From a virus (lineage: Duplodnaviria > Caudoviricetes), in IMG/VR virus record IMGVR_UViG_3300044678_001332, positions 1 through 58,461 of that record: a stretch of DNA of 58,461 nt, one strand, 5' to 3'. How positions within the stretch are numbered: the first letter of the stretch is position 1; each line of letters begins with the position of its first letter. The notes beneath the pieces were generated by a model. It searched no databases, was not told where the DNA came from, and was given only the letters and a program-made list of their open reading frames with translations. The position numbers and the translations under genes were made by a program. Positions 1-58,461 of the stretch are shown one piece after another.

Positions 1-154
1 CTCTTATAAACTCACCATCAAGTTTCTTTAATGGATTATATTTCCAAGATGCTTCTTCAAGTGTTTCTTGTTTAGGTTCTTCTAATGGACCACAATCACA
101 AGTTATAGTATGACCACAATAACATTTAATTTGTTTAGGTTCTTCTTGTTCCAT
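1..154 (-). CDS. Hypothetical protein, partial (runs off window start)
   Basis: Manual translation from ATG at 154: MEQEEPKQIKCYCGHTITCDCGPLEEPKQETLEEASWKYNP..., open to position 1. Has a CxC...CxC motif. Confidence 0.6.
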   Translation of the reverse strand, partial: MEQEEPKQIKCYCGHTITCDCGPLEEPKQETLEEASWKYNPLKKLDGEFIR

Positions 155-470
155 AAGTTTTATTTCTGTTATCAGTAATAGTATTGTTTATTATACCATC
201 TAATGCCATTAATGCATTAGCAGCTACACAAGCAAGGTGATGTACTTTAGATTCATCCATATCTTCACCAGATAAATACTGATTAGTATGTCTTAATAAA
301 GCATCTATGTACCTTAATACATCACCTTGTTTAGAATAGTTAAAATCACCATACTTATCAGCACCATGAGTAAATACTTTAGCTACTTCATTTAATGCTA
401 ATTGTGGTATCATAGTAAACTTTGGTTTACCATCATCAAACTTAATAAACTGCTCCATGAAATATATCAT
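135..470 (-). CDS. dATP/dGTP diphosphohydrolase-domain protein (DUF5664-like)
   Basis: KFDDGK...EVAKVFTHGADKYGDFNY...RYIDALLRH...GEDMDES..HHLACVAANAL matches the family pattern. Confidence 0.75.
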   Translation of the reverse strand: MIYFMEQFIKFDDGKPKFTMIPQLALNEVAKVFTHGADKYGDFNYSKQGDVLRYIDALLRHTNQYLSGEDMDESKVHHLACVAANALMALDGIINNTITDNRNKTYGTRRT

Positions 471-720
471 TTAATATTTCTTCTTTTCTTTCAATATCAA
501 ACCAATACATAGTTGCAATACCTTTTACATCACTATAAAATGCATAACATTGTACTGAATCTAATAAATCTCTATGTCTATCAAGTTTATTACAAACAAG
601 ACTATCATTACTTATAACAAGTAAATTACATTCTTGGTTTATAATGTGAGTCTTTAATTTACTCTGTGAATAAGCACTTAAGCTTATCATTAATGTTAAA
701 ATAGTTATTATTCTTTTCAT
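442..720 (-). CDS. Hypothetical protein with N-terminal signal peptide
   Basis: 92-aa ORF starting MKRIITILTLMISLSAYSQ. Confidence 0.6.
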   Translation of the reverse strand: MKRIITILTLMISLSAYSQSKLKTHIINQECNLLVISNDSLVCNKLDRHRDLLDSVQCYAFYSDVKGIATMYWFDIERKEEILNDIFHGAVY

Positions 721-740
721 GTTAATTAGTTTTCTTGTTA

Positions 741-777
741 ATAAAAAATAAGTGGTAGCATTACACTACCACTTATT
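741..777 (-). terminator. Intrinsic terminator downstream of the tRNA cluster
   Basis: ATAAGTGGTAG/CTACCACTTAT stem followed by a T-run on the minus strand. Confidence 0.6.
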
Positions 778-811
778 ACAAACACACAAACACTATATCC
801 CCATATAGTAG

Positions 812-939
812 CAGTCAGGACAGGAATCGAACCTGTATGGTAACTTATGAGTTGGACTTTCACCGTGTTTTTCAAGGTTACTCTATGTTACCTTTACTGT
901 TAACCCTTATTCATGCGTCTACCATTCCGCCACCTGACT
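812..939 (-). ncRNA. tRNA-like RNA (Leu-type D arm) with ~78-nt insert replacing the anticodon/variable arm
   Basis: Acceptor AGTCAGG/CCTGACT, D arm TGGCGGAATGGTAGACGC, T arm ACAGG-TTCGATT-CCTGT. No canonical anticodon stem-loop found. Confidence 0.7.
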
Positions 940-941
940 AC

Positions 942-999
942 ATAATGTGTTATATAAGTAGCAAAACCATATGTTTTTGTTGATTATATAACACATTAT
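942..999. repeat. Perfect 16-bp inverted repeat spanning the spacer between the two tRNA-type genes
   Basis: ATAATGTGTTATATAA (942-957) / TTATATAACACATTAT (984-999). Confidence 0.9.
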
Positions 1000-1001
1000 T
1001 G

Positions 1002-1073
1002 TGTTTCCACTAGGAATCGAACCTAGATTGATGGTTTAGAAAACCATTGTTCTATCCGTTGAACTATGGAAAC
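1002..1073 (-). tRNA. tRNA-Arg (anticodon UCU)
   Basis: GTTTCCA/TGGAAAC acceptor, GTTC/GAAC D stem, ATGGT-TT-TCT-AA-ACCAT anticodon arm, CTAGG-TTCGATT-CCTAG T arm. CCA not encoded. Confidence 0.92.
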
Positions 1074-1078
1074 AAATA

Positions 1079-1111
1079 AAAACTAGCCCCAAAGATAATG
1101 AGGCTAGTTTT
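1079..1111 (-). terminator. Hairpin terminator (possibly bidirectional)
   Basis: AAAACTAGCC/GGCTAGTTTT stem flanked by A/T runs, just after the stop of 1135..1620. Confidence 0.55.
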
Positions 1112-1134
1112 AAAAAACAACAGCAAGTTATTAT

Positions 1135-1620
1135 TTATGCTCCAATAGATGCACGAAGTGCTTCTAGGTGAGAAGCTACTGATGAATCAGTAACATTACC
1201 CTCTACTACATTGTGACCTTTAGATGAAAATGCAGATTTAACTGCACTCTCAAATGCTGGAGAATCAGTATCACCAAATACTACAGTAGTATAAGTGTTT
1301 ACTGTTCTTACACCACCATCAGCAGTAGGGATATCATATCCACTTACTTCACGAGTTTCAATTGAACCCGCAAACCACCCACCATTGGCAGGATTGCTTT
1401 GGTTAAAAATAGCATCTGCATAGCCAACATCCATCTTATTAAGATAGTTGTTTTCATAGCAGTTGATTTTAGTAGTACGTGCTTGAGAAGCTGGTACTAC
1501 CATCTTTCCAAACGGAGTATCTATAAATCTAACCTCACCAAAGGTGATAGTTCTATAGTTACGACCATTTTTGTCTTGTTTTACTTCTGATTGAGCTGTT
1601 TTAATTACGATGTTACTCAT
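1135..1620 (-). CDS. Hypothetical phage protein (beta-rich)
   Basis: 161-aa ORF with natural composition, in the minus-strand gene run. Confidence 0.7.
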   Translation of the reverse strand: MSNIVIKTAQSEVKQDKNGRNYRTITFGEVRFIDTPFGKMVVPASQARTTKINCYENNYLNKMDVGYADAIFNQSNPANGGWFAGSIETREVSGYDIPTADGGVRTVNTYTTVVFGDTDSPAFESAVKSAFSSKGHNVVEGNVTDSSVASHLEALRASIGA

Positions 1621-1625
1621 GATTT

Positions 1626-1874
1626 CTAATTGTTTTTAAATTGTTTTTGATTGTTTTTGTTATTGTACTTATTTTGTTGCTGTTGTTTTATTTCTTTTAT
1701 GGCTAGTCTAATGTTATTAATGTCATTTTGACACTTGTTAAACATTATTACATCACCTTTGTTAATAAAGAAGTCACTCCACATAAAGTTCATCTGCAAG
1801 TTTTTATGCAGAATATCCATTTGTGTCATGTCCTCTTCATTCCACCGAATAGGCATTACAAAGTTATTGTTCAT
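1626..1874 (-). CDS. Hypothetical protein
   Basis: 82-aa ORF overlapping its upstream neighbour by 4 nt. Confidence 0.6.
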   Translation of the reverse strand: MNNNFVMPIRWNEEDMTQMDILHKNLQMNFMWSDFFINKGDVIMFNKCQNDINNIRLAIKEIKQQQQNKYNNKNNQKQFKNN

Positions 1875-2056
1875 TGCTTTTCTTTTTTTATTTGATTGAA
1901 GATGTGTTGTGATTGTGAGTTGTAGTCTAACACATCATTATAGCCTACAACTTTTTTTAGTTTTGGTTTTTGAGATAAAAAGTCACTCTCTGGCTTGTTA
2001 GGTTTAACCAGAGAGCTAACTTTAATTCTCATTATATTCCAGAGCGATAAATCCAT
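1871..2056 (-). CDS. Hypothetical protein
   Basis: 61-aa ORF in a tight operon arrangement. Confidence 0.5.
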   Translation of the reverse strand: MDLSLWNIMRIKVSSLVKPNKPESDFLSQKPKLKKVVGYNDVLDYNSQSQHIFNQIKKEKQ

Positions 2057-2126
2057 ATAGATATCATCATTAGAATGTAAAACATAAGAACATAATGTTC
2101 TGGGTCAAATTTTTTTAATATTGCTT

Positions 2127-2393
2127 TCATATTTCTACAATAAATAAATTACCTTTTTTACTTAACTTGTATTTACCTGTTTTTATAAGCTTTTTAAATT
2201 GCTTAGTAACAGACTGTTTTTCAATTTTACTACGATGATAGTAGTAATGTTGAGTAACAGCAGATAAACTTCTGTTAAGTTTTAATGCTGCTTGTTCAAA
2301 AGCATAACTTAATACAAATTGTTTATTTTCTTCAACAATTTGAAATAATATTTGCTCTTCTTTTGGACTCCACGAATTTCTATTAGTTGTCAT
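2127..2393 (-). CDS. Myb/SANT-like helix-turn-helix DNA-binding protein
   Basis: RNSWSPKEEQIL...AALKLNRSLSAVTQHYY resembles the W-S/T-x-E-E...RS..AV Myb-type pattern. Confidence 0.55.
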   Translation of the reverse strand: MTTNRNSWSPKEEQILFQIVEENKQFVLSYAFEQAALKLNRSLSAVTQHYYYHRSKIEKQSVTKQFKKLIKTGKYKLSKKGNLFIVEI

Positions 2394-2619
2394 GAAAATT
2401 AAAGTTTAAAGGATTAATAACTCTAGCAGTATATTCTGGCTGCTCATCCAGTTCTCCTTCATTGGGAATTAATTCTACTTCCACAATTCTAGATTCTAAT
2501 TTGTCAACAACTATTACATTGTTGAATTTAGATAATGGATACCATTTTTGTTTTGTTGGTGCTGATGGAAGGTATACCATAATATTACCATCAACATCGT
2601 GTAGTTCTCCTAAATACAT
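2383..2619 (-). CDS. Hypothetical protein
   Basis: 78-aa ORF overlapping the downstream gene start. Confidence 0.6.
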   Translation of the reverse strand: MYLGELHDVDGNIMVYLPSAPTKQKWYPLSKFNNVIVVDKLESRIVEVELIPNEGELDEQPEYTARVINPLNFNFHDN

Positions 2620-2624
2620 GTGTA

Positions 2625-2759
2625 TTAGTGTTTTGTCCAGCTCTTTTTAAAATTAGGGTCAGCTGATAATCCCTTGCAACCATATTTCTTACTTGATGTA
2701 CAGCTAGTGGCTACAGCTACTATACACATTAAAATGAAAATTGAGATTGTTTCTTTCAT
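2625..2759 (-). CDS. Small putative lipoprotein (44 aa, not in ORF track)
   Basis: Manual translation MKETISIFILMCIVAVATSC-TSSKKYGCKGLSADPNFKKSWTKH: hydrophobic stretch plus ATSC lipobox-like motif. Confidence 0.55.
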   Translation of the reverse strand: MKETISIFILMCIVAVATSCTSSKKYGCKGLSADPNFKKSWTKH

Positions 2760-2835
2760 GCTACGATTTTATACCAAAGCTTGGAAACTATATATTTCAA
2801 TAGTTCCCAAGCAATGATTGTTGTTAATAAATCCA

Positions 2836-3315
2836 TCAAAAATCTATTGTTATTTGCTTTGGAGGAGGTGGCAATTGATTATTATTTTCTCTCCAAATAT
2901 CCCAAGTACCAGGGAAATGGCTTTTAAAAAGAATATTGTTATCCTTTTTATACTTTTCTATTTTCAGAGATCTATTAAACATCATACAAGCTTTCTTATA
3001 CTTATAAAAATTAGTATAGATTTCTTGTTTAATGTTATAGTAGTTTTGAAGCATACTAACTTCAAAACTTACTGAATAATAGAAATTTTCTCTCCCATTT
3101 TTATCTATTGTAGAAAATACTTTTACAGTACAATCTTTTCCCAATGGATAGGTTTTTTCGTTTTGGTCATTTACAACCATTAAAGTACAATCATTTTTTA
3201 ATGACGTACTATAAGTCAATTTGACAGAAATTGTTTGTCTCATTGGGTGCTCTAGAATTTTAGCACATTTCTCTAATGTGACAAAGTTTAGTTCATTCTT
3301 GAATTTTGAATTCAT
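2836..3315 (-). CDS. Hypothetical protein
   Basis: 159-aa ORF preceded by the shared early leader motif. Confidence 0.65.
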   Translation of the reverse strand: MNSKFKNELNFVTLEKCAKILEHPMRQTISVKLTYSTSLKNDCTLMVVNDQNEKTYPLGKDCTVKVFSTIDKNGRENFYYSVSFEVSMLQNYYNIKQEIYTNFYKYKKACMMFNRSLKIEKYKKDNNILFKSHFPGTWDIWRENNNQLPPPPKQITIDF

Positions 3316-3348
3316 CTTTTAAAAGATTTAAAGGGTTAGAAAAAATTA

Positions 3349-3600
3349 TTAACATCCATAGGAAAAATGATTTGTTCCATCATCATCCCAGTAATCTGCT
3401 TCATTAAGTATTTCTTGAAATTCTTCTTCTTGAAAGTTACTTTCAATGTTTGATGTAGATTTAACTACTTGTGGCTTGTCAATTAATAAAGACTCATAAT
3501 AATGGATGATAGTTGTTACTCCTGTTCTAGGAATAACACTACCATCCATTAAATTAGTGAATCTCTGCATTGTTTTTTGTAGAGCTTCTTGCTTTGTCAT
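3349..3600 (-). CDS. Hypothetical protein
   Basis: 83-aa ORF with acidic C-terminus. Confidence 0.6.
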   Translation of the reverse strand: MTKQEALQKTMQRFTNLMDGSVIPRTGVTTIIHYYESLLIDKPQVVKSTSNIESNFQEEEFQEILNEADYWDDDGTNHFSYGC

Positions 3601-3602
3601 AA

Positions 3603-4100
3603 TTAAGCCATAGAAGAATAATCAATTTCTACTGGTTGGGGAGCTTGCCACACTTGTAATTTATTCCAAGATGATAAATCCATCGATGAATAAAGAGTTT
3701 CCATTTGTGGAAGTATTACATTATGACCTGTTGTGTTGTCACCCCATGACTTCTTGTACTCTTGATAATTCTCATGAGTAATCTCAGCAACATTTACGTC
3801 TTTACTGACATAAATATGTACTGATTTATTTTGTTCATAGCTGTAATTTACTTCTCTTCCAAAAGCATTAAAGCTAATGAAAGTAAATTTCCTATTGTTA
3901 CTATCAACAACAACCTGATTAATTACAGGTTCTTCATGAATACTTAACATTAATTCCATAGCAACTTCTGGATTAGGTGTTGCATATATTACCTTTAGTA
4001 AGTTATCAACATCCATTCCGCGATACTTAGACTCTAAAGCTGCTTTAAATACTTTAGAAAATTCTTGTTGATTGTTTTGATTGTTAGCTAATTTAGCCAT
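3603..4100 (-). CDS. Hypothetical protein
   Basis: 165-aa ORF preceded by the shared early leader motif. Confidence 0.7.
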   Translation of the reverse strand: MAKLANNQNNQQEFSKVFKAALESKYRGMDVDNLLKVIYATPNPEVAMELMLSIHEEPVINQVVVDSNNRKFTFISFNAFGREVNYSYEQNKSVHIYVSKDVNVAEITHENYQEYKKSWGDNTTGHNVILPQMETLYSSMDLSSWNKLQVWQAPQPVEIDYSSMA

Positions 4101-4130
4101 TTTATTTGTGGTTTAAAAGGTTACAAAAAA

Positions 4131-4695
4131 ATTAGTTGTAATACTACTACTGTGGAGATCAACCCACCCAACTCTATAGTTATATCACCTGAATATAACT
4201 CCTATCCTCGTAGTATTACAACTATAATTGGTTGTTAAGTTACCAACTTAGCTGCAGTGATTAAGTATTTCAACTTAATTTACATTACTCCAGATTTATA
4301 CCCTGCTATATCTGGTAAACAGTTAAAACACCTAAAACTTTGATAGAGTACAGTAAGAGTTCTCTATTGTACTTTCATTCTTACTACCTTAACAGCTTCC
4401 TTTGTGCATTTCTACATCAACATCAGAGTTTCAGCTAATTAAGCTAAGGAGTATAAGACCGACCTTACACTAACTTGTAATTAAATCTCAAAATATACCT
4501 TATAGGTGCTGAATGAGTATTACAATATTGTTAGTCTATCAAAGAATTAGGTGTTGTTTGCACTCAGTTGTAGTCCGCTAGATGTGTTAGTAAGGAAATA
4601 CCTATACTACAACTGTTAACCATAAGGTTAGTGCAAATGTGAAACAGGTGAGAGCAGAGCCACTAAATAGTGGATGCTCTACAACCTGCAGAACT
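4131..4695 (-). ncRNA. Putative structured non-coding RNA tract (multi-hairpin)
   Basis: No ORF in the track. Stems at 4133-4147/4210-4224, 4327-4347/4535-4555, 4287-4316, 4557-4637 and ~4646-4688. Strand inferred from flanking genes. Confidence 0.5.
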
Positions 4696-4696
4696 T

Positions 4697-5059
4697 CTAA
4701 ATTAATCCATAATTCTCTGGATTATCTAAAGCCATTTGTGCCATATATTCTATGGCTGGATAACTCACAGTTATTTCAAAGAACTGTAATAATCCTATCT
4801 CTTCAGCCTGAAGTATAGTTGTTCCTTCAGGTAGTCTCCCGCCCATAAACTGAGCAACATATAAAGTGTCTTTATTAGACAACTTTACATTTATTCTATT
4901 CATGGGAACACCTAAATGATCAGCAAGGTCTTGATGACCAATAGCTGATTGGCATTCATTAAAGTTGATATGTTCCTTTTTAATAGGAACAACTTCAATA
5001 GTTGCAACGCTATCTATAAGCATTTGCAACGAAAACGCATTTCCAATGATTTTTTTCAT
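4697..5059 (-). CDS. acrIII-1: AcrIII-1 / DUF1874 (STIV B116-like) cyclic tetra-adenylate ring nuclease, anti-CRISPR type III
   Basis: Family motifs in order: NAFSLQML, SAIGH, NRINVKL..KDTLYVAQ, RLPEG..L..EEI..LQFFEI. Colinear with SIRV1 gp29 as I recall it. Confidence 0.85.
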   Translation of the reverse strand: MKKIIGNAFSLQMLIDSVATIEVVPIKKEHINFNECQSAIGHQDLADHLGVPMNRINVKLSNKDTLYVAQFMGGRLPEGTTILQAEEIGLLQFFEITVSYPAIEYMAQMALDNPENYGLI

Positions 5060-5526
5060 TGTTTTAAGATTTAAAAAGTTAGTAAAAAATGGAATTCCAC
5101 CACATGTGATAACGTACTAGTTTATCTCTGATAAGTATGACTTATCTATGCCTTTCTGATATAGTATTACTATACGTGAGTGTAAACTTCTAACCTTGAA
5201 CCTGTATCCCAACAGAGGCTTCTTCGTAGTTTTAATATCTCAGTCCTTACACCGACTTTGACAACTATGCTTAAACACAACAACCACATTTCGCAGTTAT
5301 TACATATACACATAGACCTTCAGCTTTAAAGTTAAGCTAGAACTCCAGATTATAAAATGTCTGGTCATTTGATTTATTATACTCCATTACAAAACCCATA
5401 AGGATTAAATTACATGTAATATAGAGAGTGGTTATCCTGTACACAGCACCACTAAACAACCCCATTAATTTATAAGTGAATGGACACTATACATAGTTTA
5501 CTCTATGTACCCTTATTGCTAAGGTA

Positions 5527-5725
5527 ATTGCCCCTCTGCACTCAATTGTAATAAGGTTTATTCTCTACGCACTGATGATTAGGTCGTCCTATAAATAGAA
5601 GTCTAATCATACACACTATTAGCTAAATAAACATTGGCCAACTCTTACACAAACAATATGTGCAGTTCTCACCTTTATATTACAACTGCTCACCCTTGGG
5701 AAGTGAGTTATGGTGCATTAGCAAT
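5527..5725 (-). ncRNA. Twister ribozyme (P1-type) with large P5 insertion
   Basis: Minus strand reads ATTGC-TAA-TGCA-CC-ATAA-CTCAC-TTCCCAAGG-GTGAG-CAGTTGTAATA...TATTACAATTG-AG-TGCA-GAGGG-GCAAT. P1, UAA site, P2, P4 with UCCCAAG loop and the GAGGG pseudoknot partner are all present. Confidence 0.75.
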
Positions 5726-5781
5726 GTGCTCTTACTAAACTCACAACATGTGAGAACCTAGGAGCAATGGTTTTTGGCAAT

Positions 5782-6162
5782 TTAAATACTTGATTTAGAT
5801 AGATATAATTCCATACCAATTTTCATCTTATTAAATTTAGGTGAAAATATAATTTCAGGATATCTGCAATACTTAAATATAACTTCTAATTTCTTTTTAT
5901 CAAAGAATTCAGAGTATATTGTAATATCACTGTAATCATCTTCATCAGATTCAATGTGTCCTTTTAATTCACCATTACATTGGTTAATAAGGTAAGACAA
6001 AACCTGTTTTAAATCATCATTTTTAATGAGATTCAAGATTTCTTGTGTTTGATCAATTGTGTTCACGTTTTTTGAATTGAGGATTAGTGCTATATATACT
6101 ATAATGTTCCAACAATAGCACTTAGCTGGAAACATGTCAAATTCTATCCTTTTGAATACCAC
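5782..6162 (-). CDS. Hypothetical protein (start uncertain)
   Basis: 126-aa ORF from a GTG start. Confidence 0.5.
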   Translation of the reverse strand: MVFKRIEFDMFPAKCYCWNIIVYIALILNSKNVNTIDQTQEILNLIKNDDLKQVLSYLINQCNGELKGHIESDEDDYSDITIYSEFFDKKKLEVIFKYCRYPEIIFSPKFNKMKIGMELYLSKSSI

Positions 6163-6192
6163 CTAATAATCAACAACTTACAACAAGTTACA

Positions 6193-6231
6193 ATAAGTAT
6201 AGTACAGTTGTAATAACCATACTATACTTAT
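6193..6231. repeat. 12-bp perfect hairpin with CAGTTGTAATA in the loop
   Basis: ATAAGTATAGTA/TACTATACTTAT. Confidence 0.7.
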
Positions 6232-6245
6232 GAGCAAAAAGAAGC

Positions 6246-6506
6246 CTAAAAGGCTTCTTCTGCTGTGATACCAGGAAAATGAACCACTTTGTTCTCTCCA
6301 ACAGTGGAGATAACTAAGTTTTCATATTCTTTTCTCACTTCTTCTTGGGTAAGCGTACTTGCTAGAAATATGGGCTGATTCTCAAAAACCAACGCTTTAC
6401 GCAATTGGCCTTTATTTTTCCCTGACCTAACAGTGTACTTACCCCAACCTAGTTTTTTGGTATCTATTGAACTCAATAGACGCCAGAAAATCAATTTGTC
6501 TTTCAT
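6246..6506 (-). CDS. Hypothetical protein, first gene of the leftward transcription unit
   Basis: 86-aa ORF next to the strand-switch region. Confidence 0.6.
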   Translation of the reverse strand: MKDKLIFWRLLSSIDTKKLGWGKYTVRSGKNKGQLRKALVFENQPIFLASTLTQEEVRKEYENLVISTVGENKVVHFPGITAEEAF

Positions 6507-6614
6507 AAAAATAGTGGGGGATAAAGTTTACAGACTTAAGGGAGGGTGGTTTTTAATGGTAGGTACTCACTTACATAAACACAAAACATTTTTATTTTAT
6601 AAAAAAATTTTTTA

Positions 6615-6622
6615 TATCTTTG
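6615..6622 (+). promoter_or_regulatory. Bacteroidota-type -7 promoter element (TAnnTTTG)
   Basis: TATCTTTG in the AT-rich divergent region. Confidence 0.55.
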
Positions 6623-6901
6623 CACTGCAACCTAATTTTAATACACCTCTTAAAGTTAGATCACCCATAAGTAAATGTGGGTTAGAAGTTGGATCAATGT
6701 TCTCTAAATAAGAGAATAACTTTCTCCGATAGTTGCAAAAAGGGTTTTGGTATAATTGCAGGGCTACCACCAGCGTGTAAGGGGAAGAGTAGACTAGGGG
6801 CTAAAAACCAACTGCAGGAAATCCAAAATTAAGTTTAAAACTCTAAGGGGAAAATTATATCTACTCAGCAACAAGAAGTTAGCTTATAAGTTTACTTTTT
6901 A

Positions 6902-6933
6902 TTTGTTAAATTCAATTTCTCATTTTACTTTTG
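6902..6933 (+). promoter_or_regulatory. Bacteroidota-type promoter (-33 TTTG, -7 TACTTTTG)
   Basis: TTTG-N20-TACTTTTG, 18 nt upstream of the GroES-like ATG. Confidence 0.6.
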
Positions 6934-6951
6934 TTTTAAAATTTATAAGAT

Positions 6952-7245
6952 ATGATTATGTATGAACCACACCCTAAAGGTATTTTAATTGAGTACAAAG
7001 AATTAGAGAAAACATCTACTGGGGTATACTTACCCAATGGTACACAGTCTTCTGATGTAGAAGAGTATAATGGTGATGTTATTATTGCTGTAGGTAAAGA
7101 TGTTGAACTTTACCAACCTGGAGATAAAGTAATGTTTTTCCCACATTCAATGCCTACTAGTTTTGAAGGTAAGACTCACGATGGAGGTAAACAAAAGTAT
7201 CAGTTATTCAGAGAAGCAGATGTTGCTTGTAAAGTAATGTTATGA
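6952..7245 (+). CDS. groES: GroES/Cpn10-like co-chaperonin
   Basis: P..KGILIE...EKTSTGVYLP...GDVIIAVG.DV...PGDKVMF...YQLFREADV. Confidence 0.75.
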   Translation: MIMYEPHPKGILIEYKELEKTSTGVYLPNGTQSSDVEEYNGDVIIAVGKDVELYQPGDKVMFFPHSMPTSFEGKTHDGGKQKYQLFREADVACKVML

Positions 7246-7448
7246 ATATTACATTAGAAGGTAATTTACAAGAAAGTATGAATCAAAATACTATTAAGCA
7301 ACAGTTAAATATTTATCTTGCTCAAGGTAAGATTAATTTTTATCAACTTCAATCTATTGTTAGAGAGATAGGTCAGGATAAGGTTATGAAAGATTTAACT
7401 CCTCAAGAGAGAGATTTAATAGTTAGTTATATTAATGGTAAACAATGA
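7242..7448 (+). CDS. Hypothetical protein
   Basis: 68-aa ORF with ATGA overlap. Confidence 0.6.
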   Translation: MNITLEGNLQESMNQNTIKQQLNIYLAQGKINFYQLQSIVREIGQDKVMKDLTPQERDLIVSYINGKQ

Positions 7449-7654
7449 TAGTACAACTTAATCCTCCAATTCCTTTTTATGTTCCTGAAATGGACATGGA
7501 AGGATGGGCATTCTTAGTTAATGATTATGGTCCAGAAAGTTATATCTATTTTACATTACTTATGGATAATGGTGAGATATGGACTTATGATAATACTAAG
7601 GTTAGAGGTTGTGTAAATAAAACAATGGGTAGATATGAAAAGAATAGAAGTTAG
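7445..7654 (+). CDS. Hypothetical phage protein
   Basis: 69-aa ORF with ATGA overlap. Confidence 0.65.
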   Translation: MIVQLNPPIPFYVPEMDMEGWAFLVNDYGPESYIYFTLLMDNGEIWTYDNTKVRGCVNKTMGRYEKNRS

Positions 7655-7844
7655 AGCAAGTGATCTTAATGGACTGTATGGTACAGTTAATCACTTGTAT
7701 AAGACAGGAAAACTAACTGAGTATATGGATGCTGATATAGAACATAATGGTAATATAATTAGATTTATACATGATAGAAATATGGGTAGAAATGGATCTT
7801 GGGTAGTTATCACACCTATCAGTGTGGTATATGATGAGGATTAA
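7635..7844 (+). CDS. Hypothetical protein
   Basis: 69-aa ORF in operon. Confidence 0.6.
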   Translation: MKRIEVRASDLNGLYGTVNHLYKTGKLTEYMDADIEHNGNIIRFIHDRNMGRNGSWVVITPISVVYDED

Positions 7845-7870
7845 TTTTGTATTTTTGAAAAAAACAAATT

Positions 7871-8161
7871 ATGTTACCTGATCCTATTTGTGGAACAAAT
7901 ACAATGGTTTTTGTACACAAAGAATTTGATGTTGTTATTCAGAAAATGAATACTTACACTGAATTAGCTAAGAAGTTTATTAAGAAGCATAAAAGATATC
8001 AGTATATAAAACATATAGAAAAGTTACCTGATGGTAAATGGTGTTTAGTGTTTAAGGTATTACCTTCTAATCATGAGTCTATTAAGGAGTACAATAGGAT
8101 TGTTGAAGAGAGTAAAAAGGAGCTTTGGATTAAGCAATTAAATAATGAAGTAACAGGATGA
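7871..8161 (+). CDS. Hypothetical protein
   Basis: 96-aa ORF with TAnnTTTG elements at 7842 and 7850 upstream. Confidence 0.6.
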   Translation: MLPDPICGTNTMVFVHKEFDVVIQKMNTYTELAKKFIKKHKRYQYIKHIEKLPDGKWCLVFKVLPSNHESIKEYNRIVEESKKELWIKQLNNEVTG

Positions 8162-8496
8162 TTATTAAGGTATTGGAACCATTGTATAAGGTTGTTACTA
8201 TTGAGGATGAAGATGGTAACAAGGTTCCTACTGAAGTACCTGGAAAGATTATTTCTAAAAGAATGGAGATTAATGAGATAACAGAGTTTGCTGAAGTTAT
8301 TAATGAGAGGACTAAGAAGCCTTATAAGAAGAGGTGTTTGTTAAGGTCTATGGATCAGTGGATTGTAGTTAATCATTCATTTGAAGAGTTAAGTAAGATG
8401 AAGGATACACCTTCAAGGATAGTTATAAAAGGATTTTATGGTAAGACTACAGGACGAAGTTATCAGGAAGCTAACAGAAATAGCAAAAAGAAATAG
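8158..8496 (+). CDS. Hypothetical protein
   Basis: 112-aa ORF with ATGA overlap. Confidence 0.65.
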   Translation: MIIKVLEPLYKVVTIEDEDGNKVPTEVPGKIISKRMEINEITEFAEVINERTKKPYKKRCLLRSMDQWIVVNHSFEELSKMKDTPSRIVIKGFYGKTTGRSYQEANRNSKKK

Positions 8497-8710
8497 TGTT
8501 TCTTATACAGAGGTTAAAGGTATATACTCTGGATTATTTGAATTCCTAGTTTCAGAATTTTCACAAATAGATGATAGTGATCCTAATACATGGAATAAGA
8601 ATGTTATTATCAAAAATTTTGGTAAATTTGTAATAAATAAAAGTAAATTAAAAAAATATGACAACATTAAAAGAAAAATTAATGAACAATCCAATGAACT
8701 CACCAAGTAA
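8438..8710 (+). CDS. HU/IHF-like DNA-binding protein
   Basis: Two N-terminal helices followed by the VIIKNFGKF hallmark (I/L-x-x-FG-x-F). Confidence 0.55.
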   Translation: MVRLQDEVIRKLTEIAKRNSVSYTEVKGIYSGLFEFLVSEFSQIDDSDPNTWNKNVIIKNFGKFVINKSKLKKYDNIKRKINEQSNELTK

Positions 8711-9053
8711 GTTTATTGGTAGATTGTTTGAAGCAAGAGATGTTGCACACATTGAACATCTTAGAGTAAAAGGTCCTGGTGCCTATGCAGCACATACAGC
8801 TTTAAATGGATTTTATGATTCCCTGCTTGATTTAGTTGATGGCTTTGTAGAAAGCTACCAAGGTAAGTATGGTATTGTAAACTTTGAAGTTAAGTCTGTT
8901 AAGCCTTTGGATTTTATGGAATACATTGAAGAGTTTGCTAAGTATGTAGAAGCATCAAGAGAAGTGTTTAAGGAGGATTACCTTAAGAATCAGATTGATG
9001 AGCTTTCTAGCCTTACTTATTCTACTATCTATAAGTTGAAGTTTCTTAAGTAA
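8658..9053 (+). CDS. Ferritin/Dps-like four-helix protein (DUF5856-like); true start possibly 8682 or 8694
   Basis: AHIEHL...AAHTALNGFYD...VDGFVESYQGKYG...LKNQIDE...TIYKL. Confidence 0.65.
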   Translation: MTTLKEKLMNNPMNSPSKFIGRLFEARDVAHIEHLRVKGPGAYAAHTALNGFYDSLLDLVDGFVESYQGKYGIVNFEVKSVKPLDFMEYIEEFAKYVEASREVFKEDYLKNQIDELSSLTYSTIYKLKFLK

Positions 9054-9574
9054 TGAAGGTATTTGACTTAAAAGATAATGAGGTAGTTATCTCACCTGAG
9101 ATACTCACAATAGAAATATTTGCTGAGATCTGGAAAGAAGATAAGTCTAAAACAAAAATTAATGCATATACAGATTTTAAGTTTATCTATCATCTATGTG
9201 ATTTTAACTCTCCTTATAACAATTACTCAGAAGAAAAAAGAACAGAAGCCATCAAGGAAGAGGTACTGGGAAAAAAGGATTATGAACCATCAGATAAGGT
9301 CAAACAAGCTTGTGAAATATACAAAAAATTAAAGCAGGGTCCATTAGATGTTCTGCTTAATAGTGTTAAGAACAAGATATTTGAATTTTCTAAGTATTTA
9401 AATGAGAATGAGGTAGATGCTGAAAGTACAACTGCAAGTTTGAAGATTATTGATTCTATAAGTAAGGTTGTATCACAGTATAAGAGTTTAGAATCTGCAG
9501 TTAAAGCTGAGAAACAAGATACTGCTGTTAAGATTAGAGGTGATAAACAAGTTAATAGTGAATTTAACGAGTAA
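9053..9574 (+). CDS. Helical protein upstream of terminase (candidate small terminase subunit)
   Basis: 173 aa, translationally coupled to terL. Assignment is positional only. Confidence 0.4.
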   Translation: MKVFDLKDNEVVISPEILTIEIFAEIWKEDKSKTKINAYTDFKFIYHLCDFNSPYNNYSEEKRTEAIKEEVLGKKDYEPSDKVKQACEIYKKLKQGPLDVLLNSVKNKIFEFSKYLNENEVDAESTTASLKIIDSISKVVSQYKSLESAVKAEKQDTAVKIRGDKQVNSEFNE

Positions 9575-11616
9575 TGTTAACTAATACAAAAGCATTTTTA
9601 GAAGCAAGACTTATCTATGAAAATACAGGTAGTTATATAAAAGCATTACCTGGTACTTTTCAGTACAATGAGTTTTGGAAAGAAGAGAAAAGAAAGTGTA
9701 TAGAAGGTGTTACCATTGGTAATATTACTATACCTGGTACTTATTACTTCTATTTGAACTATACAAGAATGCTTTTAAAAGATGAAAAGACAGGTAGAAA
9801 GACTGAAGGTTTTCCTAAGTTTACAGATGTAGATTTAGAATTCTTTTCATTGATAGAGAAAGCAAGGCAAGAGAAGAAGGGGTTTATAATGGTTAAGCCA
9901 CGAAGAACTGGTTTCTCTTATAAGAATGCTGCATTAGTTACACATGAGTATAATTTCTATAAGGATGCTAAATGTATTATATCAGCTTATGAAAATAAGT
10001 ATTCTGATAATACTATGGCAATGACTCTCAATAACTTAAACTTTCTAGACCAAGCTACAGTATGGTATAAGCCTAGAAATCCTAATACACAAGATTTTGT
10101 TAAAGCAAGACACCTTAAAAAGATGGAAGATGGTAGAGATGTATGGATGGGTTATCAGTCTGAGATTAAGAAGATTACATTTAAAGATAATCCATTTGCA
10201 TCTGCTGGTTTATCAAGCTCTATATTTTTGTTTGAGGAAGCTGGTATCTTTAGTAATATTATAGAGTCTTATAATATCTCTGAACCTTGTTGGAAAGATG
10301 GTGATGATGTTATTGGTTTACCTATTATTTATGGTACAGGTGGTGACATGGGTGGAGGAACAGCAGCTTTCTCTGAAATGTACTATGATCCTGACAGGTT
10401 TAACTTACTTGCCTTTCCTAATGATTGGGAAGCAGATAAAGGTAATCAAAGATGTGGGTGGTTTTTACCTTCTACAAGACAAAGGTTTGGTGTTTATACA
10501 GATAAAGAAACTAAGGTTACTGAAAAGCTTGTAGATGATGATGGTAATTCCAATGAGAATGCTGCAATGAAGTCTATTATTGCTTACAGAGAAACTAAAA
10601 AAGGTAATCCATCAGCATATAGGGATGCAGTTACACAGTATCCATTAACACCATCAGAAGCATTCTTGGTAACATCAGGAAATATGTTTCCTACTATGTT
10701 ACTTAATGAAAGATTAGCTGATATTAAAGCTAATTCTCAGAAATACATAGAAAGTAACTGGATTGGTAGCTTTGTAATGTCAGAAGAAGGTGAATTAAGG
10801 TTTCAAAGTTTTGATAATGCACAGCCATTAAGGGATTATCCTATTAAAAGAAGACCTGATGACAATATTGTAGGTTGTGTAGAGATTTATGAACAGCCTC
10901 AAAAAGACAATGATGGTAAAGTATTTACTAGAAGGTATATTGTTGGTATTGACCCCTATGATGATGACCATGCAACTACAGATTCTGTAGGATGTGCTTT
11001 TGTATTTGACAGATTTACAAGAAGAATTGTAGCTGAGTACACAGGAAGACCACAATTAGCTAAGGATTTCTATGAAAATTGTAGAAAATTAATTATTTAC
11101 TATAATGCTATGGGATTTCCAGAGATTAACAAGTTAGGATTTGTTACATATATGGAGCATAAAAAGGCTTTGTATATGTTATCTGAAACTCCTACACAAC
11201 TTAGAGATAAAATTGAGTGGAAACCTAATTTAAATACTTCTTATGGTTACAAGGCTACTGAAAGAACAAATACTTGGGGTAGAGAGTTGATTAGGGAGTG
11301 GTTATTAGAACCAATGGAAGCTAATTCTGAGGTGTTAAATGTTAATAGATTGAGATCTACAGGTTTAATTCAGGAATTAATTAAGTGGAATAAGGATGGA
11401 AACTTTGATAGGGTATCAGCTATGATTGCCGTATTGATTTTAGATGTAACTTTGAACAAGGAAATTATCAAAGCTGATGCTAAAAAAGCTAAGAGTTTCT
11501 TGGAGTCTGGTTTCTTCAAAGAAAAAGGATTTCTAAAAGACAGTTATGACCCTTTAGAAGAGTTTAACAGCTATAAAGATAATGGACTGTTTTTCAACAA
11601 CATGTTTGGGAAATAA
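9574..11616 (+). CDS. terL: Terminase large subunit
   Basis: Walker A-like KPRRTGFS, Walker B FLFEEAG, motif III YGTGG, nuclease GIDPY...D and GNFDRVSA. Confidence 0.93.
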   Translation: MLTNTKAFLEARLIYENTGSYIKALPGTFQYNEFWKEEKRKCIEGVTIGNITIPGTYYFYLNYTRMLLKDEKTGRKTEGFPKFTDVDLEFFSLIEKARQEKKGFIMVKPRRTGFSYKNAALVTHEYNFYKDAKCIISAYENKYSDNTMAMTLNNLNFLDQATVWYKPRNPNTQDFVKARHLKKMEDGRDVWMGYQSEIKKITFKDNPFASAGLSSSIFLFEEAGIFSNIIESYNISEPCWKDGDDVIGLPIIYGTGGDMGGGTAAFSEMYYDPDRFNLLAFPNDWEADKGNQRCGWFLPSTRQRFGVYTDKETKVTEKLVDDDGNSNENAAMKSIIAYRETKKGNPSAYRDAVTQYPLTPSEAFLVTSGNMFPTMLLNERLADIKANSQKYIESNWIGSFVMSEEGELRFQSFDNAQPLRDYPIKRRPDDNIVGCVEIYEQPQKDNDGKVFTRRYIVGIDPYDDDHATTDSVGCAFVFDRFTRRIVAEYTGRPQLAKDFYENCRKLIIYYNAMGFPEINKLGFVTYMEHKKALYMLSETPTQLRDKIEWKPNLNTSYGYKATERTNTWGRELIREWLLEPMEANSEVLNVNRLRSTGLIQELIKWNKDGNFDRVSAMIAVLILDVTLNKEIIKADAKKAKSFLESGFFKEKGFLKDSYDPLEEFNSYKDNGLFFNNMFGK

Positions 11617-11631
11617 TTAAATTTGTAAAAA

Positions 11632-14145
11632 ATGAATAATTTAGTAATACAAGTACCACAACAAGCACTATCAGATTCACAAAAGAATCTAGAATGGGCT
11701 AAAAAGTGTATAGATGCAGGAGAAAACGTACTAATGTTTGACTCATCTGTAGTAAGACAAACCTTTTATAATAAGAAGGTTAACTATAGATTGAGAAACA
11801 ACATGTTGACTGACAAAGATATTCAAGCTATATGTGAACCATATGGTATTGAGTTTTCTTCATTCCCTAAAAACATTCAACATATAGGTTTAGGTAATTC
11901 AAAAATAAATACCCTAGTTGGTGAAGAAGCTAAAAGATTAACTAGATATCCTTTTAAGGCTTTTATATCTTCATCTGACCAAATGGGAATTTCTTCTAAG
12001 GAAGAAGCAATTAGAGATCAATGGTACCAAAAATTGGTATCAATAGCACAGCAAAAACTACAAGCTGCATTTCAAGGTCAAGAAGTTGATCCTCAAGTAA
12101 TGGAGGAAGAAATGCAAAAAGAGCTTAGTAAGTTTGATAAATATTTAAAGTATAACTATCAAGATCTTAAGGAGATAACAGCTAATAAAATACTTAAGTA
12201 TGAATATAAAAAGTTAAAAGTGTCTGATGTATTCTTAAGATGTTGGGAAGACTTTTTAGTTTCAGGTGAGGAAGTTGTATGTATTGAAGAGCTTGGAAAT
12301 GATATTGTATTTAGAAAAGTAAATCCTTTATATTTATTTACTATTCAATCACCTGAGACTTATAAAATTGAAGATGCAGATTGGATTGTAGAATATACAA
12401 TGATGTCTGTAGGACAAGTAATAGATTATTTCCATGAATATCTTACTAAAGATGAAACTAGTAATCTAGAGCAAAGTAAAGAGTATAATGCAATGAGAAC
12501 TGGTGGTATTCAAATGGCTTACAACAGAGATATTACTGTTGAAGAAAGATTTGGATATACAGCAGGTGAGTTGTTTGTACCTAATCAGATTGCTACACAT
12601 TACTTTGGTGGTGCTTATGACCAAAGAGGTAATGTTAGGGTTATGAGAGTTTGTTGGAGATCTAGAAGAAAGATTGGTAAAGTAAGTTATTATGATGAGT
12701 ATGGTAGTCCAGAAGAAAAGATTGTAGATGAATACTACAAGATTGACAAAGATGCTGGTGAAACAGTAAAGTGGTTATGGGTTAATGAATGGTGGGAAGG
12801 TACTAAGATTGCCAATGATATTTATGTAAAGATTAGACCTATTCCTTATCAATCAAGGAGTATGAGTAATCTATCAGAAAGTAAACCACCTTATGTAGGA
12901 ATATTGTGTAATACAAATAACTCAAGGGTAATGTCATTCATGGATGTTATGAAACCTATGGATTACTTGTATGATATATTCTTTCATAGATTAAACCTAG
13001 CTATTTCTAAATATAAAGGACCAATGTTGGCAATTAATACCAGCATGATTCCTTCAGAGTGGGATCCCCTCAAATGGTTGCAGTATGCAGAAGCTACTAA
13101 TGTAATGTTTATGGATCCTACTAATGAGGTACTTAAAGGGCCTCTTCAAGGTAAGTCAGCAGGTACATATAATCAGTTAGCTGCAACAGGTATTAATCTT
13201 GAGATGGGTAACTATATTAATCAGCATGTTCAACTACTATCATTTGTTAAACAACAGCTTGATTTAATTTCAGGAGTTAATGAATACAGACAAGGTGATG
13301 TTAAGGGTGATGCTAATGTAGGTACATCTAATATGGGATGGACAGCATCTAACTCTATGACTGAAAAGTATTTCTCATTACATAATTCATTTAAGAGAGA
13401 TTGTATGCAAAGATTAATGGAAGTTGCTAAGTATGTATGGAAGAAAAATCCACATAAAGTACAAGCTGTTCTTGATGATATGGGTGCTGAAGTAGTTAGT
13501 TATTATGATGAATTTGCAGAATCAGAATATGATATTCATATAGATGATGGTCCAAATACTCAAGAGTTAATGCAAGCACTTAACCAACTTGCACATGCAG
13601 GTATGCAGACAGGTCAGATTAAGTTTAGAGATCTTATTGAAATTTACAAGAAAGATAGTATATCAGGTCTTGCTAGATACTTGGAAGAAGCTCAAGATAA
13701 GATTACTGAAGAACAACAACAAATGCAGCAGATGCAGCAAGAGCATGAAAAGCAACTTGCAGAACAACAAGCTCAACTTCAACAAGCTGCTATGCAATTG
13801 GAATATGAAAAACTTAATAGAGAAGATGTTAACAGACAATTGGATAGGGAAAATAAAATCCAACTTGAAACAATCAGGGCTATGTCTTATACACAAGATC
13901 AAGACATTAATCAAAACGAAATACCAGACATACTTGAACAAAGCAAGCTTGCATTGGAACAACAAAAAGCAGCGTATCAACAGATTCAAAAAGAGAAGGA
14001 GTTACAGGTAAAATCTGAAATTGAAAGACAGAAAAATGAAATGAAGAGACAAGAACTTGAAAGTAAAAAACAGATTGAAAAAATGAAAGCTGATACTGCT
14101 TTGAAAATTGCTAAAGAAAATAAGAATAAATACGATAAAAAATAA
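11632..14145 (+). CDS. Portal protein (crAss-like)
   Basis: 837 aa directly after terL, with W.NEWWEGTKI and LISGVNEYRQG motifs and a coiled-coil C-terminus. Confidence 0.85.
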   Translation: MNNLVIQVPQQALSDSQKNLEWAKKCIDAGENVLMFDSSVVRQTFYNKKVNYRLRNNMLTDKDIQAICEPYGIEFSSFPKNIQHIGLGNSKINTLVGEEAKRLTRYPFKAFISSSDQMGISSKEEAIRDQWYQKLVSIAQQKLQAAFQGQEVDPQVMEEEMQKELSKFDKYLKYNYQDLKEITANKILKYEYKKLKVSDVFLRCWEDFLVSGEEVVCIEELGNDIVFRKVNPLYLFTIQSPETYKIEDADWIVEYTMMSVGQVIDYFHEYLTKDETSNLEQSKEYNAMRTGGIQMAYNRDITVEERFGYTAGELFVPNQIATHYFGGAYDQRGNVRVMRVCWRSRRKIGKVSYYDEYGSPEEKIVDEYYKIDKDAGETVKWLWVNEWWEGTKIANDIYVKIRPIPYQSRSMSNLSESKPPYVGILCNTNNSRVMSFMDVMKPMDYLYDIFFHRLNLAISKYKGPMLAINTSMIPSEWDPLKWLQYAEATNVMFMDPTNEVLKGPLQGKSAGTYNQLAATGINLEMGNYINQHVQLLSFVKQQLDLISGVNEYRQGDVKGDANVGTSNMGWTASNSMTEKYFSLHNSFKRDCMQRLMEVAKYVWKKNPHKVQAVLDDMGAEVVSYYDEFAESEYDIHIDDGPNTQELMQALNQLAHAGMQTGQIKFRDLIEIYKKDSISGLARYLEEAQDKITEEQQQMQQMQQEHEKQLAEQQAQLQQAAMQLEYEKLNREDVNRQLDRENKIQLETIRAMSYTQDQDINQNEIPDILEQSKLALEQQKAAYQQIQKEKELQVKSEIERQKNEMKRQELESKKQIEKMKADTALKIAKENKNKYDKK

Positions 14146-14211
14146 GCTATATAGAAATGATAGCTTATTTGCCTAATAAACAATTATTAATAATAATTTT
14201 GTAAGACAAAT

Positions 14212-15402
14212 ATGAAAACAAGTAAATTTTACAGTCCAGATTTTGGAGAACCAGATGGAGATGGCCTTGAAACCATTGACAATTCTTCAGATAAAAACTT
14301 GGTGAAAGAGACAATTGAAACTAATGATTTTGATTTTGATTCAGAACTATCAAATTTAATCAATGATTCAGAAGATGATGAAACTGAAAGTAGTCCAGAA
14401 AAGGCAGCAAAAGATTTTGTTCCTCCTACTACTAAAACATCAGATTCTACTTCTTCTGAAGAAGAGCCTTTATATAAGGTATTAGCAGAACAGCTAAAAT
14501 CTGAAGGTTTGTTTGATGATGAAGATTTTGAAGAAGATGATGATTTTAAATTTGATGGTACACCTGAAGCTTTTAAATCTCTAATGGAAAGAAGAGATTT
14601 TAAAAGAGGTGTAAAAATCTTTGAAGACATTGTTAGTGAAATGCCAAACAAGATGCGTAAGCAGTTTGAACTGTTTATGAATGGTCTTGATGAAGACTCA
14701 TCTTTAGAAATTGGTAGTAAAGCTATTGATTATGCTTCAGTAACCAGAGATGAATTAGAGTCTAATACTCAAAAAGCTGAACAACTTTACAGAGAGCTTC
14801 TAAGAACTAAAGGTTTTTCTCAAGAAAAAATTAACAAATATGTTGAGAGAGCCAAAGATTTAGATGAACTTGCTGAAGAAGGTTTTGAAGCTGCACAGCT
14901 TTTAAACCAAGAAGTTCAGAAGCAAATTGAATATAAAAAACAAGAGGAACAATATGTTGCTCAACAAAGACAGCAAGAAGCTCATAAAAGACTTCAAGCT
15001 CTAAAGTATACAATTAATCAGACTCCTGAAATTTTTAAAGGAGTTCCTCTTACTGATAAAATGAGAGAGCAATTGTACAAGTCTATGACTGAAACAGTAG
15101 CTTATGATGAAAACAAACAACCTTTAAATAAAGTAGCTGCTTTGTCAAGAAGAAACCCGGAAGCATTTAGAATGCAACTACACTACTTGACAGAACTAGG
15201 TCTATTTAATACTGATGAAAAAGGAAACCTTAAACCTGACTTGACTAAAATTATGCGTCTAGCAGAAACTAAAGTTTCTAGATCAATTGACGATAGATTA
15301 AAGAAAGCTGCCTTTAAATCAGGTTCTAACCTAAGTAACAACCTTAATGATAAAGAGGTTGATGTATTAACAAATCTTGAGAATTTCCTTAAAAATAAAT
15401 AA
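14212..15402 (+). CDS. Acidic scaffold-like head assembly protein
   Basis: Highly acidic N-terminus and helical C-terminus, between portal and MCP as in crAss-like capsid modules. Confidence 0.6.
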   Translation: MKTSKFYSPDFGEPDGDGLETIDNSSDKNLVKETIETNDFDFDSELSNLINDSEDDETESSPEKAAKDFVPPTTKTSDSTSSEEEPLYKVLAEQLKSEGLFDDEDFEEDDDFKFDGTPEAFKSLMERRDFKRGVKIFEDIVSEMPNKMRKQFELFMNGLDEDSSLEIGSKAIDYASVTRDELESNTQKAEQLYRELLRTKGFSQEKINKYVERAKDLDELAEEGFEAAQLLNQEVQKQIEYKKQEEQYVAQQRQQEAHKRLQALKYTINQTPEIFKGVPLTDKMREQLYKSMTETVAYDENKQPLNKVAALSRRNPEAFRMQLHYLTELGLFNTDEKGNLKPDLTKIMRLAETKVSRSIDDRLKKAAFKSGSNLSNNLNDKEVDVLTNLENFLKNK

Positions 15403-15410
15403 ATAAAACC

Positions 15411-16922
15411 ATGCAATTATTTCAACTACAAAAATACGCAGCCAAAGACTACAATGGTCTTGTGACTGCAAATAACTTGGGTGCTCTCTATATGAAGCGT
15501 CCTCAGCTTGTAACTAACACCATTCATCAAATCTTCAGAACTAACTTGAAGAATGCGATGTTTGATTTCCTTAATCAGTTCCCTACTGTAGAAGTTGAAG
15601 AAAATAACTTCTATGAGTGGATGCTCCAAGGTCAACATGATAAAAATATTCCTTTAATTTCCGTATCAGATTCTTCAGGTTCTCCCGAAACTGCTACTGA
15701 ATATGGTGCTGGTATAGCTTCTTTCTTCCTAACATTTGGTGAAGAATACTTTGAGCCAGATAACATTCTTAAAGGTAATAAAGCAGAATACTTACTCCGT
15801 GTTCTTTCTGTAAAGCCAAAAGGAACTAACTTTGAGTACGAAGTAGAACTTCTTACTTCAGATCCTAGTCTTTCTGTGCCTGCTGAAGAACTTGAACCAG
15901 GTTCACGTTGGGCTAAGTTTTTCAACGTAGCTCCTTCAACTCTTTCTAACAGAGGTCAGAAGCCTAACTTTACTTCACCATTCAGAATGAGAAACCGCAT
16001 TACTATGCAGCGTTTTGAATATGAAGTTCCAGGTAACATGATTAATGAAGGTAAAAACTATCCTTTGGAATTCACTTTCCCAGGTGTAGATGGTAAGCAA
16101 GAACGTGTTTGGATTAACTACCTTGATATGATTGCTATGTACCAAGCAGAAGTTGCTAACGTAGTTATGCACTTCTATGGTCTACATAACTTCACTGACA
16201 AAGATCTTTTCTTGAACAAAGATGTTTCTGGAAAATATCCTTTGGAATCAGGTGCAGGTTTGTTTGAACAAATTGCTCCTTCTAACATTCACTACTACTC
16301 AACTTTGGATCTTGACTTCTTGACTGAAGTATTCTTAGATCTTTCAATTGGTAGAATTGAAATGGGTAATCGTGTTGTTACTTTGTGTACTGGTGAATAT
16401 GGTATCCGTGATTTCCACAGAGCTGTACTTGCTAAAGGTGGTACTGAACTAATGATCACTACTTCAAGTGGTAATGGTCCTGGACGTTCTAATGATACTA
16501 CTATCTACAAAGAAAATTCTAAAGCTCTTACTGGTATTCCTAAGTCACTTTCTGCTGGTTTTCAGTTCACTAAATACTACTCAATCAATGGTATTACATT
16601 TGAATTAATGTACTGTCCAATGTTTGATGACAAAGTATTGTTCCCTGAAACTCACCCAGAAGGTGGTACTACAGAATCTCGCAGAATGCTTGCTCTTGAC
16701 TTTGGTGGAGAAGCTGGTATTAAGCGTGTATCTGTAAAAGGTCAACCTTCAGTATTCCGTTACATCCCAGGTATGCGTGATCCATTCACTCCTGCAGGTA
16801 AAGGTTCTCCTTCAATGGCAGTATCTAGATCTGATGGATATGAAATTCACAGAATGATGTGGGGTGGTATGATGATTACTGACCCAACTAAAGTTGTAGA
16901 CTTCCGTTATAACTTAGTATAA
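15411..16922 (+). CDS. Major capsid protein (crAss-like)
   Basis: 503 aa with NNLG, YEW.L, SGAGLFEQI, TGEYG..DFH motifs; C-ending codon bias of a highly expressed gene; synteny. Confidence 0.85.
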   Translation: MQLFQLQKYAAKDYNGLVTANNLGALYMKRPQLVTNTIHQIFRTNLKNAMFDFLNQFPTVEVEENNFYEWMLQGQHDKNIPLISVSDSSGSPETATEYGAGIASFFLTFGEEYFEPDNILKGNKAEYLLRVLSVKPKGTNFEYEVELLTSDPSLSVPAEELEPGSRWAKFFNVAPSTLSNRGQKPNFTSPFRMRNRITMQRFEYEVPGNMINEGKNYPLEFTFPGVDGKQERVWINYLDMIAMYQAEVANVVMHFYGLHNFTDKDLFLNKDVSGKYPLESGAGLFEQIAPSNIHYYSTLDLDFLTEVFLDLSIGRIEMGNRVVTLCTGEYGIRDFHRAVLAKGGTELMITTSSGNGPGRSNDTTIYKENSKALTGIPKSLSAGFQFTKYYSINGITFELMYCPMFDDKVLFPETHPEGGTTESRRMLALDFGGEAGIKRVSVKGQPSVFRYIPGMRDPFTPAGKGSPSMAVSRSDGYEIHRMMWGGMMITDPTKVVDFRYNLV

Positions 16923-16935
16923 TAAAACAAATAAA

Positions 16936-16966
16936 GGGGAAGTGAAATATCTTCCCCAATATTTTT
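16936..16966 (+). terminator. Hairpin terminator after MCP
   Basis: GGGGAAG/CTTCCCC stem followed by AATATTTTT. Confidence 0.6.
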
Positions 16967-16989
16967 AACTTTGAAAAAAAATAAGAATT

Positions 16990-17949
16990 ATGGCTAAAAA
17001 GATAATAGAAACAGAAACAGAACAGTTGGAAAACTTTCTAATAGATAAAGTGGTAAAAGTAATGCCTATTGTAAGACCTAATAGTTGGTCTTATAAATAT
17101 CAAATTACTGAAGATGGTAAAGACAAAACTAATGGTGCTTATCAGTTTAATACTGCAGTAACATATTTGTCAATACCAATTAGTAAGAGAAATGGTCTTA
17201 TTATTAGACCACTAGATAATATTAAGAAAGTAAAAACTGTACAATTTCCTGATGATGAAATTACAGAACAAGAATTTTTTGAAAGAATGTTAGGTTTAAA
17301 TAAAGGTGAACTTGACACTAATAAAAAAAGAACAGATGAAAAAGGTAACACTTATCCTGATACCTTCTGGCAAAAACTTGGAACTGTTAAGTTAAGAAAT
17401 GAAGCAAACCTTTTGGATTTATCTAATCCAATGGATATGATTAAGTATAAAGTTCTAATGCTTAATAAGAATGTTGTAGCTCCATCTCCTAATGAAAAAA
17501 ATAGAAAGCGTACTTACAGATTTATGATTGTAGATCAAGAAGTAGCTGAAGTTCAGGAAAAAGAAGAACTAAACACAAAACTAGAAGCCTTCTCATGGTT
17601 TGCTAGAATTAAAGCTGATATTGAACAACTTAAAGAGGTAATGTGGTTATATGATTCAAGAATTACTAACACTACAAACTATGATTATGTTTTTGCCTAT
17701 GTGGGTAAGATTGTTAATGATTCACCTACAAACTTCCTTAAGATAGTTCAAGATATTCATAAAGATTCTAAACTACTTTTAATGAGAGCAGTTAAGTCAG
17801 GGGCACTAGTTATTTCTAAAGAAAAAACATATCAATTCTTAGATGGTAAAGATATTGGTGCACAAGTTCAAGCTATTAAATGGATTGAAGATCCAGAGAA
17901 CTTTGCCATCGTAGAAAGATTAAAGGAGCAATCAGGTTATGACAGCTAA
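16990..17949 (+). CDS. Conserved crAss-like capsid-module protein
   Basis: FW....VKL.....LDLSNPMD.IKYKVL motif; follows MCP; TAACTTTG at 16966. Confidence 0.6.
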   Translation: MAKKIIETETEQLENFLIDKVVKVMPIVRPNSWSYKYQITEDGKDKTNGAYQFNTAVTYLSIPISKRNGLIIRPLDNIKKVKTVQFPDDEITEQEFFERMLGLNKGELDTNKKRTDEKGNTYPDTFWQKLGTVKLRNEANLLDLSNPMDMIKYKVLMLNKNVVAPSPNEKNRKRTYRFMIVDQEVAEVQEKEELNTKLEAFSWFARIKADIEQLKEVMWLYDSRITNTTNYDYVFAYVGKIVNDSPTNFLKIVQDIHKDSKLLLMRAVKSGALVISKEKTYQFLDGKDIGAQVQAIKWIEDPENFAIVERLKEQSGYDS

Positions 17950-18691
17950 TCAGATGTGGGATAATGTTCTTGTGACCTATGATGCACTATATTCACAAAG
18001 TGCACCTGGGTTTGAAGATGCTGAAGCAACTATCCTATTAACTAAAGCACAATGGTACTATATTCTTCAAAGGTTAAACCCTAAGAGTAACAGAAACATG
18101 GAAGGGTTTGAAGAAACTGAAATAAGAATCCAAGGTTTATCAGCTTTAGTTAAAGACTCACAAGAATCAACTACTCCTCCCACAACTGTAGGTGTTAATC
18201 AAATAGGGGCCTTGCCTGGAGAAGTTCTCTGGGCATTGCCTACTGATTTTATGATACCTATATATGAAGCTACTGTTACAGATGTTCCTCAATGTGGAAC
18301 TACTTCAACATTTAACAGAATGATGACTATTCCTATCTCACATGATGATTATAACTTAAGTTATGCTAATCCTTATAAAAGGCCATACTGTAATGGTAGT
18401 GAAGGTCTTGTGTGGAGACTAGAACATGGTAAGAAAACTGTCAACAATGTTGAGAGAAAAATCCATGGTATTATTACTGATGGAACATTTGATGTAACTA
18501 ACTATTATTTAAGGTATTTAAGATACCCTAATGATATAGTTGTAAATCTTAATACTCCAGCATTACAAGTTAGTTGTGAATTAGATTCTTTAACTCATCA
18601 AGGAATTTGTGATATTGCTGTAAAATTACTGTCTGCTGCAGTAAGAGAACAAATACCTATCAACCAACTAACAGCAGATAGTTTGGAATAA
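17939..18691 (+). CDS. Head-tail ring/adaptor protein (crAss-like)
   Basis: LTKAQ, GFEETE, LP.DF, NPYKRP, YLRYP...CEL...H..ICDIAV pattern. Confidence 0.6.
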   Translation: MTANQMWDNVLVTYDALYSQSAPGFEDAEATILLTKAQWYYILQRLNPKSNRNMEGFEETEIRIQGLSALVKDSQESTTPPTTVGVNQIGALPGEVLWALPTDFMIPIYEATVTDVPQCGTTSTFNRMMTIPISHDDYNLSYANPYKRPYCNGSEGLVWRLEHGKKTVNNVERKIHGIITDGTFDVTNYYLRYLRYPNDIVVNLNTPALQVSCELDSLTHQGICDIAVKLLSAAVREQIPINQLTADSLE

Positions 18692-18746
18692 CAAAAACAA
18701 TTATATTTGTAAAACAAATTAAACAACAATTTAACATTTTAAAAAA

Positions 18747-20018
18747 ATGGCTTTAGATTCAAAAAATAACATTAAAAGTGTATTTATCGTTCCTGATAGA
18801 GCATACACAACTTTTGCAAAAATGGTTCCTGGTCAAGATACTGGAGCAGTAGCAGTTTGCGACTTAAACAATACAGTACTTTCTACTGGCTGGACAGCTT
18901 CTGATTATCCTGTTATTAAAATTATTAAAGATAGAGGGGCTAATCTTCCACTTCAACAAGTAAGACTTAACCTTGCTGATCTTGCTGCTTATAGTGGTGC
19001 TGCTTATACTGCTGCTAGTGAACAAACATCTTTCATTGGTTCTAATGGTACAAGTGGTTCTATCAATGGTTTTCTTGGTACTCTTAATAATACTTTCTAC
19101 ATTGTAAAACTTGAGCATGTACCTAATCAATTTGCTTATGGTAAGCGTCCTGCTAACTACAAGTATGGTACTTTTCAATCAGCACCTACAGGTGTACAAC
19201 AAAAAGATGTTGCAGTAGGTCTTGTAAAATCTTTGGTACAAAACTTCAAACCAAACAGAACAATTGACTGGAGAGTTAAATCTGCAGTAGTTATTCAAGG
19301 TGCATTATCAGCTCCTGCTACAGGTACTTCATATGCTGTTACTAAATATTCTAAACAAATTACTGTTACAGGAACAATGCCTGCAGTTAATGATGTATTT
19401 AGAATGGCAGATGTTGGAGATACTCTTGGAGTAGATTCTCCAGTATATATAGTTACTGCTGTAAATGGTACAATTATTACTCTTAATTATGCTTATCAAG
19501 GTGAAACAGGTACTGTAACTTGTGCTACTGATACTGATGATGTAAGTCTTCTTTGGGTTGGAAATCCTAATGCTGGTATTAAAATCACTGGTATTAAGCA
19601 GAAATATGATGTTAATCGTTGGAGACAATATGACAAAGTTAGATTCAATGCTTTGCTTGAAAACTTTAGTTCAGATACTCCTGTAACTACTACTGCTGCT
19701 ACTGATGGTCTTGGTGTTTATGAACAAGTTGCTAATGACGAATACATCTCTTGGGGTGATGAAGGACAAATCTTTGTAGATCAAGTTCCTCCTCAGTTCC
19801 GTGAACAAGATGCTCAAATTGGTGGTGAATATTCTCCTCTTATTGTAGGATGGGTAAATCATCTTCCTTCACTCATTGGTGCTGGTGAAAATAAAGGTCA
19901 AGCTATTCTTTATATGGCTGCATATGCTGGAAGTAATCTTCAAGCAACTGAAATTGCAAATCTTCTTGATGATTGGGCTGCTCTTAAAAGCTTTGCTAAT
20001 CAAGAACCATTTTTATAA
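18747..20018 (+). CDS. Structural protein (auxiliary capsid/decoration-like)
   Basis: 423 aa, beta-rich, in the capsid module; TATATTTG at 18702. Confidence 0.5.
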   Translation: MALDSKNNIKSVFIVPDRAYTTFAKMVPGQDTGAVAVCDLNNTVLSTGWTASDYPVIKIIKDRGANLPLQQVRLNLADLAAYSGAAYTAASEQTSFIGSNGTSGSINGFLGTLNNTFYIVKLEHVPNQFAYGKRPANYKYGTFQSAPTGVQQKDVAVGLVKSLVQNFKPNRTIDWRVKSAVVIQGALSAPATGTSYAVTKYSKQITVTGTMPAVNDVFRMADVGDTLGVDSPVYIVTAVNGTIITLNYAYQGETGTVTCATDTDDVSLLWVGNPNAGIKITGIKQKYDVNRWRQYDKVRFNALLENFSSDTPVTTTAATDGLGVYEQVANDEYISWGDEGQIFVDQVPPQFREQDAQIGGEYSPLIVGWVNHLPSLIGAGENKGQAILYMAAYAGSNLQATEIANLLDDWAALKSFANQEPFL

Positions 20019-20040
20019 TAACATAATCCTTTAAGCAGAG

Positions 20041-20085
20041 ATAGTGAAGGACCTAGTTTTACAACTTGGTTTTTCACTATTTTTG
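20041..20085 (+). terminator. Long hairpin terminator
   Basis: ATAGTGAAGGACC...GGTTTTTCACTAT followed by TTTT. Confidence 0.55.
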
Positions 20086-20107
20086 TTTAAAATTAAACCT
20101 ATATAAA

Positions 20108-20725
20108 ATGGCATTTTCACCAACAATATCTGCCTGTCTCAATGGATGCACAGGTATAACTTTTAAAGATACTACTGGTTTTTACAATGCTACTACTAAT
20201 GAAGGAGGTTGGAATAACAATTTAACTCTTTGGAAATTACAAGCAGATGGTTCACCACATGTTGTAACAGCAACACTATCATTAACACTTAATGGAGGAC
20301 TTCCTACAACATTTAATGTTTTAACTGCTATCCAAGGTTCTATATTTCCAACCTATACATTGTATGAGTATATACCAGTAGATACTTATGGTAACCCTGC
20401 TCTTCAAGATGGCTATTATAATGCTACATTAACTATTGTAGATGATGAAGATAATACCTATGTTACAGATGTAGACTTTGTAGTATATTGCAATGTAGCT
20501 TGTTGTATATCTAAAATGGCTGCTAACTTACCTGCTGATTCATGTGAAAAATGTGATTCAACTCAATTTGATGATTTTATGACTGCTTATGGTATTTATC
20601 AAGCATTAAAAGCTACTGCTGAATGTCAAGGTACTCAAGAATTTTATAAACTATTAACAAAACTTCAAAAACTTTGCAATTCATCATCATCTACAAGTGG
20701 TGGGTGTGGTTGTGGTTGCTCTTAA
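20108..20725 (+). CDS. Structural protein with Cys-rich C-terminus (fibre hub-like)
   Basis: ATG at 20108 (MAFSPT...) preferred over the upstream TTG; D.TGFY motif; ends GGCGCGCS. Confidence 0.55.
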
Positions 20726-20730
20726 TAACT

Positions 20731-22119
20731 ATGGAAAAATTTATAAAAACTGAAGGAAGAGATCCTTTTATAAAATTTGAAAGTGACTCAGCAATAGCAA
20801 TGTTTGGTCATTTAAATGCTCTTGTAGATGCTATTAATTCAAGTAGTGGTGGAGGAGATGGAGGACTAAGTAGTATTGAAGTACAGAAATCAGGTGACCC
20901 TACAATATATAATGCAACTAAATTAGTTTTTGCATCTAATGCTCAAGTAATTGGTAGTGGTAATACAGCAACTATTTTTGTACCATTTGTTTCTGGTCCA
21001 CAAGGTCCAGTGGGTCCTCAAGGTCCACAAGGATTACAAGGCCCAGCAGGTGCTCAAGGACCTTCAGGACAAAATGGAGCAACAGGTTCTCAAGGACCAA
21101 CAGGTGCTACAGGTCCACAAGGTTTAACAGGACCTTCAGGTCCAATTGGTCCAGCTGGTCCTGCAGGTGTAAATGGTAATAAATATAAAACTAGTTCTAC
21201 TACATCAACTACATTACCTTTTATAGGTTTAAGAAATTTTACTGTATCTGATGCAGATTTAGCTTATACTGCAGGACAATTTGTAGTTATTGCAGATGGT
21301 ACAGGTAGACAAATGGTAGGTACTGTTCAAAGCTATACTACAAGTCCTAATATTTTACAAGTAGATGTAACTGCATCTACAGGTACAAATACATCATCTA
21401 GTTGGCAAATAAATCTTCAAGGTATTCAAGGTCCTACTGGACCTCAAGGATTAACTGGTCCTCAGGGCCCTGCTGGTGCCACAGGTGCTACTGGGCCTGC
21501 TGGTCCAACAGGAGCAACTGGTTCAACTGGAGCTACTGGAGCTACGGGTCCTGCAGGCCCACAAGGACCTCAAGGTACTCAAGGTATTAATGGTACTAAT
21601 GGAGCTAAATGGTGGGCAGCTAGTGCAAATCCTAATTCAACACCAATAGTAGGTTCAGTAATTGGAGATTTTGCATTACAATCTGATGGACAAACTTGGA
21701 CAAAAACTGCTAACCCTAGTACTTGGATAGCTACTGCAGATATATTAGGACCTCAAGGTCCTGCAGGTCCTGCGGGAGCTGCTGGTACTGCTAATACTGT
21801 ATTATCTTTAAGTTTTGATGGTTATGGTGCACCTATTGGAGTTCCTGTTACATATACACTTTTAATTCCATATACAGGAACTTTTGTTCGTGCTCAAATA
21901 TTTTCTGATGTAAGTACAACATCTGTTATTACAGTAGTAGGTGGTGGATTAAATCTTAGTATTCCTATAACAGCTGCTGTTTCTTCACCTCTTATTACTC
22001 TTACTGGTTCTACTTCAGTAACAGGAACACCAACTTCACCAGCACAAGTTACTATAACAGTTGTTAATAATACTAATTCAACAAAACTATCTTTATCATT
22101 AACAGGAACAAGATCTTAA
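20731..22119 (+). CDS. Collagen-like fibre protein
   Basis: Three G-X-Y tracts (GPQGPVGPQ...). ATG at 20731 preferred. Confidence 0.8.
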
Positions 22120-22130
22120 TAATATAAACT

Positions 22131-22862
22131 ATGTGTACATGTTCAAGCAGTTGTAACTGCAATTCAACAACAATACCTAAAGGACCTCAAGGAGCTACTG
22201 GAGCACCAGGATCACAAGGTGTTCAAGGATTACCTGGAGACAATGGTAACTATGTAGTTCAAACAGTAGAACCTGAAGGATTAAATTGTCCTGCAGGTGG
22301 TGTTAAAATTGAGGTATTTGATGGTGTAGATGATACACTAATTAATACTACTTATGTATGTAATTTTTATAATAAAGGTATATTTTTTATTACTTCTCCA
22401 CCTGATAATTTAGATGCTGCACCTGCAAGTCCTGCAACTATTAGAAGAGTAATTGATGGTGATATTATAATATTTGATACAGCAGATTCTTTTCCAACAT
22501 TTAATGGATTAACTGGTTATAATCCTACAACAGGAGTGTGGACTTGTCCTGAAACTGGAAGATATGATTTAAGTTTTTTTGCACATTATGAATCACCAAC
22601 AACTGCAGGATGGACTGAAGGAGGATATTTTTTAGCTGGAATTTGTGGATTTGGTGCAACTGCAAATAATGTTTATGTAGTATCAAATCATACAGTAGGA
22701 GAAAATAATTTGTTTATTGAAATATCAGGAGCACTTGATAGTTTCCCAATAACTCAAGGTGATCAATTATGTTTAAAAGTTATAAACTGTACTGCTGAAA
22801 ATTACATAAGTGATGCAGGAGATACTGTTAAAATGTGTATTAGAAAATCAGGTAGCATATGA
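22131..22862 (+). CDS. Short collagen plus C1q-like fibre protein
   Basis: Cys-rich N-terminus, G-X-Y tract, and YNPTTGVWTCPETGRY resembling the C1q F.C...G.Y motif. Confidence 0.6.
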   Translation: MCTCSSSCNCNSTTIPKGPQGATGAPGSQGVQGLPGDNGNYVVQTVEPEGLNCPAGGVKIEVFDGVDDTLINTTYVCNFYNKGIFFITSPPDNLDAAPASPATIRRVIDGDIIIFDTADSFPTFNGLTGYNPTTGVWTCPETGRYDLSFFAHYESPTTAGWTEGGYFLAGICGFGATANNVYVVSNHTVGENNLFIEISGALDSFPITQGDQLCLKVINCTAENYISDAGDTVKMCIRKSGSI

Positions 22863-25800
22863 TCTTAACTCAAGATAAAATAAATAATGCTGTAATAAAA
22901 GCTTTTTGTAAAATGGCAGATAAATCTGTCAAGTATTACAAAGGATTAAGTGTTGGTGTTAACAATGACTGCCTTCTAAAAGAGGCAGTTTTGTTAAATC
23001 AATATGTAGACAATATAAAATGTTTTAAAATAATAGGTTCTACTGAACAATGTGATTGTTGTATAGAAGGAGATTATAAGGTTATATTACCTAATGATAA
23101 GATATATTATTTTCAATTTGGTTGTGATGGCAATGGTTATCTATTAACTGAAGATAATGGTGGTTATGATTTTACTTACTGTTATGATGAGACTAATAAT
23201 CAATTAGTAATGTCTTATGATGTAGATTACAGCTATCAAAGTTATGTTGAGTTTGGAAATTTAACAAGTTCTACAGCTTTTGCTGTATATGTTAATTCAA
23301 CTATTATTTATGGTGCTAATCCTATTTCTTATAATGATTTTTTAGATGCATTTAATAGTAGTAATATTTTAGGATATTCATTAATAAATAATGGGGGTAG
23401 TAGAACTATTATAAGAAAGAATGGATTTTATACAAATGATAATATTCAAGTTTTAGATGGAGATTCTGTTTTTAATTTAATATTAGGAATGGTAGATGAA
23501 GGTCCATTAGTAATTAAATTTGAAGATGTAGATTTTACAGAAGAATGTAACTTTAGTTACTCAGGAGTATTTCCTTGGTATTATAATTCAGAATTAGAAG
23601 TTACAGGAACACCTATTTTAACTGATGATGGTTTAATTACTATAGAAGATCCATTAGGTAATGATATTGTAACACCATTAGTTATTCCAGCAGCATTACT
23701 AACAGACCCAGAAGATATAGTTGATTATTGGAATGATAATAGAGCATCTACTAACTTTACATTAAGTTATAATGGTACAGAGTATGTAATGGAATCTCCT
23801 GCAGACTTTGTAAACTATTATAGTCATACATTTAATTTTACTCAAACAGAAGTAGTTAATGTACCTGTTCCTGGAAATAAAGCAACAGCTAGTTGTACTA
23901 ATACAGAAATAGGTGATAAAAATGAAGGTAAAATTTTAAAAGCATATGTTAATAGTTCTGAAATAGGAAGTTATACTATTCTTAGTGGAGATAGTGCAGA
24001 TACTGCAGCACAATTAGCTGTTAAATTAGAAAACACTTTTACTTACGCAGGAACAAGTTCTGTAATAGGAGCTACTATAAATTTAACTGCACCTACTGAT
24101 GGAACAGCTTATAATGGAACAACCTATGAATTAAAGTTAATTACACCTGAAACTTTACCAATTTTACAACCTATAGGTATTGTAAATACTGGAGGAAATA
24201 CTAATACTTTTCAAGTAGTTTTACAATTAACATCACAAATTTTAGGTCAAGTAAACAATACAGGATTATTAACACCTACTCAATTAGCATCAGCAATATC
24301 TGCAAGTATAAATTCAGGAACTGGAACTCATGGTTTTTCATCAGTTTATACAGGAAGTACTAATTTTACTTTAGTTGCTCCTACTGGAAGTGGATCTACA
24401 TACAACAATGATGAAGTAGTTTTACAATGTAATCCTGATCCAGGTTCTACTATACAAACAAATTATGTATCTTCTGTTGTAACAGGCACACGTTCAATTT
24501 TTTTTAGTGGTGATGGTTCTAATGAAGTAATAGATGATATAGATAATGATACTTTTACAGGAGGTACTAATCCTACTACAACTCCAGAAATTGAACCAGT
24601 AACATATACATCAGAATTTAATATTATTGTTGATGATGAATTAACTTATGAAAATTTAAATCCTTGTTTTGAAGAATTAACTGAAATTGCTAGAATACTA
24701 GTTACAGGTAATCCAGTATTATCAGGTTACAATGGATTTATAACAATTAATAATTATAATAATGATCCAGTATATTCTTTAACTATACCATCAAATATTA
24801 TAACTAATCCATCAGCAATTGTAGATCTTTGGAATTCTACAATGACATATACAGGATTTACACTTGCCTATGAAAATGGAGAATACATATTTACTTCACC
24901 TGTAGATAATAATTATGTAAGTTGGACAGCACAATTTAAACAATATGAAGGTGGTCAAAGTTCAAATACATTACTTGTAGATCCTATACCACAACCTTTT
25001 ATTACAAGTGGTATTCCTGCAACAACAACTATTCTTGTTACAGGAAGTGATATGTTAAACAATAGTACTACTCAAAACTTTAATCTTAATAGTAATTTAT
25101 TGTTTGCACATAGTGGACAGTTTACTACTCCTGAATCTGTAGAAACTTTTTTTAATACAAATACTATTGATTACTCTATACAATATGATGGTCCTCAACT
25201 TGGACCTGAAGTATTAGCTACAGCTTCTAATAATTTTATAGGAACTGCATTTACTAATCCTGGTGAAACAGTAGAAATATATATTGATTTTGCTAATTAT
25301 ACTGCTCCAGGATGGAGATCAAATGCTAATTATATTGGAGAATATGTTATTCAACCAGGAGATGCTCAAATAGATATATGGTCTGGTTTAACAAATAATA
25401 TTACAAATAGACCTAATGGAATTACTACAACTTTTATTGTAAATGCAGTACCTACTCCAGGAGATATTTTAAATATTGTTCATTCAGCAACAGGTACTTC
25501 TATTCTAGGAGGTGCTTTTACTGCTGGATCATATTTAGATGTTGTTACAACAGCACAAGCCTTAAGAGATGTTATAAATTTAGTTCCTGGTAATATATGG
25601 TCAGCTCAATCAAATATAAATGTATCTGGAGATTTAATAATTACATTAAATCCATCAACACCTAGTTATGCAAACTACACTAATACAAATTTAGTAGTAA
25701 ATAACAGTTTAGGACCATCATGGTCTTTTGTAGATCCTATTAGAAGATTAATGAGGAACTATATTACAGAAGGTGGTGGTATTGCACCATTTGATCCATT

Positions 25801-26476
25801 AAATCCATATCAAATAACATTAACTGCTTTTGTAGGTTCAGGAACTAATTGGAATAATCCTAATGTTGGATTAGCAATTTTTTCAACAACTGGTAATGAA
25901 GTATATACAACTTTTGCAGGTGGTCAAAACCCAAGTCCAAATGGTAATTATTTTTACACAGTTAGTTCACCAGATTTAGATGGATTTGCATATAATGGAG
26001 ATATATTTTCAATAACATATTCATCAAGTCCTACAATAGATTTTGGATCATTTAGTGGTGGTAGTAGTTCAACAATGGGTTTTTTATATTGGGAACTAAT
26101 TTTACCATCAGGAAGTACTGTAGTATATCAAGATGCTACTACTCCTGTTAACTATGCATCACTTCAAGAAATTGTTGATGCATTTAATGATTCTCCAAAT
26201 AATTTTGATTTTACTGCTACATTACAAGGAAATAATATTTACATTGCTAGTCCACCTAATACTTTTGAATTTTACAATGGTAGTGAAGTTAATTTACAAT
26301 ATGCTTATTTTTCTGAATTTCCTATTCAAGAATATAATTCTGAATTTAAAAATGGTGTTAATCCAACATTAATATCTTACATTGGACAATTTGAAAATCA
26401 AAAACCATTAGTAGAACAAACTTGTTTAACTAATGAACAAGTAATCAATATAATAAACAACATAAATAAAATATAA
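22859..26476 (+). CDS. Large modular structural/fibre protein
   Basis: 1205 aa, T/N/G-rich with internal repeats and Cys-containing helical termini. Confidence 0.6.
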   Translation: MILTQDKINNAVIKAFCKMADKSVKYYKGLSVGVNNDCLLKEAVLLNQYVDNIKCFKIIGSTEQCDCCIEGDYKVILPNDKIYYFQFGCDGNGYLLTEDNGGYDFTYCYDETNNQLVMSYDVDYSYQSYVEFGNLTSSTAFAVYVNSTIIYGANPISYNDFLDAFNSSNILGYSLINNGGSRTIIRKNGFYTNDNIQVLDGDSVFNLILGMVDEGPLVIKFEDVDFTEECNFSYSGVFPWYYNSELEVTGTPILTDDGLITIEDPLGNDIVTPLVIPAALLTDPEDIVDYWNDNRASTNFTLSYNGTEYVMESPADFVNYYSHTFNFTQTEVVNVPVPGNKATASCTNTEIGDKNEGKILKAYVNSSEIGSYTILSGDSADTAAQLAVKLENTFTYAGTSSVIGATINLTAPTDGTAYNGTTYELKLITPETLPILQPIGIVNTGGNTNTFQVVLQLTSQILGQVNNTGLLTPTQLASAISASINSGTGTHGFSSVYTGSTNFTLVAPTGSGSTYNNDEVVLQCNPDPGSTIQTNYVSSVVTGTRSIFFSGDGSNEVIDDIDNDTFTGGTNPTTTPEIEPVTYTSEFNIIVDDELTYENLNPCFEELTEIARILVTGNPVLSGYNGFITINNYNNDPVYSLTIPSNIITNPSAIVDLWNSTMTYTGFTLAYENGEYIFTSPVDNNYVSWTAQFKQYEGGQSSNTLLVDPIPQPFITSGIPATTTILVTGSDMLNNSTTQNFNLNSNLLFAHSGQFTTPESVETFFNTNTIDYSIQYDGPQLGPEVLATASNNFIGTAFTNPGETVEIYIDFANYTAPGWRSNANYIGEYVIQPGDAQIDIWSGLTNNITNRPNGITTTFIVNAVPTPGDILNIVHSATGTSILGGAFTAGSYLDVVTTAQALRDVINLVPGNIWSAQSNINVSGDLIITLNPSTPSYANYTNTNLVVNNSLGPSWSFVDPIRRLMRNYITEGGGIAPFDPLNPYQITLTAFVGSGTNWNNPNVGLAIFSTTGNEVYTTFAGGQNPSPNGNYFYTVSSPDLDGFAYNGDIFSITYSSSPTIDFGSFSGGSSSTMGFLYWELILPSGSTVVYQDATTPVNYASLQEIVDAFNDSPNNFDFTATLQGNNIYIASPPNTFEFYNGSEVNLQYAYFSEFPIQEYNSEFKNGVNPTLISYIGQFENQKPLVEQTCLTNEQVINIINNINKI

Positions 26477-26477
26477 A

Positions 26478-26843
26478 ATGAGTAATTATTTTCCTAATGC
26501 TAGACCTAATGAAAATATAACAACAACATTAAGAGCAGTAAATGATGATCCTATTGTAGTATGTTTAATAAATACTTCAGCACCATCAACTAATCTTAAA
26601 GAGTATATTCTTTCAGACTATGATTCTAATCCAAATAATTATCCTGCATATGAAAGTTTTAAATCATTATTAGCTACTTTAAATAAAGTTAATATGGTTC
26701 AAGTTTTAACAGGGTTTGTTCAATTTCCTAATGTATCTAGTACACCAATTAATGTTCCCGCTGTTGGTTTAACTTTTTATGGAAATAGTAATTTTAATTC
26801 ATTATTTGTTGATTCATCTAGAGTTATTCTTTACATTAAGTAA
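26478..26843 (+). CDS. Hypothetical structural protein
   Basis: 121-aa ORF in the fibre cluster. Confidence 0.55.
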   Translation: MSNYFPNARPNENITTTLRAVNDDPIVVCLINTSAPSTNLKEYILSDYDSNPNNYPAYESFKSLLATLNKVNMVQVLTGFVQFPNVSSTPINVPAVGLTFYGNSNFNSLFVDSSRVILYIK

Positions 26844-26850
26844 TTAATTA

Positions 26851-28803
26851 ATGCCATTATTTAATAACAAAAGAAAAGATTACAGTATACAACCTCCTAA
26901 GCAGCTAGTACCTGCAGGAGGTTTTACTGTTACTGATAGTTCTAATATTGATTTTACTTATTTTAATGGTAATTTAACTGCAGATCTTACAATTACATCA
27001 GTAATACCTGGTACTTATGGTAATATAACTAATATACCAAGACTTACTATTGATCAATGGGGAAGAGTAACTGGTGTAACATTAGTACCATTTTCAGTAA
27101 CAGGAATAACATTGGAAACTAATGGTACTCCAAATGGAGACCAAACTTTATTAAATCTTGTAGCAGGTACTAACATGACTATCACTGATGATGGTTTTGG
27201 TAATATTACATTTGATTCTACAGGAGGAAGTGGTGGAACTTATACAGCAGATAATGGTATTACTGAAACTACAAATAACTTTCAATTAGGTGGACCACTT
27301 GTTCTTAATACTGTTATAAGTGGTGCTACCAGAGCATATGGAATTGATTTTAGTGAGCTTAGTTATATTACTGGAACTACTGACCAATTAAATGTGGTAG
27401 CTGATAATGGTATAGATAATACACAGCTAGACATATCTGGTGGAGGTGGTCAAATTATTCATACTAATACTGTTGCAGGATCTCAATCTGCTGTATTACT
27501 TCAGTCAAGTACAGCAGCATTACAGCAAATTTCTGCTGCAAGTGGTGGATCTATTCAATTTACTTCAGCATTTGGCTTATTTGGATATTACCATACTCCA
27601 GTATTAACCCAAGTTCAATACCAAGTAGAAATTAATTCTGTTGGAATACACATAGTTACACCAAATGTTCAGGCTTCAACAGCTAGTGTTGGTCAGGTAC
27701 TTACATTACAAAATGCTACAACAGGACAGGTAGAGTTTCAAACTTCAACTGCTGGGGGTGGTGGAGGAGGTAGAAGTTACTATTTAAATGGAAGCGTTAT
27801 TCAAGGAAACTTTGCAGGAATACTTGACATGAGGCAGATGAGTCCAGTTCCTGTAATTGGAACAGGTACTGACTTTACTATAAACACAAATGGATACATT
27901 AAGAGTTTTATAACAGATGCTGGAGACCCTAACAAGGCTGTAATACCTGCTGGTAACTGGAACTTTGAGTTATGGTTTAGTGTAAATAATACTGGGGGAA
28001 GCCCAAGCTTTTATGTAGAACTTTCTAAATATGATGGTGCTGCATTTACTCTTATTGCAACAGGTAGTGCGAATCCAACAAACATTACTACGACAGCAAC
28101 AACGCTTTACATTACAGCACTTGGAGTTCCACAAACTCCACTTTTACTAACAGATAGACTTGCTGTAAGAGTCTTTGTAAACCACGGAGGAGGAGGTAGA
28201 GTAGTTACACTTCATACCCAAGGCCCTCACCTTAGTCAAATAATCACAGACTTTCCATCAGGTATTACTTCTCTTAATGGGTTAACAGCATTTGTACAAA
28301 ACTTTGCAACTCCAGGTACAACAGGAACAGCACCTAATTGGAGTTCTGCTTTAGATGCTCACACGTTAAATATTCCATTAGCAAGTACAGCAGGCGTTAC
28401 AGCAGGGTTAATAAGTAATACTCAGTATTCAAATCTAAAAACAGGCTCATGCGGTGTTACATTTGATGGTCAAGGAGGAACAATAGGTAATGGTAAAACT
28501 GCTTATGTGCAAGTACCATATAATGGAACACTAACTAGTTGGACATTGGTTGCTAATACATCAGGTAGTTGTACTATAACTGTGTTTAAAGATACATTTG
28601 CTAATTTTCCTCCATTAACACCTTCTGATAATATATATACTGTACAACCTGCATTAACATCTCAACAAAAAAATCAAAATTTAACTCCAACATATATAGG
28701 CTCTCAAGCAACTGTTACAGCAGGAGATTACATAGGATTTACTATATCTGGTGTTACTACACTTAGTTGGGTAAATTTAACATTATCAATTACTAAAACA
28801 TAA
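26851..28803 (+). CDS. Tail fibre protein
   Basis: V.PGTYG...IP.LTIDQWGRVT fibre repeat, LNIPLAS..TAGLIS motif, C-terminal FDGQG...VPYNG domain. Confidence 0.7.
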   Translation: MPLFNNKRKDYSIQPPKQLVPAGGFTVTDSSNIDFTYFNGNLTADLTITSVIPGTYGNITNIPRLTIDQWGRVTGVTLVPFSVTGITLETNGTPNGDQTLLNLVAGTNMTITDDGFGNITFDSTGGSGGTYTADNGITETTNNFQLGGPLVLNTVISGATRAYGIDFSELSYITGTTDQLNVVADNGIDNTQLDISGGGGQIIHTNTVAGSQSAVLLQSSTAALQQISAASGGSIQFTSAFGLFGYYHTPVLTQVQYQVEINSVGIHIVTPNVQASTASVGQVLTLQNATTGQVEFQTSTAGGGGGGRSYYLNGSVIQGNFAGILDMRQMSPVPVIGTGTDFTINTNGYIKSFITDAGDPNKAVIPAGNWNFELWFSVNNTGGSPSFYVELSKYDGAAFTLIATGSANPTNITTTATTLYITALGVPQTPLLLTDRLAVRVFVNHGGGGRVVTLHTQGPHLSQIITDFPSGITSLNGLTAFVQNFATPGTTGTAPNWSSALDAHTLNIPLASTAGVTAGLISNTQYSNLKTGSCGVTFDGQGGTIGNGKTAYVQVPYNGTLTSWTLVANTSGSCTITVFKDTFANFPPLTPSDNIYTVQPALTSQQKNQNLTPTYIGSQATVTAGDYIGFTISGVTTLSWVNLTLSITKT

Positions 28804-29213
28804 TGGCATTAATTGTATTAAATAATTTAACTATTTCAGGTAATACAACATTTGCAGGTACAGATGGTTGGACTTGTAATAATTTAATTTGTACTGTAAC
28901 ACCACCAATTACTATAACTTTACAAAATAGTGTTACATATACTACTACAACATCTGCTCAATTAACAAGTGGAACTAATGCTTCAAGAATTACAATGGTA
29001 TCAAGTAGTGCTACTATTAGAGCAATTTGGACATTACAAAATGGAGCCTCTCAATCACTTACATATGTTAATGGTACAAGAATAGATTCATCATTAGGTC
29101 AAAGAGTATATACTTTTGGTGGTACTATTAGTACTACACCAGTTGGTGCTGAAACATTAAATTGGAGTTTGTTAGTTGCACCAGGTACAGTTGCATATAC
29201 ATTTGTAAATTAA
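28803..29213 (+). CDS. Beta-strand-rich fibre-associated protein
   Basis: 136 aa; visibly paralogous to 31143..31850. Confidence 0.55.
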   Translation: MALIVLNNLTISGNTTFAGTDGWTCNNLICTVTPPITITLQNSVTYTTTTSAQLTSGTNASRITMVSSSATIRAIWTLQNGASQSLTYVNGTRIDSSLGQRVYTFGGTISTTPVGAETLNWSLLVAPGTVAYTFVN

Positions 29214-29245
29214 TTTTAAGTATATTTGTAAAAAAGTAATAAGCT

Positions 29246-29488
29246 ATGACATACAAAATTATTTCTACAAGACAGTCAAAAGAAATATTATTTACTACAG
29301 TTGAATATAACTTTGATGGTGAAATTATTTCTAATGATGTTGCTCACTTTATGCCTCAATCACAAGAGGAAGTTGAACAAACTATTGTAAATAATGCTCA
29401 ATCTATTTTAGCTCAAAAAGAAGCTGAAGATAGAATTGCTACTATTATTCCATCACTATCTATTAACGAAATTAAAACTATTGAATAA
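29246..29488 (+). CDS. Small hypothetical protein (possible fibre assembly chaperone)
   Basis: 80 aa; TATATTTG at 29221. Confidence 0.5.
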   Translation: MTYKIISTRQSKEILFTTVEYNFDGEIISNDVAHFMPQSQEEVEQTIVNNAQSILAQKEAEDRIATIIPSLSINEIKTIE

Positions 29489-31140
29489 TGCCTACTTGGA
29501 CAGGATTAGGAGCAAATAATGATTGGAGTACAGGTGGAAACTGGGATACTGGTTCTGCACCAACAGCAGCTCAACCCGCTATATTTAATGGAGTAGGAAT
29601 TAGCGGTAATAAAAATTGCATTATTACATTAAATGCTACTTGTAGTGATTTTATATTAACAGGATATTCTGGTCAAATTCAATTTACAAATACTCTAACA
29701 GTAAATATGACAGCTACAGGAGGAAATATTACCTTTTCTGCTGCTCTTGGATTTTCAATGGTTGGACCTAATGGAATTAGTTATAATCTAAGTATAACAT
29801 CAACAACTCGTACAATAACAAGTAATGGATATTTCTTTAATCTTCCATTTTCAATGCTTGGAGTAGGCGGTTCAACTTTAATTTTAAATGGAGATTTTCA
29901 AGTAAGCAATTTTACTGGTTTTAATGTTAGCATAAATGGACCTGGAGAATTTAGAGTATCTGGAAATTGGTCTTCTACTGCACTTGGAACTGCGTTGAAA
30001 GTTCTTAATGGAAATGGCACTATGAATACTAATAGTGGTGCACAAAATCTTGTTATTAATGCTCCAGGATTTACTCGAATTTTTTCAGGAAATATATTCA
30101 TTACTAGTACTTTATTATGGATTGCTGGAACTACTGTTACAACTGGTTCTACATTTACATTTAATGGTATGACCAATATAAACATGGGAGGTATTGGACA
30201 ACCATTAAATAATGTTACATTTTTTAATGTAGTTGCTACCACTACTTTTGCAACCGATTTATATATATTAGGTAATTTTGCTACTGGAAATGCTAATGTA
30301 TACAATAGCCCAGGAAAGATATATGTAGCAGGAGATTTTTCTAGTCCTTTTGGATCACCTAGTGGTTCTGCTATAATAGAAATGAACGGAACTAGTAGTA
30401 CTATTTCAAATCCTACTAATCTCAATTTTATAATAAATACAGCAGGAGTAATTACTCTTGCCTCAACAGCTAGATTTAATGGAAATCTTACCTTAACAGC
30501 AGGAACATTAAATGTAACAAATCCGTTAAGAAAAAGTGGTGGACTTTTAACAATAACTAGTGGAATAACATTTACAGGAGGCGGAGATTTAATTTTTGTA
30601 GGATCTGTACCAGGTGTTGTTCATTCAGTAACATCAAATGGAATAACATGGCCTTATTCAATGCAAATTACGCCTGATGTTAATATCACCAACGATATAA
30701 TTACATTTAATGATACATTTACTGTTGCAGGAAACGTAACTTCTAATGCACCAATAGTATCTGCTAATACTCATACATTAAATGGTAGTAATTTACAAAT
30801 AAATGGTAATTTAATTATTAATCATACTGGAGGACTTTTAGGAACTTCAACTATAGTTTTACAAGGTTCTAGTAGTTCAAATTGGACTCATGTTGTAACA
30901 AGTCCTATACAAAATAATTTAACTATAAATAAAACTGGAGGAGCATCTGTTACAGTTTCAGGAAATATTACTTGGGGTGCAGCAAGTAGAACATTAAATT
31001 TAAATTCAAATGCAAATTTTACAACTAATAATGTAACATTAACATTATCAGGAACTCCATTAACTATAACAAATGCAAGTAATAGTCAATTTTATAATTT
31101 AACAACAGCAGCAGGAGCTCAAACAATTAATATAAATTAA
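29488..31140 (+). CDS. Beta-helix adhesin-like fibre/spike protein
   Basis: Starts W.G.G.NNDWST.GNW..G.AP, followed by G/N/T-rich beta-helix-like repeats. Confidence 0.6.
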   Translation: MPTWTGLGANNDWSTGGNWDTGSAPTAAQPAIFNGVGISGNKNCIITLNATCSDFILTGYSGQIQFTNTLTVNMTATGGNITFSAALGFSMVGPNGISYNLSITSTTRTITSNGYFFNLPFSMLGVGGSTLILNGDFQVSNFTGFNVSINGPGEFRVSGNWSSTALGTALKVLNGNGTMNTNSGAQNLVINAPGFTRIFSGNIFITSTLLWIAGTTVTTGSTFTFNGMTNINMGGIGQPLNNVTFFNVVATTTFATDLYILGNFATGNANVYNSPGKIYVAGDFSSPFGSPSGSAIIEMNGTSSTISNPTNLNFIINTAGVITLASTARFNGNLTLTAGTLNVTNPLRKSGGLLTITSGITFTGGGDLIFVGSVPGVVHSVTSNGITWPYSMQITPDVNITNDIITFNDTFTVAGNVTSNAPIVSANTHTLNGSNLQINGNLIINHTGGLLGTSTIVLQGSSSSNWTHVVTSPIQNNLTINKTGGASVTVSGNITWGAASRTLNLNSNANFTTNNVTLTLSGTPLTITNASNSQFYNLTTAAGAQTININ

Positions 31141-31142
31141 CA

Positions 31143-31850
31143 ATGGCTATAACTATAACAAATATATTAACAATAGGAGGTAATACTACTTTTAGTGGAA
31201 CTGGTGGAGGCTTTACAACTAAAGATTATATACAAACAGTTGCAGGTTCTACAGTTACACTAAAATCAGGAGCAACATATACTGTAACAGGACAATTAAC
31301 TATTACAGGAACAGCAACTCAAAGATGTACTTTAAAAGGTAGTGATACTTATACAGGAACAGGAACTGTTTCTGGAAATACATTAAGTACATCTGCTATA
31401 GTTACATTAGTTCCTCCAACTGCTCCTGCTACATACAATTATTTAATGAGTCAAAATGAAGCTAATGTAGGTGTATTAAAAAGACCAGTTGCTGGAATGA
31501 ATGTAGCACCAGTTACTGCTGTATCAAGTTTTCCTAGTGTAACAGCAGGTAGTGGTACAACATCATTAACTTTATCTAAATCATTTACAATGGGTATACC
31601 CTCAAGAGGAATAAAAATTGGATTAACTGCAAAATTTATTCATACTGCTGCTGGAGGAGATGCTGCTAGAAATATTAATTTTGTTAATACTTTTGATATA
31701 GATAGTGTAGGAAGTACTCAATCACCTATTAAAGCTGATAACTCTTATCAAAATAGAATAGGAATCCCTAATCCTAATTTATGGAGAACTGTTAATTGGG
31801 ATTCATTAAATCCATTAACACCATTAATTACAATAGCATATGTAGAATAA
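31143..31850 (+). CDS. Beta-strand-rich fibre-associated protein
   Basis: 235 aa; paralogous to 28803..29213. Confidence 0.55.
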   Translation: MAITITNILTIGGNTTFSGTGGGFTTKDYIQTVAGSTVTLKSGATYTVTGQLTITGTATQRCTLKGSDTYTGTGTVSGNTLSTSAIVTLVPPTAPATYNYLMSQNEANVGVLKRPVAGMNVAPVTAVSSFPSVTAGSGTTSLTLSKSFTMGIPSRGIKIGLTAKFIHTAAGGDAARNINFVNTFDIDSVGSTQSPIKADNSYQNRIGIPNPNLWRTVNWDSLNPLTPLITIAYVE

Positions 31851-31857
31851 AGTAAAT

Positions 31858-33207
31858 ATGTTTAGGTGTATATTAATCATATTATTTATATGCTCTAAAG
31901 TATATTCACAAGGTTCTAATACATGTGCAGGAGCAGCTGCTAATCCTATAACTTTACCATTCTTTGGTAACAATCAATCTACTTGTGGAGATGGAAATGA
32001 TTATACAGGAACTAATCCATGCATAACTACTCCCAATGGAACTTATTATGGAGGTCAAGATTGGATATATAGTTTTACTCCAACACAATCAGGCTATGTT
32101 AATATTGTAGTTAATGATATAATTCCTATAAGTGCATATCTAACAGTTACTTTATTTAATGCTTGTCCAGGTACTCCAAATGCTTGTATAGGATTTGTAC
32201 AATGTAACCCTTCTACTGTTGGTGGATCAATAGTTAGATATGTACAAGCAGGTGTAACCTATTATATTTTAATTGATGCATTTACTTGGACAAGTTTCTT
32301 TTCTAACTGTGGACAATTTGATTTGAATGTTCAATTTACACCTGTAATTCCACAATCTTCTTGTACTAACATAAGCTTTAATAGTAATAATTTTACAGGT
32401 TGGGTTGGTACAACAGGATTATCTATAATGTCAAATCTTGGTTCACAAACACCTAATTATAACTCAACTGCATTAGGTATAGTTGGAGGAAGACATACTA
32501 TAATGGCAGGTGGTACTGATCCATGTGGTGGTTTTCCTAGAGTAGATCCATTAGGAGCACCTATTTCAGTTAGATTAGGTAATAATAATGTTAGTTCAGA
32601 AGCAGAACAACTAACACAAACCTTTATGGTATCTGCTAGTAACAATAGTTTTACATATAGATATGCTGTTGTATTTGAAGATCCAGGACATAATTCTAAT
32701 GAGCAACCATTCTTTAGAGCTTTATTAAGAGATCAAAATGGCAACATTATTCCATGTTCTGAATTTGTGGTATCTGCAGCAGGAAACTTACCTGGTTTCT
32801 TTAATTCTCCAACATGTACTGGAGTTAGATATAAACCTTGGAGCACTGTTAATGTTGATTTAGATAACTATATAGGACAAGCAGTTACTGCTGAATTTAC
32901 CACTGGTGATTGTTCACAAGGAGCTCATTATGGTTATGCTTATATAGATGCTCAATGTTCTCAGTCATTCTTAAATTCATATCCTGATACTATATGTGTT
33001 GGAGAAAGTGTTACATTAACTGCACCTAATGGTTATCAATCTTATAGTTGGTTACCAACTAATCAAACTACACAAAGTATTAATGTTACACCATCAACTA
33101 GTACTACATATCAATTAAATTTAGTTTCATTTAATGGATGTGTAAGAACAGTACAATTACCTATTGTAGTTGTACCAGACCCTACAGCAGTTATATACAC
33201 AAACTAG
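31858..33207 (+). CDS. Secreted Cys-rich protein resembling Bacteroidota T9SS-substrate passenger domains
   Basis: Signal peptide; RLGN...AEQL...FTYRYAVVFEDPGH...EQPFF domain; C-terminal TICVGESVTLTAP...YSW...T.SINV.P..T.Y Ig-like repeat. Confidence 0.65.
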   Translation: MFRCILIILFICSKVYSQGSNTCAGAAANPITLPFFGNNQSTCGDGNDYTGTNPCITTPNGTYYGGQDWIYSFTPTQSGYVNIVVNDIIPISAYLTVTLFNACPGTPNACIGFVQCNPSTVGGSIVRYVQAGVTYYILIDAFTWTSFFSNCGQFDLNVQFTPVIPQSSCTNISFNSNNFTGWVGTTGLSIMSNLGSQTPNYNSTALGIVGGRHTIMAGGTDPCGGFPRVDPLGAPISVRLGNNNVSSEAEQLTQTFMVSASNNSFTYRYAVVFEDPGHNSNEQPFFRALLRDQNGNIIPCSEFVVSAAGNLPGFFNSPTCTGVRYKPWSTVNVDLDNYIGQAVTAEFTTGDCSQGAHYGYAYIDAQCSQSFLNSYPDTICVGESVTLTAPNGYQSYSWLPTNQTTQSINVTPSTSTTYQLNLVSFNGCVRTVQLPIVVVPDPTAVIYTN

Positions 33208-33291
33208 GTAGATTAAGTAGCACAATTTTTGATTATATTTGCATTGAAATAAGATGTTTTATAAGGACAAAGGATTTTAAATCTTAACCTT

Positions 33292-33759
33292 ATGAAATAT
33301 AAATTTGTATTTTCATTCTTATTTATAAGTTTTTTGTCTATTAATAGACCACCTGAACCATTGGTTAATGGTGAAACTAGAATTGTACCTATTATAGAGA
33401 ATGAAGATTTGGGTCCTAAGTATTGGTACATAAGGACTATCAAACTATATTATAAAGATAAGATGCCTCGTAGCATAGAACTTAGGAAAGGTCCTCCTAT
33501 AGACTCCTATTGTTCTGATGAGACTGATTTAACTTTCTATTCTAACTCAGACTCTTTAACTATTAAAAGTTATAGACAACTATCTTGTGAAATATTAGCA
33601 ATATATAATCTTTCAGAAAGAGATTCTGAATGGTTAAAATCTTATTTAGTATATAGGCTTAAGATTCACAACATAATTACTGAAAATAAGTATTATGTAA
33701 ACATAGATGATGTATCTTATTTTAAGAACTTATTCACTAAATATAATGTAAACTATTAG
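33292..33759 (+). CDS. Hypothetical protein with N-terminal hydrophobic segment
   Basis: Starts MKYKFVFSFLFISFLS; TATATTTG at 33234. Confidence 0.55.
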   Translation: MKYKFVFSFLFISFLSINRPPEPLVNGETRIVPIIENEDLGPKYWYIRTIKLYYKDKMPRSIELRKGPPIDSYCSDETDLTFYSNSDSLTIKSYRQLSCEILAIYNLSERDSEWLKSYLVYRLKIHNIITENKYYVNIDDVSYFKNLFTKYNVNY

Positions 33760-33807
33760 GTAGAATTGGTAATTTGTATATTAAGTATATTTGTTAAAAG
33801 ATTTGTT

Positions 33808-34368
33808 ATGAAAAATTTGCTATTGTCATTAATTTTTATATTGGTAAATGTTACACTATTTGCTCAAGTACCAACACCTAATGTTGCTGATGGACAAGTA
33901 GTGTGTCCTAATGAGATGCATTACTATGGAGACCAAGTAGTTAATCCTACTTCAACATACACCTTTAGTATTGTACCTGCACAAACCTTTACTACTGTTG
34001 GACAACAAATACAAGTTACTTGGACTACACCTGGAGTATATACTATGACTATGACAGAAACTAACTCTGCAGGTTGTCAATTTGTAACTATTGCTCAAAT
34101 TACTGTACAACCTACTGTCATTGCTACAATAGATCCAATAGTAGTATGTCAAGATGGTGCTGATGTAGTTATTACAGGACAGAATCTTGGTGTTAATCCT
34201 ATATTCAATGGAGTTGGAGTATTTGGAAATGTTTTTGATCCTACAGGATTAGCTCCTGGAATCTATAATATAAATGTTAGTTCTCAAACAACAAATGGCT
34301 GTTTAATTATTGGATCAGGAACAGCTACTATAAACCCTTTACCAACTGGAATTATATACACTGATTGA
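33808..34368 (+). CDS. Secreted PKD/Ig-like repeat protein
   Basis: ATG at 33808 gives signal peptide MKNLLLSLIFILVNVTLFAQ; I.VTWTTPGVY...TETN..GC and FDP..L.PG.Y repeats. Confidence 0.65.
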   Translation: MKNLLLSLIFILVNVTLFAQVPTPNVADGQVVCPNEMHYYGDQVVNPTSTYTFSIVPAQTFTTVGQQIQVTWTTPGVYTMTMTETNSAGCQFVTIAQITVQPTVIATIDPIVVCQDGADVVITGQNLGVNPIFNGVGVFGNVFDPTGLAPGIYNINVSSQTTNGCLIIGSGTATINPLPTGIIYTD

Positions 34369-34934
34369 TGAAATATATACTGTTTGTATTTATTTATTTA
34401 TCTAGTTTAAATATAAATTCACAAACAACAATAAAAGAATATGAGATATGTGATGAGTATTTAAATAAAGAGATTAGAGCTGTTACTAATAGCAACTCTA
34501 TTATTTGGGATGTTAATCCTGAGATACCATATCAGGTTAATAGTGATATTATGTATATTACTTTTAACAATATAGGTACTTATGTGATAACTGCTGAATT
34601 TAATAATGGTCTTTGCTATGCAGAGGATAAACTAATTATTAGAATAATAGAGTGCACTGAAACATTTATCTACTTTCCTAATGTATTTACTCCTGATAAT
34701 GATAGAAACAATGATAACTTTGGAGCTTATGGTGTAAACGTACTAGACTTTACAATGCTTGTATTTAATAGGTGGGGAGAAATTATTTTCCGTGCAGAAG
34801 ATATTAATGACAGGTGGAATGGATTTTATAAAGGCAGGCTTTGCCAGAATGATGTATATGTTTACAAGGTAACTTACAAGAATACCAAGGGTAAACAATT
34901 TACTAAAATTGGTAGAGTGGCATTAATAAATTAA
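34368..34934 (+). CDS. T9SS type-B C-terminal sorting domain protein (gliding-motility-associated CTD, CHU_C-like)
   Basis: Signal peptide plus FPNVFTPDND..ND.F...VFNRWGE..F....WNG.YKG...DVYVY....G.V.LI. Confidence 0.85.
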   Translation: MKYILFVFIYLSSLNINSQTTIKEYEICDEYLNKEIRAVTNSNSIIWDVNPEIPYQVNSDIMYITFNNIGTYVITAEFNNGLCYAEDKLIIRIIECTETFIYFPNVFTPDNDRNNDNFGAYGVNVLDFTMLVFNRWGEIIFRAEDINDRWNGFYKGRLCQNDVYVYKVTYKNTKGKQFTKIGRVALIN

Positions 34935-34950
34935 CCTAACCTAACCTAAC

Positions 34951-35259
34951 ATGGAACAACCTATTCTTTTAGCACTTATAGCTCTTGGATCAGCTCTGGT
35001 AACAGTTCTGATACCAAGATTATTTACTAGAAAAAAAGATACAGTAGATATGTTTGCTGAATTACAAGAAAGATTGTATGCAGAAATAGAAAGACTTGAG
35101 AAAAAAATAACAGTACTTGAAAAACGTGAAGCTGAATCTGCTCAACTAGAAACAAAACTTATTAGTAGAATTGCAGAGTTAGAACAGCAAAATGTATTTC
35201 AAGCAATAGAAATAGATAGATTAAAAACAGAACTTAATAAATATGTCAAAAATAATTGA
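34951..35259 (+). CDS. Membrane-anchored coiled-coil protein of the lysis cassette (holin/antiholin-like)
   Basis: N-terminal TM helix then coiled coil, upstream of the endolysin. Confidence 0.45.
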   Translation: MEQPILLALIALGSALVTVLIPRLFTRKKDTVDMFAELQERLYAEIERLEKKITVLEKREAESAQLETKLISRIAELEQQNVFQAIEIDRLKTELNKYVKNN

Positions 35260-35500
35260 GAAAATGTTTACTGATTCCTTTAATGGAAGTAATGGTAAGG
35301 TTGACCATAAAAGGTTAACTGTATTTGCATTTGTAATAATGTTCTTTGTAACAACAACTATTGTGTTGTATAAAAAGAATACTATAGCTAATGCAGCTCT
35401 TGTAGAAACAATACTAATTACTATGACTTCTGTTATATTAGGAGGGATGGGATTAACTAAAATAAAAACAACAACTAAACAAGTAGATAATGAAACTTAG
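35243..35500 (+). CDS. Putative holin
   Basis: 85 aa, two hydrophobic helices, charged C-terminus, immediately before the endolysin. Confidence 0.55.
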   Translation: MSKIIEKMFTDSFNGSNGKVDHKRLTVFAFVIMFFVTTTIVLYKKNTIANAALVETILITMTSVILGGMGLTKIKTTTKQVDNET

Positions 35501-36002
35501 TAAAAACTTTAGTCTGGAGGAAATGACAAAATCTCCTTCAGCTGTTAGGTGGGGATTTGATGAGCAATTTAATCCTCCTGATGAAGTAATAAACAATTTA
35601 ACTCTGTTGTGTACTAAAGTATTACAACCTATTAGAGATAGTCTTAAATCATCTATTACAATAACTTCTGGTTATAGATGTCCTAGATTAAATGCAAAGA
35701 TAGGCGGTGCTTATAGTATTATCAATGGTAAACCTGTACAGACTTCACAACACTGTTATGGTCAGGCTGCAGATATTAACTTTATTAAAGATGGTAAAGA
35801 GTTTAATGGCTCTTTAGTTATGATTATTAAAGACTTGTGTGCAGATCCTAGTTTTAAATTTGATCAGTGTATATTAGAGTTTGGTACAGATGACAATCCT
35901 GCTTGGATTCACATTTCTTATACAGAAGGAAATAACAGAATGCAAGTATTAAGAGCATATAAATCTGGTAAAAAAACTTTATATAAAACACACAAACTAT
36001 GA
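35490..36002 (+). CDS. Endolysin, peptidase M15 family
   Basis: KLSKNFSLEE, ITSGYRC..LN..IGG, SQH..GQAAD, WIHIS. Confidence 0.85.
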   Translation: MKLSKNFSLEEMTKSPSAVRWGFDEQFNPPDEVINNLTLLCTKVLQPIRDSLKSSITITSGYRCPRLNAKIGGAYSIINGKPVQTSQHCYGQAADINFIKDGKEFNGSLVMIIKDLCADPSFKFDQCILEFGTDDNPAWIHISYTEGNNRMQVLRAYKSGKKTLYKTHKL

Positions 36003-36574
36003 GCAAAAATAAATCTTGGTTTACTTTAGAGAGAATAGTAATATTAGTATTACTACTTCTCTTGCTACTACTACAACAATGCCACAAGTCTTGTCAAAAA
36101 GAACCTTGGGAAGTTATTAAAACAACAGTTAAAACTTACAGAGATACTGTTACTGTTGTAAAAGTTGACACTGTTATTAAACGTGTTACACTTAAAGTAC
36201 CTATACCTGTACCTGCACCTGAAGATACTACTATTAATGTGTATACTCAAGAACATTCTGATAGTTCTTTAGATGCTACTTTTATTACTAAAGTCGATGG
36301 TATATTAGTAAACTCTGATTTTAAATACAAGTTAAAAGTACCTAAAGAAATACTTACTACCATTGTTCAAAAAGATACTATAACTCAAACTGTTAAACAA
36401 CAAAAGAATGTATTAGCTATGGGATTTATTTTAGCAGGTAGTCAATTTAACAACAACTTTGATGCTGGTATGGGTATAACTTTTTATCACAAAAAAGGTT
36501 ATCTTTACCAGCTGAACTATCTACCACTGTCAAAGACAGTTGTTGTAGGTTTTTCTTACCAATTAAATAGATAG
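35999..36574 (+). CDS. Spanin-like membrane protein
   Basis: N-terminal TM plus Cys, DTV repeats, C-terminal beta strands ending VGFSYQL; follows the endolysin. Confidence 0.45.
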   Translation: MSKNKSWFTLERIVILVLLLLLLLLQQCHKSCQKEPWEVIKTTVKTYRDTVTVVKVDTVIKRVTLKVPIPVPAPEDTTINVYTQEHSDSSLDATFITKVDGILVNSDFKYKLKVPKEILTTIVQKDTITQTVKQQKNVLAMGFILAGSQFNNNFDAGMGITFYHKKGYLYQLNYLPLSKTVVVGFSYQLNR

Positions 36575-36576
36575 AC

Positions 36577-37329
36577 ATGATAACATTAAATGAAATGATT
36601 TATCAGATATATGAAGCTCTTCAGATTTCATCTGATGATACTTCACTAGATAAACGTCTAATTAAAGATTTAATTAATCAAGAAAGAGCTAATTGGATTA
36701 GGAAGGAACATAACAAGAATAGAAGTATTGATGATAATATTATTCAAGACTTAGGTTGTGTACCTATGTCTTTAGTTAATAGACAATCTGATAATTGTTG
36801 TGATGTATTTATTGATTGTAAAATACTTAGATCTACTAATAAGATTCCTAATGCTATTGAATTAAACCATGAAAAAACTATTACAAGAATTGCATCTGTG
36901 GATTTTATGTCAATTCCCATTTATTTTATGGATTATGATCATGCTGTTTACTATGGTAATGGTAGATATAATAAAAAAGCCTTAGGTGCTTTTATTAAAA
37001 ATAATTATCTATATATAGTTTATGCTAAAGGGAGTTACAACAAACTCATTGAAAAGTTAAATATTCAAGGAGTATTTGAAGATCCTACAGAAGCTGCAAC
37101 ATATACAACTTGTGATGGTGCTCCATGTTTTAGTTGGGATAGCAGATATCCTATTAATGCTTGGATGTGGCAAACACTTGTTAAACCTGCTGTTCTTAAT
37201 GAATTGAGAACTAAGAGAACTCTTTATAGAGATGAGAATAACAATGCTAAGGATGATGCTATACCATCAGTAGCAGCTAACTTTACACAAGCTGGTACTG
37301 ATCCTGGTCAAAACAAACAACAAGAATGA
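36577..37329 (+). CDS. Tail ring/adaptor protein (crAss-like)
   Basis: TLNE.IY.I...SDD, R..WI, GVFEDP...C...YPI pattern. Confidence 0.6.
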   Translation: MITLNEMIYQIYEALQISSDDTSLDKRLIKDLINQERANWIRKEHNKNRSIDDNIIQDLGCVPMSLVNRQSDNCCDVFIDCKILRSTNKIPNAIELNHEKTITRIASVDFMSIPIYFMDYDHAVYYGNGRYNKKALGAFIKNNYLYIVYAKGSYNKLIEKLNIQGVFEDPTEAATYTTCDGAPCFSWDSRYPINAWMWQTLVKPAVLNELRTKRTLYRDENNNAKDDAIPSVAANFTQAGTDPGQNKQQE

Positions 37330-37850
37330 CAAGAAAAGATTCTAAAAATAAGTTTGATATAAATATTGGTTATGATAATATCTATAACCACTATAAGAAA
37401 ACATCATCATCTTCTATTAGTAAAGAAAAGTATAATGCTGTATTCAATGATGTTTTTAATGAACTAATGGATATGGTAATTAAGAAAGGTTATAATCTTA
37501 AGTTTCCACATAAGTTTGGAAGTCTTGAAATACAAAAGAAGAAACAAAAAATAGTTTACAATACAGATGGTACTGTAAACAAAATTTGTTATAAAGTAGA
37601 TTGGAAGGGTACTAAGGAGTACTGGAATAAAATATATGGTAACCTATCTACAGAAGAATTAAAGAATATAACTAACAAACCTAAAATATATTGTAAAAAT
37701 AAATACAGGATGAAGTTTAAATATATCAAGAATGATGCTTGTTATAAAGGTAAATCATTAGTGATGTTTATACCTACTAGAAAGTGGTGTAGAGAACTAG
37801 CTAATCATTTAAAAACTAATCCTTATGCTACAGATTATAAAGAACAATAA
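37326..37850 (+). CDS. IHF-like protein of the crAss-like tail module
   Basis: KFPHKFGSLEI.K, VDW..TK..W, F.PTR...R.LA; synteny. Confidence 0.6.
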   Translation: MTRKDSKNKFDINIGYDNIYNHYKKTSSSSISKEKYNAVFNDVFNELMDMVIKKGYNLKFPHKFGSLEIQKKKQKIVYNTDGTVNKICYKVDWKGTKEYWNKIYGNLSTEELKNITNKPKIYCKNKYRMKFKYIKNDACYKGKSLVMFIPTRKWCRELANHLKTNPYATDYKEQ

Positions 37851-37852
37851 TT

Positions 37853-38131
37853 ATGCACTTAATAGAAAAAACTATGGATAAAAAACATAACCGTTGGGAA
37901 AAATCTGAAACTGCTGACGGTATCACAAAGAGAGTTTGTGTAGAACAAGTTGAGAATGGTTTTGTAATTACTATGGAGAAATATGGTTCATCTGGTGAAG
38001 ATGAAAAATATACTAGTGAATGTAAGAAATACATCTCTAAAAAAAATCCATTAGAAGGTCAAAATCCTAAAACAGAAGATGAGTCTTATGAAGATAAGAT
38101 TCTTGATGGTCTAGAAAATCTTTCATTTTAA
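37853..38131 (+). CDS. Hypothetical protein
   Basis: 92 aa with V.QVENGF.I motif. Confidence 0.55.
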   Translation: MHLIEKTMDKKHNRWEKSETADGITKRVCVEQVENGFVITMEKYGSSGEDEKYTSECKKYISKKNPLEGQNPKTEDESYEDKILDGLENLSF

Positions 38132-38139
38132 TATAAACT

Positions 38140-39078
38140 ATGGCAATCTCTGGAAAACACGTTAGTCTTAAAACCATTGTAGAAAGAGTCTACATGGACT
38201 TTGGCTTTAATTACAGCCTATCATTTACTGAAGCAGCTGAATGGGCAGGTAGTATTTTAGCTTTATTAAAAGTTCCTCTTAGCCTTCAGAATAAGGTTGA
38301 AGAAATTACTATTGATGAATCCAGAGGTGAACTACCTTGTGATTTAGAATCTATTGTACAAACTGCTAGAATGGTAGAACAAGGTAATGATGGTTGTACA
38401 TCAATGGTAATCTCTACATTAGATAGAGGTACATCATTTGTAGAAATTTCTGCTATTGATATAGTTAACAGAAAGTTTAAACTATGTGGATGTAATTCAT
38501 TTACTTCATGTGATGAGTGTACACCAGAAGGTTGTGAACCTAGAAAACCTATCATTAGATCAGCAGGTGGTTCTTTAGCTAAACCTCGTTACAGGTTAGA
38601 ACCTATGAGATGGGCTACTGATACTTTCCATACTAAACAACATTGTTCAGATTATGACTTCTATTGTAAATCTGCAAGTACTTATACAGTAAGTGGTAAT
38701 CATATATTTGCAAACTTTGAACATGGTAAAGTAATGATGTCTTACTTAGCTATTCCTACTGATGAAGAAGGGTTTCCTTTAATACCAGCTGATGAATGGT
38801 GGAGACAAGCTGTACAATATGAGATTGCTTATAAGATTGCTTTTAAAATGTTTATTCAAGGTAATATTACTGATAAAGCATTCCAAATGATTGAAAAAGA
38901 AAGAGATTGGAAAGTTGCTCAAGCAGTTAACAAGACTAAGATTCCTTCTATTGATGAAATGGAATCATTCAAGAATCAGTGGCTTAAACTTATTCCTCAA
39001 TACAACAATCATAACAACATGTTTAGAAACATGCAGTTACCTGAAAAAATGTTTAACCATCCATATAGATATTTTTAA
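38140..39078 (+). CDS. Tail tubular/ring protein (crAss-like)
   Basis: GELPCDL, NFEHG.V.MSYLAIPTDEEGFPLIP; directly upstream of the stabilisation protein. Confidence 0.65.
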   Translation: MAISGKHVSLKTIVERVYMDFGFNYSLSFTEAAEWAGSILALLKVPLSLQNKVEEITIDESRGELPCDLESIVQTARMVEQGNDGCTSMVISTLDRGTSFVEISAIDIVNRKFKLCGCNSFTSCDECTPEGCEPRKPIIRSAGGSLAKPRYRLEPMRWATDTFHTKQHCSDYDFYCKSASTYTVSGNHIFANFEHGKVMMSYLAIPTDEEGFPLIPADEWWRQAVQYEIAYKIAFKMFIQGNITDKAFQMIEKERDWKVAQAVNKTKIPSIDEMESFKNQWLKLIPQYNNHNNMFRNMQLPEKMFNHPYRYF

Positions 39079-39090
39079 TTTAAAACATAT

Positions 39091-42000
39091 ATGTCAGTAA
39101 GCAAGAATACTTGGAACAAAGGATTAAATTCAGATTTATCAAAACTTAAACCTCAACAGGATAGTTACCTTGATGCTAAAAACATCAGGGTAATTACTGA
39201 TGAAGGTTCATCTACACTTGCTATAGAAAACATTAGAGGTAATGTATTTAGTTTTAAATTACCTAAAGTCAATAATACTTATAAAATTAACTTTATTAAT
39301 TTAACTGGTAGTGTTGACATTACAATTTCAAGAGGTTTAAATTCAGAAACATTTACTATACCTAATGTTGAACAAAAGGATAATGAGTTTATAGCAAATG
39401 AACTTAATGCTTTAATCCAAGCATCAACTCTACCATATAAACAATATATTATTGCTTACTTTAATTCAAGATATTTAGTAGTATATGATTTTCTACCACA
39501 ATCTTTACAATCATTAACGCAAGAAATAACTATAACAACTGTTCCTGATTGTTCAGCATTAAGAACTAATGCTGTTGATAATCATACTATTCTTGGTTGG
39601 GGATATTATAATGATAATCTTGTTCTAATTAGTTGTAATGAAACAAGTAACTCTGAAGATCCTTCTGGTGAAGAAGGGTTTGTATGGGATGCAAAATATA
39701 TTTATTTAAATGATACTACAAACAGTATTGAAAATATTGATGGTAATTATTTAAATCCAGCTTTTCATTTAAAGTATGCAGGTAAACTAAATCTATCTAG
39801 ACAGTATGCTATCAATAAACATTTAAAATGTAGATATGAAAGTACAAATACTGTAAGAATAGTTTGGACTGATTGGTATAATAATTTAAGAAATATGAAT
39901 ATTGCTGACCCTCAAGTTTGGGCTACAGTAGAAGAGTTATTATCTTATTTACCAGCACACTTACCACAGAAACCTATTGTAACTAATATTATAAATGGTG
40001 GTGGTATACCATCAGGTAAAATACAATACTTCTATAAACTATTTACTAATCAAGGTGCTGAAAGTAGTTATTCACCATTAAGTAATTTATTAATACTTAC
40101 AGGTGCAGCAGGTACTAACTTTGCTGGACCTGGTAATCCTCCATCAGGAAGTACAGCAATTGGTAAATCTGTACAAATAACTTATTCTGGAATAGATACA
40201 AGTTATGATATTATTAGAGTAGGATATGTTATTTATCAAACTCCTGATTTTCCAGAAGCTTTCTTTTTTGATGAAAAGCCTGTACCTGATGATGGAGTAT
40301 TAGTTTTAGTTCATAATGGTAATGAAAATGATATACCATTAGGATCAGCTACAGAAATAAATAATCTTAATAGACCACCAGAAGTATTTAAAACTATTGA
40401 TGTTGTAAGAAATAGATTGTTTGCTGCTAATGCTAAAACTAAATACTTTGATTTAGATGGAGAATTTGATTCTAGAGTTTATAGATATAATTCTTCTCAA
40501 GTAGCTGATTTATATAATAATGATGATACTTTTGGTACACCATCTGTACAAATAGATTATACTAATCCAATTCCTACAATAACTATTGAAGGAACTACAT
40601 TTACTCCTACTACTCAGCAAGAAGCATATGAAATATTAACTCAAGATATACCTGATACATTTGATTTAATTAATCCATTTAATGATGAAAACCCAGATGC
40701 ATCAGTAAATCCATTCTCTAATGGTAACTGGATTGCTAATTCACAGTTTAAATATCAGAGTGATGGTACAACAATAGGTGGATCAGGACCTAATATATCA
40801 TATGAGTTTGTTTATGAAACTAATATTGCTCATACAGGTAATACATATTTAAGAGGTAATATAAGTATTAATCCAAGAATTGATAGCAATGGTAACTATA
40901 TATCAGAGTTATCTGATGGATATACTTACATGGGTGGTAATAATAATTATTTCCAATCTCACAAAAGTCCTGTATTTGAAACATTGTTTACAGGATATGC
41001 TAGAGGTGAAGTATATAGATTTGGTATTTTATTTTATGATATATATGGTTATCCATCATATGTTAATTGGATAGGTGATATTAAGTTTCCATTTGCTAAT
41101 GATGATAGTGGTGACTTTGGTTTAACAGCACCTACACCTAATACTCCATCAGGACCATGCTTTATAGTTATTCCTGATCCTGAAAGAATGCCTGGAGGTT
41201 GGGATATGTTTAATGCTTTTGCATATAATAGTATAGAGTTTTCATTTGAACCATCTGGTACAGTATTCTTTACATGGAATCCTACACCAAGTAATAATGA
41301 TATACCAGGATTTGTAGCAGCATTTAATGATCCTTCAACAGGTAACACAGGTGGATTAAATGCTTTTGATCCAGGTGATGGTTCTATTATTATACAAGGT
41401 GCTAATGTTAATCAAGATATGCAAATTTTTGCAGATGGAATACCTTTTATAGCTCCATCTCAATTTGAAGATTATACTTTTTCTGCACCTACTAATGATG
41501 TTGTTTTAAAACAATTAGGTATTAAACTTTCATTAGATACATCTACAGACCAGTTTCAAGCTATTAGTGATAAGATATCTGGATGGTCTTATGTAAGAGT
41601 TAGAAGAAATTTAGAAAATAAAAGTAAACTTGGTACAGGATATTTACAACCAACCTTTGCAGGAAATATTGATATACCTAGTGGTGTAGGTGATTATTCT
41701 ATAATGCCTTATGTTAGAGATTATAATAATGATGTTAATGCTCCAACAGCATCTAGTAGCTTTTTATTTAATAGATGGGGATTTGATATAGTTACAGGTA
41801 ATGGAGGACAACTTCCATATGAAAGAATTAGATTAGGTTTTCAAATATTTAATTCTCCTAACTTTTTATTACAACAAGTAGGTCAATTTGCACAAGATGA
41901 TTTTATAAGACTAATAGGTAGAACTGAAAAGAAAGCATATAGAGTAGAATACTCCACACAAAACTCAAGTATATTATCTCCATCATTTATTAACTATGGT

Positions 42001-44013
42001 ACTGTTAATGGAGCATATGCTTTTTGGATAATGTCAGGTGATTATATATATGATTATACTGATACTACACCATTACCAAATGTTATTGATAATCAACTTA
42101 CTACAAGTGATTATTTAAATACAAATCCATTGTATCAAAATGTATTTCAATTAAATGGTTTTAAATATATTGGAAGAACCTTTCCTTCAAATACTCTTCA
42201 AAATCAACCAGCACCATTTAGTAGCATAAGATTTTTTAATATGGCTACATATAATGTTACACAATATGATACCCAATCTCAAGATAAAACATTCTTAGAA
42301 TGGGGTGCTGAAACAATACTTGTTGCATTTGATGGATCAACTTCTAATTTTCCAGATACAAGTGCTATATTTGATAATAGTGATGTAGTAGGAGAACCAT
42401 ATGGTGGATGGATGTTGTTTCCATTTTACTTAGCATCTTATGAAAGATATCTAGTTAAACAATATGGAGGTAATACTAGATCTGCTAGATATGGTAATGA
42501 GTATATATCTACAAATCACTATCTACCATATACAGTAACTACAACAGGTATTGTTGGTAACAATGTATATGGAGGTGATACATGGGTTAATTACTTTGAT
42601 TGGCAAAGAAGTAACCCTAATCCTAGTACAGGATTCTTTAATTATAATCAAGGTTATGAACCACCTCTAACAGATGATAATTATAAAATATTAGGAACAG
42701 CAGTTTACTTTCCAGCAGAATGTTGTTTTCACAGTGAGTTAAATATTAACCCTAACCATGCATCATCAAGAACTACTGATACACCTATAACTATAGATAA
42801 CTATCAATTTAATCCAGCATACTCTCAACAGAATACAACTAATACATTTTTATCTAAATTCTTTTTACAACAAAACTTAGGTGAAGAACCTCATACAATA
42901 TACGGTTCTAATCCTAAATTAGATAATGAGTTATTTGATTCTTGGAGAAACTTTTTAATTAATAATAAACTAACAGTTAATGGTAACTATGGTGAAATTA
43001 ATAGACTAGTTCAGTTTAAAGATAAATTATTTTACTATCAGAATGATGCCTTTGGTGTTGCATCTGTTGATGAAAGAGTACTTGCTAATGAAGCTGATGT
43101 TACTCAAACTCAATTAGGTACAGGTACTTTATTACAAAGATTTGACTATGTATCTACTGAAACAGGAGCTAAACATTCTTTTGCAGTAGAAGCTACAGGT
43201 TCATCTATTTATCACTATGATGCTTTTATTAATAAGTTATTTAAATACTCAACTACTAAAGGTAAAGATGGTACTTCTTCAACAGGTGTATCACCACTTA
43301 CAGATATAAAAGGTTTAAGTGGATTCTTTAGAACAGCATTTACAAATACTGAAATTAAAATAAAAGATAAAACTTTAGCAGCTGGTTCAAGAGTAGGAAT
43401 TACATCTGGATACAATTCAGAATATAACACAGTTTATTTTACATTCTTTGATGAAACTAAAGATGTACAGTATACAATAGCTTATAATGAGTTATTAGAA
43501 GCGTTTGAATCTTTTTATGATTTCTATCCTTCTTTATATATTAATATGAGAAAGAGATTCTTATCAGTAGATCCTTTAAACACCTCATCAACTTATATAC
43601 ATAATTTAGGATTAAGAAATACTTTTTACAATAACACATATCCATCACAAGTTAAATTTAGAGTTAATGAGAATGCTGACTTTGTAAAAACATTTGATAA
43701 CTTCTATATTAATACTGAAGTAATTAGTGTAGCAACAGATCAACAGTTACCTGAAACTATTACTACTTATAGTATATCTAATGACTATCAAATAGTTAAT
43801 GAAACAATTAGTAACTTTACTCAGAAGATTAGATCTTGGAGAAAACAAATACCAAGAGATGAAACTAATCCTAACTTAAATATAAAACCAAGAATATCTG
43901 ACAAATACATTGATGTATTATTTAAACATACTATTAGTGGAGGAGATAAGATATTTAGATTACATGATGTGTTAACTGAATATTCAATGAGAAGTAAAAT
44001 ACTACCTAGATAA
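39091..44013 (+). CDS. Tail stabilisation/muzzle protein (crAss-like)
   Basis: 1640 aa; N-terminal KGLNSD...Y.DA.NIR, NRLFAAN, GY.RGEVYRFGI, DSWR.F, YNE....F.SFYD. Confidence 0.75.
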   Translation: MSVSKNTWNKGLNSDLSKLKPQQDSYLDAKNIRVITDEGSSTLAIENIRGNVFSFKLPKVNNTYKINFINLTGSVDITISRGLNSETFTIPNVEQKDNEFIANELNALIQASTLPYKQYIIAYFNSRYLVVYDFLPQSLQSLTQEITITTVPDCSALRTNAVDNHTILGWGYYNDNLVLISCNETSNSEDPSGEEGFVWDAKYIYLNDTTNSIENIDGNYLNPAFHLKYAGKLNLSRQYAINKHLKCRYESTNTVRIVWTDWYNNLRNMNIADPQVWATVEELLSYLPAHLPQKPIVTNIINGGGIPSGKIQYFYKLFTNQGAESSYSPLSNLLILTGAAGTNFAGPGNPPSGSTAIGKSVQITYSGIDTSYDIIRVGYVIYQTPDFPEAFFFDEKPVPDDGVLVLVHNGNENDIPLGSATEINNLNRPPEVFKTIDVVRNRLFAANAKTKYFDLDGEFDSRVYRYNSSQVADLYNNDDTFGTPSVQIDYTNPIPTITIEGTTFTPTTQQEAYEILTQDIPDTFDLINPFNDENPDASVNPFSNGNWIANSQFKYQSDGTTIGGSGPNISYEFVYETNIAHTGNTYLRGNISINPRIDSNGNYISELSDGYTYMGGNNNYFQSHKSPVFETLFTGYARGEVYRFGILFYDIYGYPSYVNWIGDIKFPFANDDSGDFGLTAPTPNTPSGPCFIVIPDPERMPGGWDMFNAFAYNSIEFSFEPSGTVFFTWNPTPSNNDIPGFVAAFNDPSTGNTGGLNAFDPGDGSIIIQGANVNQDMQIFADGIPFIAPSQFEDYTFSAPTNDVVLKQLGIKLSLDTSTDQFQAISDKISGWSYVRVRRNLENKSKLGTGYLQPTFAGNIDIPSGVGDYSIMPYVRDYNNDVNAPTASSSFLFNRWGFDIVTGNGGQLPYERIRLGFQIFNSPNFLLQQVGQFAQDDFIRLIGRTEKKAYRVEYSTQNSSILSPSFINYGTVNGAYAFWIMSGDYIYDYTDTTPLPNVIDNQLTTSDYLNTNPLYQNVFQLNGFKYIGRTFPSNTLQNQPAPFSSIRFFNMATYNVTQYDTQSQDKTFLEWGAETILVAFDGSTSNFPDTSAIFDNSDVVGEPYGGWMLFPFYLASYERYLVKQYGGNTRSARYGNEYISTNHYLPYTVTTTGIVGNNVYGGDTWVNYFDWQRSNPNPSTGFFNYNQGYEPPLTDDNYKILGTAVYFPAECCFHSELNINPNHASSRTTDTPITIDNYQFNPAYSQQNTTNTFLSKFFLQQNLGEEPHTIYGSNPKLDNELFDSWRNFLINNKLTVNGNYGEINRLVQFKDKLFYYQNDAFGVASVDERVLANEADVTQTQLGTGTLLQRFDYVSTETGAKHSFAVEATGSSIYHYDAFINKLFKYSTTKGKDGTSSTGVSPLTDIKGLSGFFRTAFTNTEIKIKDKTLAAGSRVGITSGYNSEYNTVYFTFFDETKDVQYTIAYNELLEAFESFYDFYPSLYINMRKRFLSVDPLNTSSTYIHNLGLRNTFYNNTYPSQVKFRVNENADFVKTFDNFYINTEVISVATDQQLPETITTYSISNDYQIVNETISNFTQKIRSWRKQIPRDETNPNLNIKPRISDKYIDVLFKHTISGGDKIFRLHDVLTEYSMRSKILPR

Positions 44014-44015
44014 TT

Positions 44016-47000
44016 ATGGCTGAAAAAAATTCACTCTGGAAAAACATTAGAAAAAAAGCAGCACAAAACAAAAGAACTGGTGCTACACCTAAAAAACCTA
44101 CTAAAGAAATGCTTAGGCAAGAAAGGAAAATTAAAGCTAAAAAATATTATGCGGGTGGACCTATAGGTGAAGGTGATGATAAAAATAAAGCATTAAAAGG
44201 TACTAATGATACATTAATAGCACCTACGTTAAATACACAAATTGTGGAAGAAGAAGCTCCACAATGGATGAAAGATAAAGAAACTATTAGACCTGATGAA
44301 ATTAATTTTTGGGAAAGTTTTAATCCTAAAAAATGGGGATTAAATGATTATTCAAATTATAGTTCTTTTAATTCTGCTTTTAGAAATGCTAGAGAAGCTG
44401 GTGAAGATGAGTTTGTATGGAATAAAGAAAGATATAATACTAATTTAATACCTAAAGATATTAGTGATCAGTATTGGGATTCTAAAAAATTTATACAAGA
44501 TTATTATACTAATGAACCTTTTATTCCATTAGATACAAACTATTTTGATCTACATGATTTTAATGATAAACTATCAAAAGATAAATATGGATATACTTGG
44601 CAAGAATACTATGATAAAGTATCAAAAACTCCAGTATATTCTAAAGACAGTGGAAGATCAGATGAAGAAGGAAAGATTCTGGATAGTTATTTTGATACTT
44701 TAGGTTTATTAAGCAGATCTGGTTACTATAGTAGTCTTTCAGATAAAGAAAAATCTGATTATTATACTTACCAAAAAAGTAAGTATGTAGACGCTTTAAA
44801 TGATCCAAATTATTATTTTTCAATTACATCTCAACCAAATCCTAAAAACCGAGTTTTAGGATATCAACATAGTGGTGATAAAAAACTATATGCAAGTAAT
44901 ACTGGTAATAGAGAAGATTTTACAACATTTATTCATGAGCTTTCACATAAAGGGGATTCAAAAAGTAGATCAAGCTATAATAATGAAAGTAACAGAATCC
45001 CTACAGTAGATACAGATGCACTTAATAAGTTTGGTAATAAACTTTCTCAAAAAAGATTTAATTATGTTAGTGATCCTACTGAAACAGAAGCTAGAAAAAT
45101 GTCTACTCTTTATTTTATGAACAAGGTTCTTAAAAAAGATATTAGTTCTGGAAAAATAAAAAATAAAGATCTTACTGAATTGTATAATCTTTATAACTCA
45201 GAAGGAGGATATTGGTCCTCTAAATCTATACCTGGTGATGTAAGAGATTTATTAGAATTATATAAATATCAATGGAATGATTTATTAAAATATTTAAATA
45301 ATGATTTTTCATATTATAAGCCTGTCCAAAAAGCTAAAGGTGGACCTACAGGTAATGACGAAGATCCATTTAAATCAAAATTAAATCAAGGTCAAACTGT
45401 AGGTAAAACATCTCAAGATTGGTTAGCTAACTGGGTACGAAGTCCTAAATTTGCCGAGAGATTAAATCAAAACTTTCCAGCTCCTGCAAGTGATCTTGAA
45501 AAAAAAATATATGGTAATAAAGAAGCTAGAGAAAGAGCATCAGCTGCTAATTTAAAAACTATTAATAAAAGAATACCTGATGTAATAAGTGACATATATG
45601 ATACTAATTTTTTATATAATACAAATCCAGAAAGTAATACTGGACTTTTAAATACATATAGAAGTAGATTAGGAGATCCTAAATCTATTAGAGACTTTGA
45701 TAAAAACATGTCTACTAATCCTCAAGGATTTACTGATCAAGATGGTAGAATTATTATTACAAATGAAGCTAATACTCAATATGGTCCTCAATCAGTTGGA
45801 GTACATGAATTAACTCATAAAGTATCAGAAGGTGATAAAACATTAGATAAATTATTTAGAGGTAAATTTCAAACACCTAGTCCTGATAAAATTGATGCTA
45901 ATTATAAGAAAGATGAAATGTATCCTTTCTTAATGCAAATGAGATTTGATAATAAATTTCAACCAGGAGAAGAAATTACTCCAGAAAGATTAAAACAAAT
46001 TAGAGAGTCAGGACCTAATAATCATTTATTTAGATATTATAATGATGATGAAATATCTAAATACTTAAATACACTTGCAAGTAATCAGACACAAGCACCT
46101 ATGCAATATGCAGCTAAAGGTGGATATATGTATGCAGAAGGTGGTGATGGTGAAGATGAACCTGTAACATTATATAAAAAAGCTTATTATAATCCTGATC
46201 AAGATAGAATAATTCCATATGCTGGTAGTCAAGATAATGAATACTATGTAACACCTGATACTCCTCAAGGTATTGATTTTGAAAGAAGACTTCCTGAACT
46301 TGAAATAACAGATGATTATAATTCAACAGAAGATTATTATGGTAATAAAAGGTATATTCCTTCTGAAACAGGATTTATTCCAAATCCAAATTATAAACCA
46401 TTAGCATCAGGTAGAGCTGAACCAACACTAGGTCCAGTTGAAGCTGCTTTATTTGCACCTGTTGCAGGAGCTGTTGCAGGAACTATGGCATCTAAAGCTG
46501 TTCCTGCTGTTGTATCAGCTTTAGAATTACCTGCAGTAGTAGGTGGTAGAACTATACCTTTGTTAACTGGAAATAATATTTTAGGTGTAACAGGAGGAAT
46601 AACTGGTGCTAATATGCTAGGATCAGATATAAATAGTGGTTACTATACATCAAATGCATCTATTGAAGATAAAATTGCAAGAGGTTTAGAAACAGGACTT
46701 CTTATAGGAACTTCTCCAGGTATGTTACCAGCAATGGGTTCGGCATATAAAAATGTTAAAAACTCTTTAGGTAAAAATAAAGAATTATTATCTAATTCTG
46801 CGTCTAATCAATTACCTCCACCACCACCAGAAACATTTAATATAATAGATGGTTATGTTCCTGGTAGTTATGTACCTGATTATGCATCTCAATTTACTCC
46901 ATTAGAAACTTTTAATAATTCAAAATTTTCTCTTAAAGATATTAATAATAAAATTAAATCTTTAAAAAATATTACATATAAAGGTAAATCCATATTTAAA

Positions 47001-50000
47001 AATAAAAAAATTGGACACTATGATGAACCATTAAAAAATGATTCTTCATATGAAACTTGGAAAAAAACAGTTTTAGGAGAAAATGCTGATAGTGTAATAT
47101 CATTACAAGAATTTAAAGATGCTCATAAACAAAGTATAGAATATTTTAAAAGTATTGGCGCACCTCTTACTACAGGAAAAGAACATGGTTTGTTTATAAA
47201 AAACATACTTGCTGATAGAATACCAAATTTTACTTCTCTTCAATTTGATGATAAAGGTAGAAGACTTATATTTGATCCAGATATGTATGGTTCAGATATA
47301 CAACCAGCTGAATTGAGACAAATGGAAAAGTTTATTACAGGTGAGGGATATGATATTACTAAAATGACTCCTAAAGAAAGAATGTTAATGGAAGCTTATG
47401 CTCATGGATATGATACTTCATTAAATGAAGTATTAAGAGGTAGTAGTCAAGGTCCAGTTTCTAAATATTATTTAGAACAAGGTCAAATATTAAATGAAGG
47501 TATTTTAAAAAATAAATTTCAAAATCCATCTTTTGTAAGAAGAGGTGTACAATCAGATTATACTGTAGAACTTTTAGACCCAATAACATATAAACCAACA
47601 GGAGTAACTAAATTAAGATCTGAATTAACTAAAGGTGATACTTTTATAGATAAATCATTTTTATCAACTTCTGCAACACCTAGTTATTGGGGTCCTACAG
47701 AACTTTCAGAATTAATAGAAATACCTGGAGGATCATTACAATCTTTTGCAGTACCTGAAGCTGCTACTGCAACACGCTTTAGAGGTGAAAATGAAGCTAT
47801 ATTACCTACTGGTTTAATTAGACAAGTAATTGATAACAATCTTCACAATCATCCAGAATTTTTTGATTGGAGAGCAAAATTTAGAACAAAAATATTAAAT
47901 CCTTACGAAGATGGTGGTACTATTAATCCATACATGTATTATGCAGGTGGACCAATGCAATATAAAAGAGGTGGATTACTTAAAGATATAGGTTTAGGTG
48001 TTGCTGATTTTGCATTAAGTACTATTGGTGGTGTTACTGGTATTAAATCAATGAAAGATATTGTTAATGAAAAACAATATTCTAATGATAGATTTGATGC
48101 AGGTGCAAACTTTGCAGGTAGTCTTGGAAGTACTGCTTTAAAATTAATACCTGTTACAGCACCTATTGCAAATGCTGCAGGTGTGGTTGGTGGTGCAGCT
48201 AACAAAGCTTTTGGTATTGATGCAGCAAATTATAATCCTAATCAAGAAGTAAGTGACTTAGAAAAAGCAGGTAATATTGTTGGACAAGCTGGTAATGTTG
48301 CTAGTATGTTTATGGGTAGTACGTCAGGTGTATCAGAAGATGCTGGTAAATTTATGCAAGGTGTAGATAAAATAAATCAATTTGGACAATCACCTGCAGG
48401 TCAACTTTTAAACCAAGGACTATCTTTTGAACAAGGTGGTGATATAAATAAATTTAATAACTTTACAAACTCTATGAGAGACAGATACAACAGTTATAGA
48501 AACAAGTACTCTAGAGGAGGAAAGGTTCAAGATAATGCTGAAGAAAAACTTGAATATTTTGGTATGACTAAAGTACCTAATCATTCAGGGTTTCATTATG
48601 AAAATCCTAATGGAGGTTCATATGGAGGAACAAATGCTTCATTTGAAAAAAATGAAATTGTTTTACATGCTAAAGGTGGTCCTACTCCAGGACCTGGAGA
48701 ATTTGTTTTTCCTTCTGAAGTAAATGGTCAAAAAAACAGACCAGCATTTCTTGAATTAGATAAAAATGGTATGCCAATTCCTTTAAACATGACTATAGCT
48801 CAATTTGTAGAAAGAGAAGTTAATAAAGGAAGTGAATTTAGAAAAGAAAATTCTTTAGGAAGAGAAAGAGTAGATATGGCTAATCAAAAAGCAATGGACA
48901 TGGTAGCTTATTATGATCAACTTGATCAACAGCAAGCACAACAAAAAGAAATGATGGTTAATGGTGCTTTACAATATGCAGCTGCAGGTGGTAAGATAAA
49001 TAAAGATATTGAAAAGATTTTAAATGATGATATTCAAAGTTATATTAAAGCAGATAATTATTATGCTTATGGTGGATATCTTCCTAAAAATAAAAAATTT
49101 AACATGCCTTACTCTAATGGTGGTAAACTACCTAAAGAAGTTTTAAGAGCAAGAGTTCAAGCTCACATGTCAATTAAAGAAGCTAATTCTTATGTAGATC
49201 AATATGCTAATGGAGGATCAATGGATCCACCAACTGCTAAAAGAAGTTATGTAAAGCAAGGTTCTAATAGTATGCTAGGTAATAATTTAAATAATACTGA
49301 GTTTGGTTCTAGAATTATAAATGAATATGGTAATGGATTACCTAATGATACTTCTTATATTTATCAATCTCCTACTGAAGATTATTTCTACAATACAGGG
49401 CAGAATACTCAAAATGGTAAACCAGTATCTAATTATAACTCAGGTTCTGTAGCACCTTTTAGTGCTAATGTATATCAAGATAGAATTAAAAGATTAGCAG
49501 GTTATGCAAATGGTGGTCCTGTAGTATCTAATGTAAATCAAGACTTTGGTTTATATGCACAGAACAGAGGTGGTATGATGATGGCTAATGGTGGTATGAT
49601 GCCACAGAATGATAGTATGTCTAAACAAATAGCTGCTGCTTTGCAACAAGGTGCAGATCCTCAACAATTACTTCAACAATTACTTCAACAGTTAGTTAAG
49701 TCAGGAATGGATCCTCAACAAGCTCAAGCAATGTTAGAAAATATTATGGGTAGTATGCAAGCATCACAAACTCAAGCTCCTATGATGGCTATGGGTGGTG
49801 AAATGTATGCTCCTGGTGGATTCTTTGATAATTTACGTTCTGATTTTAACCATGGTAGAAGAATGGCATTTAACAAACCTTATAGAAATGCTTATAACTT
49901 AGCTAAAGGTTATAATACTATTAATCCTAAAAATTACCCAAATGTTTTTACAGAAGGTAATGGACAAGTAGGAGGTGAAGATTATGCTGGTTTATATCCT

Positions 50001-50726
50001 ATGACACAAGATGAAGCTACACAATACCAAGGTTATGACCCTACAAAAGTTACACCTTCTTCTACTACTAAAAGTGGATTACCAGTAGGTAATGAAGATA
50101 TATTTGGTAATGATAAATTAGGAAAAGGTTTAGCAATAGGTCAAGCTGCAATTCCATTAATAGAAGCAGGTTATCATTTGTTTAATAAACCTAAACATAT
50201 TAAAGCACCTGTTGTACAAGATGCAACTGTTAATTATGAACAATCTAGAATAAGAGATCAAAGACAAACAAATTTGACTAGAAGTTCTTATTTAAATATG
50301 TTAAGAAATTCAGGTATGTCAGCAAATCAATTTGCTGGTAATGCTAAAGATTATCTTTTAAATTCTGCTGCAGAACAAGCAGGTAGAGATGCAACAAGTA
50401 TTCAAAATGAACAAAATCAAAATGCTGTTGCTAGAGCACAAGCTGAAAATTTAAATGCTCAAAATAGATTTGCAACTGATCAATTAAATTATGAGATAGA
50501 TCAAAACAGACTTGGTAATATATTTGGTGCATTTAATAATGCAGCTACTATGGGAATGCAAGGTTACAATGATATAAAACAAAATGAATATGATAGAATG
50601 AGAGCATTGAGTACACAATCAGAAAATGTAGTACCTGTAAATGTTAATGGTAGAATATATCAAGCAACAAAAGGACCTGATGGTTATTACTTTAATGGTA
50701 AAAAAATAGCAGAATTTGGAGTTTAA
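44016..50726 (+). CDS. Multidomain putative virion cargo protein: two HExxH zincin-like domains, ADP-ribosyltransferase domain, repeated xxxGG motifs
   Basis: HELSH (44934), HELTH (45804), R-G/STS/ENE ART motifs (~47538-47795), ~19 GG motifs; positioned after the muzzle gene. Confidence 0.7.
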   Translation: MAEKNSLWKNIRKKAAQNKRTGATPKKPTKEMLRQERKIKAKKYYAGGPIGEGDDKNKALKGTNDTLIAPTLNTQIVEEEAPQWMKDKETIRPDEINFWESFNPKKWGLNDYSNYSSFNSAFRNAREAGEDEFVWNKERYNTNLIPKDISDQYWDSKKFIQDYYTNEPFIPLDTNYFDLHDFNDKLSKDKYGYTWQEYYDKVSKTPVYSKDSGRSDEEGKILDSYFDTLGLLSRSGYYSSLSDKEKSDYYTYQKSKYVDALNDPNYYFSITSQPNPKNRVLGYQHSGDKKLYASNTGNREDFTTFIHELSHKGDSKSRSSYNNESNRIPTVDTDALNKFGNKLSQKRFNYVSDPTETEARKMSTLYFMNKVLKKDISSGKIKNKDLTELYNLYNSEGGYWSSKSIPGDVRDLLELYKYQWNDLLKYLNNDFSYYKPVQKAKGGPTGNDEDPFKSKLNQGQTVGKTSQDWLANWVRSPKFAERLNQNFPAPASDLEKKIYGNKEARERASAANLKTINKRIPDVISDIYDTNFLYNTNPESNTGLLNTYRSRLGDPKSIRDFDKNMSTNPQGFTDQDGRIIITNEANTQYGPQSVGVHELTHKVSEGDKTLDKLFRGKFQTPSPDKIDANYKKDEMYPFLMQMRFDNKFQPGEEITPERLKQIRESGPNNHLFRYYNDDEISKYLNTLASNQTQAPMQYAAKGGYMYAEGGDGEDEPVTLYKKAYYNPDQDRIIPYAGSQDNEYYVTPDTPQGIDFERRLPELEITDDYNSTEDYYGNKRYIPSETGFIPNPNYKPLASGRAEPTLGPVEAALFAPVAGAVAGTMASKAVPAVVSALELPAVVGGRTIPLLTGNNILGVTGGITGANMLGSDINSGYYTSNASIEDKIARGLETGLLIGTSPGMLPAMGSAYKNVKNSLGKNKELLSNSASNQLPPPPPETFNIIDGYVPGSYVPDYASQFTPLETFNNSKFSLKDINNKIKSLKNITYKGKSIFKNKKIGHYDEPLKNDSSYETWKKTVLGENADSVISLQEFKDAHKQSIEYFKSIGAPLTTGKEHGLFIKNILADRIPNFTSLQFDDKGRRLIFDPDMYGSDIQPAELRQMEKFITGEGYDITKMTPKERMLMEAYAHGYDTSLNEVLRGSSQGPVSKYYLEQGQILNEGILKNKFQNPSFVRRGVQSDYTVELLDPITYKPTGVTKLRSELTKGDTFIDKSFLSTSATPSYWGPTELSELIEIPGGSLQSFAVPEAATATRFRGENEAILPTGLIRQVIDNNLHNHPEFFDWRAKFRTKILNPYEDGGTINPYMYYAGGPMQYKRGGLLKDIGLGVADFALSTIGGVTGIKSMKDIVNEKQYSNDRFDAGANFAGSLGSTALKLIPVTAPIANAAGVVGGAANKAFGIDAANYNPNQEVSDLEKAGNIVGQAGNVASMFMGSTSGVSEDAGKFMQGVDKINQFGQSPAGQLLNQGLSFEQGGDINKFNNFTNSMRDRYNSYRNKYSRGGKVQDNAEEKLEYFGMTKVPNHSGFHYENPNGGSYGGTNASFEKNEIVLHAKGGPTPGPGEFVFPSEVNGQKNRPAFLELDKNGMPIPLNMTIAQFVEREVNKGSEFRKENSLGRERVDMANQKAMDMVAYYDQLDQQQAQQKEMMVNGALQYAAAGGKINKDIEKILNDDIQSYIKADNYYAYGGYLPKNKKFNMPYSNGGKLPKEVLRARVQAHMSIKEANSYVDQYANGGSMDPPTAKRSYVKQGSNSMLGNNLNNTEFGSRIINEYGNGLPNDTSYIYQSPTEDYFYNTGQNTQNGKPVSNYNSGSVAPFSANVYQDRIKRLAGYANGGPVVSNVNQDFGLYAQNRGGMMMANGGMMPQNDSMSKQIAAALQQGADPQQLLQQLLQQLVKSGMDPQQAQAMLENIMGSMQASQTQAPMMAMGGEMYAPGGFFDNLRSDFNHGRRMAFNKPYRNAYNLAKGYNTINPKNYPNVFTEGNGQVGGEDYAGLYPMTQDEATQYQGYDPTKVTPSSTTKSGLPVGNEDIFGNDKLGKGLAIGQAAIPLIEAGYHLFNKPKHIKAPVVQDATVNYEQSRIRDQRQTNLTRSSYLNMLRNSGMSANQFAGNAKDYLLNSAAEQAGRDATSIQNEQNQNAVARAQAENLNAQNRFATDQLNYEIDQNRLGNIFGAFNNAATMGMQGYNDIKQNEYDRMRALSTQSENVVPVNVNGRIYQATKGPDGYYFNGKKIAEFGV

Positions 50727-50738
50727 AAAATATAAGAT

Positions 50739-52979
50739 ATGAATTTATACAAGTTTCAACCTAGACAATATGTAGATGTATTACCTGATTTACCATTAGA
50801 ATGGTTACAAGGTCAGGTTGATAAAAAACAGAATGTTATTAATGCTCAAAGAGATGAGCTTAATAAAGCTGCTGAAAACTATTTAAAATTAAACTATGGA
50901 ACTTTTGGTAGAGATCTTTATGATCAAATAAATAAAGACTACCAAGGAAAGTTTAAACAAATGTCAGAAGACTTGTTAACTAGACAAGACATTCCTGGAG
51001 TAGCATCATCATTTTCTAATTTAGTTAGAGAAGCAGCATTTGATCCTAGAATCAAAGATCTTAATAAAGAATTTGCAGCTTATCAGAAATATTTAGAAAC
51101 TAAAATGAATCCTGAATTTCATGGTGCTATAGATTTAACTCAATATGGAAAACAAATAGGTGAAGACTTTAATGTTGATCAAGCTATTGCACAGTATCCT
51201 TTAGTTAAATATGAAGATAGTATTCAACCTTATGTTGCAACAGCTGAGAAATTTAAACCTTATAAAGATGTTAATACTGATAAGTGGGTATTTAGTAATC
51301 CAATATCAGGTGAAACATTTGTTCGTAATACTAAAGAAGAAATTGAACAAGTTTCTAAACCAAGATTACAAGAATATTTTGAAAGTCAGTATTATAATTG
51401 GAACATGGATGCTAGATCTAAGTATGATAAGTTAAAAGGTACTAATGTAGATTTAAATCAATTTGATCCTAACTTTAATTTCAAAGATGAAAATTTAGGT
51501 AGAGATATTTGGAGAAAAAAGTATTTACCATATTTACAAATGGCTTATACTCAAAGAGATGAAGAAACTGAAGTTACACCAATGGGTGGAGGAAAACCAA
51601 CATCTTCAAATAATCCTAATAAACCACCAGCTGATGTTAAATTAGAGTATAACATGATGACTTCAATGTATGGTATTGGTGTTTTAGGTAATAGATTATC
51701 TACAGGTGAAGAAATAAGAACTTATGATGATGCAATAGGTAATATTCAAGATCATAAAAATAGAATAAGTACATTAGTTCGTCAAATGTTTGAAGCATCT
51801 AAAAAAGGTGATCATGCTACAGTACTTACTTTAGATAAAGAAAGACAAAATCTAATGTCAGATTTAACTACTTGGGAGTCTTGGCAAAAACTTATTGAAG
51901 AAGATTTGTATAATAAAAATTTAGGACAAGATTTAAGTAATGCTTTAAAACTTGAAAAAGATTGGATTGAAAGTCATTCAGGTCAAATTGCAGATTTTGG
52001 TGCATTAAGTTTAATTTATAAAAAACCAGTTGAACAAATAAAGAATGATATTTTTTATAAAAGAGATACTACATATGAAGGAGTTGATTATGATGAAATA
52101 GATGCTTTCTTAGAAGAAGCTAGTAAAATAAGAAGAGCTAATTTAAAAGGTGATGCATCTAAGCTTTATGAAAGGTGGGAAAAATATTTAAACTATCAAA
52201 CACAAGGTACATCATATCAACCTAATAATGATGCTTCTAGACAAAGATTAGATCAAATGGTTTTATCTTTAATTACTTCTGGTAAAAAACCTTATAACTT
52301 ACAGACTGATAAAGAAGTTTCTGATTTTAAAGCTTTACAAGAATATTTATTAAAATTGCAAGCTGAAAATGGTTCATTTAATACTAAAGGTTTAAGTACA
52401 GAAATTCTTTTAGATGAAGAAGATGGTCCTGTATTAATATTACATGGATTAAATATAGATGGTAGTAAAGGAGAAGATATTCCTAATTCTATAGAATTTG
52501 ATATTAGAGATACACCTAGTTTATTAAATGTTCTTTATGAAATAGATCCTAGTAGACAAACTCGCAATGCTTACTTTGTTGAAGCTGCAAGATCATTAAA
52601 AGAAAATAAAAACAAGAAGGGATCATTTACTTTAAATTCTTATGGTAATGTTCAAGAAGAAGTTAATTTCTCAAGAGTACCTATAGGTGATGGTAAATAC
52701 ATGTTTAAAGATTCAGACAATGTAATGTATGCTAGTTTAAATGATTTAATTCAAACTAAAACACTAATTGCTGCTGAAGAGGATAAAAATATTGAAGTAG
52801 CTAGACAAAAATTAAGTCAAGATTTTAATATGGCTGTTCAATCAGGAGATGTTGAATTAATTAAACAAGCTATGGCTAAAGCTCAAAATTTTGAAATTCT
52901 TTTAGAGAAAGAACTAAAACAGAAGCGAGAGGGAAAGGGCAAGCCTCAGGTGAAAGGTCCGTTCAACCTGGGGCAGTAA
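50739..52979 (+). CDS. Putative virion cargo/ejected protein (0-frame product)
   Basis: 746 aa, helical; position among crAss-like cargo genes. Confidence 0.65.
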   Translation: MNLYKFQPRQYVDVLPDLPLEWLQGQVDKKQNVINAQRDELNKAAENYLKLNYGTFGRDLYDQINKDYQGKFKQMSEDLLTRQDIPGVASSFSNLVREAAFDPRIKDLNKEFAAYQKYLETKMNPEFHGAIDLTQYGKQIGEDFNVDQAIAQYPLVKYEDSIQPYVATAEKFKPYKDVNTDKWVFSNPISGETFVRNTKEEIEQVSKPRLQEYFESQYYNWNMDARSKYDKLKGTNVDLNQFDPNFNFKDENLGRDIWRKKYLPYLQMAYTQRDEETEVTPMGGGKPTSSNNPNKPPADVKLEYNMMTSMYGIGVLGNRLSTGEEIRTYDDAIGNIQDHKNRISTLVRQMFEASKKGDHATVLTLDKERQNLMSDLTTWESWQKLIEEDLYNKNLGQDLSNALKLEKDWIESHSGQIADFGALSLIYKKPVEQIKNDIFYKRDTTYEGVDYDEIDAFLEEASKIRRANLKGDASKLYERWEKYLNYQTQGTSYQPNNDASRQRLDQMVLSLITSGKKPYNLQTDKEVSDFKALQEYLLKLQAENGSFNTKGLSTEILLDEEDGPVLILHGLNIDGSKGEDIPNSIEFDIRDTPSLLNVLYEIDPSRQTRNAYFVEAARSLKENKNKKGSFTLNSYGNVQEEVNFSRVPIGDGKYMFKDSDNVMYASLNDLIQTKTLIAAEEDKNIEVARQKLSQDFNMAVQSGDVELIKQAMAKAQNFEILLEKELKQKREGKGKPQVKGPFNLGQ
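52931..52974 (+). promoter_or_regulatory. -1 programmed ribosomal frameshift signal
   Basis: G GGA AAG in the correct phase, 5-nt spacer, then stem GCCTCAGGT-GAA/TTC-A-ACCTGGGGC. Confidence 0.8.
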
Positions 52980-54895
52980 GTAGCTTTAACAAAGCATTAG
53001 GATCAGTAGAACAAGACCCTAAAGAAGGTTATAGATCAACTAACCCTAACTCATCAGCAGTTGGTAAGTATCAACATATATGGGGAATACATGGAGAACC
53101 ACAAAAGGGTCAAACAATTTCTGAAATTGAAAGAGTAACAGGAGTTAAATCAAAAGAAGATTATTTAAATAACCCAGAAGCTCAAGAAAAATATCAGGCT
53201 CATTTAGAAAGTCATTATAAAAGAAATGTACCTGGATTAAGAAAAAGATTTCCTGGAGTAACTAAAGGAATTGATGATGAAGTATTAATGGCTCTTCAAC
53301 ATCTTTCAGGTTTAGGAGATGCTAGAATATATTTAGATACTTTAGAAAAAACTAAATCTTATGATGCTGCTCAACAAGCTTTAAATCAATCTATAGAAAA
53401 AAGAACAGGTGAGGCTCCTCCAACTAATAAAACAGTTTTTGAATATTTAAATAATTTTTCTGAAAATTTAGAAAAGGATAATACTCCTAAAACACCTCAA
53501 ATATTTGCTCCTAAAAAACAACCTCAATTAAATCCTAATCCTACATTTACTGCATCACCATTTGCTACACCTAAAGTTACTCAAACTAAACCTCAACCTC
53601 AAGAACCTGTTGATAGTAGATTTAGAGTATTACCAGAAGTTCTTCCTAAAATAGAACAACCTAAAACTGTTACTGAAACTAAAGATCCTAATTTTGTTGA
53701 AAAGGTTTGGACATACCTGTTTGAAAGTGATGTTCCTATTAAAGAAACTAGTAAAATAAAAGAAGCAGCTGATGGTAATCCTGTAGAAGATGAGGAGTTT
53801 GTTGCAAGTAATGATTCTAATGTAGCATTAACACCTAAAGCTACACCTAAATTATCTAATGTTAGAAGAGTAACTGAAGATCCAAAAATTAAACAAAGAA
53901 AAATAGAAGATGAAAATTTTACAAAAAATATTGGATATTCAAAAGTTAATGATAAAGTTTATAGAGGTAAGTCTCATAAAAACTTAGATTTAGGTAGTTA
54001 TTCTAAAATGATTGTTGATATGTCAGATGGTATAACAGTAACTTATCAACCTAGAAATGCTAGAAAAAATGATAGAACAGAAGTTAATAATGCAATAGCT
54101 ATTACTGATTATTTATATGACTTTGACTTTACAAATAATTGGTATGATAAACAAGCTGATTATCAAATTACAAAATTAAAAGAAAGCTTATTTAAACCTA
54201 AAGACTGGGAAAAAAGAACTTATATTAACGCAGAAGGTAAAAGAGTAAAATATGGTCCATGGTCTAAAAATTGGGATAATGCTTTAGATGGTAGAAAATT
54301 TGTAACTGTACGAGAACCTTTAGGTAATAATAAATATAAAATATCTATTAAACCTATTGATAATCTCACTGAAAAAGATTTTGAAGAGTCTACAATATAT
54401 AGACAAGGGTACGCTAAATTATCTGATCTTGATATAACACCTGATCAGAAAAAAATTAAATTATTTGCTAAAAAAGATGCTTTTGTTGGTCAAGGACTTC
54501 CTTTTAGAGATGAAAATAATAAAGAACATGGACTAAGAGTAAGTGGAGGTAAGGGTAATGTGAGTGTAAATTTAAAAGGTGAAAATGTAAAAGGATATTT
54601 AAATATATCTAGCCTTAATCAATTTGGTGCTTATTTAGGAGGTACTGTTACTATTATATCTGAAGATGGTAAAATAGCTAAAAAAGTTAGTGGTAGTTTA
54701 AAAGACATTTTAGAAACTGCTTTCTATATTAAAAAACAAACTGGTAGTAAAGAAGTTTACTTTTTACAAAGCGATGCAGGTAGTATGAATATAAAAGCTG
54801 ATGCTAATAATGGTAAAATTACACCTGCTCAATTAGCAATTTCTAGAAACCAAGAACCTCAAGCAGGTGCTGCAGAGATACTTTTAAATGAATAA
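52937..54895 (+). CDS. -1 frame extension: lysozyme/lytic-transglycosylase-like domain plus C-terminal region (includes ORF 53288..54895)
   Basis: Frame open from 52895 to the stop at 54895, first ATG at 53288. Upstream of that ATG it encodes ALGSVE...GY...NPNSSAVGKYQ...YLNNPEAQE. Confidence 0.7.
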   Translation, partial: GQASGERSVQPGAVSSFNKALGSVEQDPKEGYRSTNPNSSAVGKYQHIWGIHGEPQKGQTISEIERVTGVKSKEDYLNNPEAQEKYQAHLESHYKRNVPGLRKRFPGVTKGIDDEVLMALQHLSGLGDARIYLDTLEKTKSYDAAQQALNQSIEKRTGEAPPTNKTVFEYLNNFSENLEKDNTPKTPQIFAPKKQPQLNPNPTFTASPFATPKVTQTKPQPQEPVDSRFRVLPEVLPKIEQPKTVTETKDPNFVEKVWTYLFESDVPIKETSKIKEAADGNPVEDEEFVASNDSNVALTPKATPKLSNVRRVTEDPKIKQRKIEDENFTKNIGYSKVNDKVYRGKSHKNLDLGSYSKMIVDMSDGITVTYQPRNARKNDRTEVNNAIAITDYLYDFDFTNNWYDKQADYQITKLKESLFKPKDWEKRTYINAEGKRVKYGPWSKNWDNALDGRKFVTVREPLGNNKYKISIKPIDNLTEKDFEESTIYRQGYAKLSDLDITPDQKKIKLFAKKDAFVGQGLPFRDENNKEHGLRVSGGKGNVSVNLKGENVKGYLNISSLNQFGAYLGGTVTIISEDGKIAKKVSGSLKDILETAFYIKKQTGSKEVYFLQSDAGSMNIKADANNGKITPAQLAISRNQEPQAGAAEILLNE

Positions 54896-54900
54896 TTAAC

Positions 54901-54908
54901 TATATTTG
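54901..54908 (+). promoter_or_regulatory. Bacteroidota-type -7 promoter element
   Basis: TATATTTG 23 nt upstream of the ATG at 54932. Confidence 0.55.
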
Positions 54909-54931
54909 CATAATAATCATTATTGTATAAT

Positions 54932-57900
54932 ATGGATGAATTAGACAAATTGTTAGCAGAGGGTAAGATTACAGCCTCTGAATATGCTAGACTTGTAAGA
55001 CAACAAACAGAAAGCCAAAGTGCAGATTATAGAAAGAGTGAAGTTTTAGAAGCTGCTGCAGGTATTCAACAATTTTATAAATCACATTTAGGTATAGATC
55101 CTAGTGACATTGCTTCTGGTCAACCAGAATATCAAATGTCAATGTCACCTGAAGAACTTGAAACTTATACTTCAAGAGGTATTACTCCAAGTACTTACAG
55201 AGATTATGAAGATGATAGAGCTGAAGCTCAGTCATTTGCTGACAAACTTGGAAATGGTTTAACTAAACTTATTGGTAAATCTGCTACTGCAGTAGCTGGT
55301 GGTATTGGTATGGTACCATCAATAGCAGCTAATGTTGCAGGACAGTTAGAGGATATAGTTAATGGTGACAATACTTCATTCCATGAAATATATGATAATT
55401 TTTATTACAGAGCATTAGATGAAGCTAATGCAGCAATGGATGAAGCATTACCTCATTATGTTACAAGAGAAGAAGAAAATGCTTCTCTATTAAATTCATT
55501 AGGTACTGCTAACTTTTGGACTAATGACTTTTTACAAGGTGCTTCATTTGTTATAGGTGCAATAGCAACTGAAGGTTTAATGACTCTTGGTGCAGAAGCA
55601 TCAGGTCTTAGAAACTTAACTAGAACATTAGATGCTGTAAAAAAAGGAACTAAGGTTGATGATATTGCTGGGTTAATGGGTAGGTCAGCAACTGCTCAAA
55701 CAGGTTATGAAGCTGTTACATTAGGTAGACAGATAATAACAGGTGCTGGTTATGAGTCTTCAGTAGAAGCATTATCTTTTGTTAAAGATGCTGAAAGACA
55801 ATGGTTAGATGATTATAGATCACAACACTTAGAAGAACCTACTGAAGAAGAATATGCTAAAGCAATGGAAGAAATTTATTCAGTTGCTAATGGTGTATTT
55901 GGAATGAATATGTTAGTTGTTGGTACAACTCAAGCTAAAACCTTACCAGGATTATTTGCACCTAAATTAGCTAACTCAATTAGAAGAGTATTAGGTAAAG
56001 GAGAAATAGCTGAAGCATCTCAAATAATTCAAACATCTAAACTATCTGCTAAACAATTAGATAGAGCTGCTAAAAACTTAGGTAAAACAGTTGATGAAGT
56101 AAAAGCAATACCTAACATAGCTAAAGAAGCTACTTATAGTAAATTAGGTAAGATTACAAGTAGAACTGCTAGAGGTTTAGAAGGTGCTGTATTTGAAGGT
56201 GGACAAGAAGGTTTACAGAAAGCAATTAGTTATAGTGCATTAGATTACTTAAATGATAGAATGGACCCTGCAGCAAATGAAGACTTTATGGATTCATGGA
56301 TGTATGGATTAACTAAAGCTTTTGGTAATAATGCTGAAAGTTGGAAAGAAATATTTATTGGTGCATTGTTAGGTTCTGTAGGTGGACCAGGTGGTAAAGG
56401 TGGATGGCAAGGTGGAATTTATGAAGGTTTTAGAGACAGAACTAAATCTGAGAACTTTCAAAATGTATTAAACCTTGCTAATAATTATTCTAAAAACTCA
56501 GAAGGTATTTTAAATAATTATTTAAAGCATTGGAACCTAACTTTAAATCTTCAAGATAAAAAGGACAGGGCTTATGATAAGAATGACATGTATGACTATC
56601 ATTCTCAAGAAGCTAAAGAAGTTTTTAATTATTTAAACTTCATGAAGAAAATGGGAAGACTATCAGAGGTTGATGAACAACTTAGTGATAGTCTTAACAA
56701 GTTAAATAAGAAACAATTTGAAGAACTGTATGGTTATAAAAACTTAACTAATACTGAATTTACAAAACGTAAAGCAGAATTGTCTCAAAAGATAGCAAGA
56801 GAAATTAGTGATGTTTCTGAGTCTGCAGATAAAGGTGCTTCTATTTACAGAGGTGGAGATCAGGATGTTTTAGATGGTATTGCATATACTATTTATGCTC
56901 ATAAGAATGCTGATAATAGAGAAAGTAAGATAGCAGAAGAAGTTAGTAAGCTTGTAGGAATTATAGATCCTAGAAGTTTAGTTGAAATATCTAGAGATAA
57001 CCAAAGATTAAAATTAAAAGATGGTTGGTTATACACTTATAAAAGTAAACTTAAAGGTTTAAAGGCTGCTAAAAAAGCTTTAGAAAACAGAATGTTATCT
57101 GGAAGTGTTAATAAAAAAGATGTACAAATAGATGAGCTTGAAAAGAAAATTAAACAGAAAGAAAAAGAACTTAAAGCTCTTTTGAAAGAAGAATATAATA
57201 CAAGAAAGGCTTTAAGAAAATCTCCAATAACTCCAGAATATGAATTAGATTATGATGAGTTTGAAGAAAAGGTAAACAAGCAAGCTGAGTTTCTTGAAAA
57301 ACTTGAAAAGCATTATGAAACTGATGGTATAGATAAATCAGAAATAGAACAGAAACTTGCTGACCTTAAGAAATTAGCAAGAGATAGAGAAAAGTATATT
57401 GGTGAATTCAATAGACTTCTTACATCAGAAGGTCTTAAAGAACTTGAAACTAGTATTGAAGGTTTAAGAAAAGAGTTTGCCAAAGAGCAGGTTGATGCTA
57501 CTACTATGGCTATAATGGAAGTTGAAAGATCAAAAAAAGCTTCTCAAAGAGTTTATAAAGCACAAGAACTTGCATTTAAATTAAGAGCTAAAAGACTTTC
57601 AGGAATTGAACAGCCTATTACTGAAGATCTAAATGCTGAAACTATTGATACTCTATCTGATAATGCAAATCAGTATTATACTCAGATGATAGCTATAGCT
57701 AACAGTATAGTTGGTGCTAGTCAAAATAATGATGATAAGATTGCAGCATTAGAAAGTTTAATTAAACAGTTTGCTGAAGAAGTTGCAAATGTTCCAGAAG
57801 AATTAAGAAGAGATTATGAAATCCTACTTGATAGATTTAAAACACAAATAGAAAGTTTAATTAATTCTTTAAAGAAAACACCTGGTAGTAAATCAGGTCA

Positions 57901-58461
57901 AGTGTTATCTAGTATTAATAAACTGTTTAATCTATTTAAACCTAAAGAAGATAGAAACTCTAATAAAGGTAAACTAGAACAATTAATAACTAATGGTACT
58001 ATTCTTTCTACTATTAGAAGTGAAATGTATTTTGAATTAATACCTTATCCTGAAGGAGGATCATTAGTAGAACCTCATGATGAAGATGGTTCTGTTATAA
58101 AATCTGATGTAAGATTTAGAAAAGGTATAAAGATAGGTGATCAATACTATGGTATTAAAGTAGCTTATAAACTACATCCTAGTAAATATGTAAACTTTAC
58201 AAATGAATCTGGTCAAACAGAAACTCTAACTGAAGTTACATTGGGATATATTAATGACCCTAAAAGAATTATGGTTAAAAAACCAGATGGTTCTTATGGT
58301 GAATTAAATATTAATGATCCTAATGAAGTAAAACAATTAAACTCTGCATTTGTAAATCCAGTAACAAATGAATTTACAGAATCAGGAAAAGAGTTTGTTC
58401 AAGAATATATTAAATTACAAGCAGGATTTGAAAAACTATTAAAAGCTTTTGGAGATAAAAA
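54932..58461 (+). CDS. Giant putative cargo protein, partial (>1170 aa, runs off window)
   Basis: Manual translation MDELDKLLAEGKITASEY...RAEAQSFADKLGNGLTK...; spot checks find the frame open to KAFGDK at the window end. No RNA polymerase motif seen in this part. Confidence 0.75.
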   Translation, partial: MDELDKLLAEGKITASEYARLVRQQTESQSADYRKSEVLEAAAGIQQFYKSHLGIDPSDIASGQPEYQMSMSPEELETYTSRGITPSTYRDYEDDRAEAQSFADKLGNGLTKLIGKSATAVAGGIGMVPSIAANVAGQLEDIVNGDNTSFHEIYDNFYYRALDEANAAMDEALPHYVTREEENASLLNSLGTANFWTNDFLQGASFVIGAIATEGLMTLGAEASGLRNLTRTLDAVKKGTKVDDIAGLMGRSATAQTGYEAVTLGRQIITGAGYESSVEALSFVKDAERQWLDDYRSQHLEEPTEEEYAKAMEEIYSVANGVFGMNMLVVGTTQAKTLPGLFAPKLANSIRRVLGKGEIAEASQIIQTSKLSAKQLDRAAKNLGKTVDEVKAIPNIAKEATYSKLGKITSRTARGLEGAVFEGGQEGLQKAISYSALDYLNDRMDPAANEDFMDSWMYGLTKAFGNNAESWKEIFIGALLGSVGGPGGKGGWQGGIYEGFRDRTKSENFQNVLNLANNYSKNSEGILNNYLKHWNLTLNLQDKKDRAYDKNDMYDYHSQEAKEVFNYLNFMKKMGRLSEVDEQLSDSLNKLNKKQFEELYGYKNLTNTEFTKRKAELSQKIAREISDVSESADKGASIYRGGDQDVLDGIAYTIYAHKNADNRESKIAEEVSKLVGIIDPRSLVEISRDNQRLKLKDGWLYTYKSKLKGLKAAKKALENRMLSGSVNKKDVQIDELEKKIKQKEKELKALLKEEYNTRKALRKSPITPEYELDYDEFEEKVNKQAEFLEKLEKHYETDGIDKSEIEQKLADLKKLARDREKYIGEFNRLLTSEGLKELETSIEGLRKEFAKEQVDATTMAIMEVERSKKASQRVYKAQELAFKLRAKRLSGIEQPITEDLNAETIDTLSDNANQYYTQMIAIANSIVGASQNNDDKIAALESLIKQFAEEVANVPEELRRDYEILLDRFKTQIESLINSLKKTPGSKSGQVLSSINKLFNLFKPKEDRNSNKGKLEQLITNGTILSTIRSEMYFELIPYPEGGSLVEPHDEDGSVIKSDVRFRKGIKIGDQYYGIKVAYKLHPSKYVNFTNESGQTETLTEVTLGYINDPKRIMVKKPDGSYGELNINDPNEVKQLNSAFVNPVTNEFTESGKEFVQEYIKLQAGFEKLLKAFGDK

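What the first reader, a model, noticed from the sequence alone, without database searches (positions are those of the whole stretch)
4131..5780. Candidate RNA-plus-protein counter-defence island: twister ribozyme, structured RNA, AcrIII-1, structured RNA
Seen: in an otherwise densely coded genome, ~1.3 kb of hairpin-rich non-coding sequence brackets a single ring-nuclease gene. A self-cleaving ribozyme sits at the 5' side and hairpin types recur on both sides. Inference: the early transcript self-cleaves to release a 5'-OH RNA carrying the acr message plus a set of structured decoy RNAs. I know of no described locus with this combination, but could not search.
Basis: inference. Interest (0 to 1): 0.8.

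Follow-up and report, generated by a model that had tools for sequence, protein, structure and literature searches.

The report
Twister-type ribozyme RNAs flanking phage AcrIII-1
In a freshwater crAss-like phage, two long non-coding stretches around a cyclic-nucleotide-degrading anti-CRISPR gene turn up in RNA libraries, and one begins with a probable twister-type self-cleaving ribozyme of a phage-specific kind that the standard RNA family library does not detect.

Summary
The anatomy is real. Two tracts with no ORF of 60 aa or more (4101-4696 and 5060-5781) bracket a 120-aa DUF1874/AcrIII-1 gene on the minus strand of a crAss-like phage.

Minus strand 5725-5527 carries a three-way-junction RNA with every descriptor feature of a type-P1 twister ribozyme. 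These are the U^A site, a general-base G, two pseudoknots, and a long P5 insert. Covariation supports it: 19 of 29 pairs change on both sides in 36 sequences. More than 100 viral contigs carry it. No Rfam twister model detects it.

A degenerate copy lacking the catalytic loops lies in the other tract (4635-4557).

Contigs from four freshwater RNA-library runs (one study) cover 5105-5710 and 4144-4620. Three of these contigs end 9-11 nt inside the predicted cleavage site.

The "counter-defence island with decoy RNAs" reading is not supported. Only 3 of 18 acr-homologue loci have the motif nearby. The closest relatives carry the acr gene among tightly packed genes. Tracts of the same type occur without acr.

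My best reading is that these are ribozyme-processed, stable non-coding RNAs. They resemble the unexplained early long non-coding RNAs of crAss-like phage phi14:2. The anti-CRISPR gene sits among them as cargo.

The parts
5060..5781 (-). Non-coding tract NC1 between the upstream small ORF (5782-6135/6162) and the acr gene
   Evidence: No ORF of 60 aa or more under three codes. RNA-library contigs cover 5105-5710.
5725..5775 (-). Conserved leader motif C with a hairpin (stem 5754-5749 / 5745-5740), directly 5' of the ribozyme. It may be the optional P0 hairpin or a promoter or processing element.
   Evidence: Four related copies exist (window, L002, L006 twice) and the hairpin covaries. A weaker look-alike lies at 5116-5098 (family D3).
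5527..5725 (-). Twister-type ribozyme, type P1 with a long P5. Elements: P1 5725-5721/5531-5527; predicted cleavage between T5720 and A5719; P2 5717-5714/5540-5537; PK1 C5713,C5712 with G5695,G5694; P4 5707-5703/5693-5689; L4 5702-5694; P5 5688-5679/5552-5543 enclosing a 126-nt insert; general-base G5536; PK2 G5534-5532 with C5700-5698.
   Evidence: R1 scores it 92 bits, E 2.4e-21. Covariation is shown. Descriptor features are taken from PMC11662667. No Rfam hit.
5105..5710 (-). Stretch covered by RNA-library contigs. Depth is 68-73 in one sample and 29-33 in the other.
   Evidence: contigs 5105-5710, 5166-5637, 5209-5709 and 5209-5708. Adapter-like letters abut 5105.
4697..5059 (-). acrIII-1 / DUF1874 ring-nuclease gene, 120 aa; His42 aligns with the catalytic His47 of SIRV1 gp29
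   Evidence: Pfam PF08960 E 1.1e-5, 25.9 bits against a cut-off of 26. PDB hits 2j6b, 2x4i and 6scf. phrog_5063 E 2e-12. AF2 pLDDT 85.9. Foldseek 6scf E 1.2e-9, TM 0.68-0.75.
4101..4696 (-). Non-coding tract NC2 between the acr gene and the 165-aa ORF (3603-4100)
   Evidence: No ORF of 60 aa or more. Fold z -4.1 (minus) and -5.6 (plus). RNA-library contigs cover 4144-4620.
4645..4689 (-). Terminator-like long hairpin starting 8 nt after the acr stop codon
   Evidence: Fold. It is 95% identical in L006, where no acr gene precedes it, and conserved in L002.
4557..4635 (-). Degenerate twister relative (variant B). It keeps P2 and P5, has a tetraloop hairpin in place of P4/L4, and lacks the GAGGG strand and P1.
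   Evidence: R1 partial match, 34.3 bits, model positions 11-102. Similar copies occur in L006, L002 and L008.
4327..4555 (-). Long-range stem (4555-4532 with 4350-4327; 24 nt, 88% complementary) enclosing a branched domain
   Evidence: Both arms are 100% identical in L006 around a different, shorter interior.
4133..4224 (-). 92-nt hairpin with a 15-bp perfect stem of the AGTTGTAAT/ATTACAACT type, ending 32 nt before the next gene's ATG
   Evidence: (I3). Similar stand-alone hairpins lie before genes at 1918-1952 and in L015.

Best explanation
The leftward operon of small genes in this crAss-like phage carries two long non-coding tracts that are made as RNA.

The first tract starts with a twister-class self-cleaving ribozyme: type P1, a long variable P5 domain, and a C-G instead of G-C first pair in the 2-bp pseudoknot. 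I infer that co-transcriptional cleavage between U5720 and A5719 cuts the RNA free from the upstream message. The compact ribozyme fold with a 5'-OH stays at the head of the downstream RNA, which makes it long-lived.

The second tract starts with a decayed copy of the same element and is strongly structured.

The ribozyme is a generic, mobile RNA-processing module of this phage group. It sits in the sense orientation between genes, often 13-50 nt before a start codon. The AcrIII-1 gene is one of many cargos found beside it and is not its obligate partner.

Shown: the motif, its covariation, its distribution, its orientation, the presence of the tracts in RNA libraries, and the ring-nuclease fold.

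Inferred: the self-cleavage itself, the stabilising effect, and any function of the RNA bodies.
For: Motif and covariation:
- Alignment A6 holds 36 of the 86 R1 matches. These loci were found with a seed in the 5' half, so the 3' half is unbiased. 91.5% of cells are paired and 19 of 29 pairs change on both sides. 0 of 500 shuffles reach this, and slid controls give 29-52% paired. By helix: P4 5 of 5, P5 8 of 10, P1 5 of 5, 3-bp pseudoknot 1 of 3.
- Alignment A2 (19 sequences) gives the same picture.
- Many G-U pairs fall on the modelled strand, for example 12 U-G at the P1 closing pair. This fits an RNA read from this strand.

Twister descriptor features (PMC11662667) all present:
- N-A cleavage site: T in 18 of 19 rows, A invariant.
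- General-acid A and general-base G, both invariant.
- 2-bp pseudoknot with 'NC' on its 5' side.
- A second pseudoknot between L4 and the 3' strand of L1.
- An auxiliary P5/L5 stem-loop.

Distribution:
- All 72 new loci give an R1 match at E <= 0.001, and 84 of 86 matches run end to end.
- Only 2 of 39 genome-contig pattern matches are real R1 matches.

Orientation:
- The downstream ORF is co-oriented in 23 of the 23 units that have one. Two further units have none. This rests on my own ORF script.

RNA:
- Contigs from 4 RNA-library runs (2 samples, 1 study) cover 5105-5710 and 4144-4620 at 99% identity or more.
- Three of these contigs end at 5708-5710.
- One abuts adapter-like letters at 5105.

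Context:
- Hatchet ribozymes score above Rfam's gathering score in related tracts, in L006 and L043; these are 2 of 11 loci scanned.
- The literature describes ribozymes clustering near each other and near phage genes.
- phi14:2 has two long intergenic regions that are transcribed early and persistently.
Against: - No Rfam twister-P1, -P3, -P5 or twister-sister model matches the window, L015 or the shortest 73-nt form L091:2533-2605 at E <= 10.
- Self-cleavage is untested.
- The RNA evidence is assembled contigs from one study. Contigs cannot show true ends, strand or level, and DNA carry-over in RNA libraries is possible.
- Contig ends lie 9-11 nt from the predicted site, not at it.
- P2 and both pseudoknots hardly vary, so they rest on conservation plus one compensatory change. 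That change appears in L005 and L091b, in rows with different P4 stems.
- The 5525-5105 body shows no conservation in relatives and no fold excess.
- phi14:2's own tracts have no R1 or Rfam match.
Confidence: 0.6

Rival explanations
1. RNA-plus-protein counter-defence island. The ribozyme-released structured RNAs are decoys or RNA anti-CRISPRs, for example mimics of host CRISPR repeats. They act together with AcrIII-1 against type III or other CRISPR systems.
For: - An authentic AcrIII-1-family gene lies between the tracts.
- The tracts are present in RNA libraries.
- Recurring GTTGTA...TACAAC-based hairpins recall, from memory only, the ends of some Bacteroidota CRISPR repeats.
- RNA anti-CRISPRs that mimic repeats exist (PMC10651486; only the listing and the start of the abstract were seen).
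Against: - The motif lies within 2 kb of an acr homologue in only 3 of 18 loci.
- The closest acr relatives lack the tracts.
- The tracts occur without acr in L005 and L006.
- The recurring hairpin is the P5 stem of a ribozyme whose sequence covaries freely. That is not expected of a repeat mimic.
- No host and no host repeat is known, and no repeat comparison was made.
Confidence: 0.1
2. Motif A is a conserved structured RNA that does not self-cleave. It would be a protein-binding or translational 5'-UTR element, or a twister-derived scaffold. The RNA ends seen in the contigs would come from host RNases or from transcription starts.
For: - Rfam twister models fail.
- Variant B shows that the P2-P5 junction persists without the catalytic loops.
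- Contig ends are 9-11 nt away from the predicted site.
Against: - Every catalytic and pseudoknot descriptor position is present and nearly invariant in 36 independently seeded sequences.
- A compensatory change in the 3-bp pseudoknot appears in two rows with different P4 stems, L005 and L091b.
Confidence: 0.2
3. The tracts act as DNA. They would be arrays of promoters for the virion RNA polymerase, an origin, or miniature inverted-repeat mobile elements. The hairpins would then be DNA features.
For: - The tracts are modular and shuffled among relatives (and the joints).
- A perfect 15-bp inverted repeat lies at 4133-4224.
- The plus strand of NC2 folds as well as the minus strand.
Against: - G-U pairs are specific to the sense strand.
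- Orientation is strictly the same as the genes.
- The tracts are present in RNA libraries.
- The phi14:2 study found no common upstream motif for its early transcripts.
Confidence: 0.05
4. The tracts encode proteins that are missed because of stop-codon recoding, or because the genes are very small.
For: Some crAss-like phages reassign stop codons (recalled). Small ORFs of 31-47 aa exist on the minus strand.
Against: - No long frames open under TAG=Q or TGA=W.
- The large late genes are intact under table 11.
- The small ORFs are not conserved in relatives.
Confidence: 0.03

Closest known systems
Twister ribozyme, type P1 with auxiliary P5/L5 (Rfam RF03160 and relatives)
   Same: - The order of elements is P1, U^A site, P2, 2-bp pseudoknot strand, L2, P4 with an L4 loop that pairs with both internal loops, P5, P2 3' strand, general-base G, 3-bp pseudoknot strand, P1.
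- P1 is weak and variable.
- It occurs beside phage genes and beside other ribozymes.
   Different: - No Rfam twister model detects it, even at E <= 10.
- The first pseudoknot pair is C-G, with CC in L2 and GG in L4.
- Every one of the 122 matches that covers that part of the model has a P5, which is long (16 to about 150 nt). The 2017 review (PMC6154101) gives P5 in 1% of annotated twisters.
- It is found almost only in viral contigs.
Long non-coding early RNAs of Cellulophaga crAss-like phage phi14:2 (g004-g005 and g005-g006 junctions)
   Same: - Both are crAss-like phages.
- Each has two roughly 0.7-kb non-coding tracts around one small ORF in a small-gene region near one end of the sequence as given (the window's genome ends are not known).
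- Each is transcribed in the direction of the genes.
- In phi14:2 the RNAs are more abundant than most mRNAs and they persist. Here RNA-library contigs cover the tracts.
   Different: - There is no sequence, R1 or Rfam match between the two.
- The phi14:2 central ORF is not DUF1874.
- No ribozyme is reported or found there.
Hatchet ribozyme (RF02678)
   Same: It occupies the same kind of tract in relatives L006 and L043, on the gene strand. This fits the published idea that the ribozyme class is interchangeable at such sites.
   Different: It is not present in the window and has an unrelated fold.
AcrIII-1 (SIRV1 gp29, PDB 6SCF/2X4I) and Crn2 ring nucleases
   Same: The fold matches (Foldseek E 1.2e-9, TM 0.68-0.75). 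The NAFS, GH, NR and RLxEG motifs are conserved, and His42 aligns with the catalytic His47.
   Different: - Identity is only about 30%.
- The Pfam score is 0.1 bit under the gathering cut-off.
- There is a C-terminal helical extension of about 20 residues with lower confidence.
- Activity and anti-CRISPR effect are untested, and the host is unknown.
RNA anti-CRISPRs (Racrs, solitary repeat units)
   Same: Both are phage-encoded small structured RNAs that can sit beside acr genes.
   Different: Racrs are defined by likeness to the host's CRISPR repeat. No such likeness was tested or seen here, and the hairpins here are parts or relics of a ribozyme.

Membership tests
Twister ribozyme | Cleavage site N-A, with the A as general acid at the junction of P1 and L1 | tested here: met
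   T5720/A5719. In A2 the T is present in 18 of 19 rows and the following AA is invariant. In A6 the AA is invariant in 36 of 36 rows. The feature is as listed in PMC11662667.
Twister ribozyme | General-base G directly 3' of the P2 3' strand | tested here: met
   G5536. The column is G in 35 of 36 rows of A6 (one row has A) and invariant in A2.
Twister ribozyme | 2-bp pseudoknot (PK1; 5' side 'NC') between L2 and L4 | tested here: met
   C5713,C5712 pair with G5695,G5694. 100% of cells are paired in A6, with no double change.
Twister ribozyme | Second pseudoknot between L4 and the 3' strand of L1 | tested here: met
   CCC pairs with GGG. 100% of cells are paired in A6. One C-G to A-U compensatory change appears in L091b, and the same change appears in L005 in A2.
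Twister ribozyme | Helices P1, P2 and P4 supported by covariation | tested here: met
   P4: 5 of 5 pairs covary. P1: 5 of 5, but only 63% of cells are paired. P2 is invariant and therefore uninformative.
Twister ribozyme | Match to Rfam covariance models RF03160, RF03154 or RF02684 | tested here: not met
   No match at E <= 10 in the window, L015 or L091. This is a detection tool and not a defining property, but it keeps the claim at 'twister-type variant'.
Twister ribozyme | Site-specific self-cleavage giving 5'-OH and 2',3'-cyclic phosphate | not testable with these tools
   The only hint is that three RNA-library contigs end 9-11 nt 3' of the predicted site.
Twister-sister ribozyme (RF02681) | Match to the family model; no Watson-Crick loop-loop pseudoknot | tested here: not met
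   No match at E <= 10. The motif has loop-loop pairing with a compensatory change.
AcrIII-1 / DUF1874 (PF08960) | Pfam gathering score | tested here: inconclusive
   25.9 bits against a cut-off of 26, E 1.1e-5.
AcrIII-1 / DUF1874 (PF08960) | DUF1874 fold | tested here: met
   AF2 model pLDDT 85.9, pTM 0.76. Foldseek hits: 6scf E 1.2e-9, 2x4i, 2j85, 2j6b, and Crn2 8y7g.
AcrIII-1 / DUF1874 (PF08960) | Catalytic histidine (H47 of SIRV1 gp29) | tested here: met
   His42 aligns with H47 of 2x4i and is invariant in 13 homologues. The role of H47 is taken from bioRxiv 10.1101/778746.
AcrIII-1 / DUF1874 (PF08960) | cA4 cleavage and inhibition of type III CRISPR | not testable with these tools
RNA anti-CRISPR (Racr) | Sequence and structure likeness to a CRISPR repeat of the host | not tested
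   The host is unknown. A pattern scan of genomes for the 8-bp stem would have given thousands of chance hits, so none was run.
Known large phage-associated ncRNAs (GOLLD, ROOL and others in Rfam) | Match to the family model | tested here: not met
   Nothing reached the gathering score in the window except a tRNA. Only chance-level matches appear at E <= 10 in 3900-6400.

The most novel reading that the evidence does not exclude
The twister-headed RNAs are the functional product, not mere spacers. In this reading a phage-specific twister subclass releases and caps long, stable, fast-evolving structured RNAs. The long P5 domain and the 3' body would be the working cargo. These RNAs would be the same biological entity as the unexplained abundant early lncRNAs of crAss-like phage phi14:2. 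They would act in host takeover or counter-defence alongside neighbours such as AcrIII-1, for example as sponges for an RNA-guided or RNA-sensing host system.
Probability: 0.15. Interest if true: 0.85.

Novelty: new variant of a known kind. Interest (0 to 1): 0.55.

Why it matters
What phage-associated self-cleaving ribozymes do has been an open question since 2014. The reviews read here still call their roles elusive.

This locus offers a concrete and testable case:
- a widespread phage-only twister variant that the standard RNA family library misses;
- that ribozyme sitting at the head of an RNA that turns up in lake RNA libraries;
- a phage family, the crAss-like phages, whose model member makes abundant early non-coding RNAs of unknown function.

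The locus also shows that annotation based on Rfam undercounts ribozymes in viral metagenomes. Separately, it places an AcrIII-1-family ring nuclease in a freshwater crAss-like phage.

Tried and rejected
Rfam:
- The whole window at gathering score gave only a tRNA.
- 3900-6400 at E <= 10 gave six chance-level snoRNA, miRNA and sRNA matches.
- The four twister-type families searched one by one in the window's record gave no match.
- Short-insert relatives L015 and L091 gave no twister match.

Similarity searches:
- blastn of 4050-5850 against the phage collection found nothing.
- phi14:2's first 9 kb has no Rfam hit at gathering, no half-motif by nhmmer and no R1 hit. Its central ORF is not DUF1874.
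- In the genome-contig scan, 37 of 39 pattern matches were not R1 matches at E <= 0.01 with default filters. They are taken as chance, with about 13 expected by my own rough estimate.
- The first 15-mer seed returned 44 stretches. By my script only 28 units (23 distinct sequences) had the 5' half, and the rest looked like chance matches in coding sequence. This seed lies in P5/P2, so the invariance of those parts in A1 and A2 is by construction. I therefore repeated the work with a seed in the 5' half.

RNA contigs:
- No contig lay on the acr ORF (4697-5059) or on 3603-4100. Only one low-depth contig (5841-6019, depth 3.2) lay on the upstream ORF.
I do not use this as evidence that the mRNAs are rarer than the tracts, nor as a control against DNA carry-over.
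- The unlaid DNA runs are not used for habitat beyond "freshwater".

Other tests:
- Recoding (TAG=Q, table 4) does not open the tracts.
- The sigma-70 promoter scan gave 13 sites against 16.9 expected, and the terminator scan 3 against 0.9. None of these is informative for the tracts.
- Twister-sister, hammerhead, pistol, hairpin and group I/II intron readings were considered by eye and dropped, because their core motifs are absent and Rfam gave no hits.
- The CRISPR-repeat-mimic idea could not be tested. The host is unknown and the pattern is too short for a collection scan.

Tool and library problems:
A shorter alignment worked.
- The original twister, new-ribozyme-classes and Eiler papers are not held.
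- The Python machine was lost. Gene-context counts were therefore not repeated on the 72 new loci.
Full report
WHAT THE WINDOW IS. The window is a 58.5-kb IMG/VR viral record, about 60% complete. Its + strand from about 6950 carries a crAss-like structural module. It has a PHROG terminase, portal and major head protein. The head protein is about 32% identical to those of crAss-like phages of Bacteroides, Flavobacterium and Cellulophaga. Very large ORFs follow up to the end of the window. Positions 1-6506 are a leftward operon of small ORFs without family matches, plus tRNA genes. The four RNA-library runs that I laid are freshwater metatranscriptomes and hold contigs 99% identical or more.

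THE OBSERVATION. Positions 4101-4696 (596 nt) and 5060-5781 (722 nt) have no ORF of 60 aa or more under table 11, TAG=Q or table 4. The only exception is a read-through extension of the acr frame. Between them lies one ORF, 4697-5059 on the minus strand.
- Pfam STIV_B116-like: E 1.1e-5, 25.9 bits against a cut-off of 26.
- phrog_5063: E 2e-12.
- phmmer against solved structures: 2j6b, 2x4i and 6scf, E 1e-5 to 2e-4.
- An AlphaFold2 model built on 13 homologues has pLDDT 85.9.
- Its best Foldseek matches are 6scf (the AcrIII-1 entry, E 1.2e-9, TM 0.68-0.75), 2x4i, 2j85, 2j6b and a Csx1-Crn2 fusion.
- His42 aligns with His47 of SIRV1 gp29, the catalytic residue according to the AcrIII-1 preprint (passages read). 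It is invariant in the 13 homologues.

The ring-nuclease call is therefore sound.

"Hairpin-rich" holds for only one tract. 4101-4696 folds far better than shuffles (z -4.1 minus strand, -5.6 plus strand, 100 shuffles each). 5060-5781 does not (z -1.3 and -0.5, 20 shuffles each).

THE RIBOZYME-LIKE MOTIF. Comparison with five related loci showed that the tracts are diverged apart from short islands. The islands define a unit on the minus strand. A 15-mer from it found more copies, but that seed lies inside the motif. I therefore repeated the search with a seed in the 5' half only.

A covariance model built from 11 copies (A3, R1) gave these results:
- The window scores 92 bits at 5727-5525(-), E 2.4e-21.
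- All 72 newly fetched loci match, with 86 matches in total; 84 of these run end to end and 2 are cut by locus ends.
- Thirteen of the 72 loci carry two or three copies.

On 36 of the 86 matches (the shorter, non-duplicate ones, aligned with MAFFT and not with the model) the structure I wrote is 91.5% paired. Changes on both sides occur in 19 of 29 pairs. No shuffle of 500 reaches this, and slid controls give 29-52% paired. By helix:
- P4: 5 of 5 pairs covary.
- P5: 8 of 10.
- P1: 5 of 5, but only 63% of cells are paired.
- The 3-bp pseudoknot has one C-G to A-U compensatory change. The same change occurs in L005, which has a different P4.
- P2 and the 2-bp pseudoknot are always paired but almost never vary.

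Frequent G-U pairs on the modelled strand argue for RNA of that strand. The earlier 19-sequence alignment gave the same picture; I had dropped 4 atypical rows of 23 from it.

IS IT A TWISTER? The order of parts is:
- P1
- U^A-A
- P2
- CC
- A-Y-A-A
- P4 closed by the loop UUCCCAAGG
- P5
- A-G
- the P2 3' strand
- G-A-GGG
- the P1 3' strand

This satisfies each item of the descriptor in McKinley et al. 2024 (PMC11662667, passages read): an N-A cleavage site, a general-acid A, a general-base G, a 2-bp pseudoknot with 'NC' on the 5' side, a second pseudoknot, and an auxiliary P5/L5. It also fits the description in the 2017 review that L4 pairs with both L1 and L2 (PMC6154101). From memory, it also parallels the rice twister element by element.

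Even so, no Rfam twister-P1, -P3, -P5 or twister-sister model reports it at E <= 10. That holds for the window, for a 113-nt slice of L015 and for the shortest natural form, 73 nt with a 16-nt P5. I attribute this to two things. P5 is always present; the 2017 review (PMC6154101) gives it in 1% of annotated twisters. The first pseudoknot pair is swapped. That explanation is an inference. I therefore file the motif as a twister-type variant at about 0.75, not as a proven member. Self-cleavage is untested.

The motif is essentially viral. The same pattern hit 39 genome contigs, but only 2 are R1 matches, both in MAG bins.

WHERE IT SITS. In the first set there are 25 canonical units: 24 in 22 loci, plus the window. 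All lie between ORFs. The downstream ORF is co-oriented in all 23 units that have one, and in about ten the next ATG is within 50 nt. These counts rest on my own ORF script, ATG starts only, 70 aa or more. The script machine was lost before I could repeat this on the 72 new loci. In relatives, Rfam's hatchet ribozyme scores above gathering in the same kind of tract (L006:1066-1197 and L043:5253-5416; 2 of 11 loci scanned). This matches the published observation that bacterial and phage self-cleaving ribozymes cluster with each other and with phage genes, that the class seems interchangeable, and that their purpose is unknown (PMC6765202, section 5 and passages; PMC10085705, passages).

THE REST OF THE TRACTS.
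- Directly 5' of the ribozyme lies a conserved leader with a covarying hairpin (5775-5725). There are four related copies in three phages.
- The second tract begins with a terminator-like hairpin (4689-4645).
- Next comes a degenerate copy of the ribozyme that keeps P2 and P5 but has lost L4, the GAGGG strand and P1 (4635-4557; R1 34 bits, partial).
- Then comes a 24-nt long-range stem, with arms identical in L006 around a different interior.
- It ends with a 92-nt hairpin whose perfect 15-bp stem is of the same AGTTGTAAT/ATTACAACT type as P5, 32 nt before the next gene.
- Such stand-alone hairpins also precede genes at 1918-1952 and in L015.

I read these elements as relics or modules of the same element family. 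Their function is open.

RNA EVIDENCE. Four metatranscriptome runs (two samples, one study) hold contigs 99% identical or more. On the 2.9-kb stretch laid, they cover 5105-5710 (contig depth 68-73 and 29-33) and 4144-4620 (3.5-17).
- Three contigs end at 5710, 5709 and 5708, which is 9-11 nt 3' of the predicted cleavage site (T5720^A5719).
- One contig abuts 22 loose letters at 5105 that I recognise, from memory, as the end of an Illumina adapter.
- The orientation of that adapter would place the RNA on the minus strand, with a defined 3' end 45 nt before the acr ATG.
- Two low-depth contigs come from a relative in which the ribozyme's 3' half is joined to the 4323-4237 module. This shows that the tracts are shuffled.

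These are assembled contigs of one study. By the tool's own rules they show presence and not level, strand or true ends, so I count them as a hint.

The parallel with phi14:2 is striking. There, two long intergenic regions on either side of one small ORF are transcribed in the direction of the genes. They are more abundant than most genes, appear from the earliest time point and do not decline. [quoted passage not shown] The record shows a nearly ORF-free 2905-4601. The two phages share no sequence or model match there, so the parallel is architectural only. The preprint's supplementary tables with coordinates were not seen.

IS IT A COUNTER-DEFENCE ISLAND? Of 18 metagenome loci with an acr homologue, R1 finds the motif within the 2-kb flanks in 3.
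- In L208 a canonical copy ends 33 nt before the acr ATG.
- L207 is the same contig as L003, where a canonical copy lies 470 nt downstream and a ribozyme 3' half lies 40 nt upstream of the ATG.
- L202 is the same contig as L002, with a degenerate copy 1.15 kb downstream.

The closest homologues (82-83% identical: L201, L203; also L209) sit in tight packs of small genes without long tracts. Conversely, homologues of the downstream 165-aa gene are preceded by tracts with a canonical twister (L005) or a hatchet plus degenerate copies (L006) and no acr. The acr gene and the RNA tracts are thus independent, mobile neighbours. A decoy role has no support and was not testable, because the host and its repeats are unknown.

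VERDICT. The finding is real and more specific than "structured RNA". It is a phage-specific twister-type ribozyme family that Rfam does not see, here heading an RNA found in lake RNA libraries, beside a genuine AcrIII-1-family gene. It is a new variant of a known kind in a known kind of context. Its interest lies in giving the old question of phage ribozyme function, and the newer one of crAss-like lncRNAs, a concrete and testable handle.

Noticed in passing
window 812-939 (-): A second tRNA gene carries a 64-nt stretch where the 15-nt anticodon arm should be. It scores 36.9 bits against Rfam tRNA (gathering score 29) when searched locally. ARAGORN and the whole-window Rfam scan both missed it. 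L015:10332-10489 has a similar 158-nt tRNA match. This may be an intron or an inserted element in crAss-like phage tRNAs.
   Followed up: partly
L006:1066-1197 (+) and L043:5253-5416 (+): Hatchet ribozymes score above Rfam's gathering score (60.6 and 64.1 bits against 51). They lie in the long non-coding tracts of related phages, near twister-type copies.
   Followed up: partly
window 1918-1952: A 35-nt hairpin has an AGTTGTAG/CTACAACT stem and ends 43 nt before the ATG of ORF 1626-1874(-). It is the same stem type as the ribozyme's P5 and the 4133-4224 hairpin. It may be a recurrent 5'-UTR module.
   Followed up: no
window 6066-6245 (-): The start of ORF 5782-6162 is doubtful. Window 6141-6074 is conserved in L006 (87%), where no ORF of 40 aa or more on that strand covers it. 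A hairpin at 6198-6232 carries the TTACAACTG motif in its loop. The non-coding region may therefore extend from 6245 to about 6066.
   Followed up: no
window 4323/5528 joint in RNA contigs of runs X17 and X18: Low-depth RNA-library contigs from a relative join the ribozyme's 3' half (5553-5528) through 3 letters to 4323-4237. This indicates modular reshuffling of tract segments between related phages.
   Followed up: no
window 5098-5116 and 5742-5760: A 19-nt segment of the leader hairpin upstream of the ribozyme recurs at 84% identity at the place where one RNA contig shows a defined end (5105). It may be a shared processing or termination signal.
   Followed up: no
L208:1-60: In one relative the tract that leads to the twister and acr starts right after the 3' end of a tRNA gene. 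tRNA genes also lie within 2-4 kb of the tracts in the window, L002, L005 and L006.
   Followed up: no

Follow-up and report, generated by a model that had tools for sequence, protein, structure and literature searches.

The question raised by this locus is whether an element lying ahead of an acrIII-1-like gene in a lake-water phage encodes a self-cleaving ribozyme of the twister type. The window, by which we mean the whole stretch of DNA analysed (58,461 nucleotides), is an IMG/VR virus fragment with terminase, portal and head protein genes. The head protein is at most 32.5% identical to its counterparts in crAss-like Bacteroides, Flavobacterium and Cellulophaga phages, and a putative Bacteroidota host is read from these distant capsid relatives only. 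DNA runs from lake water in four further studies contain at least half of the sampled words. The twister-type layout occurs as a single instance in the 58-kb window, at 5725-5527 on the minus strand, and its parts and downstream neighbours, in the direction of the RNA, are as follows.

5725-5721, minus: 5' strand of P1, AUUGC, pairing with 5531-5527 (5 bp)
5720-5718, minus: 5' strand of L1 (U5720, A5719, A5718), predicted scissile bond between U5720 and A5719
5717-5714, minus: P2, UGCA, pairing with UGCA at 5540-5537 (4 bp)
5713 with 5541, minus: C5713:G5541, fifth pair of P2, from covariation
5713-5708, minus: junction after P2, C5713 followed by C5712 and AUAA (5712-5708)
5707-5703 with 5693-5689, minus: P4, CUCAC with GUGAG (whole hairpin 5707-5689)
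5702-5694, minus: L4 loop, UUCCCAAGG
5688-5678 with 5553-5543, minus: base of P5, 11 bp, with one G.U pair (G5686.U5545)
5677-5554, minus: interior of P5, 124 nt (whole P5 arm 5688-5543)
5610-5603 with 5582-5575, minus: inner hairpin of P5, AUGAUUAG/CUAAUCAU
5542-5537, minus: A5542 and G5541, then P2' UGCA
5536-5532, minus: 3' strand of L1, GAGGG, with G5536 at the place of the conserved active-site guanine
5531-5527, minus: 3' strand of P1, GCAAU, partner of A5725-C5721
5526-5087, minus: downstream RNA, with RNA contig coverage and no ORF longer than 47 aa
5059-4697, minus: acrIII-1-like gene (DUF1874 / STIV B116-like), 120 aa

Every item that a preliminary description of this DNA had named, namely P1, the UAA site, P2, P4, the complementarity between the P4 loop and GAGGG, and P5, is present in this layout, and the structured insert it had announced lies inside P5 with a length of 124 nt rather than about 125. 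The GGG of GAGGG (G5534-G5532) is complementary to C5700-C5698 of L4, a contact termed T1, and roles for the GAGGG bases can be proposed by analogy with the twister literature. The minimum-energy unconstrained fold of 5725-5527 yields P1, P2, P4 and P5 (z = -2.61; 3 of 200 shuffles equal it), and the P5 arm folded alone reaches z = -2.70 (1 of 200 shuffles). Even when two mismatches are allowed, the window holds a single match to the 5' core pattern TAA-N4-CCA-N2-A-N5-TTCCCAAGG, against a chance expectation of 0.02 per window (2 of 100 shuffles with a match). Pairs of the G.U type on the minus strand, including G5686.U5545, indicate that the RNA is read from that strand. A further hairpin, CUCACA-UGU-UGUGAG at 5740-5754 (minus) with UUU at 5737-5739, stands 12 nt before P1; since it is kept in a relative (L147) that has no twister there, it belongs to the end of the upstream gene and not to the ribozyme, and it is not a P0.

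Rfam, the standard RNA catalogue, has missed the large phage family of which this element is a member. At least 119 loci in viral contigs match the 5' core pattern; among the matches listed, 101 have at least four of the five P4 pairs, and 94 of these 101 also carry the P2 complement and GAGGG within 420 nt downstream. The main set, again among the matches listed, comprises 85 distinct elements, or 86 with that of the window, and within it the invariance of TAA, CCA and TTCCCAAGG is partly forced by the search pattern and that of GAGGG by the filter. The stretch from P4' to P2' measures 14 to 290 nt among the 86 elements and 148 nt in the window. A targeted scan for U at the first L2 position added 17 further loci. 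With a covariance model built from 69 members the window element scores 96.5 bits (E 1e-25), and the same model found no second full copy in the 58-kb window. Neither the 53-nt core nor the 901-nt stretch 5300-6200, used as queries, found the family among 50,697 GenBank phage records. Across 185,579 species genomes the pattern is present in five contigs only, all from metagenome-assembled genomes, and since their labels are unrelated (Allosphingosinicella, Bacteroidia twice, Alphaproteobacteria and Saccharibacteria) no host can be called from genomes.

Family members sit between co-directional genes. Flanking open frames lie on the strand of the element in 40 loci versus 8, and in 21 of 56 loci an ORF of 60 codons or more begins no further than 60 nt downstream, versus 1 of 56 in the mirrored control. 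Decayed family copies were also seen (L138, L143 and 4559-4635 in the window), so not every copy need be active. One phage contig (L144, the same contig as L054) bears two family members about 200 nt apart, in one of which L4 ends in A instead of G, the first L2 position is U and the base before P2' is A.

The evidence that this layout is maintained as an RNA fold comes from a covariation alignment of 69 rows, whose members are related, so that shuffle tests on it overstate independence. Standard pairs fill 90.3% of its cells, compared with 80.4% after shuffling and 28-53% when partners are slid; no shuffle out of 500 was as high on all five measures, and double changes occur in 23 of 31 pairs. 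P4 is paired in 98.6% of cells with double changes in all five pairs, P5 has double changes in 10 of its 11 base pairs, and P2, paired in 99.7% of cells, has two pairs with double changes, one of them turning from CG to UA in 6 of the 69 rows. The sequence of P1 is different in nearly every member; it is paired in 62.8% of cells, with double changes in all six columns, and over 82 distinct contexts its mean pairing is 3.77 of 6 versus 2.80 +/- 0.12 with shuffled partners (0 of 1000 as high). The proposed twister-type layout is thus borne out for P1, P2, P4 and P5 by covariation in about 100 relatives. T1 (C5700-C5698 with G5534-G5532) shows no variation in 69 of 69 rows, partly because the pattern and the filter force it, and so offers no covariation.

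Targeted scans found hardly any variation at the loop and junction bases expected to form the active site. In the 86 elements, the junction sequence is CCAUAA 47 times and CCACAA 39 times. When viral contigs were scanned with one core position freed each time, variants at C5712 and at U5702 were found at no locus; freeing G5695 gave two loci, one a decayed copy and the other lacking P4 pairing, hence no genuine variant, and freeing G5694 gave three loci, only one of which is a family member. At the cut site itself, one relative (L148) has C in place of U.

It seems that the second tertiary contact of twisters, T2, is organised differently in this family. In a set of 100 distinct elements, the combination of the first L2 base with the base preceding P2' is C:G 82 times, U:A 15 times, U.G twice and a mismatch once, while G5694 is G in 99 of the 100 even though position 5713 changes in 17. 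C5713 therefore covaries with G5541, by which P2 is lengthened to five pairs, the new one either competing with the first T2 pair or taking its place. Canonical pairing of 5713 with 5694 can be drawn in all 100 elements, and alternation between the 5713:5541 and 5713:5694 pairings is possible. C5712 and G5695 are able to pair and are both invariant, so T2 may be reduced to this single pair. We infer an arrangement in which U5702.G5694 would close P4 and G5695 alone would bulge towards C5712, so that P2 and T2 would stack as 5+1 rather than 4+2. The suggestion that the CC after P2 pairs with GG of the loop in place of the usual GC/GC accordingly holds for C5712 and G5695, but C5713 covaries with G5541 instead. 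Likewise, the L4 loop, which had seemed about one nucleotide longer than usual, can equally be read as one base shorter if U5702.G5694 is counted as its closing pair. In PMC5408937, T2 is called the most critical tertiary contact, and an altered P2 length is said to be able to disturb the active site.

Comparison with the known class shows both a common plan and consistent departures. According to PMC5408937, a twister consists of stems P1, P2 and P4 with P0, P3 and P5 optional, has its scissile U-A step adjoining P1 (the U less conserved, the A highly conserved), builds P2 from four Watson-Crick pairs with an A-G pair added on the T1 side, forms T1 from three Watson-Crick pairs between L4 and the 3' strand of L1, and forms T2 between a conserved GC of L2 and two bulged L4 bases. 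In the present family P1, P2 and P4 are paired with double changes, a U-A step (U5720-A5719) directly follows P1 at the sequence level, and the four pairs of P2 are flanked by A5718 and G5536, with the extra covarying C5713:G5541 lengthening the other end of P2. The order P1, U-A, P2, L2, P4, P5, P2', P1' is shared with the type P1 twister with optional P5 (RF03160; Roth et al. 2014, reviewed in PMC5408937 and PMC6154101), and in both the P4 loop is complementary to the 3' strand of L1. The bacterial twisters of PMC6765202 sit between genes, as does this element in phage DNA.

Among the departures, L2 is CC and not the GC from which T2 is formed, and P2 has a fifth pair. The bases before the T1 strand (5702-5701) are UU in the window and in all family members, whereas GU is reported at this place in more than 97% of twisters (PMC4513843). 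All 100 distinct elements parsed have P5 and none has P3, in contrast to frequencies of 1% for P5 and 78% for P3 among annotated twisters (PMC6154101); the base of P5 is, moreover, conserved in sequence. Finally, the Rfam 15 twister models (RF03160 twister-P1, RF02684 Twister-P5 and the rest) are silent: they gave no match at the gathering score in the window, nor did they report anything at E <= 10 for the 451 nt around the element or for a compact 69-nt member (L046), or at E <= 1 for 20 family loci. Since this compact member is missed as well, the long insert is not the sole reason for the silence, and the check with the twister-P1 model after trimming the insert, as had been proposed, would not help. 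The search of the window's own IMG/VR record found no twister, and all Rfam models run over 4100-5850 returned neither a twister nor another credible family, only chance-level snoRNA and miRNA rows.

No Rfam match to twister-sister, which we take to be RF02681, was found on the element. Twister-sister likewise is a small RNA with several stems, occurs in phage-associated regions and has a conserved A beside its cut; however, it cuts the opposite strand and is without pseudoknots (PMC5408937), in contrast to the twister-like loop-to-loop complementarity seen here. The hammerhead and twister ribozymes of prophages (PMC6765202 and PMC10085705) also occupy intergenic spacers among co-directional phage genes, and processing of polycistronic transcripts is the role suggested for them there. 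They were described in bacterial genomes and are linked most strongly to Mu-like phage genes, whereas the present family lies in uncultivated crAss-like and other phage contigs. A literature search over abstracts and passages of PMC6154101, PMC5408937, PMC6765202, PMC10085705 and PMC4513843 turned up no account of this twister variant. The twister set of Roth et al. 2014 reportedly holds roughly 2,700 sequences, and members of the family may already be among them.

The RNA evidence bears on whether the element is expressed and where its transcript begins. Of the 24 runs listed, eight are recorded as RNA; four of these, from two studies, were compared, all as assembled contigs. The contigs that cover the element are the following.

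5105-5710: contig of RNA run X7, depth 68
5209-5708: contig of RNA run X14, depth 29
5209-5709: contig of RNA run X16, depth 33
5087-5709: contig of RNA run X21, depth 9, with 10 differences

All four end within 3 nt of each other, at 5708-5710, which is 9-11 nt inside the predicted product start A5719; no loose contig end lies there, and none of the four runs bridges 5719/5720, while the window assembly itself runs on across it. In random-primed libraries, RNA 5' ends often fall about 10 nt short. The true end of an RNA cannot be read from contigs, and transcription starting near 5710-5719 would give the same picture, so that the common end hints only weakly at an RNA of about 630 nt whose 5' end is produced by cleavage. 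Upstream of the cut there is a single X7 contig of depth 3 (5841-6019) and none from the other three runs. Depth in contigs does not allow genes to be ranked, and neither it nor gaps in coverage count as evidence here. The element seems to stand at the head of an abundant RNA. At its 5105 end the X7 contig carries 22 foreign letters, presumably Illumina adapter, which suggests a real fragment end. In a 213-nt contig of X14, matches to 5528-5554 and to 5678-5701 are separated by 62 letters of different sequence, and the contig continues past the L4 position; it looks like RNA from a related copy with part of its sequence deleted, and so a possible uncut control. Two variants of X21 (5599 and 5605) fall in the P5 interior, where one improves and the other breaks a predicted pair, and so speak neither way.

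The RNA downstream of the element (5526-5087) has no Rfam match. The slightly wider stretch 5080-5526 contains no tRNA, has no relatives among the family loci compared and folds at z = -0.61, which gives no support to one large folded RNA. Two small ORFs within it, 5337-5465 (42 aa) and 5170-5313 (47 aa), have no PHROG match, and one of the six X21 differences inside them falls at a third codon position, which in this small sample gives no coding signal, though a small protein is possible. A simple scan found no terminator near 5087-5105. By eye, a weak 3-bp hairpin followed by a run of six U can be seen there.

The P5 arm recurs beyond the element itself. Its base is kept in sequence and not in pairing alone, reading CAGUUGUAAU/AUUACAACUG in 39 of the 86 elements, and a search of 74,107 nt flanking family members found the two P5 arms 20 and 18 times, versus about 4.1 expected. 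The 124-nt interior, in contrast, has no relative among the family loci compared and is probably a lineage-specific expansion; the family tolerates anything from a tetraloop to about 270 nt at this place, the compact L046 having a 4-bp tetraloop P5 of 14 nt. At 4224-4133 (minus) a separate, perfect 15-bp hairpin has a 10-bp base, AGUUGUAAUA/UAUUACAACU, in common with the twister P5; it is followed by seven U (4125-4131) just upstream of ORF 3603-4100 and looks, from its sequence, like a terminator. A third occurrence is at 4635-4559 (minus), just after the stop of the acr-like ORF, where UGCAC, a hairpin UAACC-UUAU-GGUUA, A, a CAGUUGUAGUA hairpin and AG-UGCA make up a twister-shaped three-way junction. 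One of its arms is the P5 stem, and it is without the UUCCCAAGG loop and without GAGGG; the 69-member covariance model gives it 18.2 bits (E 0.007). Junction-only relatives of this kind were found in 8 of 14 viral loci of a further scan, and since one of them (L153) has GAGGA at the L1 position where twisters have GAGGG, the junction at 4559-4635 looks like a remodelled or decayed twister.

We consider it probable that the element is an active twister-type ribozyme in P1-open form, cutting between U5720 and A5719 and heading an RNA of about 630 nt. By this mechanism the element would be transcribed on the minus strand together with the upstream gene, P1, P2 and P4 would form, and L4 would dock on the GGG of GAGGG (T1) and on C5712, the remaining part of T2. 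By analogy with solved twisters, G5536 and A5719 would then help the 2'-OH of U5720 to attack the bond between U5720 and A5719. The 3' product would start with a 5'-OH at A5719, retain the folded ribozyme as its 5' end and finish near 5087-5105, before the acrIII-1-like gene, and the cut would serve to uncouple this RNA from the upstream message.

The same contig ends would be produced by a twister-derived three-way junction that does not cleave and that acts as a stable 5' structure or binding platform on a transcript started by a promoter near 5710-5719. The recurrence of twister-shaped junctions without catalytic loops, at 4559-4635 and in the 8 of 14 loci, speaks for such a junction, as do the off-consensus T2 and the silence of the Rfam models. 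However, L4, UAA and GAGGG are nearly invariant in the family, whereas the junction-only relatives have lost them, and the covariation of P1 requires the transcript to include a strand 5' of the proposed start. A scan for sigma-70-like promoters, with phage and Bacteroidota promoters outside its range, moreover placed none for a start at 5710-5719, and on balance we regard a non-cleaving junction as unlikely.

Less likely still is a ribozyme that is switched through P5 by a phage or host factor, or a ligand, binding to the P5 base or to the 124-nt interior. The sequence conservation of the P5 base as CAGUUGUAAU/AUUACAACUG and the recurrence of the stem, both as the hairpin at 4224-4133 and as arms in excess of expectation, speak for such control, but the interior is free in length and sequence and without relatives, and the compact L046 dispenses with all but a 4-bp tetraloop stem. 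The inverted repeats could also be read at the level of DNA, as marks of a mobile cassette or a protein-binding site with the RNA fold incidental. The recurring P5 arms are indeed inverted repeats, and in L147, which has an acr-like protein of 80% identity, conservation extends over the flanks 5775-5725 and 5087-4642, while two ORFs fill the slot of 5725-5087 and the downstream RNA is absent. This exchange between conserved flanks indicates that the twister and the downstream RNA form a swapped cassette. A purely DNA-level feature is nevertheless very improbable, for the G.U pairs would be C-A mismatches on the other strand, the element is transcribed and its orientation follows the flanking genes in 40 loci versus 8, and pseudoknot-forming loops are meaningless in DNA.

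The relation of the probable ribozyme to the acrIII-1-like gene is positional in this phage. The element lies inside a 722-nt gap between ORF 5782-6162 and the acrIII-1-like ORF 4697-5059, whose product matches PF08960 at E 1.1e-5 (25.9 bits, just below the curated cut-off of 26), phrog_5063 at E 2e-12 and PDB entries 2j6b, 2x4i and 6scf at E 1e-5 to 2e-4. We take 6scf to be AcrIII-1 itself. The earlier placement of the twister upstream of acrIII-1 stands as a position, 467 nt away, but the RNA contigs stop at 5087-5209, short of the gene. The stretch 4634-5035, which takes in most of the acr-like ORF, has no contig coverage in the four runs, and such gaps prove nothing. A conserved link between twister and acrIII-1 was rejected: none of three relatives of the gene has a model match within 2.5 kb upstream, and on the downstream side one of the three has a full twister at a distance of about 480 nt and another a partial match.

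Taken together, the observations permit a joint reading that we put forward as a whole only tentatively, and would sooner doubt than adopt. In it the family would be a distinct twister subclass in which a local fifth P2 pair replaces one T2 pair and P5 is obligatory, and the cut would give the 5'-OH of an abundant non-coding RNA, encoded by a cassette that freshwater crAss-like phages swap in. The P5 stem, GUUGUAAU/AUUACAAC, would be a reusable module that is also found alone and in junction-only relatives, and a putative phage or host factor would read P5, possibly for host takeover beside the anti-CRISPR-like gene. The role of twisters in bacteria and phages is described as an open question in PMC6765202. 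The present family offers many natural variants of the catalytic core, including a possible rewiring of T2, and the metatranscriptomes of the window hint at a predicted ribozyme heading a discrete RNA. Whether T2 can function with one pair, whether cleavage protects or releases the downstream RNA and whether the P5 hairpin has a reader are thereby made testable. It also appears that catalogue-based annotation misses a common phage family of predicted ribozymes.

Some further features of the window lie outside the element. Within the 596-nt gene-free gap 4101-4696, a 24-nt inverted repeat pairs 4327-4350 with 4532-4555 (88% complementary) and encloses 181 nt; it may be a long-range helix of another structured RNA, and RNA contigs of the four runs also touch 4500-4620. 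A tRNA gene at 1002-1073 (minus, 70.2 bits) is the sole Rfam match at gathering score in the window. On the plus strand, 39091-50726 holds two very large ORFs of 1640 and 2236 aa, the former matching a virion structural protein PHROG, which fits a crAss-like virion module.

Follow-up and report, generated by a model that had tools for sequence, protein, structure and literature searches.

A recurring Gly-Gly motif at the module boundaries of an enlarged crassvirus cargo protein C1

The viral DNA analysed here, a stretch of 58,461 nucleotides (the window), contains one long gene whose product is punctuated by a short peptide ending in two glycines. This raises the question of what protein the gene encodes, and whether the peptide is a site for cutting, for docking or for the joining of modules. 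Positions 44016..50726 (+) hold a single open reading frame (ORF) under table 11, with exactly these bounds, encoding 2,236 residues; the product computed from the translation has a mass of 249.5 kDa and zero cysteine. The ORF lies in the late structural block and begins 3 bases past the end of the muzzle ORF, and because the muzzle gene adjoins it, it occupies the position of cargo protein 1. The same order was seen in two relatives compared by ORF sizes only, in which an ORF of ~1,500 aa is followed by the C1 homolog, an ORF of ~650 aa and an ORF of at least 1,979 aa. A set of 56 homologs (1,239–3,014 aa) was assembled, giving a family of 57 with the query. The features of the locus are as follows.

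39091..44013, + strand: muzzle (tail-tip gatekeeper) gene (PF25731 crAss_MUZ, E 1.1e-127; PF25729, E 8.2e-08)
44016..50726, + strand: cargo protein C1 ortholog, a predicted polyvalent effector chain (translation and 56 homologs)
44016..44159, + strand: basic N-terminal leader, residues 1–48 (16 Lys + Arg, 3 Asp + Glu), ending in YYAGG and then Pro
44160..45344, + strand: module 1, residues 49–443, HExxH at 307–311, ending in KAKGG (sequence reading)
45345..46145, + strand: module 2, residues 444–710, zincin-like domain at 448–691, ending in tandem AAKGG / YAEGG (alignment and AlphaFold)
46146..47918, + strand: module 3, residues 711–1301, ending in YEDGG (Pfam, hydropathy and sequence reading)
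47919..48530, + strand: motifs YYAGG and YKRGG, later FEQGG and YSRGG, around a Gly/Ala-rich hydrophobic segment (1319–1396) and a short helix
48531..48944, + strand: CARG1-type portal-binding domain, residues 1506–1643 (fold match to 7qog_M)
48978..49820, + strand: motif-dense back stretch, residues 1655–1935, with nine junction motifs (motif list, conservation and core model)
49821..50723, + strand: C-terminal domain, residues 1936–2236 (commonest last module of the family)

The product is an enlarged ortholog of the crAss001 cargo protein C1 (gp45). In crAss001 particles, gp45 is stored in an extended form that reaches from the tail barrel to the portal, and is thought to be the first protein ejected. 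The two proteins share the place after the muzzle gene, an almost complete lack of cysteine, an Ala-x-Gly-Gly motif between segments, and the order of a basic N-terminus, a Gly-rich hydrophobic segment, a portal-binding domain and a C-terminal domain. They differ in length (842 residues in gp45), in the two zincin-like modules and one ADP-ribosyltransferase (ART) of the query, cassettes that gp45 is without, and in the number of junction motifs, 18 in the query and about 6 in gp45. Comparison of residues 1506–1643 with 7qog_M by VIA-align gave Z 9.2 and rmsd 2.8 with 109 of 126 residues aligned, the next row reaching only Z 3.4, and the best Foldseek match had a probability of 0.96. The PF25725 profile (crAss_CARG1) matched 10 of 21 homologs scanned, in the region aligned to the query, five of them above the cut-off; the Pfam scan gave no direct PF25725 match on the query itself, and pairwise BLAST against gp45 gave nothing significant (best E 0.17). 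The portal-bound fold match and the muzzle gene upstream thus bear out the original prediction of a crassvirus cargo gene. In Bayfield 2023, the gp45 density on the portal covers residues 425–552.

The modules ahead of this domain include enzymes. HExxH sites lie at residues 307 and 597 of the query, and 32 of the 57 family members carry one to three copies each, compared to about 0.01 expected in each. Pfam found no family in module 1, for which an Atlas match is the one lead. In module 2, residues H597, E598, H601 and E634 (columns H168, E169, H172 and E205 of alignment A2) are invariant, and AlphaFold modelled residues 448–691 as a compact domain (pLDDT 80.4, pTM 0.76) with both motif-bearing flanks below pLDDT 50. 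Its best fold matches were weak, with M13 peptidases at Z 5.7–6.0 and lethal factor at Z 5.2; a zincin-like domain of the polyvalent-protein type may be hinted at by a weak Pfam match to DUF6782 (E 0.17) and an Atlas lead to LPD23 (0.81). Module 3 consists of an Ala/Gly/Val-rich hydrophobic stretch (803–851), a proline run and an ART at 1116–1267, detected by PF03496 (E 2.4e-06), whose score of 27.5 bits exceeds the cut-off of 23.4. This region also shows the signatures Arg, Ser-Thr-Ser and Glu-x-Glu, which we take to be the catalytic residues of an R-S-E type ART. Both Ala/Gly-rich segments, 803–851 and 1319–1396, reach 19-residue hydropathy peaks of only 1.4–1.5. Effector-type modules had been predicted, and the ART above cut-off together with the zincin-like HExxH domains agrees with this; the ART had also been placed directly before a motif, and in fact ends about 30 residues ahead of YEDGG.

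All 19 pentapeptides listed in the original prediction were found, in the order claimed, with their Gly-Gly pairs starting at the residues below.

Residues 47–1319: YYAGG 47, KAKGG 442, AAKGG 702, YAEGG 709, YEDGG 1300, YYAGG 1311, YKRGG 1319
Residues 1474–1733: FEQGG 1474, YSRGG 1501, HAKGG 1554, AAAGG 1658, YAYGG 1686, YSNGG 1702, YANGG 1733
Residues 1833–1934: YANGG 1833, QNRGG 1852, MANGG 1859, MAMGG 1927, YAPGG 1934

Counts were compared with 5,000 composition-preserving shuffles. The query has 28 Gly-Gly pairs (17.1 expected; 18 shuffles as high), and the enrichment sharpens as the context is specified: 14 [YFM]xxGG against 2.1 expected, 11 AxGG against 1.2 and 7 [YM]AxGG against 0.1, none of which was reached in any shuffle. 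The consensus spans seven residues, namely an aromatic residue or Met, Ala, any residue, Gly, Gly, any residue and an aliphatic residue. This fixed register dominates the family, where [YFM]A.GG occurs 325 times against 7.8 expected; among the 1,607 family Gly-Gly pairs, GG.[MILV] accounts for 837, Ala stands at –2 in 43%, and Pro follows directly in 258 (16%), the conserved leader junction among them. The motif is specific to C1: elsewhere in the window, 50 further ORFs hold seven [YFM]xxGG in sum, at most one per ORF and each near expectation, and the Gly-rich ORF at 26851-28803 has 18 Gly-Gly pairs, yet a single motif.

The same sites are kept in relatives. [YFM]xxGG occurs 7–20 times in 55 of the 56 homologs (1.2–2.5 expected), and the Gly-Gly of the motifs is retained in 584 of 650 aligned cells although the flanks are only 35–70% identical. 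The leader block (residues 1 to about 50) is present in nearly all 56 homologs, and its Gly-Gly pair, covered by 47 of them, is kept in 94% of those. Retention among aligned homologs is 71% for YSNGG and 84–100% for the 17 others, HAKGG aside, whereas Gly-Gly pairs outside the motifs are kept in 12–75%, save one within CARG1 at 87%. HAKGG (1551–1555) was rejected as a junction motif, as it falls within the portal-binding domain and just 31% of aligned homologs retain it. Beyond this family, crAss001 gp45, p-crAssphage gp47, DAC15_59, IAS gp060 and crAss002 gp30 together contain 19 AxGG against 4.3 expected, while the C2 neighbours of these five C1 proteins contain one against 1.4 expected. Judged by these counts, the junction motif appears to be an ancestral feature of C1, present at low copy in gp45 and the four other gut crassvirus proteins.

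The motifs also mark where homologs begin and cease to align. In BLASTP comparisons of the query with the 56 homologs, 59% of 286 internal block ends fall within 10 residues of one of the 19 motifs, against 14% for a uniform placement, and none of 313 circular shifts reached 59%. In the all-against-all comparison, 8,823 of 16,016 block ends (55%) lie near motifs, against 16%, and in 56 of the 57 proteins none of the 60 shifts came up to the observed value. The relative P0002 is without module 1, and its leader Gly-Gly runs straight into the sequence found after KAKGG-443 in the query. Divided at the motifs, the proteins yield 452 segments in 82 clusters, the combination of which differs in almost every protein; cluster 0 ends the string in 55 of the 57 proteins listed. 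The check proposed with the original prediction, domain gain and loss in homologs at the motifs, was thus positive, with modules gained, lost and exchanged exactly there, and its placing of motifs at module boundaries is borne out by the block ends and the low-pLDDT motif flanks of module 2. Since the motifs flank exchanged blocks and the loss in P0002 falls exactly between two of them, protein alignments make module swapping at the motifs well supported. We infer recombination there from its outcome, because the DNA at the motifs carries no signal past what peptide and codon bias give (27 GGT and 11 GGA among motif Gly codons; 130 and 62 overall).

Our leading, if tentative, explanation is that the junction element is an uncut hinge and a cassette crossover element of the C1 family. 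Enzyme cassettes, namely the two zincin-like modules and the ART with its hydrophobic segment, would have enlarged C1 threefold. They are placed between two conserved parts, the basic leader on one side and, on the other, a back half of hydrophobic segment, portal-binding domain and C-terminal domain. The element would close the last helix of a module, and its Gly-Gly would act as a flexible hinge, letting modules fold, unfold and refold independently during N to C threading through the tail. Standing at every boundary, it would also be the site where recombination joins cassettes; such joining would make C1 a fast-changing polyvalent effector whose enzymes are presumably delivered into the host. 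Four motifs of the core model have a helix that stops one or two residues ahead of the Gly-Gly; the model is confident around two of these (model 369 and 444), moderate around the third and of low confidence around the fourth. Because 11 of 15 modelled core motifs have pLDDT below 50, this pattern rests on few sites. The back stretch (1655–1935) interleaves short helices with disorder and contains the tandem pairs QNRGG/MANGG and MAMGG/YAPGG, and in the family 149 of 1,154 inter-motif segments measure just 7–8 residues. Some features count against a hinge. A single glycine suffices for a hinge or helix stop, leaving the kept pair, the Ala at –2 and the fixed register unaccounted for, and such precision of register usually means a partner that reads the motif; tandem pairs 7–8 residues apart are likewise unneeded.

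That the motif is a functionless by-product of Gly/Tyr/Ala-rich composition or low-complexity linkers has a negligible chance of being right: the protein is rich in Gly and Asn (196 each), but the shuffles, the site conservation beside diverged flanks and the other Gly-rich ORFs refute it. Cleavage at the motif, by contrast, is unproven and deserves closer weighing, with evidence against cutting inside the virion and cutting after ejection as a live rival. C1 would then be a true polyprotein, packaged whole and cut most plausibly after ejection by a co-packaged zinc peptidase, either its own HExxH or the zincin of the RNA-polymerase-associated cargo, to free the ART and other modules; we consider this possible but doubtful. 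A Gly-Gly that is strictly kept, and always in the same register, wherever modules meet has the look of viral polyprotein sites. In adenovirus and African swine fever virus, a viral cysteine protease cuts virion polyproteins at Gly-Gly pairs that have a hydrophobic residue a few places before them, and here too such pairs stand at virion protein boundaries. An in-cis cysteine protease of that type is excluded in the query family because 51 of 57 members, the query included, are without cysteine, and cysteine proteases specific for Gly-Gly are not known to cut ahead of proline, the residue that often follows the pair here. Over-represented HExxH would favour a zinc peptidase, and an in-trans candidate exists order-wide: Tyr-His-Glu-Ala-Phe-His occurs in crAss001 gp47 and in the large ORF that follows C1 in the relative L008, and the p-crAssphage ortholog of gp47 is annotated as a zincin protease fusion. 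Drobysheva 2020 describes the fused polymerase-block polyproteins of crAss-like phages as 'likely cleaved' and names that zincin, and Iyer 2017 (PMC5512222) predicts self-processing of polyvalent proteins by zincin. Space may also argue for cutting: residues 1–1505 amount to 168.9 kDa, or ~2 MDa for twelve copies, against ~0.4 MDa of crAss001 tail storage, so that 12 uncut chains, each with the N-terminus in the tail and CARG1 at the portal, would exceed the room available. However, the crAss001 structure models the chain over 425..552, with A425-F426-G427-G428 continuous into W429; this intact site is one motif in one phage, and bears on the virion and not on events after ejection. Together with proline after 16% of pairs and the 25 of 57 members that have no HExxH of their own, at a motif density equal to the rest, it leaves the predicted precursor cut at Gly-Gly unsupported. 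Further points against cutting are that the motif-bearing tail lies outside the active site in the module 2 model, that polymerase-block gp47, gp49 and gp50 contain no AxGG, that the window's remaining virion proteins are free of the motif, and that tandem sites would yield useless heptapeptides. Searches for PF02902 (C48) and JAB peptidases in five records and ThiF in four were negative, a weak result as the records are 42–86% complete.

Alternatively, the motif may be a repeated docking peptide read by a virion-interior or assembly part (portal, ring proteins, capsid inner face or packaging chaperone) that loads and orders the long unfolded cargo, with tandem pairs adding avidity, which we regard as unlikely. 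The fixed register, the kept Gly-Gly and the hydrophobic residues at –3 and +2 would suit a peptide-in-groove motif, tandem pairs are frequent, and the motif is limited to C1, the sole cargo protein seen bound to virion parts. Both ordered pieces of crAss001 C1 begin at or just past a motif, the portal-bound domain at AFGG (425) and the tail-barrel helix 214–245 four residues past SAYGG. In the same reconstruction, however, only one of seven gp45 motifs is ordered; the other six are invisible, which indicates that most lack stable attachment to symmetric parts. In addition, models show the motifs as low-confidence linkers. Nothing points to the capsid-targeting tag that had been suggested, a role that the strongly conserved basic leader of 48 residues would suit better.

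C1 resembles several known systems in part. Iyer 2017 (PMC5512222) describes polyvalent proteins as combining several conflict-type domains, including zincin-like peptidases and ARTs, with predicted host entry alongside DNA; neither 'crass' nor 'linker' occurs in that paper (0 each). The query C1 likewise has at least two conflict-type domains, the ART and two HExxH modules, one modelled as zincin-like, but its modules sit on a structural ejection protein and are marked off by one recurring motif. Phage T4 Alt is an R-S-E ART that travels in the phage head and enters the host together with the DNA; its short N-terminal targeting peptide is removed by the prohead protease. The ART type is shared, but Alt is a separate, capsid-carried protein, whereas the query ART is internal to an ejection protein, its delivery is predicted, and Pfam scans found no prohead protease in the window. 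In polymorphic toxins, VENN of CdiA or the Rhs core-end motif precedes one C-terminal cassette, with one motif and an immunity gene. In both cases a short conserved motif marks cassette exchange against a conserved delivery part, while in the query family the motifs number as many as about 20, and the cassettes, several of them, are internal to a phage virion protein.

The window covers the structural half of the genome of a crAss-like phage, comprising the portal, the crassvirus major capsid protein, ring proteins 1, 2 and 3/4, and the muzzle protein, in a record whose completeness was estimated by CheckV at 60%. In crAss001, the position after the muzzle gene is occupied by gp45, the cargo protein C1. 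The corresponding open reading frame of the window and its N-terminal modules are as follows.

44016-50726, + strand: C1 ORF, open under table 11, 2,236 residues, 249.5 kDa, beginning 3 bases past the muzzle gene
Residues 49-443 of C1: module 1, HExxH (zincin-like zinc peptidase signature) at 307, matching no known family
Residues 444-710 of C1: module 2, with invariant H597, E598, H601 and E634
Residues 711-1301 of C1: module 3, with a hydrophobic Ala/Gly stretch, a proline run and an ADP-ribosyltransferase (ART) at 1116-1267

The order of large ORFs in two relatives, judged by size and C1 homology, is the same as in the window: the C1 homolog follows an ORF of about 1,500 aa and precedes one of about 650 aa and one of at least 1,979 aa. 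Direct BLASTP comparison of C1 with gp45 gave no significant match, and the Pfam model of the portal-binding domain CARG1 (PF25725) did not match the C1 protein itself. This model matched 10 of 21 scanned homologs, five of them above the cut-off, in a region aligned to query residues about 1500-1660. An AlphaFold model of query residues 1290-1940 had a mean pLDDT of 52.7, with 1486-1672 confident. The first-ranked Foldseek match of this model was the portal-bound gp45 chain 7qog_M, and VIA-align placed query 1506-1643 onto chain residues 425-552 with a Z score of 9.2 and an rmsd of 2.8 Å (the next row had Z 3.4). Because of the CARG1 matches in homologs, the Foldseek ranking and this Z score, we conclude that the ORF is an ortholog of C1.

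A search of 5.8 billion proteins returned 56 homologs of 1,239-3,014 residues. With 25 clusters returned by phmmer for the CARG1 stretch among 1.84 billion representatives, the clade is a small one. No match to the whole C1 protein was found by tblastn in 50,697 phage records at E 1e-5, or by phmmer in PDB sequences at E up to 1. Whole-protein scans against Pfam and PHROGs found no family, and the ART was found only after scanning in pieces (PF03496, 27.5 bits vs a cut-off of 23.4), with Arg, Ser-Thr-Ser and Glu-x-Glu signatures. The AlphaFold model of module 2 has a compact domain at 448-691 (pLDDT 80.4), whose closest folds are weak matches to M13 peptidases (Z 5.7-6.0) and lethal factor (Z 5.2). 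Modules 1-3 all lie N-terminal to the CARG1-bearing core. In the region aligned to query residues ~1700-1830 (alignment A1), most homologs have a well-conserved module of ~60 residues, without an assigned family, between two junction motifs; in the query a shorter, dissimilar segment replaces it.

All 19 xxxGG pentapeptides listed in the original prediction were found in C1, among 28 Gly-Gly pairs, compared to 17.1 pairs in shuffled sequences (n=5,000). The enrichment is sharper for [YFM]xxGG (14 vs 2.1) and AxGG (11 vs 1.2), neither of which was reached in any of the 5,000 shuffles, and we regard the pattern as practically certain not to have arisen by chance. The 50 other ORFs of the window hold seven [YFM]xxGG in total, at most one per ORF. 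Tallied over 1,606 Gly-Gly pairs in the 57 family members, the favoured residues are Met or Gln at –4, Tyr at –3 in 30% (Tyr, Phe or Met in 44%) and Ala at –2 in 43%, position –1 being free. The Gly-Gly pair is followed by Pro or Tyr at +1 and by one of Met, Ile, Leu and Val at +2. Since the +2 residues are interchangeable, internal translation starts at the Met-rich flanks of the motif were rejected. The register is mostly fixed, with 325 occurrences of [YFM]A.GG vs 7.8 expected, 92 one residue longer and 49 one residue shorter.

The motif is a trait of the family and not a peculiarity of the window gene: 55 of the 56 homologs carry 7-20 copies of [YFM]xxGG vs 1.2-2.5 expected, and the homolog P0030 carries three. 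At 17 of the 19 listed sites the Gly-Gly pair is conserved in 84-100% of aligned homologs, with flanks 35-70% identical; the YSNGG site reaches 71% and the HAKGG site 31%. Ordinary Gly-Gly pairs are conserved in 12-75%, except for one inside the CARG1 domain (87%). Of 650 aligned cells, 584 retain the paired glycines jointly, and a shift towards Gly-Ala or Gly-Ser was not seen. A peptide repeated and conserved in this manner might serve as a docking signal, a role that we consider improbable. In gp45 of crAss001, gp47 of p-crAssphage, DAC15_59, IAS gp060 and crAss002 gp30, AxGG occurs 19 times in total vs 4.3 expected, and in C2, the gene after C1 in those five phages, once vs 1.4 expected. 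Judged from these protein comparisons, the junction motif predates the clade of the window phage.

The original prediction placed the motifs at module boundaries. This held for the set as a whole, with 59% of 286 internal BLASTP block ends between the query and its homologs lying within 10 residues of the 19 motifs (14% for a uniform null; when the motif set was shifted circularly, 0 of 313 shifts came up to the observed value), but not for HAKGG, which lies inside a domain. All-against-all, 8,823 of 16,016 block ends (55%) fell within 10 residues of a motif vs 16% with shifted motifs, and 56 of the 57 proteins exceeded every one of 60 shifts. Alignments tend to extend to the conserved motif and then end in the variable linker, so that this statistic indicates modules bounded by motif-bearing linkers and does not indicate mechanism. 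The expectation that homologs would lose domains exactly at the motifs was borne out most clearly by the homolog P0002, which lacks the 395-residue module 1 with a gap running exactly from motif to motif: its leader continues through its Gly-Gly pair directly into the sequence that follows KAKGG-443 in the query. The CARG1 region is itself mosaic: there, P0002 shares only 32% identity with the query, compared to 82% over residues 440-1465.

Cutting the 57 proteins at the motifs gave 452 segments of at least 60 residues in 82 clusters, 41 of them singletons. The back end (hydrophobic segment, CARG1 and C-terminal domain) is constant across the family, and the arrangement of front cassettes differs in almost every protein. 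Module 1 also occurs in P0063 and P0064, which are not C1-like, differ at the N-terminus and have a C-terminal tail containing Cys, so this cassette moves between protein types. A recombination signal at the DNA level was rejected, the direct repeats being no more than the peptide and codon bias yield. In a search for split or free-standing forms, eight shorter homologs were obtained, mostly on short contigs or beginning at internal Met residues, with no clean split of a gene at a motif. Module 2 by itself had no match among proteins of 146-468 aa.

The reading to which we lean, while granting it slightly less than an even chance, is that the motif is a built-in junction element of C1, uncut in the virion, which serves as helix stop and flexible hinge. 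In the core model, a helix terminates 1-2 residues ahead of Gly-Gly at four motifs (model confidence is high at two of these, moderate at one and low at one), and the remaining motifs lie in low-confidence linkers of the models. During ejection, such hinges would let each unit unfold and refold on its own, and the motif, by recurring, would offer a natural crossover point for cassette exchange. The original prediction offered a packaged precursor cut into separate effectors; cutting within the virion is contradicted at the one site where a structure bears on it. Clear density on the portal wing is described for gp45 residues 425-552 in the accessible text of Bayfield 2023, where cleavage or proteolysis is nowhere mentioned. 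The motif Ala-Phe-Gly-Gly occupies gp45 residues 425-428, Trp429 comes next, and the alignment of the deposited chain starts at residue 425; therefore, this Gly-Gly-Trp bond (residues 427-429) is intact in mature crAss001 particles.

Cleavage at the motifs after ejection is possible but unlikely, and a more elaborate version is slightly less likely still: C1 would be packaged uncut, a cargo zinc peptidase (its own modules or the conserved zincin of the polymerase-associated protein) would cut the motifs after ejection to free ART, peptidases and other units at each infection, and the lineage would reshuffle cassettes there. Cutting is favoured by the fixed register and strictly conserved glycine pair, which exceed the requirement of a hinge, and by the vast over-representation of zincin signatures across the C1 family. 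The signature is also common to polymerase-associated cargo proteins, in crAss001 gp47 (residue 2157) and in L008, a relative of the window phage (residue 1800), and the p-crAssphage ortholog is annotated as a fusion with a zincin protease. In the accessible parts of the respective papers, fused polymerase-block polyproteins were suggested to be 'likely cleaved' (Drobysheva 2020) and polyvalent proteins were predicted to be processed by zincin (Iyer 2017; PMC5512222). An argument from space points the same way: twelve copies of residues 1-1505 would amount to about 2 MDa, and tail storage in crAss001 is put at about 0.4 MDa in the available text of Bayfield 2023, so that an uncut chain would not be able to hold the crAss001 topology at twelve copies.

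Against this, no analysis that we ran gave a sign of cutting at the motifs. The motif is present without HExxH in 25 of 57 family members and in gp45; thus, in-cis self-processing is not a general rule. Cysteine is lacking in 51 of the 57 members, which excludes a protease like that of adenovirus or ASFV acting in cis. Pro follows 258 of 1,607 Gly-Gly pairs, among them five of the 19 query sites and the leader junction, which is conserved; cysteine proteases specific for Gly-Gly are not known to cut ahead of proline. The motif is missing from the capsid, portal, ring and muzzle proteins and from the downstream cargo genes, and the model of module 2 predicts its motif-bearing tails to be disordered and outside the active site. 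Pfam scans of the window found no peptidase except an M15 lysin. A search restricted to the families ThiF, Prok-JAB and C48 gave 0/4, 0/5 and 0/5 related records, all incomplete, which is not evidence of absence. A connection of the motif to the crAss001 ThiF and JAB-like gene pair was unsupported in relatives. The adjacent crAss001 genes gp76 and gp77 (L016:11395-13793) encode, respectively, a protein like ThiF/E1 (E 8e-16) and one that matches prokaryotic JAB weakly, below the cut-off (E 4.9e-4). They resemble a ubiquitin-like conjugation pair, which the 4-5 relatives searched, all incomplete, did not show.

Polymorphic toxins have demarcation motifs, and the motif of C1 resembles theirs. 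C1 would also work like a polyvalent protein (Iyer 2017), here mounted on a crassvirus ejection protein. Our literature search, made with terms other than the motif letters and outside subscription journals, found no prior description of the motif or of an ART- or zincin-bearing C1, in Bayfield 2023 or elsewhere, which does not prove that it is unpublished; crAss phages and linkers are nowhere mentioned in the accessible text of Iyer 2017, nor ADP-ribosylation, zincins and polyproteins in a 2023 Crassvirales review. The findings bear on how crassviruses bring proteins into the cell ahead of DNA: the first-ejected cargo protein can carry enzyme cassettes, including an ADP-ribosyltransferase, with one short motif at every module boundary that the minimal protein of crAss001 already has. 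No phages of the human gut are more abundant than crassviruses. The motif provides a simple rule for parsing giant unannotated C1 proteins into modules, and motif-bounded cassettes a concrete account of how effector sets diversify. Whether the motifs are cut would bear on the published model of a single gp45 chain spanning tail and capsid.

Cysteine is nearly absent from the ejected cargo proteins. C1 and the three following ORFs (window 44016-58459) have none, and crAss001 gp45-gp50 (locus L001) have 0-3 in proteins of up to 2,412 aa; the scarcity was also observed at loci L006 and L008, and may reflect unfolded passage through an oxidising periplasm. The muzzle protein, by comparison, has six. 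The zincin signature Tyr-His-Glu-Ala-Phe-His lies near the C-terminus of the polymerase-associated cargo protein in two distant crassviruses, L001:16120-23145 (gp47) and L008:16047-21983, with no Pfam family there. Elsewhere in the window, a 120-aa ORF at 4697-5059 (– strand) gave a borderline STIV B116-like match (E 1.1e-05, 25.9 bits vs a cut-off of 26). Collagen triple-helix repeats were found in two adjacent ORFs at 20674-22862 (E 3e-19 and 2e-4), which probably encode fibre proteins. A Bacteroidota host is indicated by a 189-aa ORF among the tail genes (34365-34934), which has a sorting domain for type IX secretion (CHU_C, E 4.5e-13).

Follow-up and report, generated by a model that had tools for sequence, protein, structure and literature searches.

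A probable programmed -1 ribosomal frameshift joins a lytic-transglycosylase-like domain to a virion-internal-position protein of a crAss-like phage

A crAss-like phage from lake water, represented by a metagenomic record estimated to be 60% complete, carries a 746-aa reading frame with no known family (ORF A, 50739-52979, plus strand) that is overlapped at its 3' end by a long open stretch in the -1 frame. The first ATG of this stretch, at 53288-53290, is the start used by ORF callers; it falls inside a helix of a predicted enzyme domain, 279 nt past the codon for the putative catalytic glutamate. How do ribosomes reach the part of the domain that lies upstream of this ATG? Having analysed the whole 58,461-nucleotide stretch of DNA (hereafter the window), we consider that they very probably do so by a programmed -1 frameshift at the 3' end of ORF A, a gene in a virion-internal (cargo) position, which would yield both a 746-aa and a 1385-aa product. 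We found no published description of a frameshift-reached domain at ORF A.

In the -1 frame a TGA occupies 52892-52894, and from 52895 onwards no further stop occurs until the one at 54893-54895. Counted from the proposed shift site, the extension (52937-54895, plus strand) comprises 652 codons and a stop, of which 117 codons precede the ATG; between 52895 and 53288 the frame contains no ATG, GTG or TTG. It overlaps the end of the zero frame, is start-less and encodes a conserved protein, as expected of a bacterial or phage -1 frameshift cassette. Database entries of relatives begin at internal sites similar to the ATG at 53288. Joining the frames gives a predicted long product of 733 + 652 = 1385 aa with the junction ...REGK-GQASGER.... 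These coordinates and the translation agree with the preliminary description, which had proposed the same open frame, two products and junction.

The proposed slippery heptamer, G GGA AAG, occupies 52931-52937 (plus strand). Codon starts in ORF A are multiples of 3, which makes the site GA-G GGA AAG, exactly in the X XXY YYZ phase; the zero-frame stop TAA (52977-52979), 13 codons past the slip site, would be bypassed by shifted ribosomes. The plus strand of the window holds two copies of GGGAAAG against about 2.4 expected from its composition, and only the one at 52931 is in phase within a long ORF. Across 14,626 codons there are 111 X XXY YYZ sites in phase, this one included, and nearly all the others consist of A and T only. 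The heptamer belongs to a type known to be shift-prone: G_GGA_AAG is highly so in E. coli according to PMC5009743, and GGGAAAG is given as the slippery site of lambda G-T, as the preliminary description had stated, in Table 1 of PMC3296357.

The heptamer is followed by a 5-nt spacer, GGCAA (52938-52942), and a GC-rich hairpin of 12 bp with one bulge and a 7-nt loop (52943-52974, plus strand), found by RNAfold and by a covariance model. Its arms, 52943-52954 and 52962-52974, are predicted to pair with about -17 to -20 kcal/mol, and at the base of the stem CCYCAR pairs with YUGGGG. Local GC content is 0.45-0.52, against 0.25-0.30 in the flanks and a window mean of 0.31, so the stem does stand out from AT-rich surroundings, as first noted. 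The 48 nt past the heptamer are the stablest of 731 in-frame 48-nt segments of ORF A (mean -4.4, sd 2.3), and across the whole window 34 of 9,736 segments are as stable or more so. When the local GC-rich piece is itself shuffled with its dinucleotides preserved, however, the hairpin reaches only z = -1.4 against the shuffles, which is not significant (-1.4 to -2.6 in five relatives by the same comparison); its stability derives largely from the unusual local composition. Despite this z-score, a stable structure after a short spacer is present, as in known cassettes.

Conservation in related phages, which the preliminary description had asked for, bears on chance most directly. We compared nine lineages (the window, L001, L004, with which L012 shares its junction, L005, L006, L013, L022, L023 and L034), whose ORF A proteins are 14-52% identical in pairwise comparison. 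The in-phase heptamer is present in 9/9, eight times as G GGA AAG and once as G GGA AAA, and in every case the -1 frame past heptamer and hairpin encodes the same domain, the lineages being related so that these counts are not independent events. No in-phase X XXY YYZ site other than GGGAAAR is common to all of them. The glycine and lysine that GGGAAAR encodes, G732 and K733, are two of only nine invariant columns in a seven-sequence ORF A alignment. NNG GGA AAR is retained despite a codon bias against it: codons ending in G make up 5.8-9.0% of these ORFs, GGA is a minority glycine codon in six of the seven ORFs counted, and AAG accounts for 6-20% of lysine codons. The -1 frame opens 0-13 codons ahead of the heptamer; the upstream -1 stop, a TGA, adjoins it in L004, and the gap is one codon in L005 and L013 and two in L034.

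A minimum-free-energy hairpin begins 4-7 nt past the heptamer in all nine lineages, with -13.2 to -24.2 kcal/mol when 48-55 nt are folded; for L004 the fold of a longer piece picked another structure. A covariance model trained on five other lineages, with the window left out, ranked the window site first among 11 matches at E <= 10 (20.9 bits, E 0.0022) and recovered the held-out L013 (37.7 bits), L004 (27.1) and L023 (14.4), pairing in L023 a different 3' arm from that of the minimum-free-energy fold. In the nine-row alignment, which the covariance model fitted to the proposed structure, 90.8% of cells are paired against 80.9 +/- 2.5 after shuffling (0/500 reach the observed value). Four of nine pairs are altered on both sides, and covariation scores 0.318, compared with 0.175 for shuffles (0/500), and drops when the partners are slid. 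Neither a terminator-like site nor an Rfam family was matched at the junction. With the heptamer in 9/9 lineages, its retention against codon bias and the covariation, the signals are conserved beyond coding need, and we regard conservation, as judged by sequence comparison, as the decisive evidence against chance.

What does the shift add? Residues about 9-192 of the extension (52961-53512, plus strand) form a lytic-transglycosylase-like domain by profile and by model; a search of 1.84 billion representatives yields 214 proteins that match it at E <= 0.001. A profile of 52 sequences matches phiKZ gp144 (3bkh, 9xps) with E 4e-8, which answers the profile search proposed at the outset. The putative catalytic glutamate, E25 (53009-53011), aligns with the glutamate of the gp144 ES motif (115 in native numbering), which we take to be the catalytic residue of that enzyme. 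The window has E25-Q26 where most relatives have E-S, and together with the invariant GKYQH (extension residues 43-47, 53063-53077) this aligns to IESAFDY...SSATGWFQF of gp144. Across the 52 sequences conservation is 90% or more at E25, and neither G43 nor Q46 varies. The two hallmarks of gp144-like lytic transglycosylases, a catalytic glutamate that closes the first helix in an E-S motif and a G-x-x-Q motif after it, are both recognizable.

The AF2 model of the domain (pLDDT 89.2) has a lysozyme-like alpha-helical fold. The best 33 rows returned by VIA-align are all lytic transglycosylases (Z 8.4-11.1), among them Cj0843 Slt (Z 11.1, rmsd 3.2 over 141 residues) and phiKZ gp144 (Z 9.8, rmsd 3.4 over 143 residues); the top Foldseek match is 3bkh (E 0.02). 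Pfam SLT (PF01464) and Transglycosylase-like (PF06737) give no match to the window domain, although PF06737 appears below threshold in 7/13 homologues (13.7-22.5 bits, the cut-off being 27) and PF01464 in one (14.9 bits). Since the Pfam thresholds are not reached, we file the domain as a predicted homologue of the gp144 catalytic domain and not as a member of either family. The skipped 117 codons and the next ~75 or so make up this one domain; a start at 53288 would drop the catalytic glutamate and GKYQH, and conventional gene calling thus halves the enzyme. The preliminary description had suspected that this start truncates a lysozyme/SLT-like region, and the skipped part is indeed the first half of the fold.

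Beyond the domain lie a Pro-rich linker and a C-terminal part (452 aa together, 53537-54892, plus strand) of no known family. They are 62% identical in L001, and tblastn found no counterpart of the C-terminal part in L004, L005, L006, L013, L022 or L023; in L004, L013, L022 and L023 the -1 ORF has 190-196 codons, too short to hold one. On the other side of the junction, the mostly helical ORF A has its last helix stop at residue 731, just ahead of G732-K733, and its tail (733-746) is predicted to be disordered (pLDDT < 50). Its homologues upstream of the domain in relatives have 717-785 aa.

Could a single base gained or lost by mistake in assembly or sequencing, or a recent frameshift mutation in a 1385-aa gene, have split the frames? 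Some chemistries err at runs of G and A, and the record is incomplete. However, contigs from runs X3, X4 and X5, three independent lake studies that are not possible source samples, span 52909-53400, 52649-53234 and 52877-53160 with 0 gaps, which disposes of the indel that the preliminary description had wished to see excluded. Eight other assemblies shift frame at the same heptamer at the protein identities given above, the downstream frame is intact with its catalytic residues conserved, and 13/13 database homologues of ORF A (733-769 aa) end in ...GK followed by a variable tail of 12-17 residues. We give artefact or decay almost no credence. (In two RNA runs, 0.08-0.10 of the sampled words were present.)

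Two separate genes with no frameshift would be another way to read the locus, the transglycosylase ORF initiating by itself at a non-canonical codon or by termination-reinitiation past the TAA, and the signals being kept for pausing, mRNA stability or coupling. Between hairpin and domain, four of the nine lineages do have a candidate start, namely GTG (L001, L034), TTG (L013) or ATG (L022), upstream of the catalytic glutamate, and separate initiation may occur in these four. Yet the candidates differ in position and in codon, and in the other five lineages, the window included, there is no ATG, GTG or TTG from the opening of the frame to the glutamate; in the window, inspection by eye of 52937-53011 finds no CTG, ATT, ATC or ATA in this frame either. 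Separate genes would also fit the database entries P0165-P0167 and P0168, which begin just ahead of the domain, the domain ORFs of distant phages, which have their own ATG at 8/14 loci examined, and the lack of an in-frame ORF A-transglycosylase fusion among candidates of 410-1306 aa and, in a weak search, of 1307-3730 aa. They leave unexplained why NNG GGA AAR stays in phase in 9/9 lineages against a strong codon bias and why the upstream -1 stop hugs the heptamer, and we consider this reading very unlikely.

If the shift is real, its efficiency might still be high or set by the state of the host, in which case the 1385-aa form would be the principal product and the 746-aa form a by-product. 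The strength of the hairpin (-13 to -24 kcal/mol) speaks for this, as do the zero-frame tail past GK, which is short, variable and predicted to be disordered, and the E. coli dnaX site, where frameshifting with a stem-loop reaches about 50%. The same heptamer in lambda G/GT, on the other hand, gives a few per cent, and we think it unlikely that the shift is the main route. The earlier suggestion that only some subunits would carry the enzyme domain turns on this efficiency.

The programmed frameshift that we favour has partial precedents. Lambda G/GT has the identical GGGAAAG (PMC3296357, Table 1). There, ribosomes shift by -1 towards the 3' end of a gene for virion morphogenesis. A short major and a C-terminally extended minor product arise there and are predicted here. 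The upstream gene here encodes about 750 aa, whereas that of lambda encodes a small tail-assembly chaperone; the extension here is an enzyme domain; the site here is followed by a strong conserved hairpin; and the phage here is crAss-like and podovirus-like, without a tape-measure system. Lambda G/GT is not known to require any such downstream structure. Lytic transglycosylases borne by virions are familiar from other phages, too: in T7 a transglycosylase domain sits in gp16, an internal core protein that is ejected, and in phiKZ the giant virion protein gp181 includes a domain like that of gp144. In gp144, gp181 and gp16 alike the domain is in frame and present in every copy, whereas here it would be reached via recoding only. 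Gene 10A/10B of the T7 group resembles our case in that frameshifting near the 3' end lengthens some copies of a structural protein and leaves the others short, but this is the capsid shell protein, its extension has no known enzymatic activity, and the site and stimulator are different. The principle of extending a subset is also described for K1F gene 10 in PMC13370021.

Is ORF A a cargo protein, as the preliminary description had it? Gene order points that way. A crassvirus muzzle gene (39091-44013, plus strand; PF25731, E 1e-127, and PF25729) is followed by a 2236-aa ORF, ORF A, the extension and a gene (54923-58459, plus strand, running off the window) whose product is 24% identical over 745 aa (E 2e-22) to crAss001 gp47, an RNA-polymerase-associated virion protein; the order is alike in six relatives. 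In crAss001, too, two ORFs lie between the muzzle and gp47-like genes, gp45 and gp46, whose 842 and 534 aa are similar to the 746 aa and, counted from the ATG, 535 aa of our pair, although the 2236-aa ORF sets our phage apart. According to PMC10172136, mass spectrometry identifies gp45 (C1) and gp46 (C2) as virion cargo, and the ejection channel is proposed to be built from them; the words peptidoglycan, lysozyme, transglycosylase and frameshift occur nowhere in this paper. BLASTP and phmmer find no similarity to gp45/gp46, hhalign probabilities are 0.4 and 0.2, a Foldseek search of the PDB with the ORF A model (pLDDT 72.9, pTM 0.43) returns nothing at E <= 0.001, and the transglycosylase profile has no match in the crAss001 genome at E <= 0.01. 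The cargo label follows gene order, the sequence searches having found no similarity, and we hold it more weakly than the frameshift.

Our view of the locus would run as follows. Most ribosomes would translate ORF A through to the TAA at 52977 and release the 746-aa protein. A fraction, we propose, would be stalled by the hairpin, which lies 5 nt further on and is hard to unwind, while tRNA-Gly occupies GGA and tRNA-Lys occupies AAG; these ribosomes would slip one base back to GGG AAA and go on in the -1 frame. The resulting 1385-aa form would consist of ORF A residues 1-733, a short linker, the phiKZ-gp144-like domain, the Pro-rich linker and a 400-aa C-terminal part. We infer that, in some ratio to the short form, it is packaged alongside it in the virion and takes part in entry, where it would cut peptidoglycan locally as the internal proteins are ejected.

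Tentatively, we raise a possible extension of this view. Of roughly a dozen copies of the internal protein that is ejected first, a few might bear a peptidoglycan-cutting head on their trailing end, with the frameshift setting the stoichiometry, the domain acting as a portable module, and modification of the host tRNA-Lys tuning efficiency. In this freshwater clade, recoding at the C-terminal end of ORF A would then give access to the module, which other phages encode in frame within large proteins. If true, this would supply a wall-breaching activity, so far without assignment in crass-type virions; and with efficiency tied to tRNA-Lys modification, the degree to which progeny virions are armed would vary with the physiology of the host.

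Programmed −1 frameshifting at G GGA AAG is the best reading of the end of ORF A, a gene of 746 codons at 50739–52979 on the + strand. ORF A codons start at positions divisible by 3, and the slippery heptamer GGGAAAG at 52931–52937 is therefore read GA-G GGA AAG, in the X XXY YYZ phase. A 12-bp hairpin with a single bulge (52943–52974) begins five bases past the heptamer, and the zero-frame stop TAA lies at 52977–52979. After a TGA at 52892–52894 the −1 frame has no further stop until the one ending at 54895, and its first ATG, GTG or TTG codon is the ATG at 53288. Whatever a preliminary description of the sequence lists for this junction is present in the window as described there. That description also recognized GGGAAAG as the lambda G/GT slippery site, and the identical heptamer is indeed entered as such in Table 1 of PMC3296357; in PMC5009743, G_GGA_AAG is reported to be highly shift-prone in E. 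coli.

The junction segment has a GC content of 0.45–0.52, compared with 0.25–0.30 in its surroundings. The fold following the heptamer ranks first in stability among 731 in-frame 48-nt windows of ORF A, and in the whole record 34 of 9,736 windows fold as stably as, or better than, the junction hairpin. Compared with shuffles of its own GC-rich sequence the hairpin is unremarkable (z −1.4), and alone, without other evidence, it is not convincing. An Rfam search of the junction returned no family. The only other + strand GGGAAAG (44311–44317) lies in a 2236-aa ORF and was rejected as a slippery site since it is out of the X XXY YYZ phase of that ORF; the covariance model described below scores it at 10.3 bits (E 0.69). 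Other candidate slip sites were likewise discarded: the in-phase AAATTTT at 52886 runs directly into the −1 frame TGA, and neither the in-phase AAAGGGC at 52934 nor an A7 run in the related locus L001 is conserved.

To find relatives, the downstream protein and ORF A were each used to scan contigs of viral and metagenomic origin. Eight further distinct lineages share the layout of the window (loci L001, L004, L005, L006, L013, L022, L023 and L034); the junction of L012 is identical to that of L004 and was counted with it. The scan of viral contigs for close relatives of ORF A gave no match, and the alignment-based ORF A scan added only L034. In each full-length lineage an ORF A homologue of 717–785 aa precedes the same −1-frame domain as in the window; L006 is truncated by the end of its contig. 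Across the nine lineages pairwise identity is 14–52% for the ORF A proteins and 25–60% for the domains, so low that silent sites must long be saturated. An in-phase G GGA AAR is present in nine of nine lineages, as GGGAAAG in eight and in one as GGGAAAA, which is still compatible with X XXY YYZ. Conservation in related phages, which the preliminary description had named as a check on the frameshift, thus extends to the layout and to the in-phase heptamer alike.

The heptamer is kept in phase against codon usage: codons ending in G make up only 5.8–9.0% in these ORFs, in six of seven counted ORFs GGA is the minority codon for Gly, and AAG accounts for 6–20% of Lys codons. Only nine columns are invariant in the sequence alignment of ORF A (n = 7), G732 and K733 among them. 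The −1 frame opens 0–13 codons upstream of the heptamer. In L004 a TGA abuts the heptamer; the gap is one codon for L005 and for L013, and two codons for L034. ORF A homologues in the databases (n = 13, 31–98% identical) are all 733–769 aa long and end in ...GK plus a variable tail of 12–17 residues. The locus L001 is mosaic, its ORF A being nearest to L023 (39%) and its transglycosylase domain nearest to L034 (46%, versus 28% to L023). To judge from such comparisons, the lineages seem to have recombined while retaining the junction.

Minimum free energy (MFE) folding after the heptamer yields a hairpin beginning 4–7 nt downstream in all nine lineages (−13.2 to −24.2 kcal/mol); at the base of the stem CCYCAR pairs with YUGGGG, and the inner pairs vary among lineages. 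Because MAFFT alignments of the junction placed the 3′ arms inconsistently, we used a covariance model, built from five lineages with the window left out. Its best match in the window is 52931–52976 (20.9 bits, rough E 0.0022; runner-up 15.8 bits), and it recovers the held-out sites of L013 (37.7 bits), L004 (27.1) and L023 (14.4), choosing in L023 a 3′ arm different from that of the MFE fold. In the nine-row alignment, which is fitted to the covariance model and consists of sequences related to each other, 90.8% of cells pair versus 80.9 ± 2.5 in shuffles (0/500 as high), both-sided changes occur in four of nine pairs, and the covariation score is 0.318 versus 0.175 in shuffles (0/500). Sliding the partners by one to three columns lowers all pairing and covariation measures. 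A co-occurring variant contig from another study (run X3, record 3; region 52908–52944) agrees with the window up to and including the heptamer and departs from it at 52944. Judged by eye, its next 30 letters, taken with the two window bases ahead of them, make up a different 8-bp inverted repeat in the same place. Read in the zero frame, the contig is similar to the ...GK.KQWTVRPSNPL tails of the database proteins P0154, P0155 and P0163.

Could the downstream frame be expressed without a shift? Separate initiation of the transglycosylase ORF has candidate starts in four lineages (GTG in L001 and L034, TTG in L013, ATG in L022); it fails, however, for the window and four other lineages, all without a start, and leaves the conservation of the heptamer unexplained, and we consider it improbable. 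An explanation by misassembly or by decay of the gene conflicts with gap-free contigs and with the same frame change in relatives. Contigs from three runs of three other studies bridge the junction (X3, 52909–53400; X4, 52649–53234; X5, 52877–53160) without gaps and with one substitution at most, which speaks against the indel considered in the preliminary description, and the frame change is common to eight independent assemblies. Position 52908 is C in all three bridging runs versus A in the window. Transcriptional slippage was discounted on the argument that the site offers runs of only G3 and A3. A terminator scan found no terminator-like site at the junction; by this result the hairpin is no intrinsic terminator. 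A protein with ORF A and the domain fused in frame would have strengthened the frameshift reading; none was found among ORF A homologues, the search for longer homologues being weak evidence.

Under programmed −1 frameshifting, most ribosomes would terminate at 52977 and release the 746-aa product. Some would slip on G GGA AAG with the hairpin at the mRNA entrance, read GGG at 52937 and proceed to 54892, yielding a long product of 733 + 652 = 1385 aa with the junction ...REGK-GQASGER.... The two products predicted earlier, of 746 and ~1385 aa, are those that the reading frames give, junction included.

The first 200 residues past the slip site form one conserved domain. In a set of 1.84 billion cluster representatives, 214 proteins of 62–4,950 aa match it at E ≤ 0.001. 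A profile of 52 sequences finds phiKZ gp144, a lytic transglycosylase, at E 4e-8: Glu 25 (53009–53011) aligns with the Glu of the gp144 ES motif, which we take to be the catalytic residue, and GKYQH (53063–53077) with GWFQF. The AlphaFold model of the domain has a mean pLDDT of 89.2; Foldseek ranks 3bkh at the top (E 0.02), and VIA-align gives Z scores of 11.1 for Campylobacter Slt Cj0843 and 9.8 for gp144, its best 33 rows being lytic transglycosylases without exception. The Pfam SLT and Transglycosylase-like models stay below threshold, and we therefore name this a predicted gp144-like transglycosylase domain, not a member of those Pfam families; profile and fold support the lysozyme/SLT-like region proposed earlier. 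The ATG at 53288 is residue 118 of the extension, within a helix of the model, and a protein starting there is truncated as previously suspected, lacking Glu 25 and the GKYQH motif.

Searches of GenBank phages (blastn and tblastn, with the region and ORF A) gave no matches except the domain in Leptolyngbya phage Lbo-JY46. Five very large database proteins (P0012, P0017, P0026, P0049 and P0108; 4,057–4,950 aa) carry the same domain near the N-terminus, around residues 70–215, and in the loci L007, L008 and L010 it lies within long ORFs having their own ATG. Past the domain, the window encodes a Pro-rich linker and then a 400-aa part without a known family, which is common to L001 (62% identity). 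The −1 ORF is only 190–196 codons long in L004, L013, L022 and L023, the enzyme domain alone, which leaves ORF A, the frameshift signal and the transglycosylase as the conserved unit. Neither the 652-aa extension nor ORF A matched a Pfam or PHROGs family, the C-terminal 452 aa had no usable match in the ESM Atlas, and the C-terminal part has no similarity to crAss001 gp46.

The record (58,461 bases, GC 31%, estimated completeness 60%) encodes a crassvirus muzzle protein (39091–44013, +; PF25731, E 1e-127) and a homologue of crAss001 gp47, an RNA-polymerase-associated virion protein (54923–58459, +; 24% identity over 745 aa, E 2e-22). Metagenomes from lake water and freshwater, generated in several studies, contain DNA nearly identical to it, and on these similarities the window is assigned to a freshwater crAss-like phage. 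Two RNA runs contain a small part of the stretch. Between the muzzle gene and ORF A lies the 2236-aa ORF (44016–50726), which has no Pfam or PHROG match and no BLAST match to crAss001 gp45–gp50; five relatives have portions of it, likewise upstream of ORF A. In crAss001 no gene occupies this position. A tRNA-Arg (anticodon TCT, 1001–1073, − strand) is the sole tRNA and the sole Rfam gathering-level match in the window. GC content and folding strength in the window peak at about 20980–21750, inside an ORF (20674–22119) with collagen triple-helix repeats (PF01391, E 3e-19), next to an ORF (22131–22862) with a weaker, sub-threshold collagen match. The listed TTG start at 20674 overlaps the preceding ORF, and the ATG at 20732, just past the stop of that ORF, looks the more probable start.

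ORF A and its extension stand immediately ahead of the gp47 homologue, where crAss001 has gp45 and gp46, and are similar to these in size; this gene order is kept in six relatives. According to PMC10172136, gp45 and gp46 are virion cargo and proposed builders of the ejection channel. In crAss001 the two genes overlap by 8 nt (4509–4516 of locus L032; NC_049977.1 44508–44515). Position and size agree with the earlier assignment of ORF A as a cargo protein; sequence and profile comparisons with gp45 and gp46 show no similarity, ORF A has no matches among PDB sequences, and a Foldseek search of PDB with its model gave nothing usable. We infer from gene order that ORF A is a cargo-type protein. 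The slip site is directly past its last predicted helix and the zero-frame tail is predicted to be disordered, a placement that suits a domain boundary. The crAss001 genome has no match to the transglycosylase domain profile at E ≤ 0.01. T7 gp16 and phiKZ gp181 deliver a wall-cutting domain to the periplasm during ejection, with that domain encoded in frame, whereas ORF A would gain its domain by frameshift. If ORF A is such a cargo protein, its long form would do the same.

Full-text literature searches on crAss-like phages or Crassvirales and frameshifting, with most hits judged from the title and start of the abstract, found no frameshift described in a crass-type phage. Matches for phage frameshifting or slippery sites with lytic transglycosylase, judged in the same way, were seemingly unrelated, and no paper came up on programmed ribosomal frameshifts together with ejection proteins of phages. 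The searched parts of a 2016 recoding review do not contain transglycosylase, lysozyme or ejection, nor does the crAss001 structural paper (PMC10172136) contain peptidoglycan, lysozyme, transglycosylase or frameshift. Neither the mechanism nor the enzyme family is new in itself; what appears undescribed is that the two meet in this gene context and phage group.

If true, this would be, within the full-text searches, the first recoding event described for crAss-like phages, and a new use of −1 frameshifting, one that equips some copies of an internal, ejected virion protein with an enzyme domain. Current gene calls in the clade would be systematically wrong, as database entries of the domain in relatives often begin at internal codons like ATG 53288 and often lack the catalytic Glu. 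To our knowledge, little is known of frameshift stimulators in Bacteroidota, and the heptamer and hairpin make a short unit open to direct reporter testing, there included. The long product would also be a concrete candidate for how such phages cross the peptidoglycan layer.
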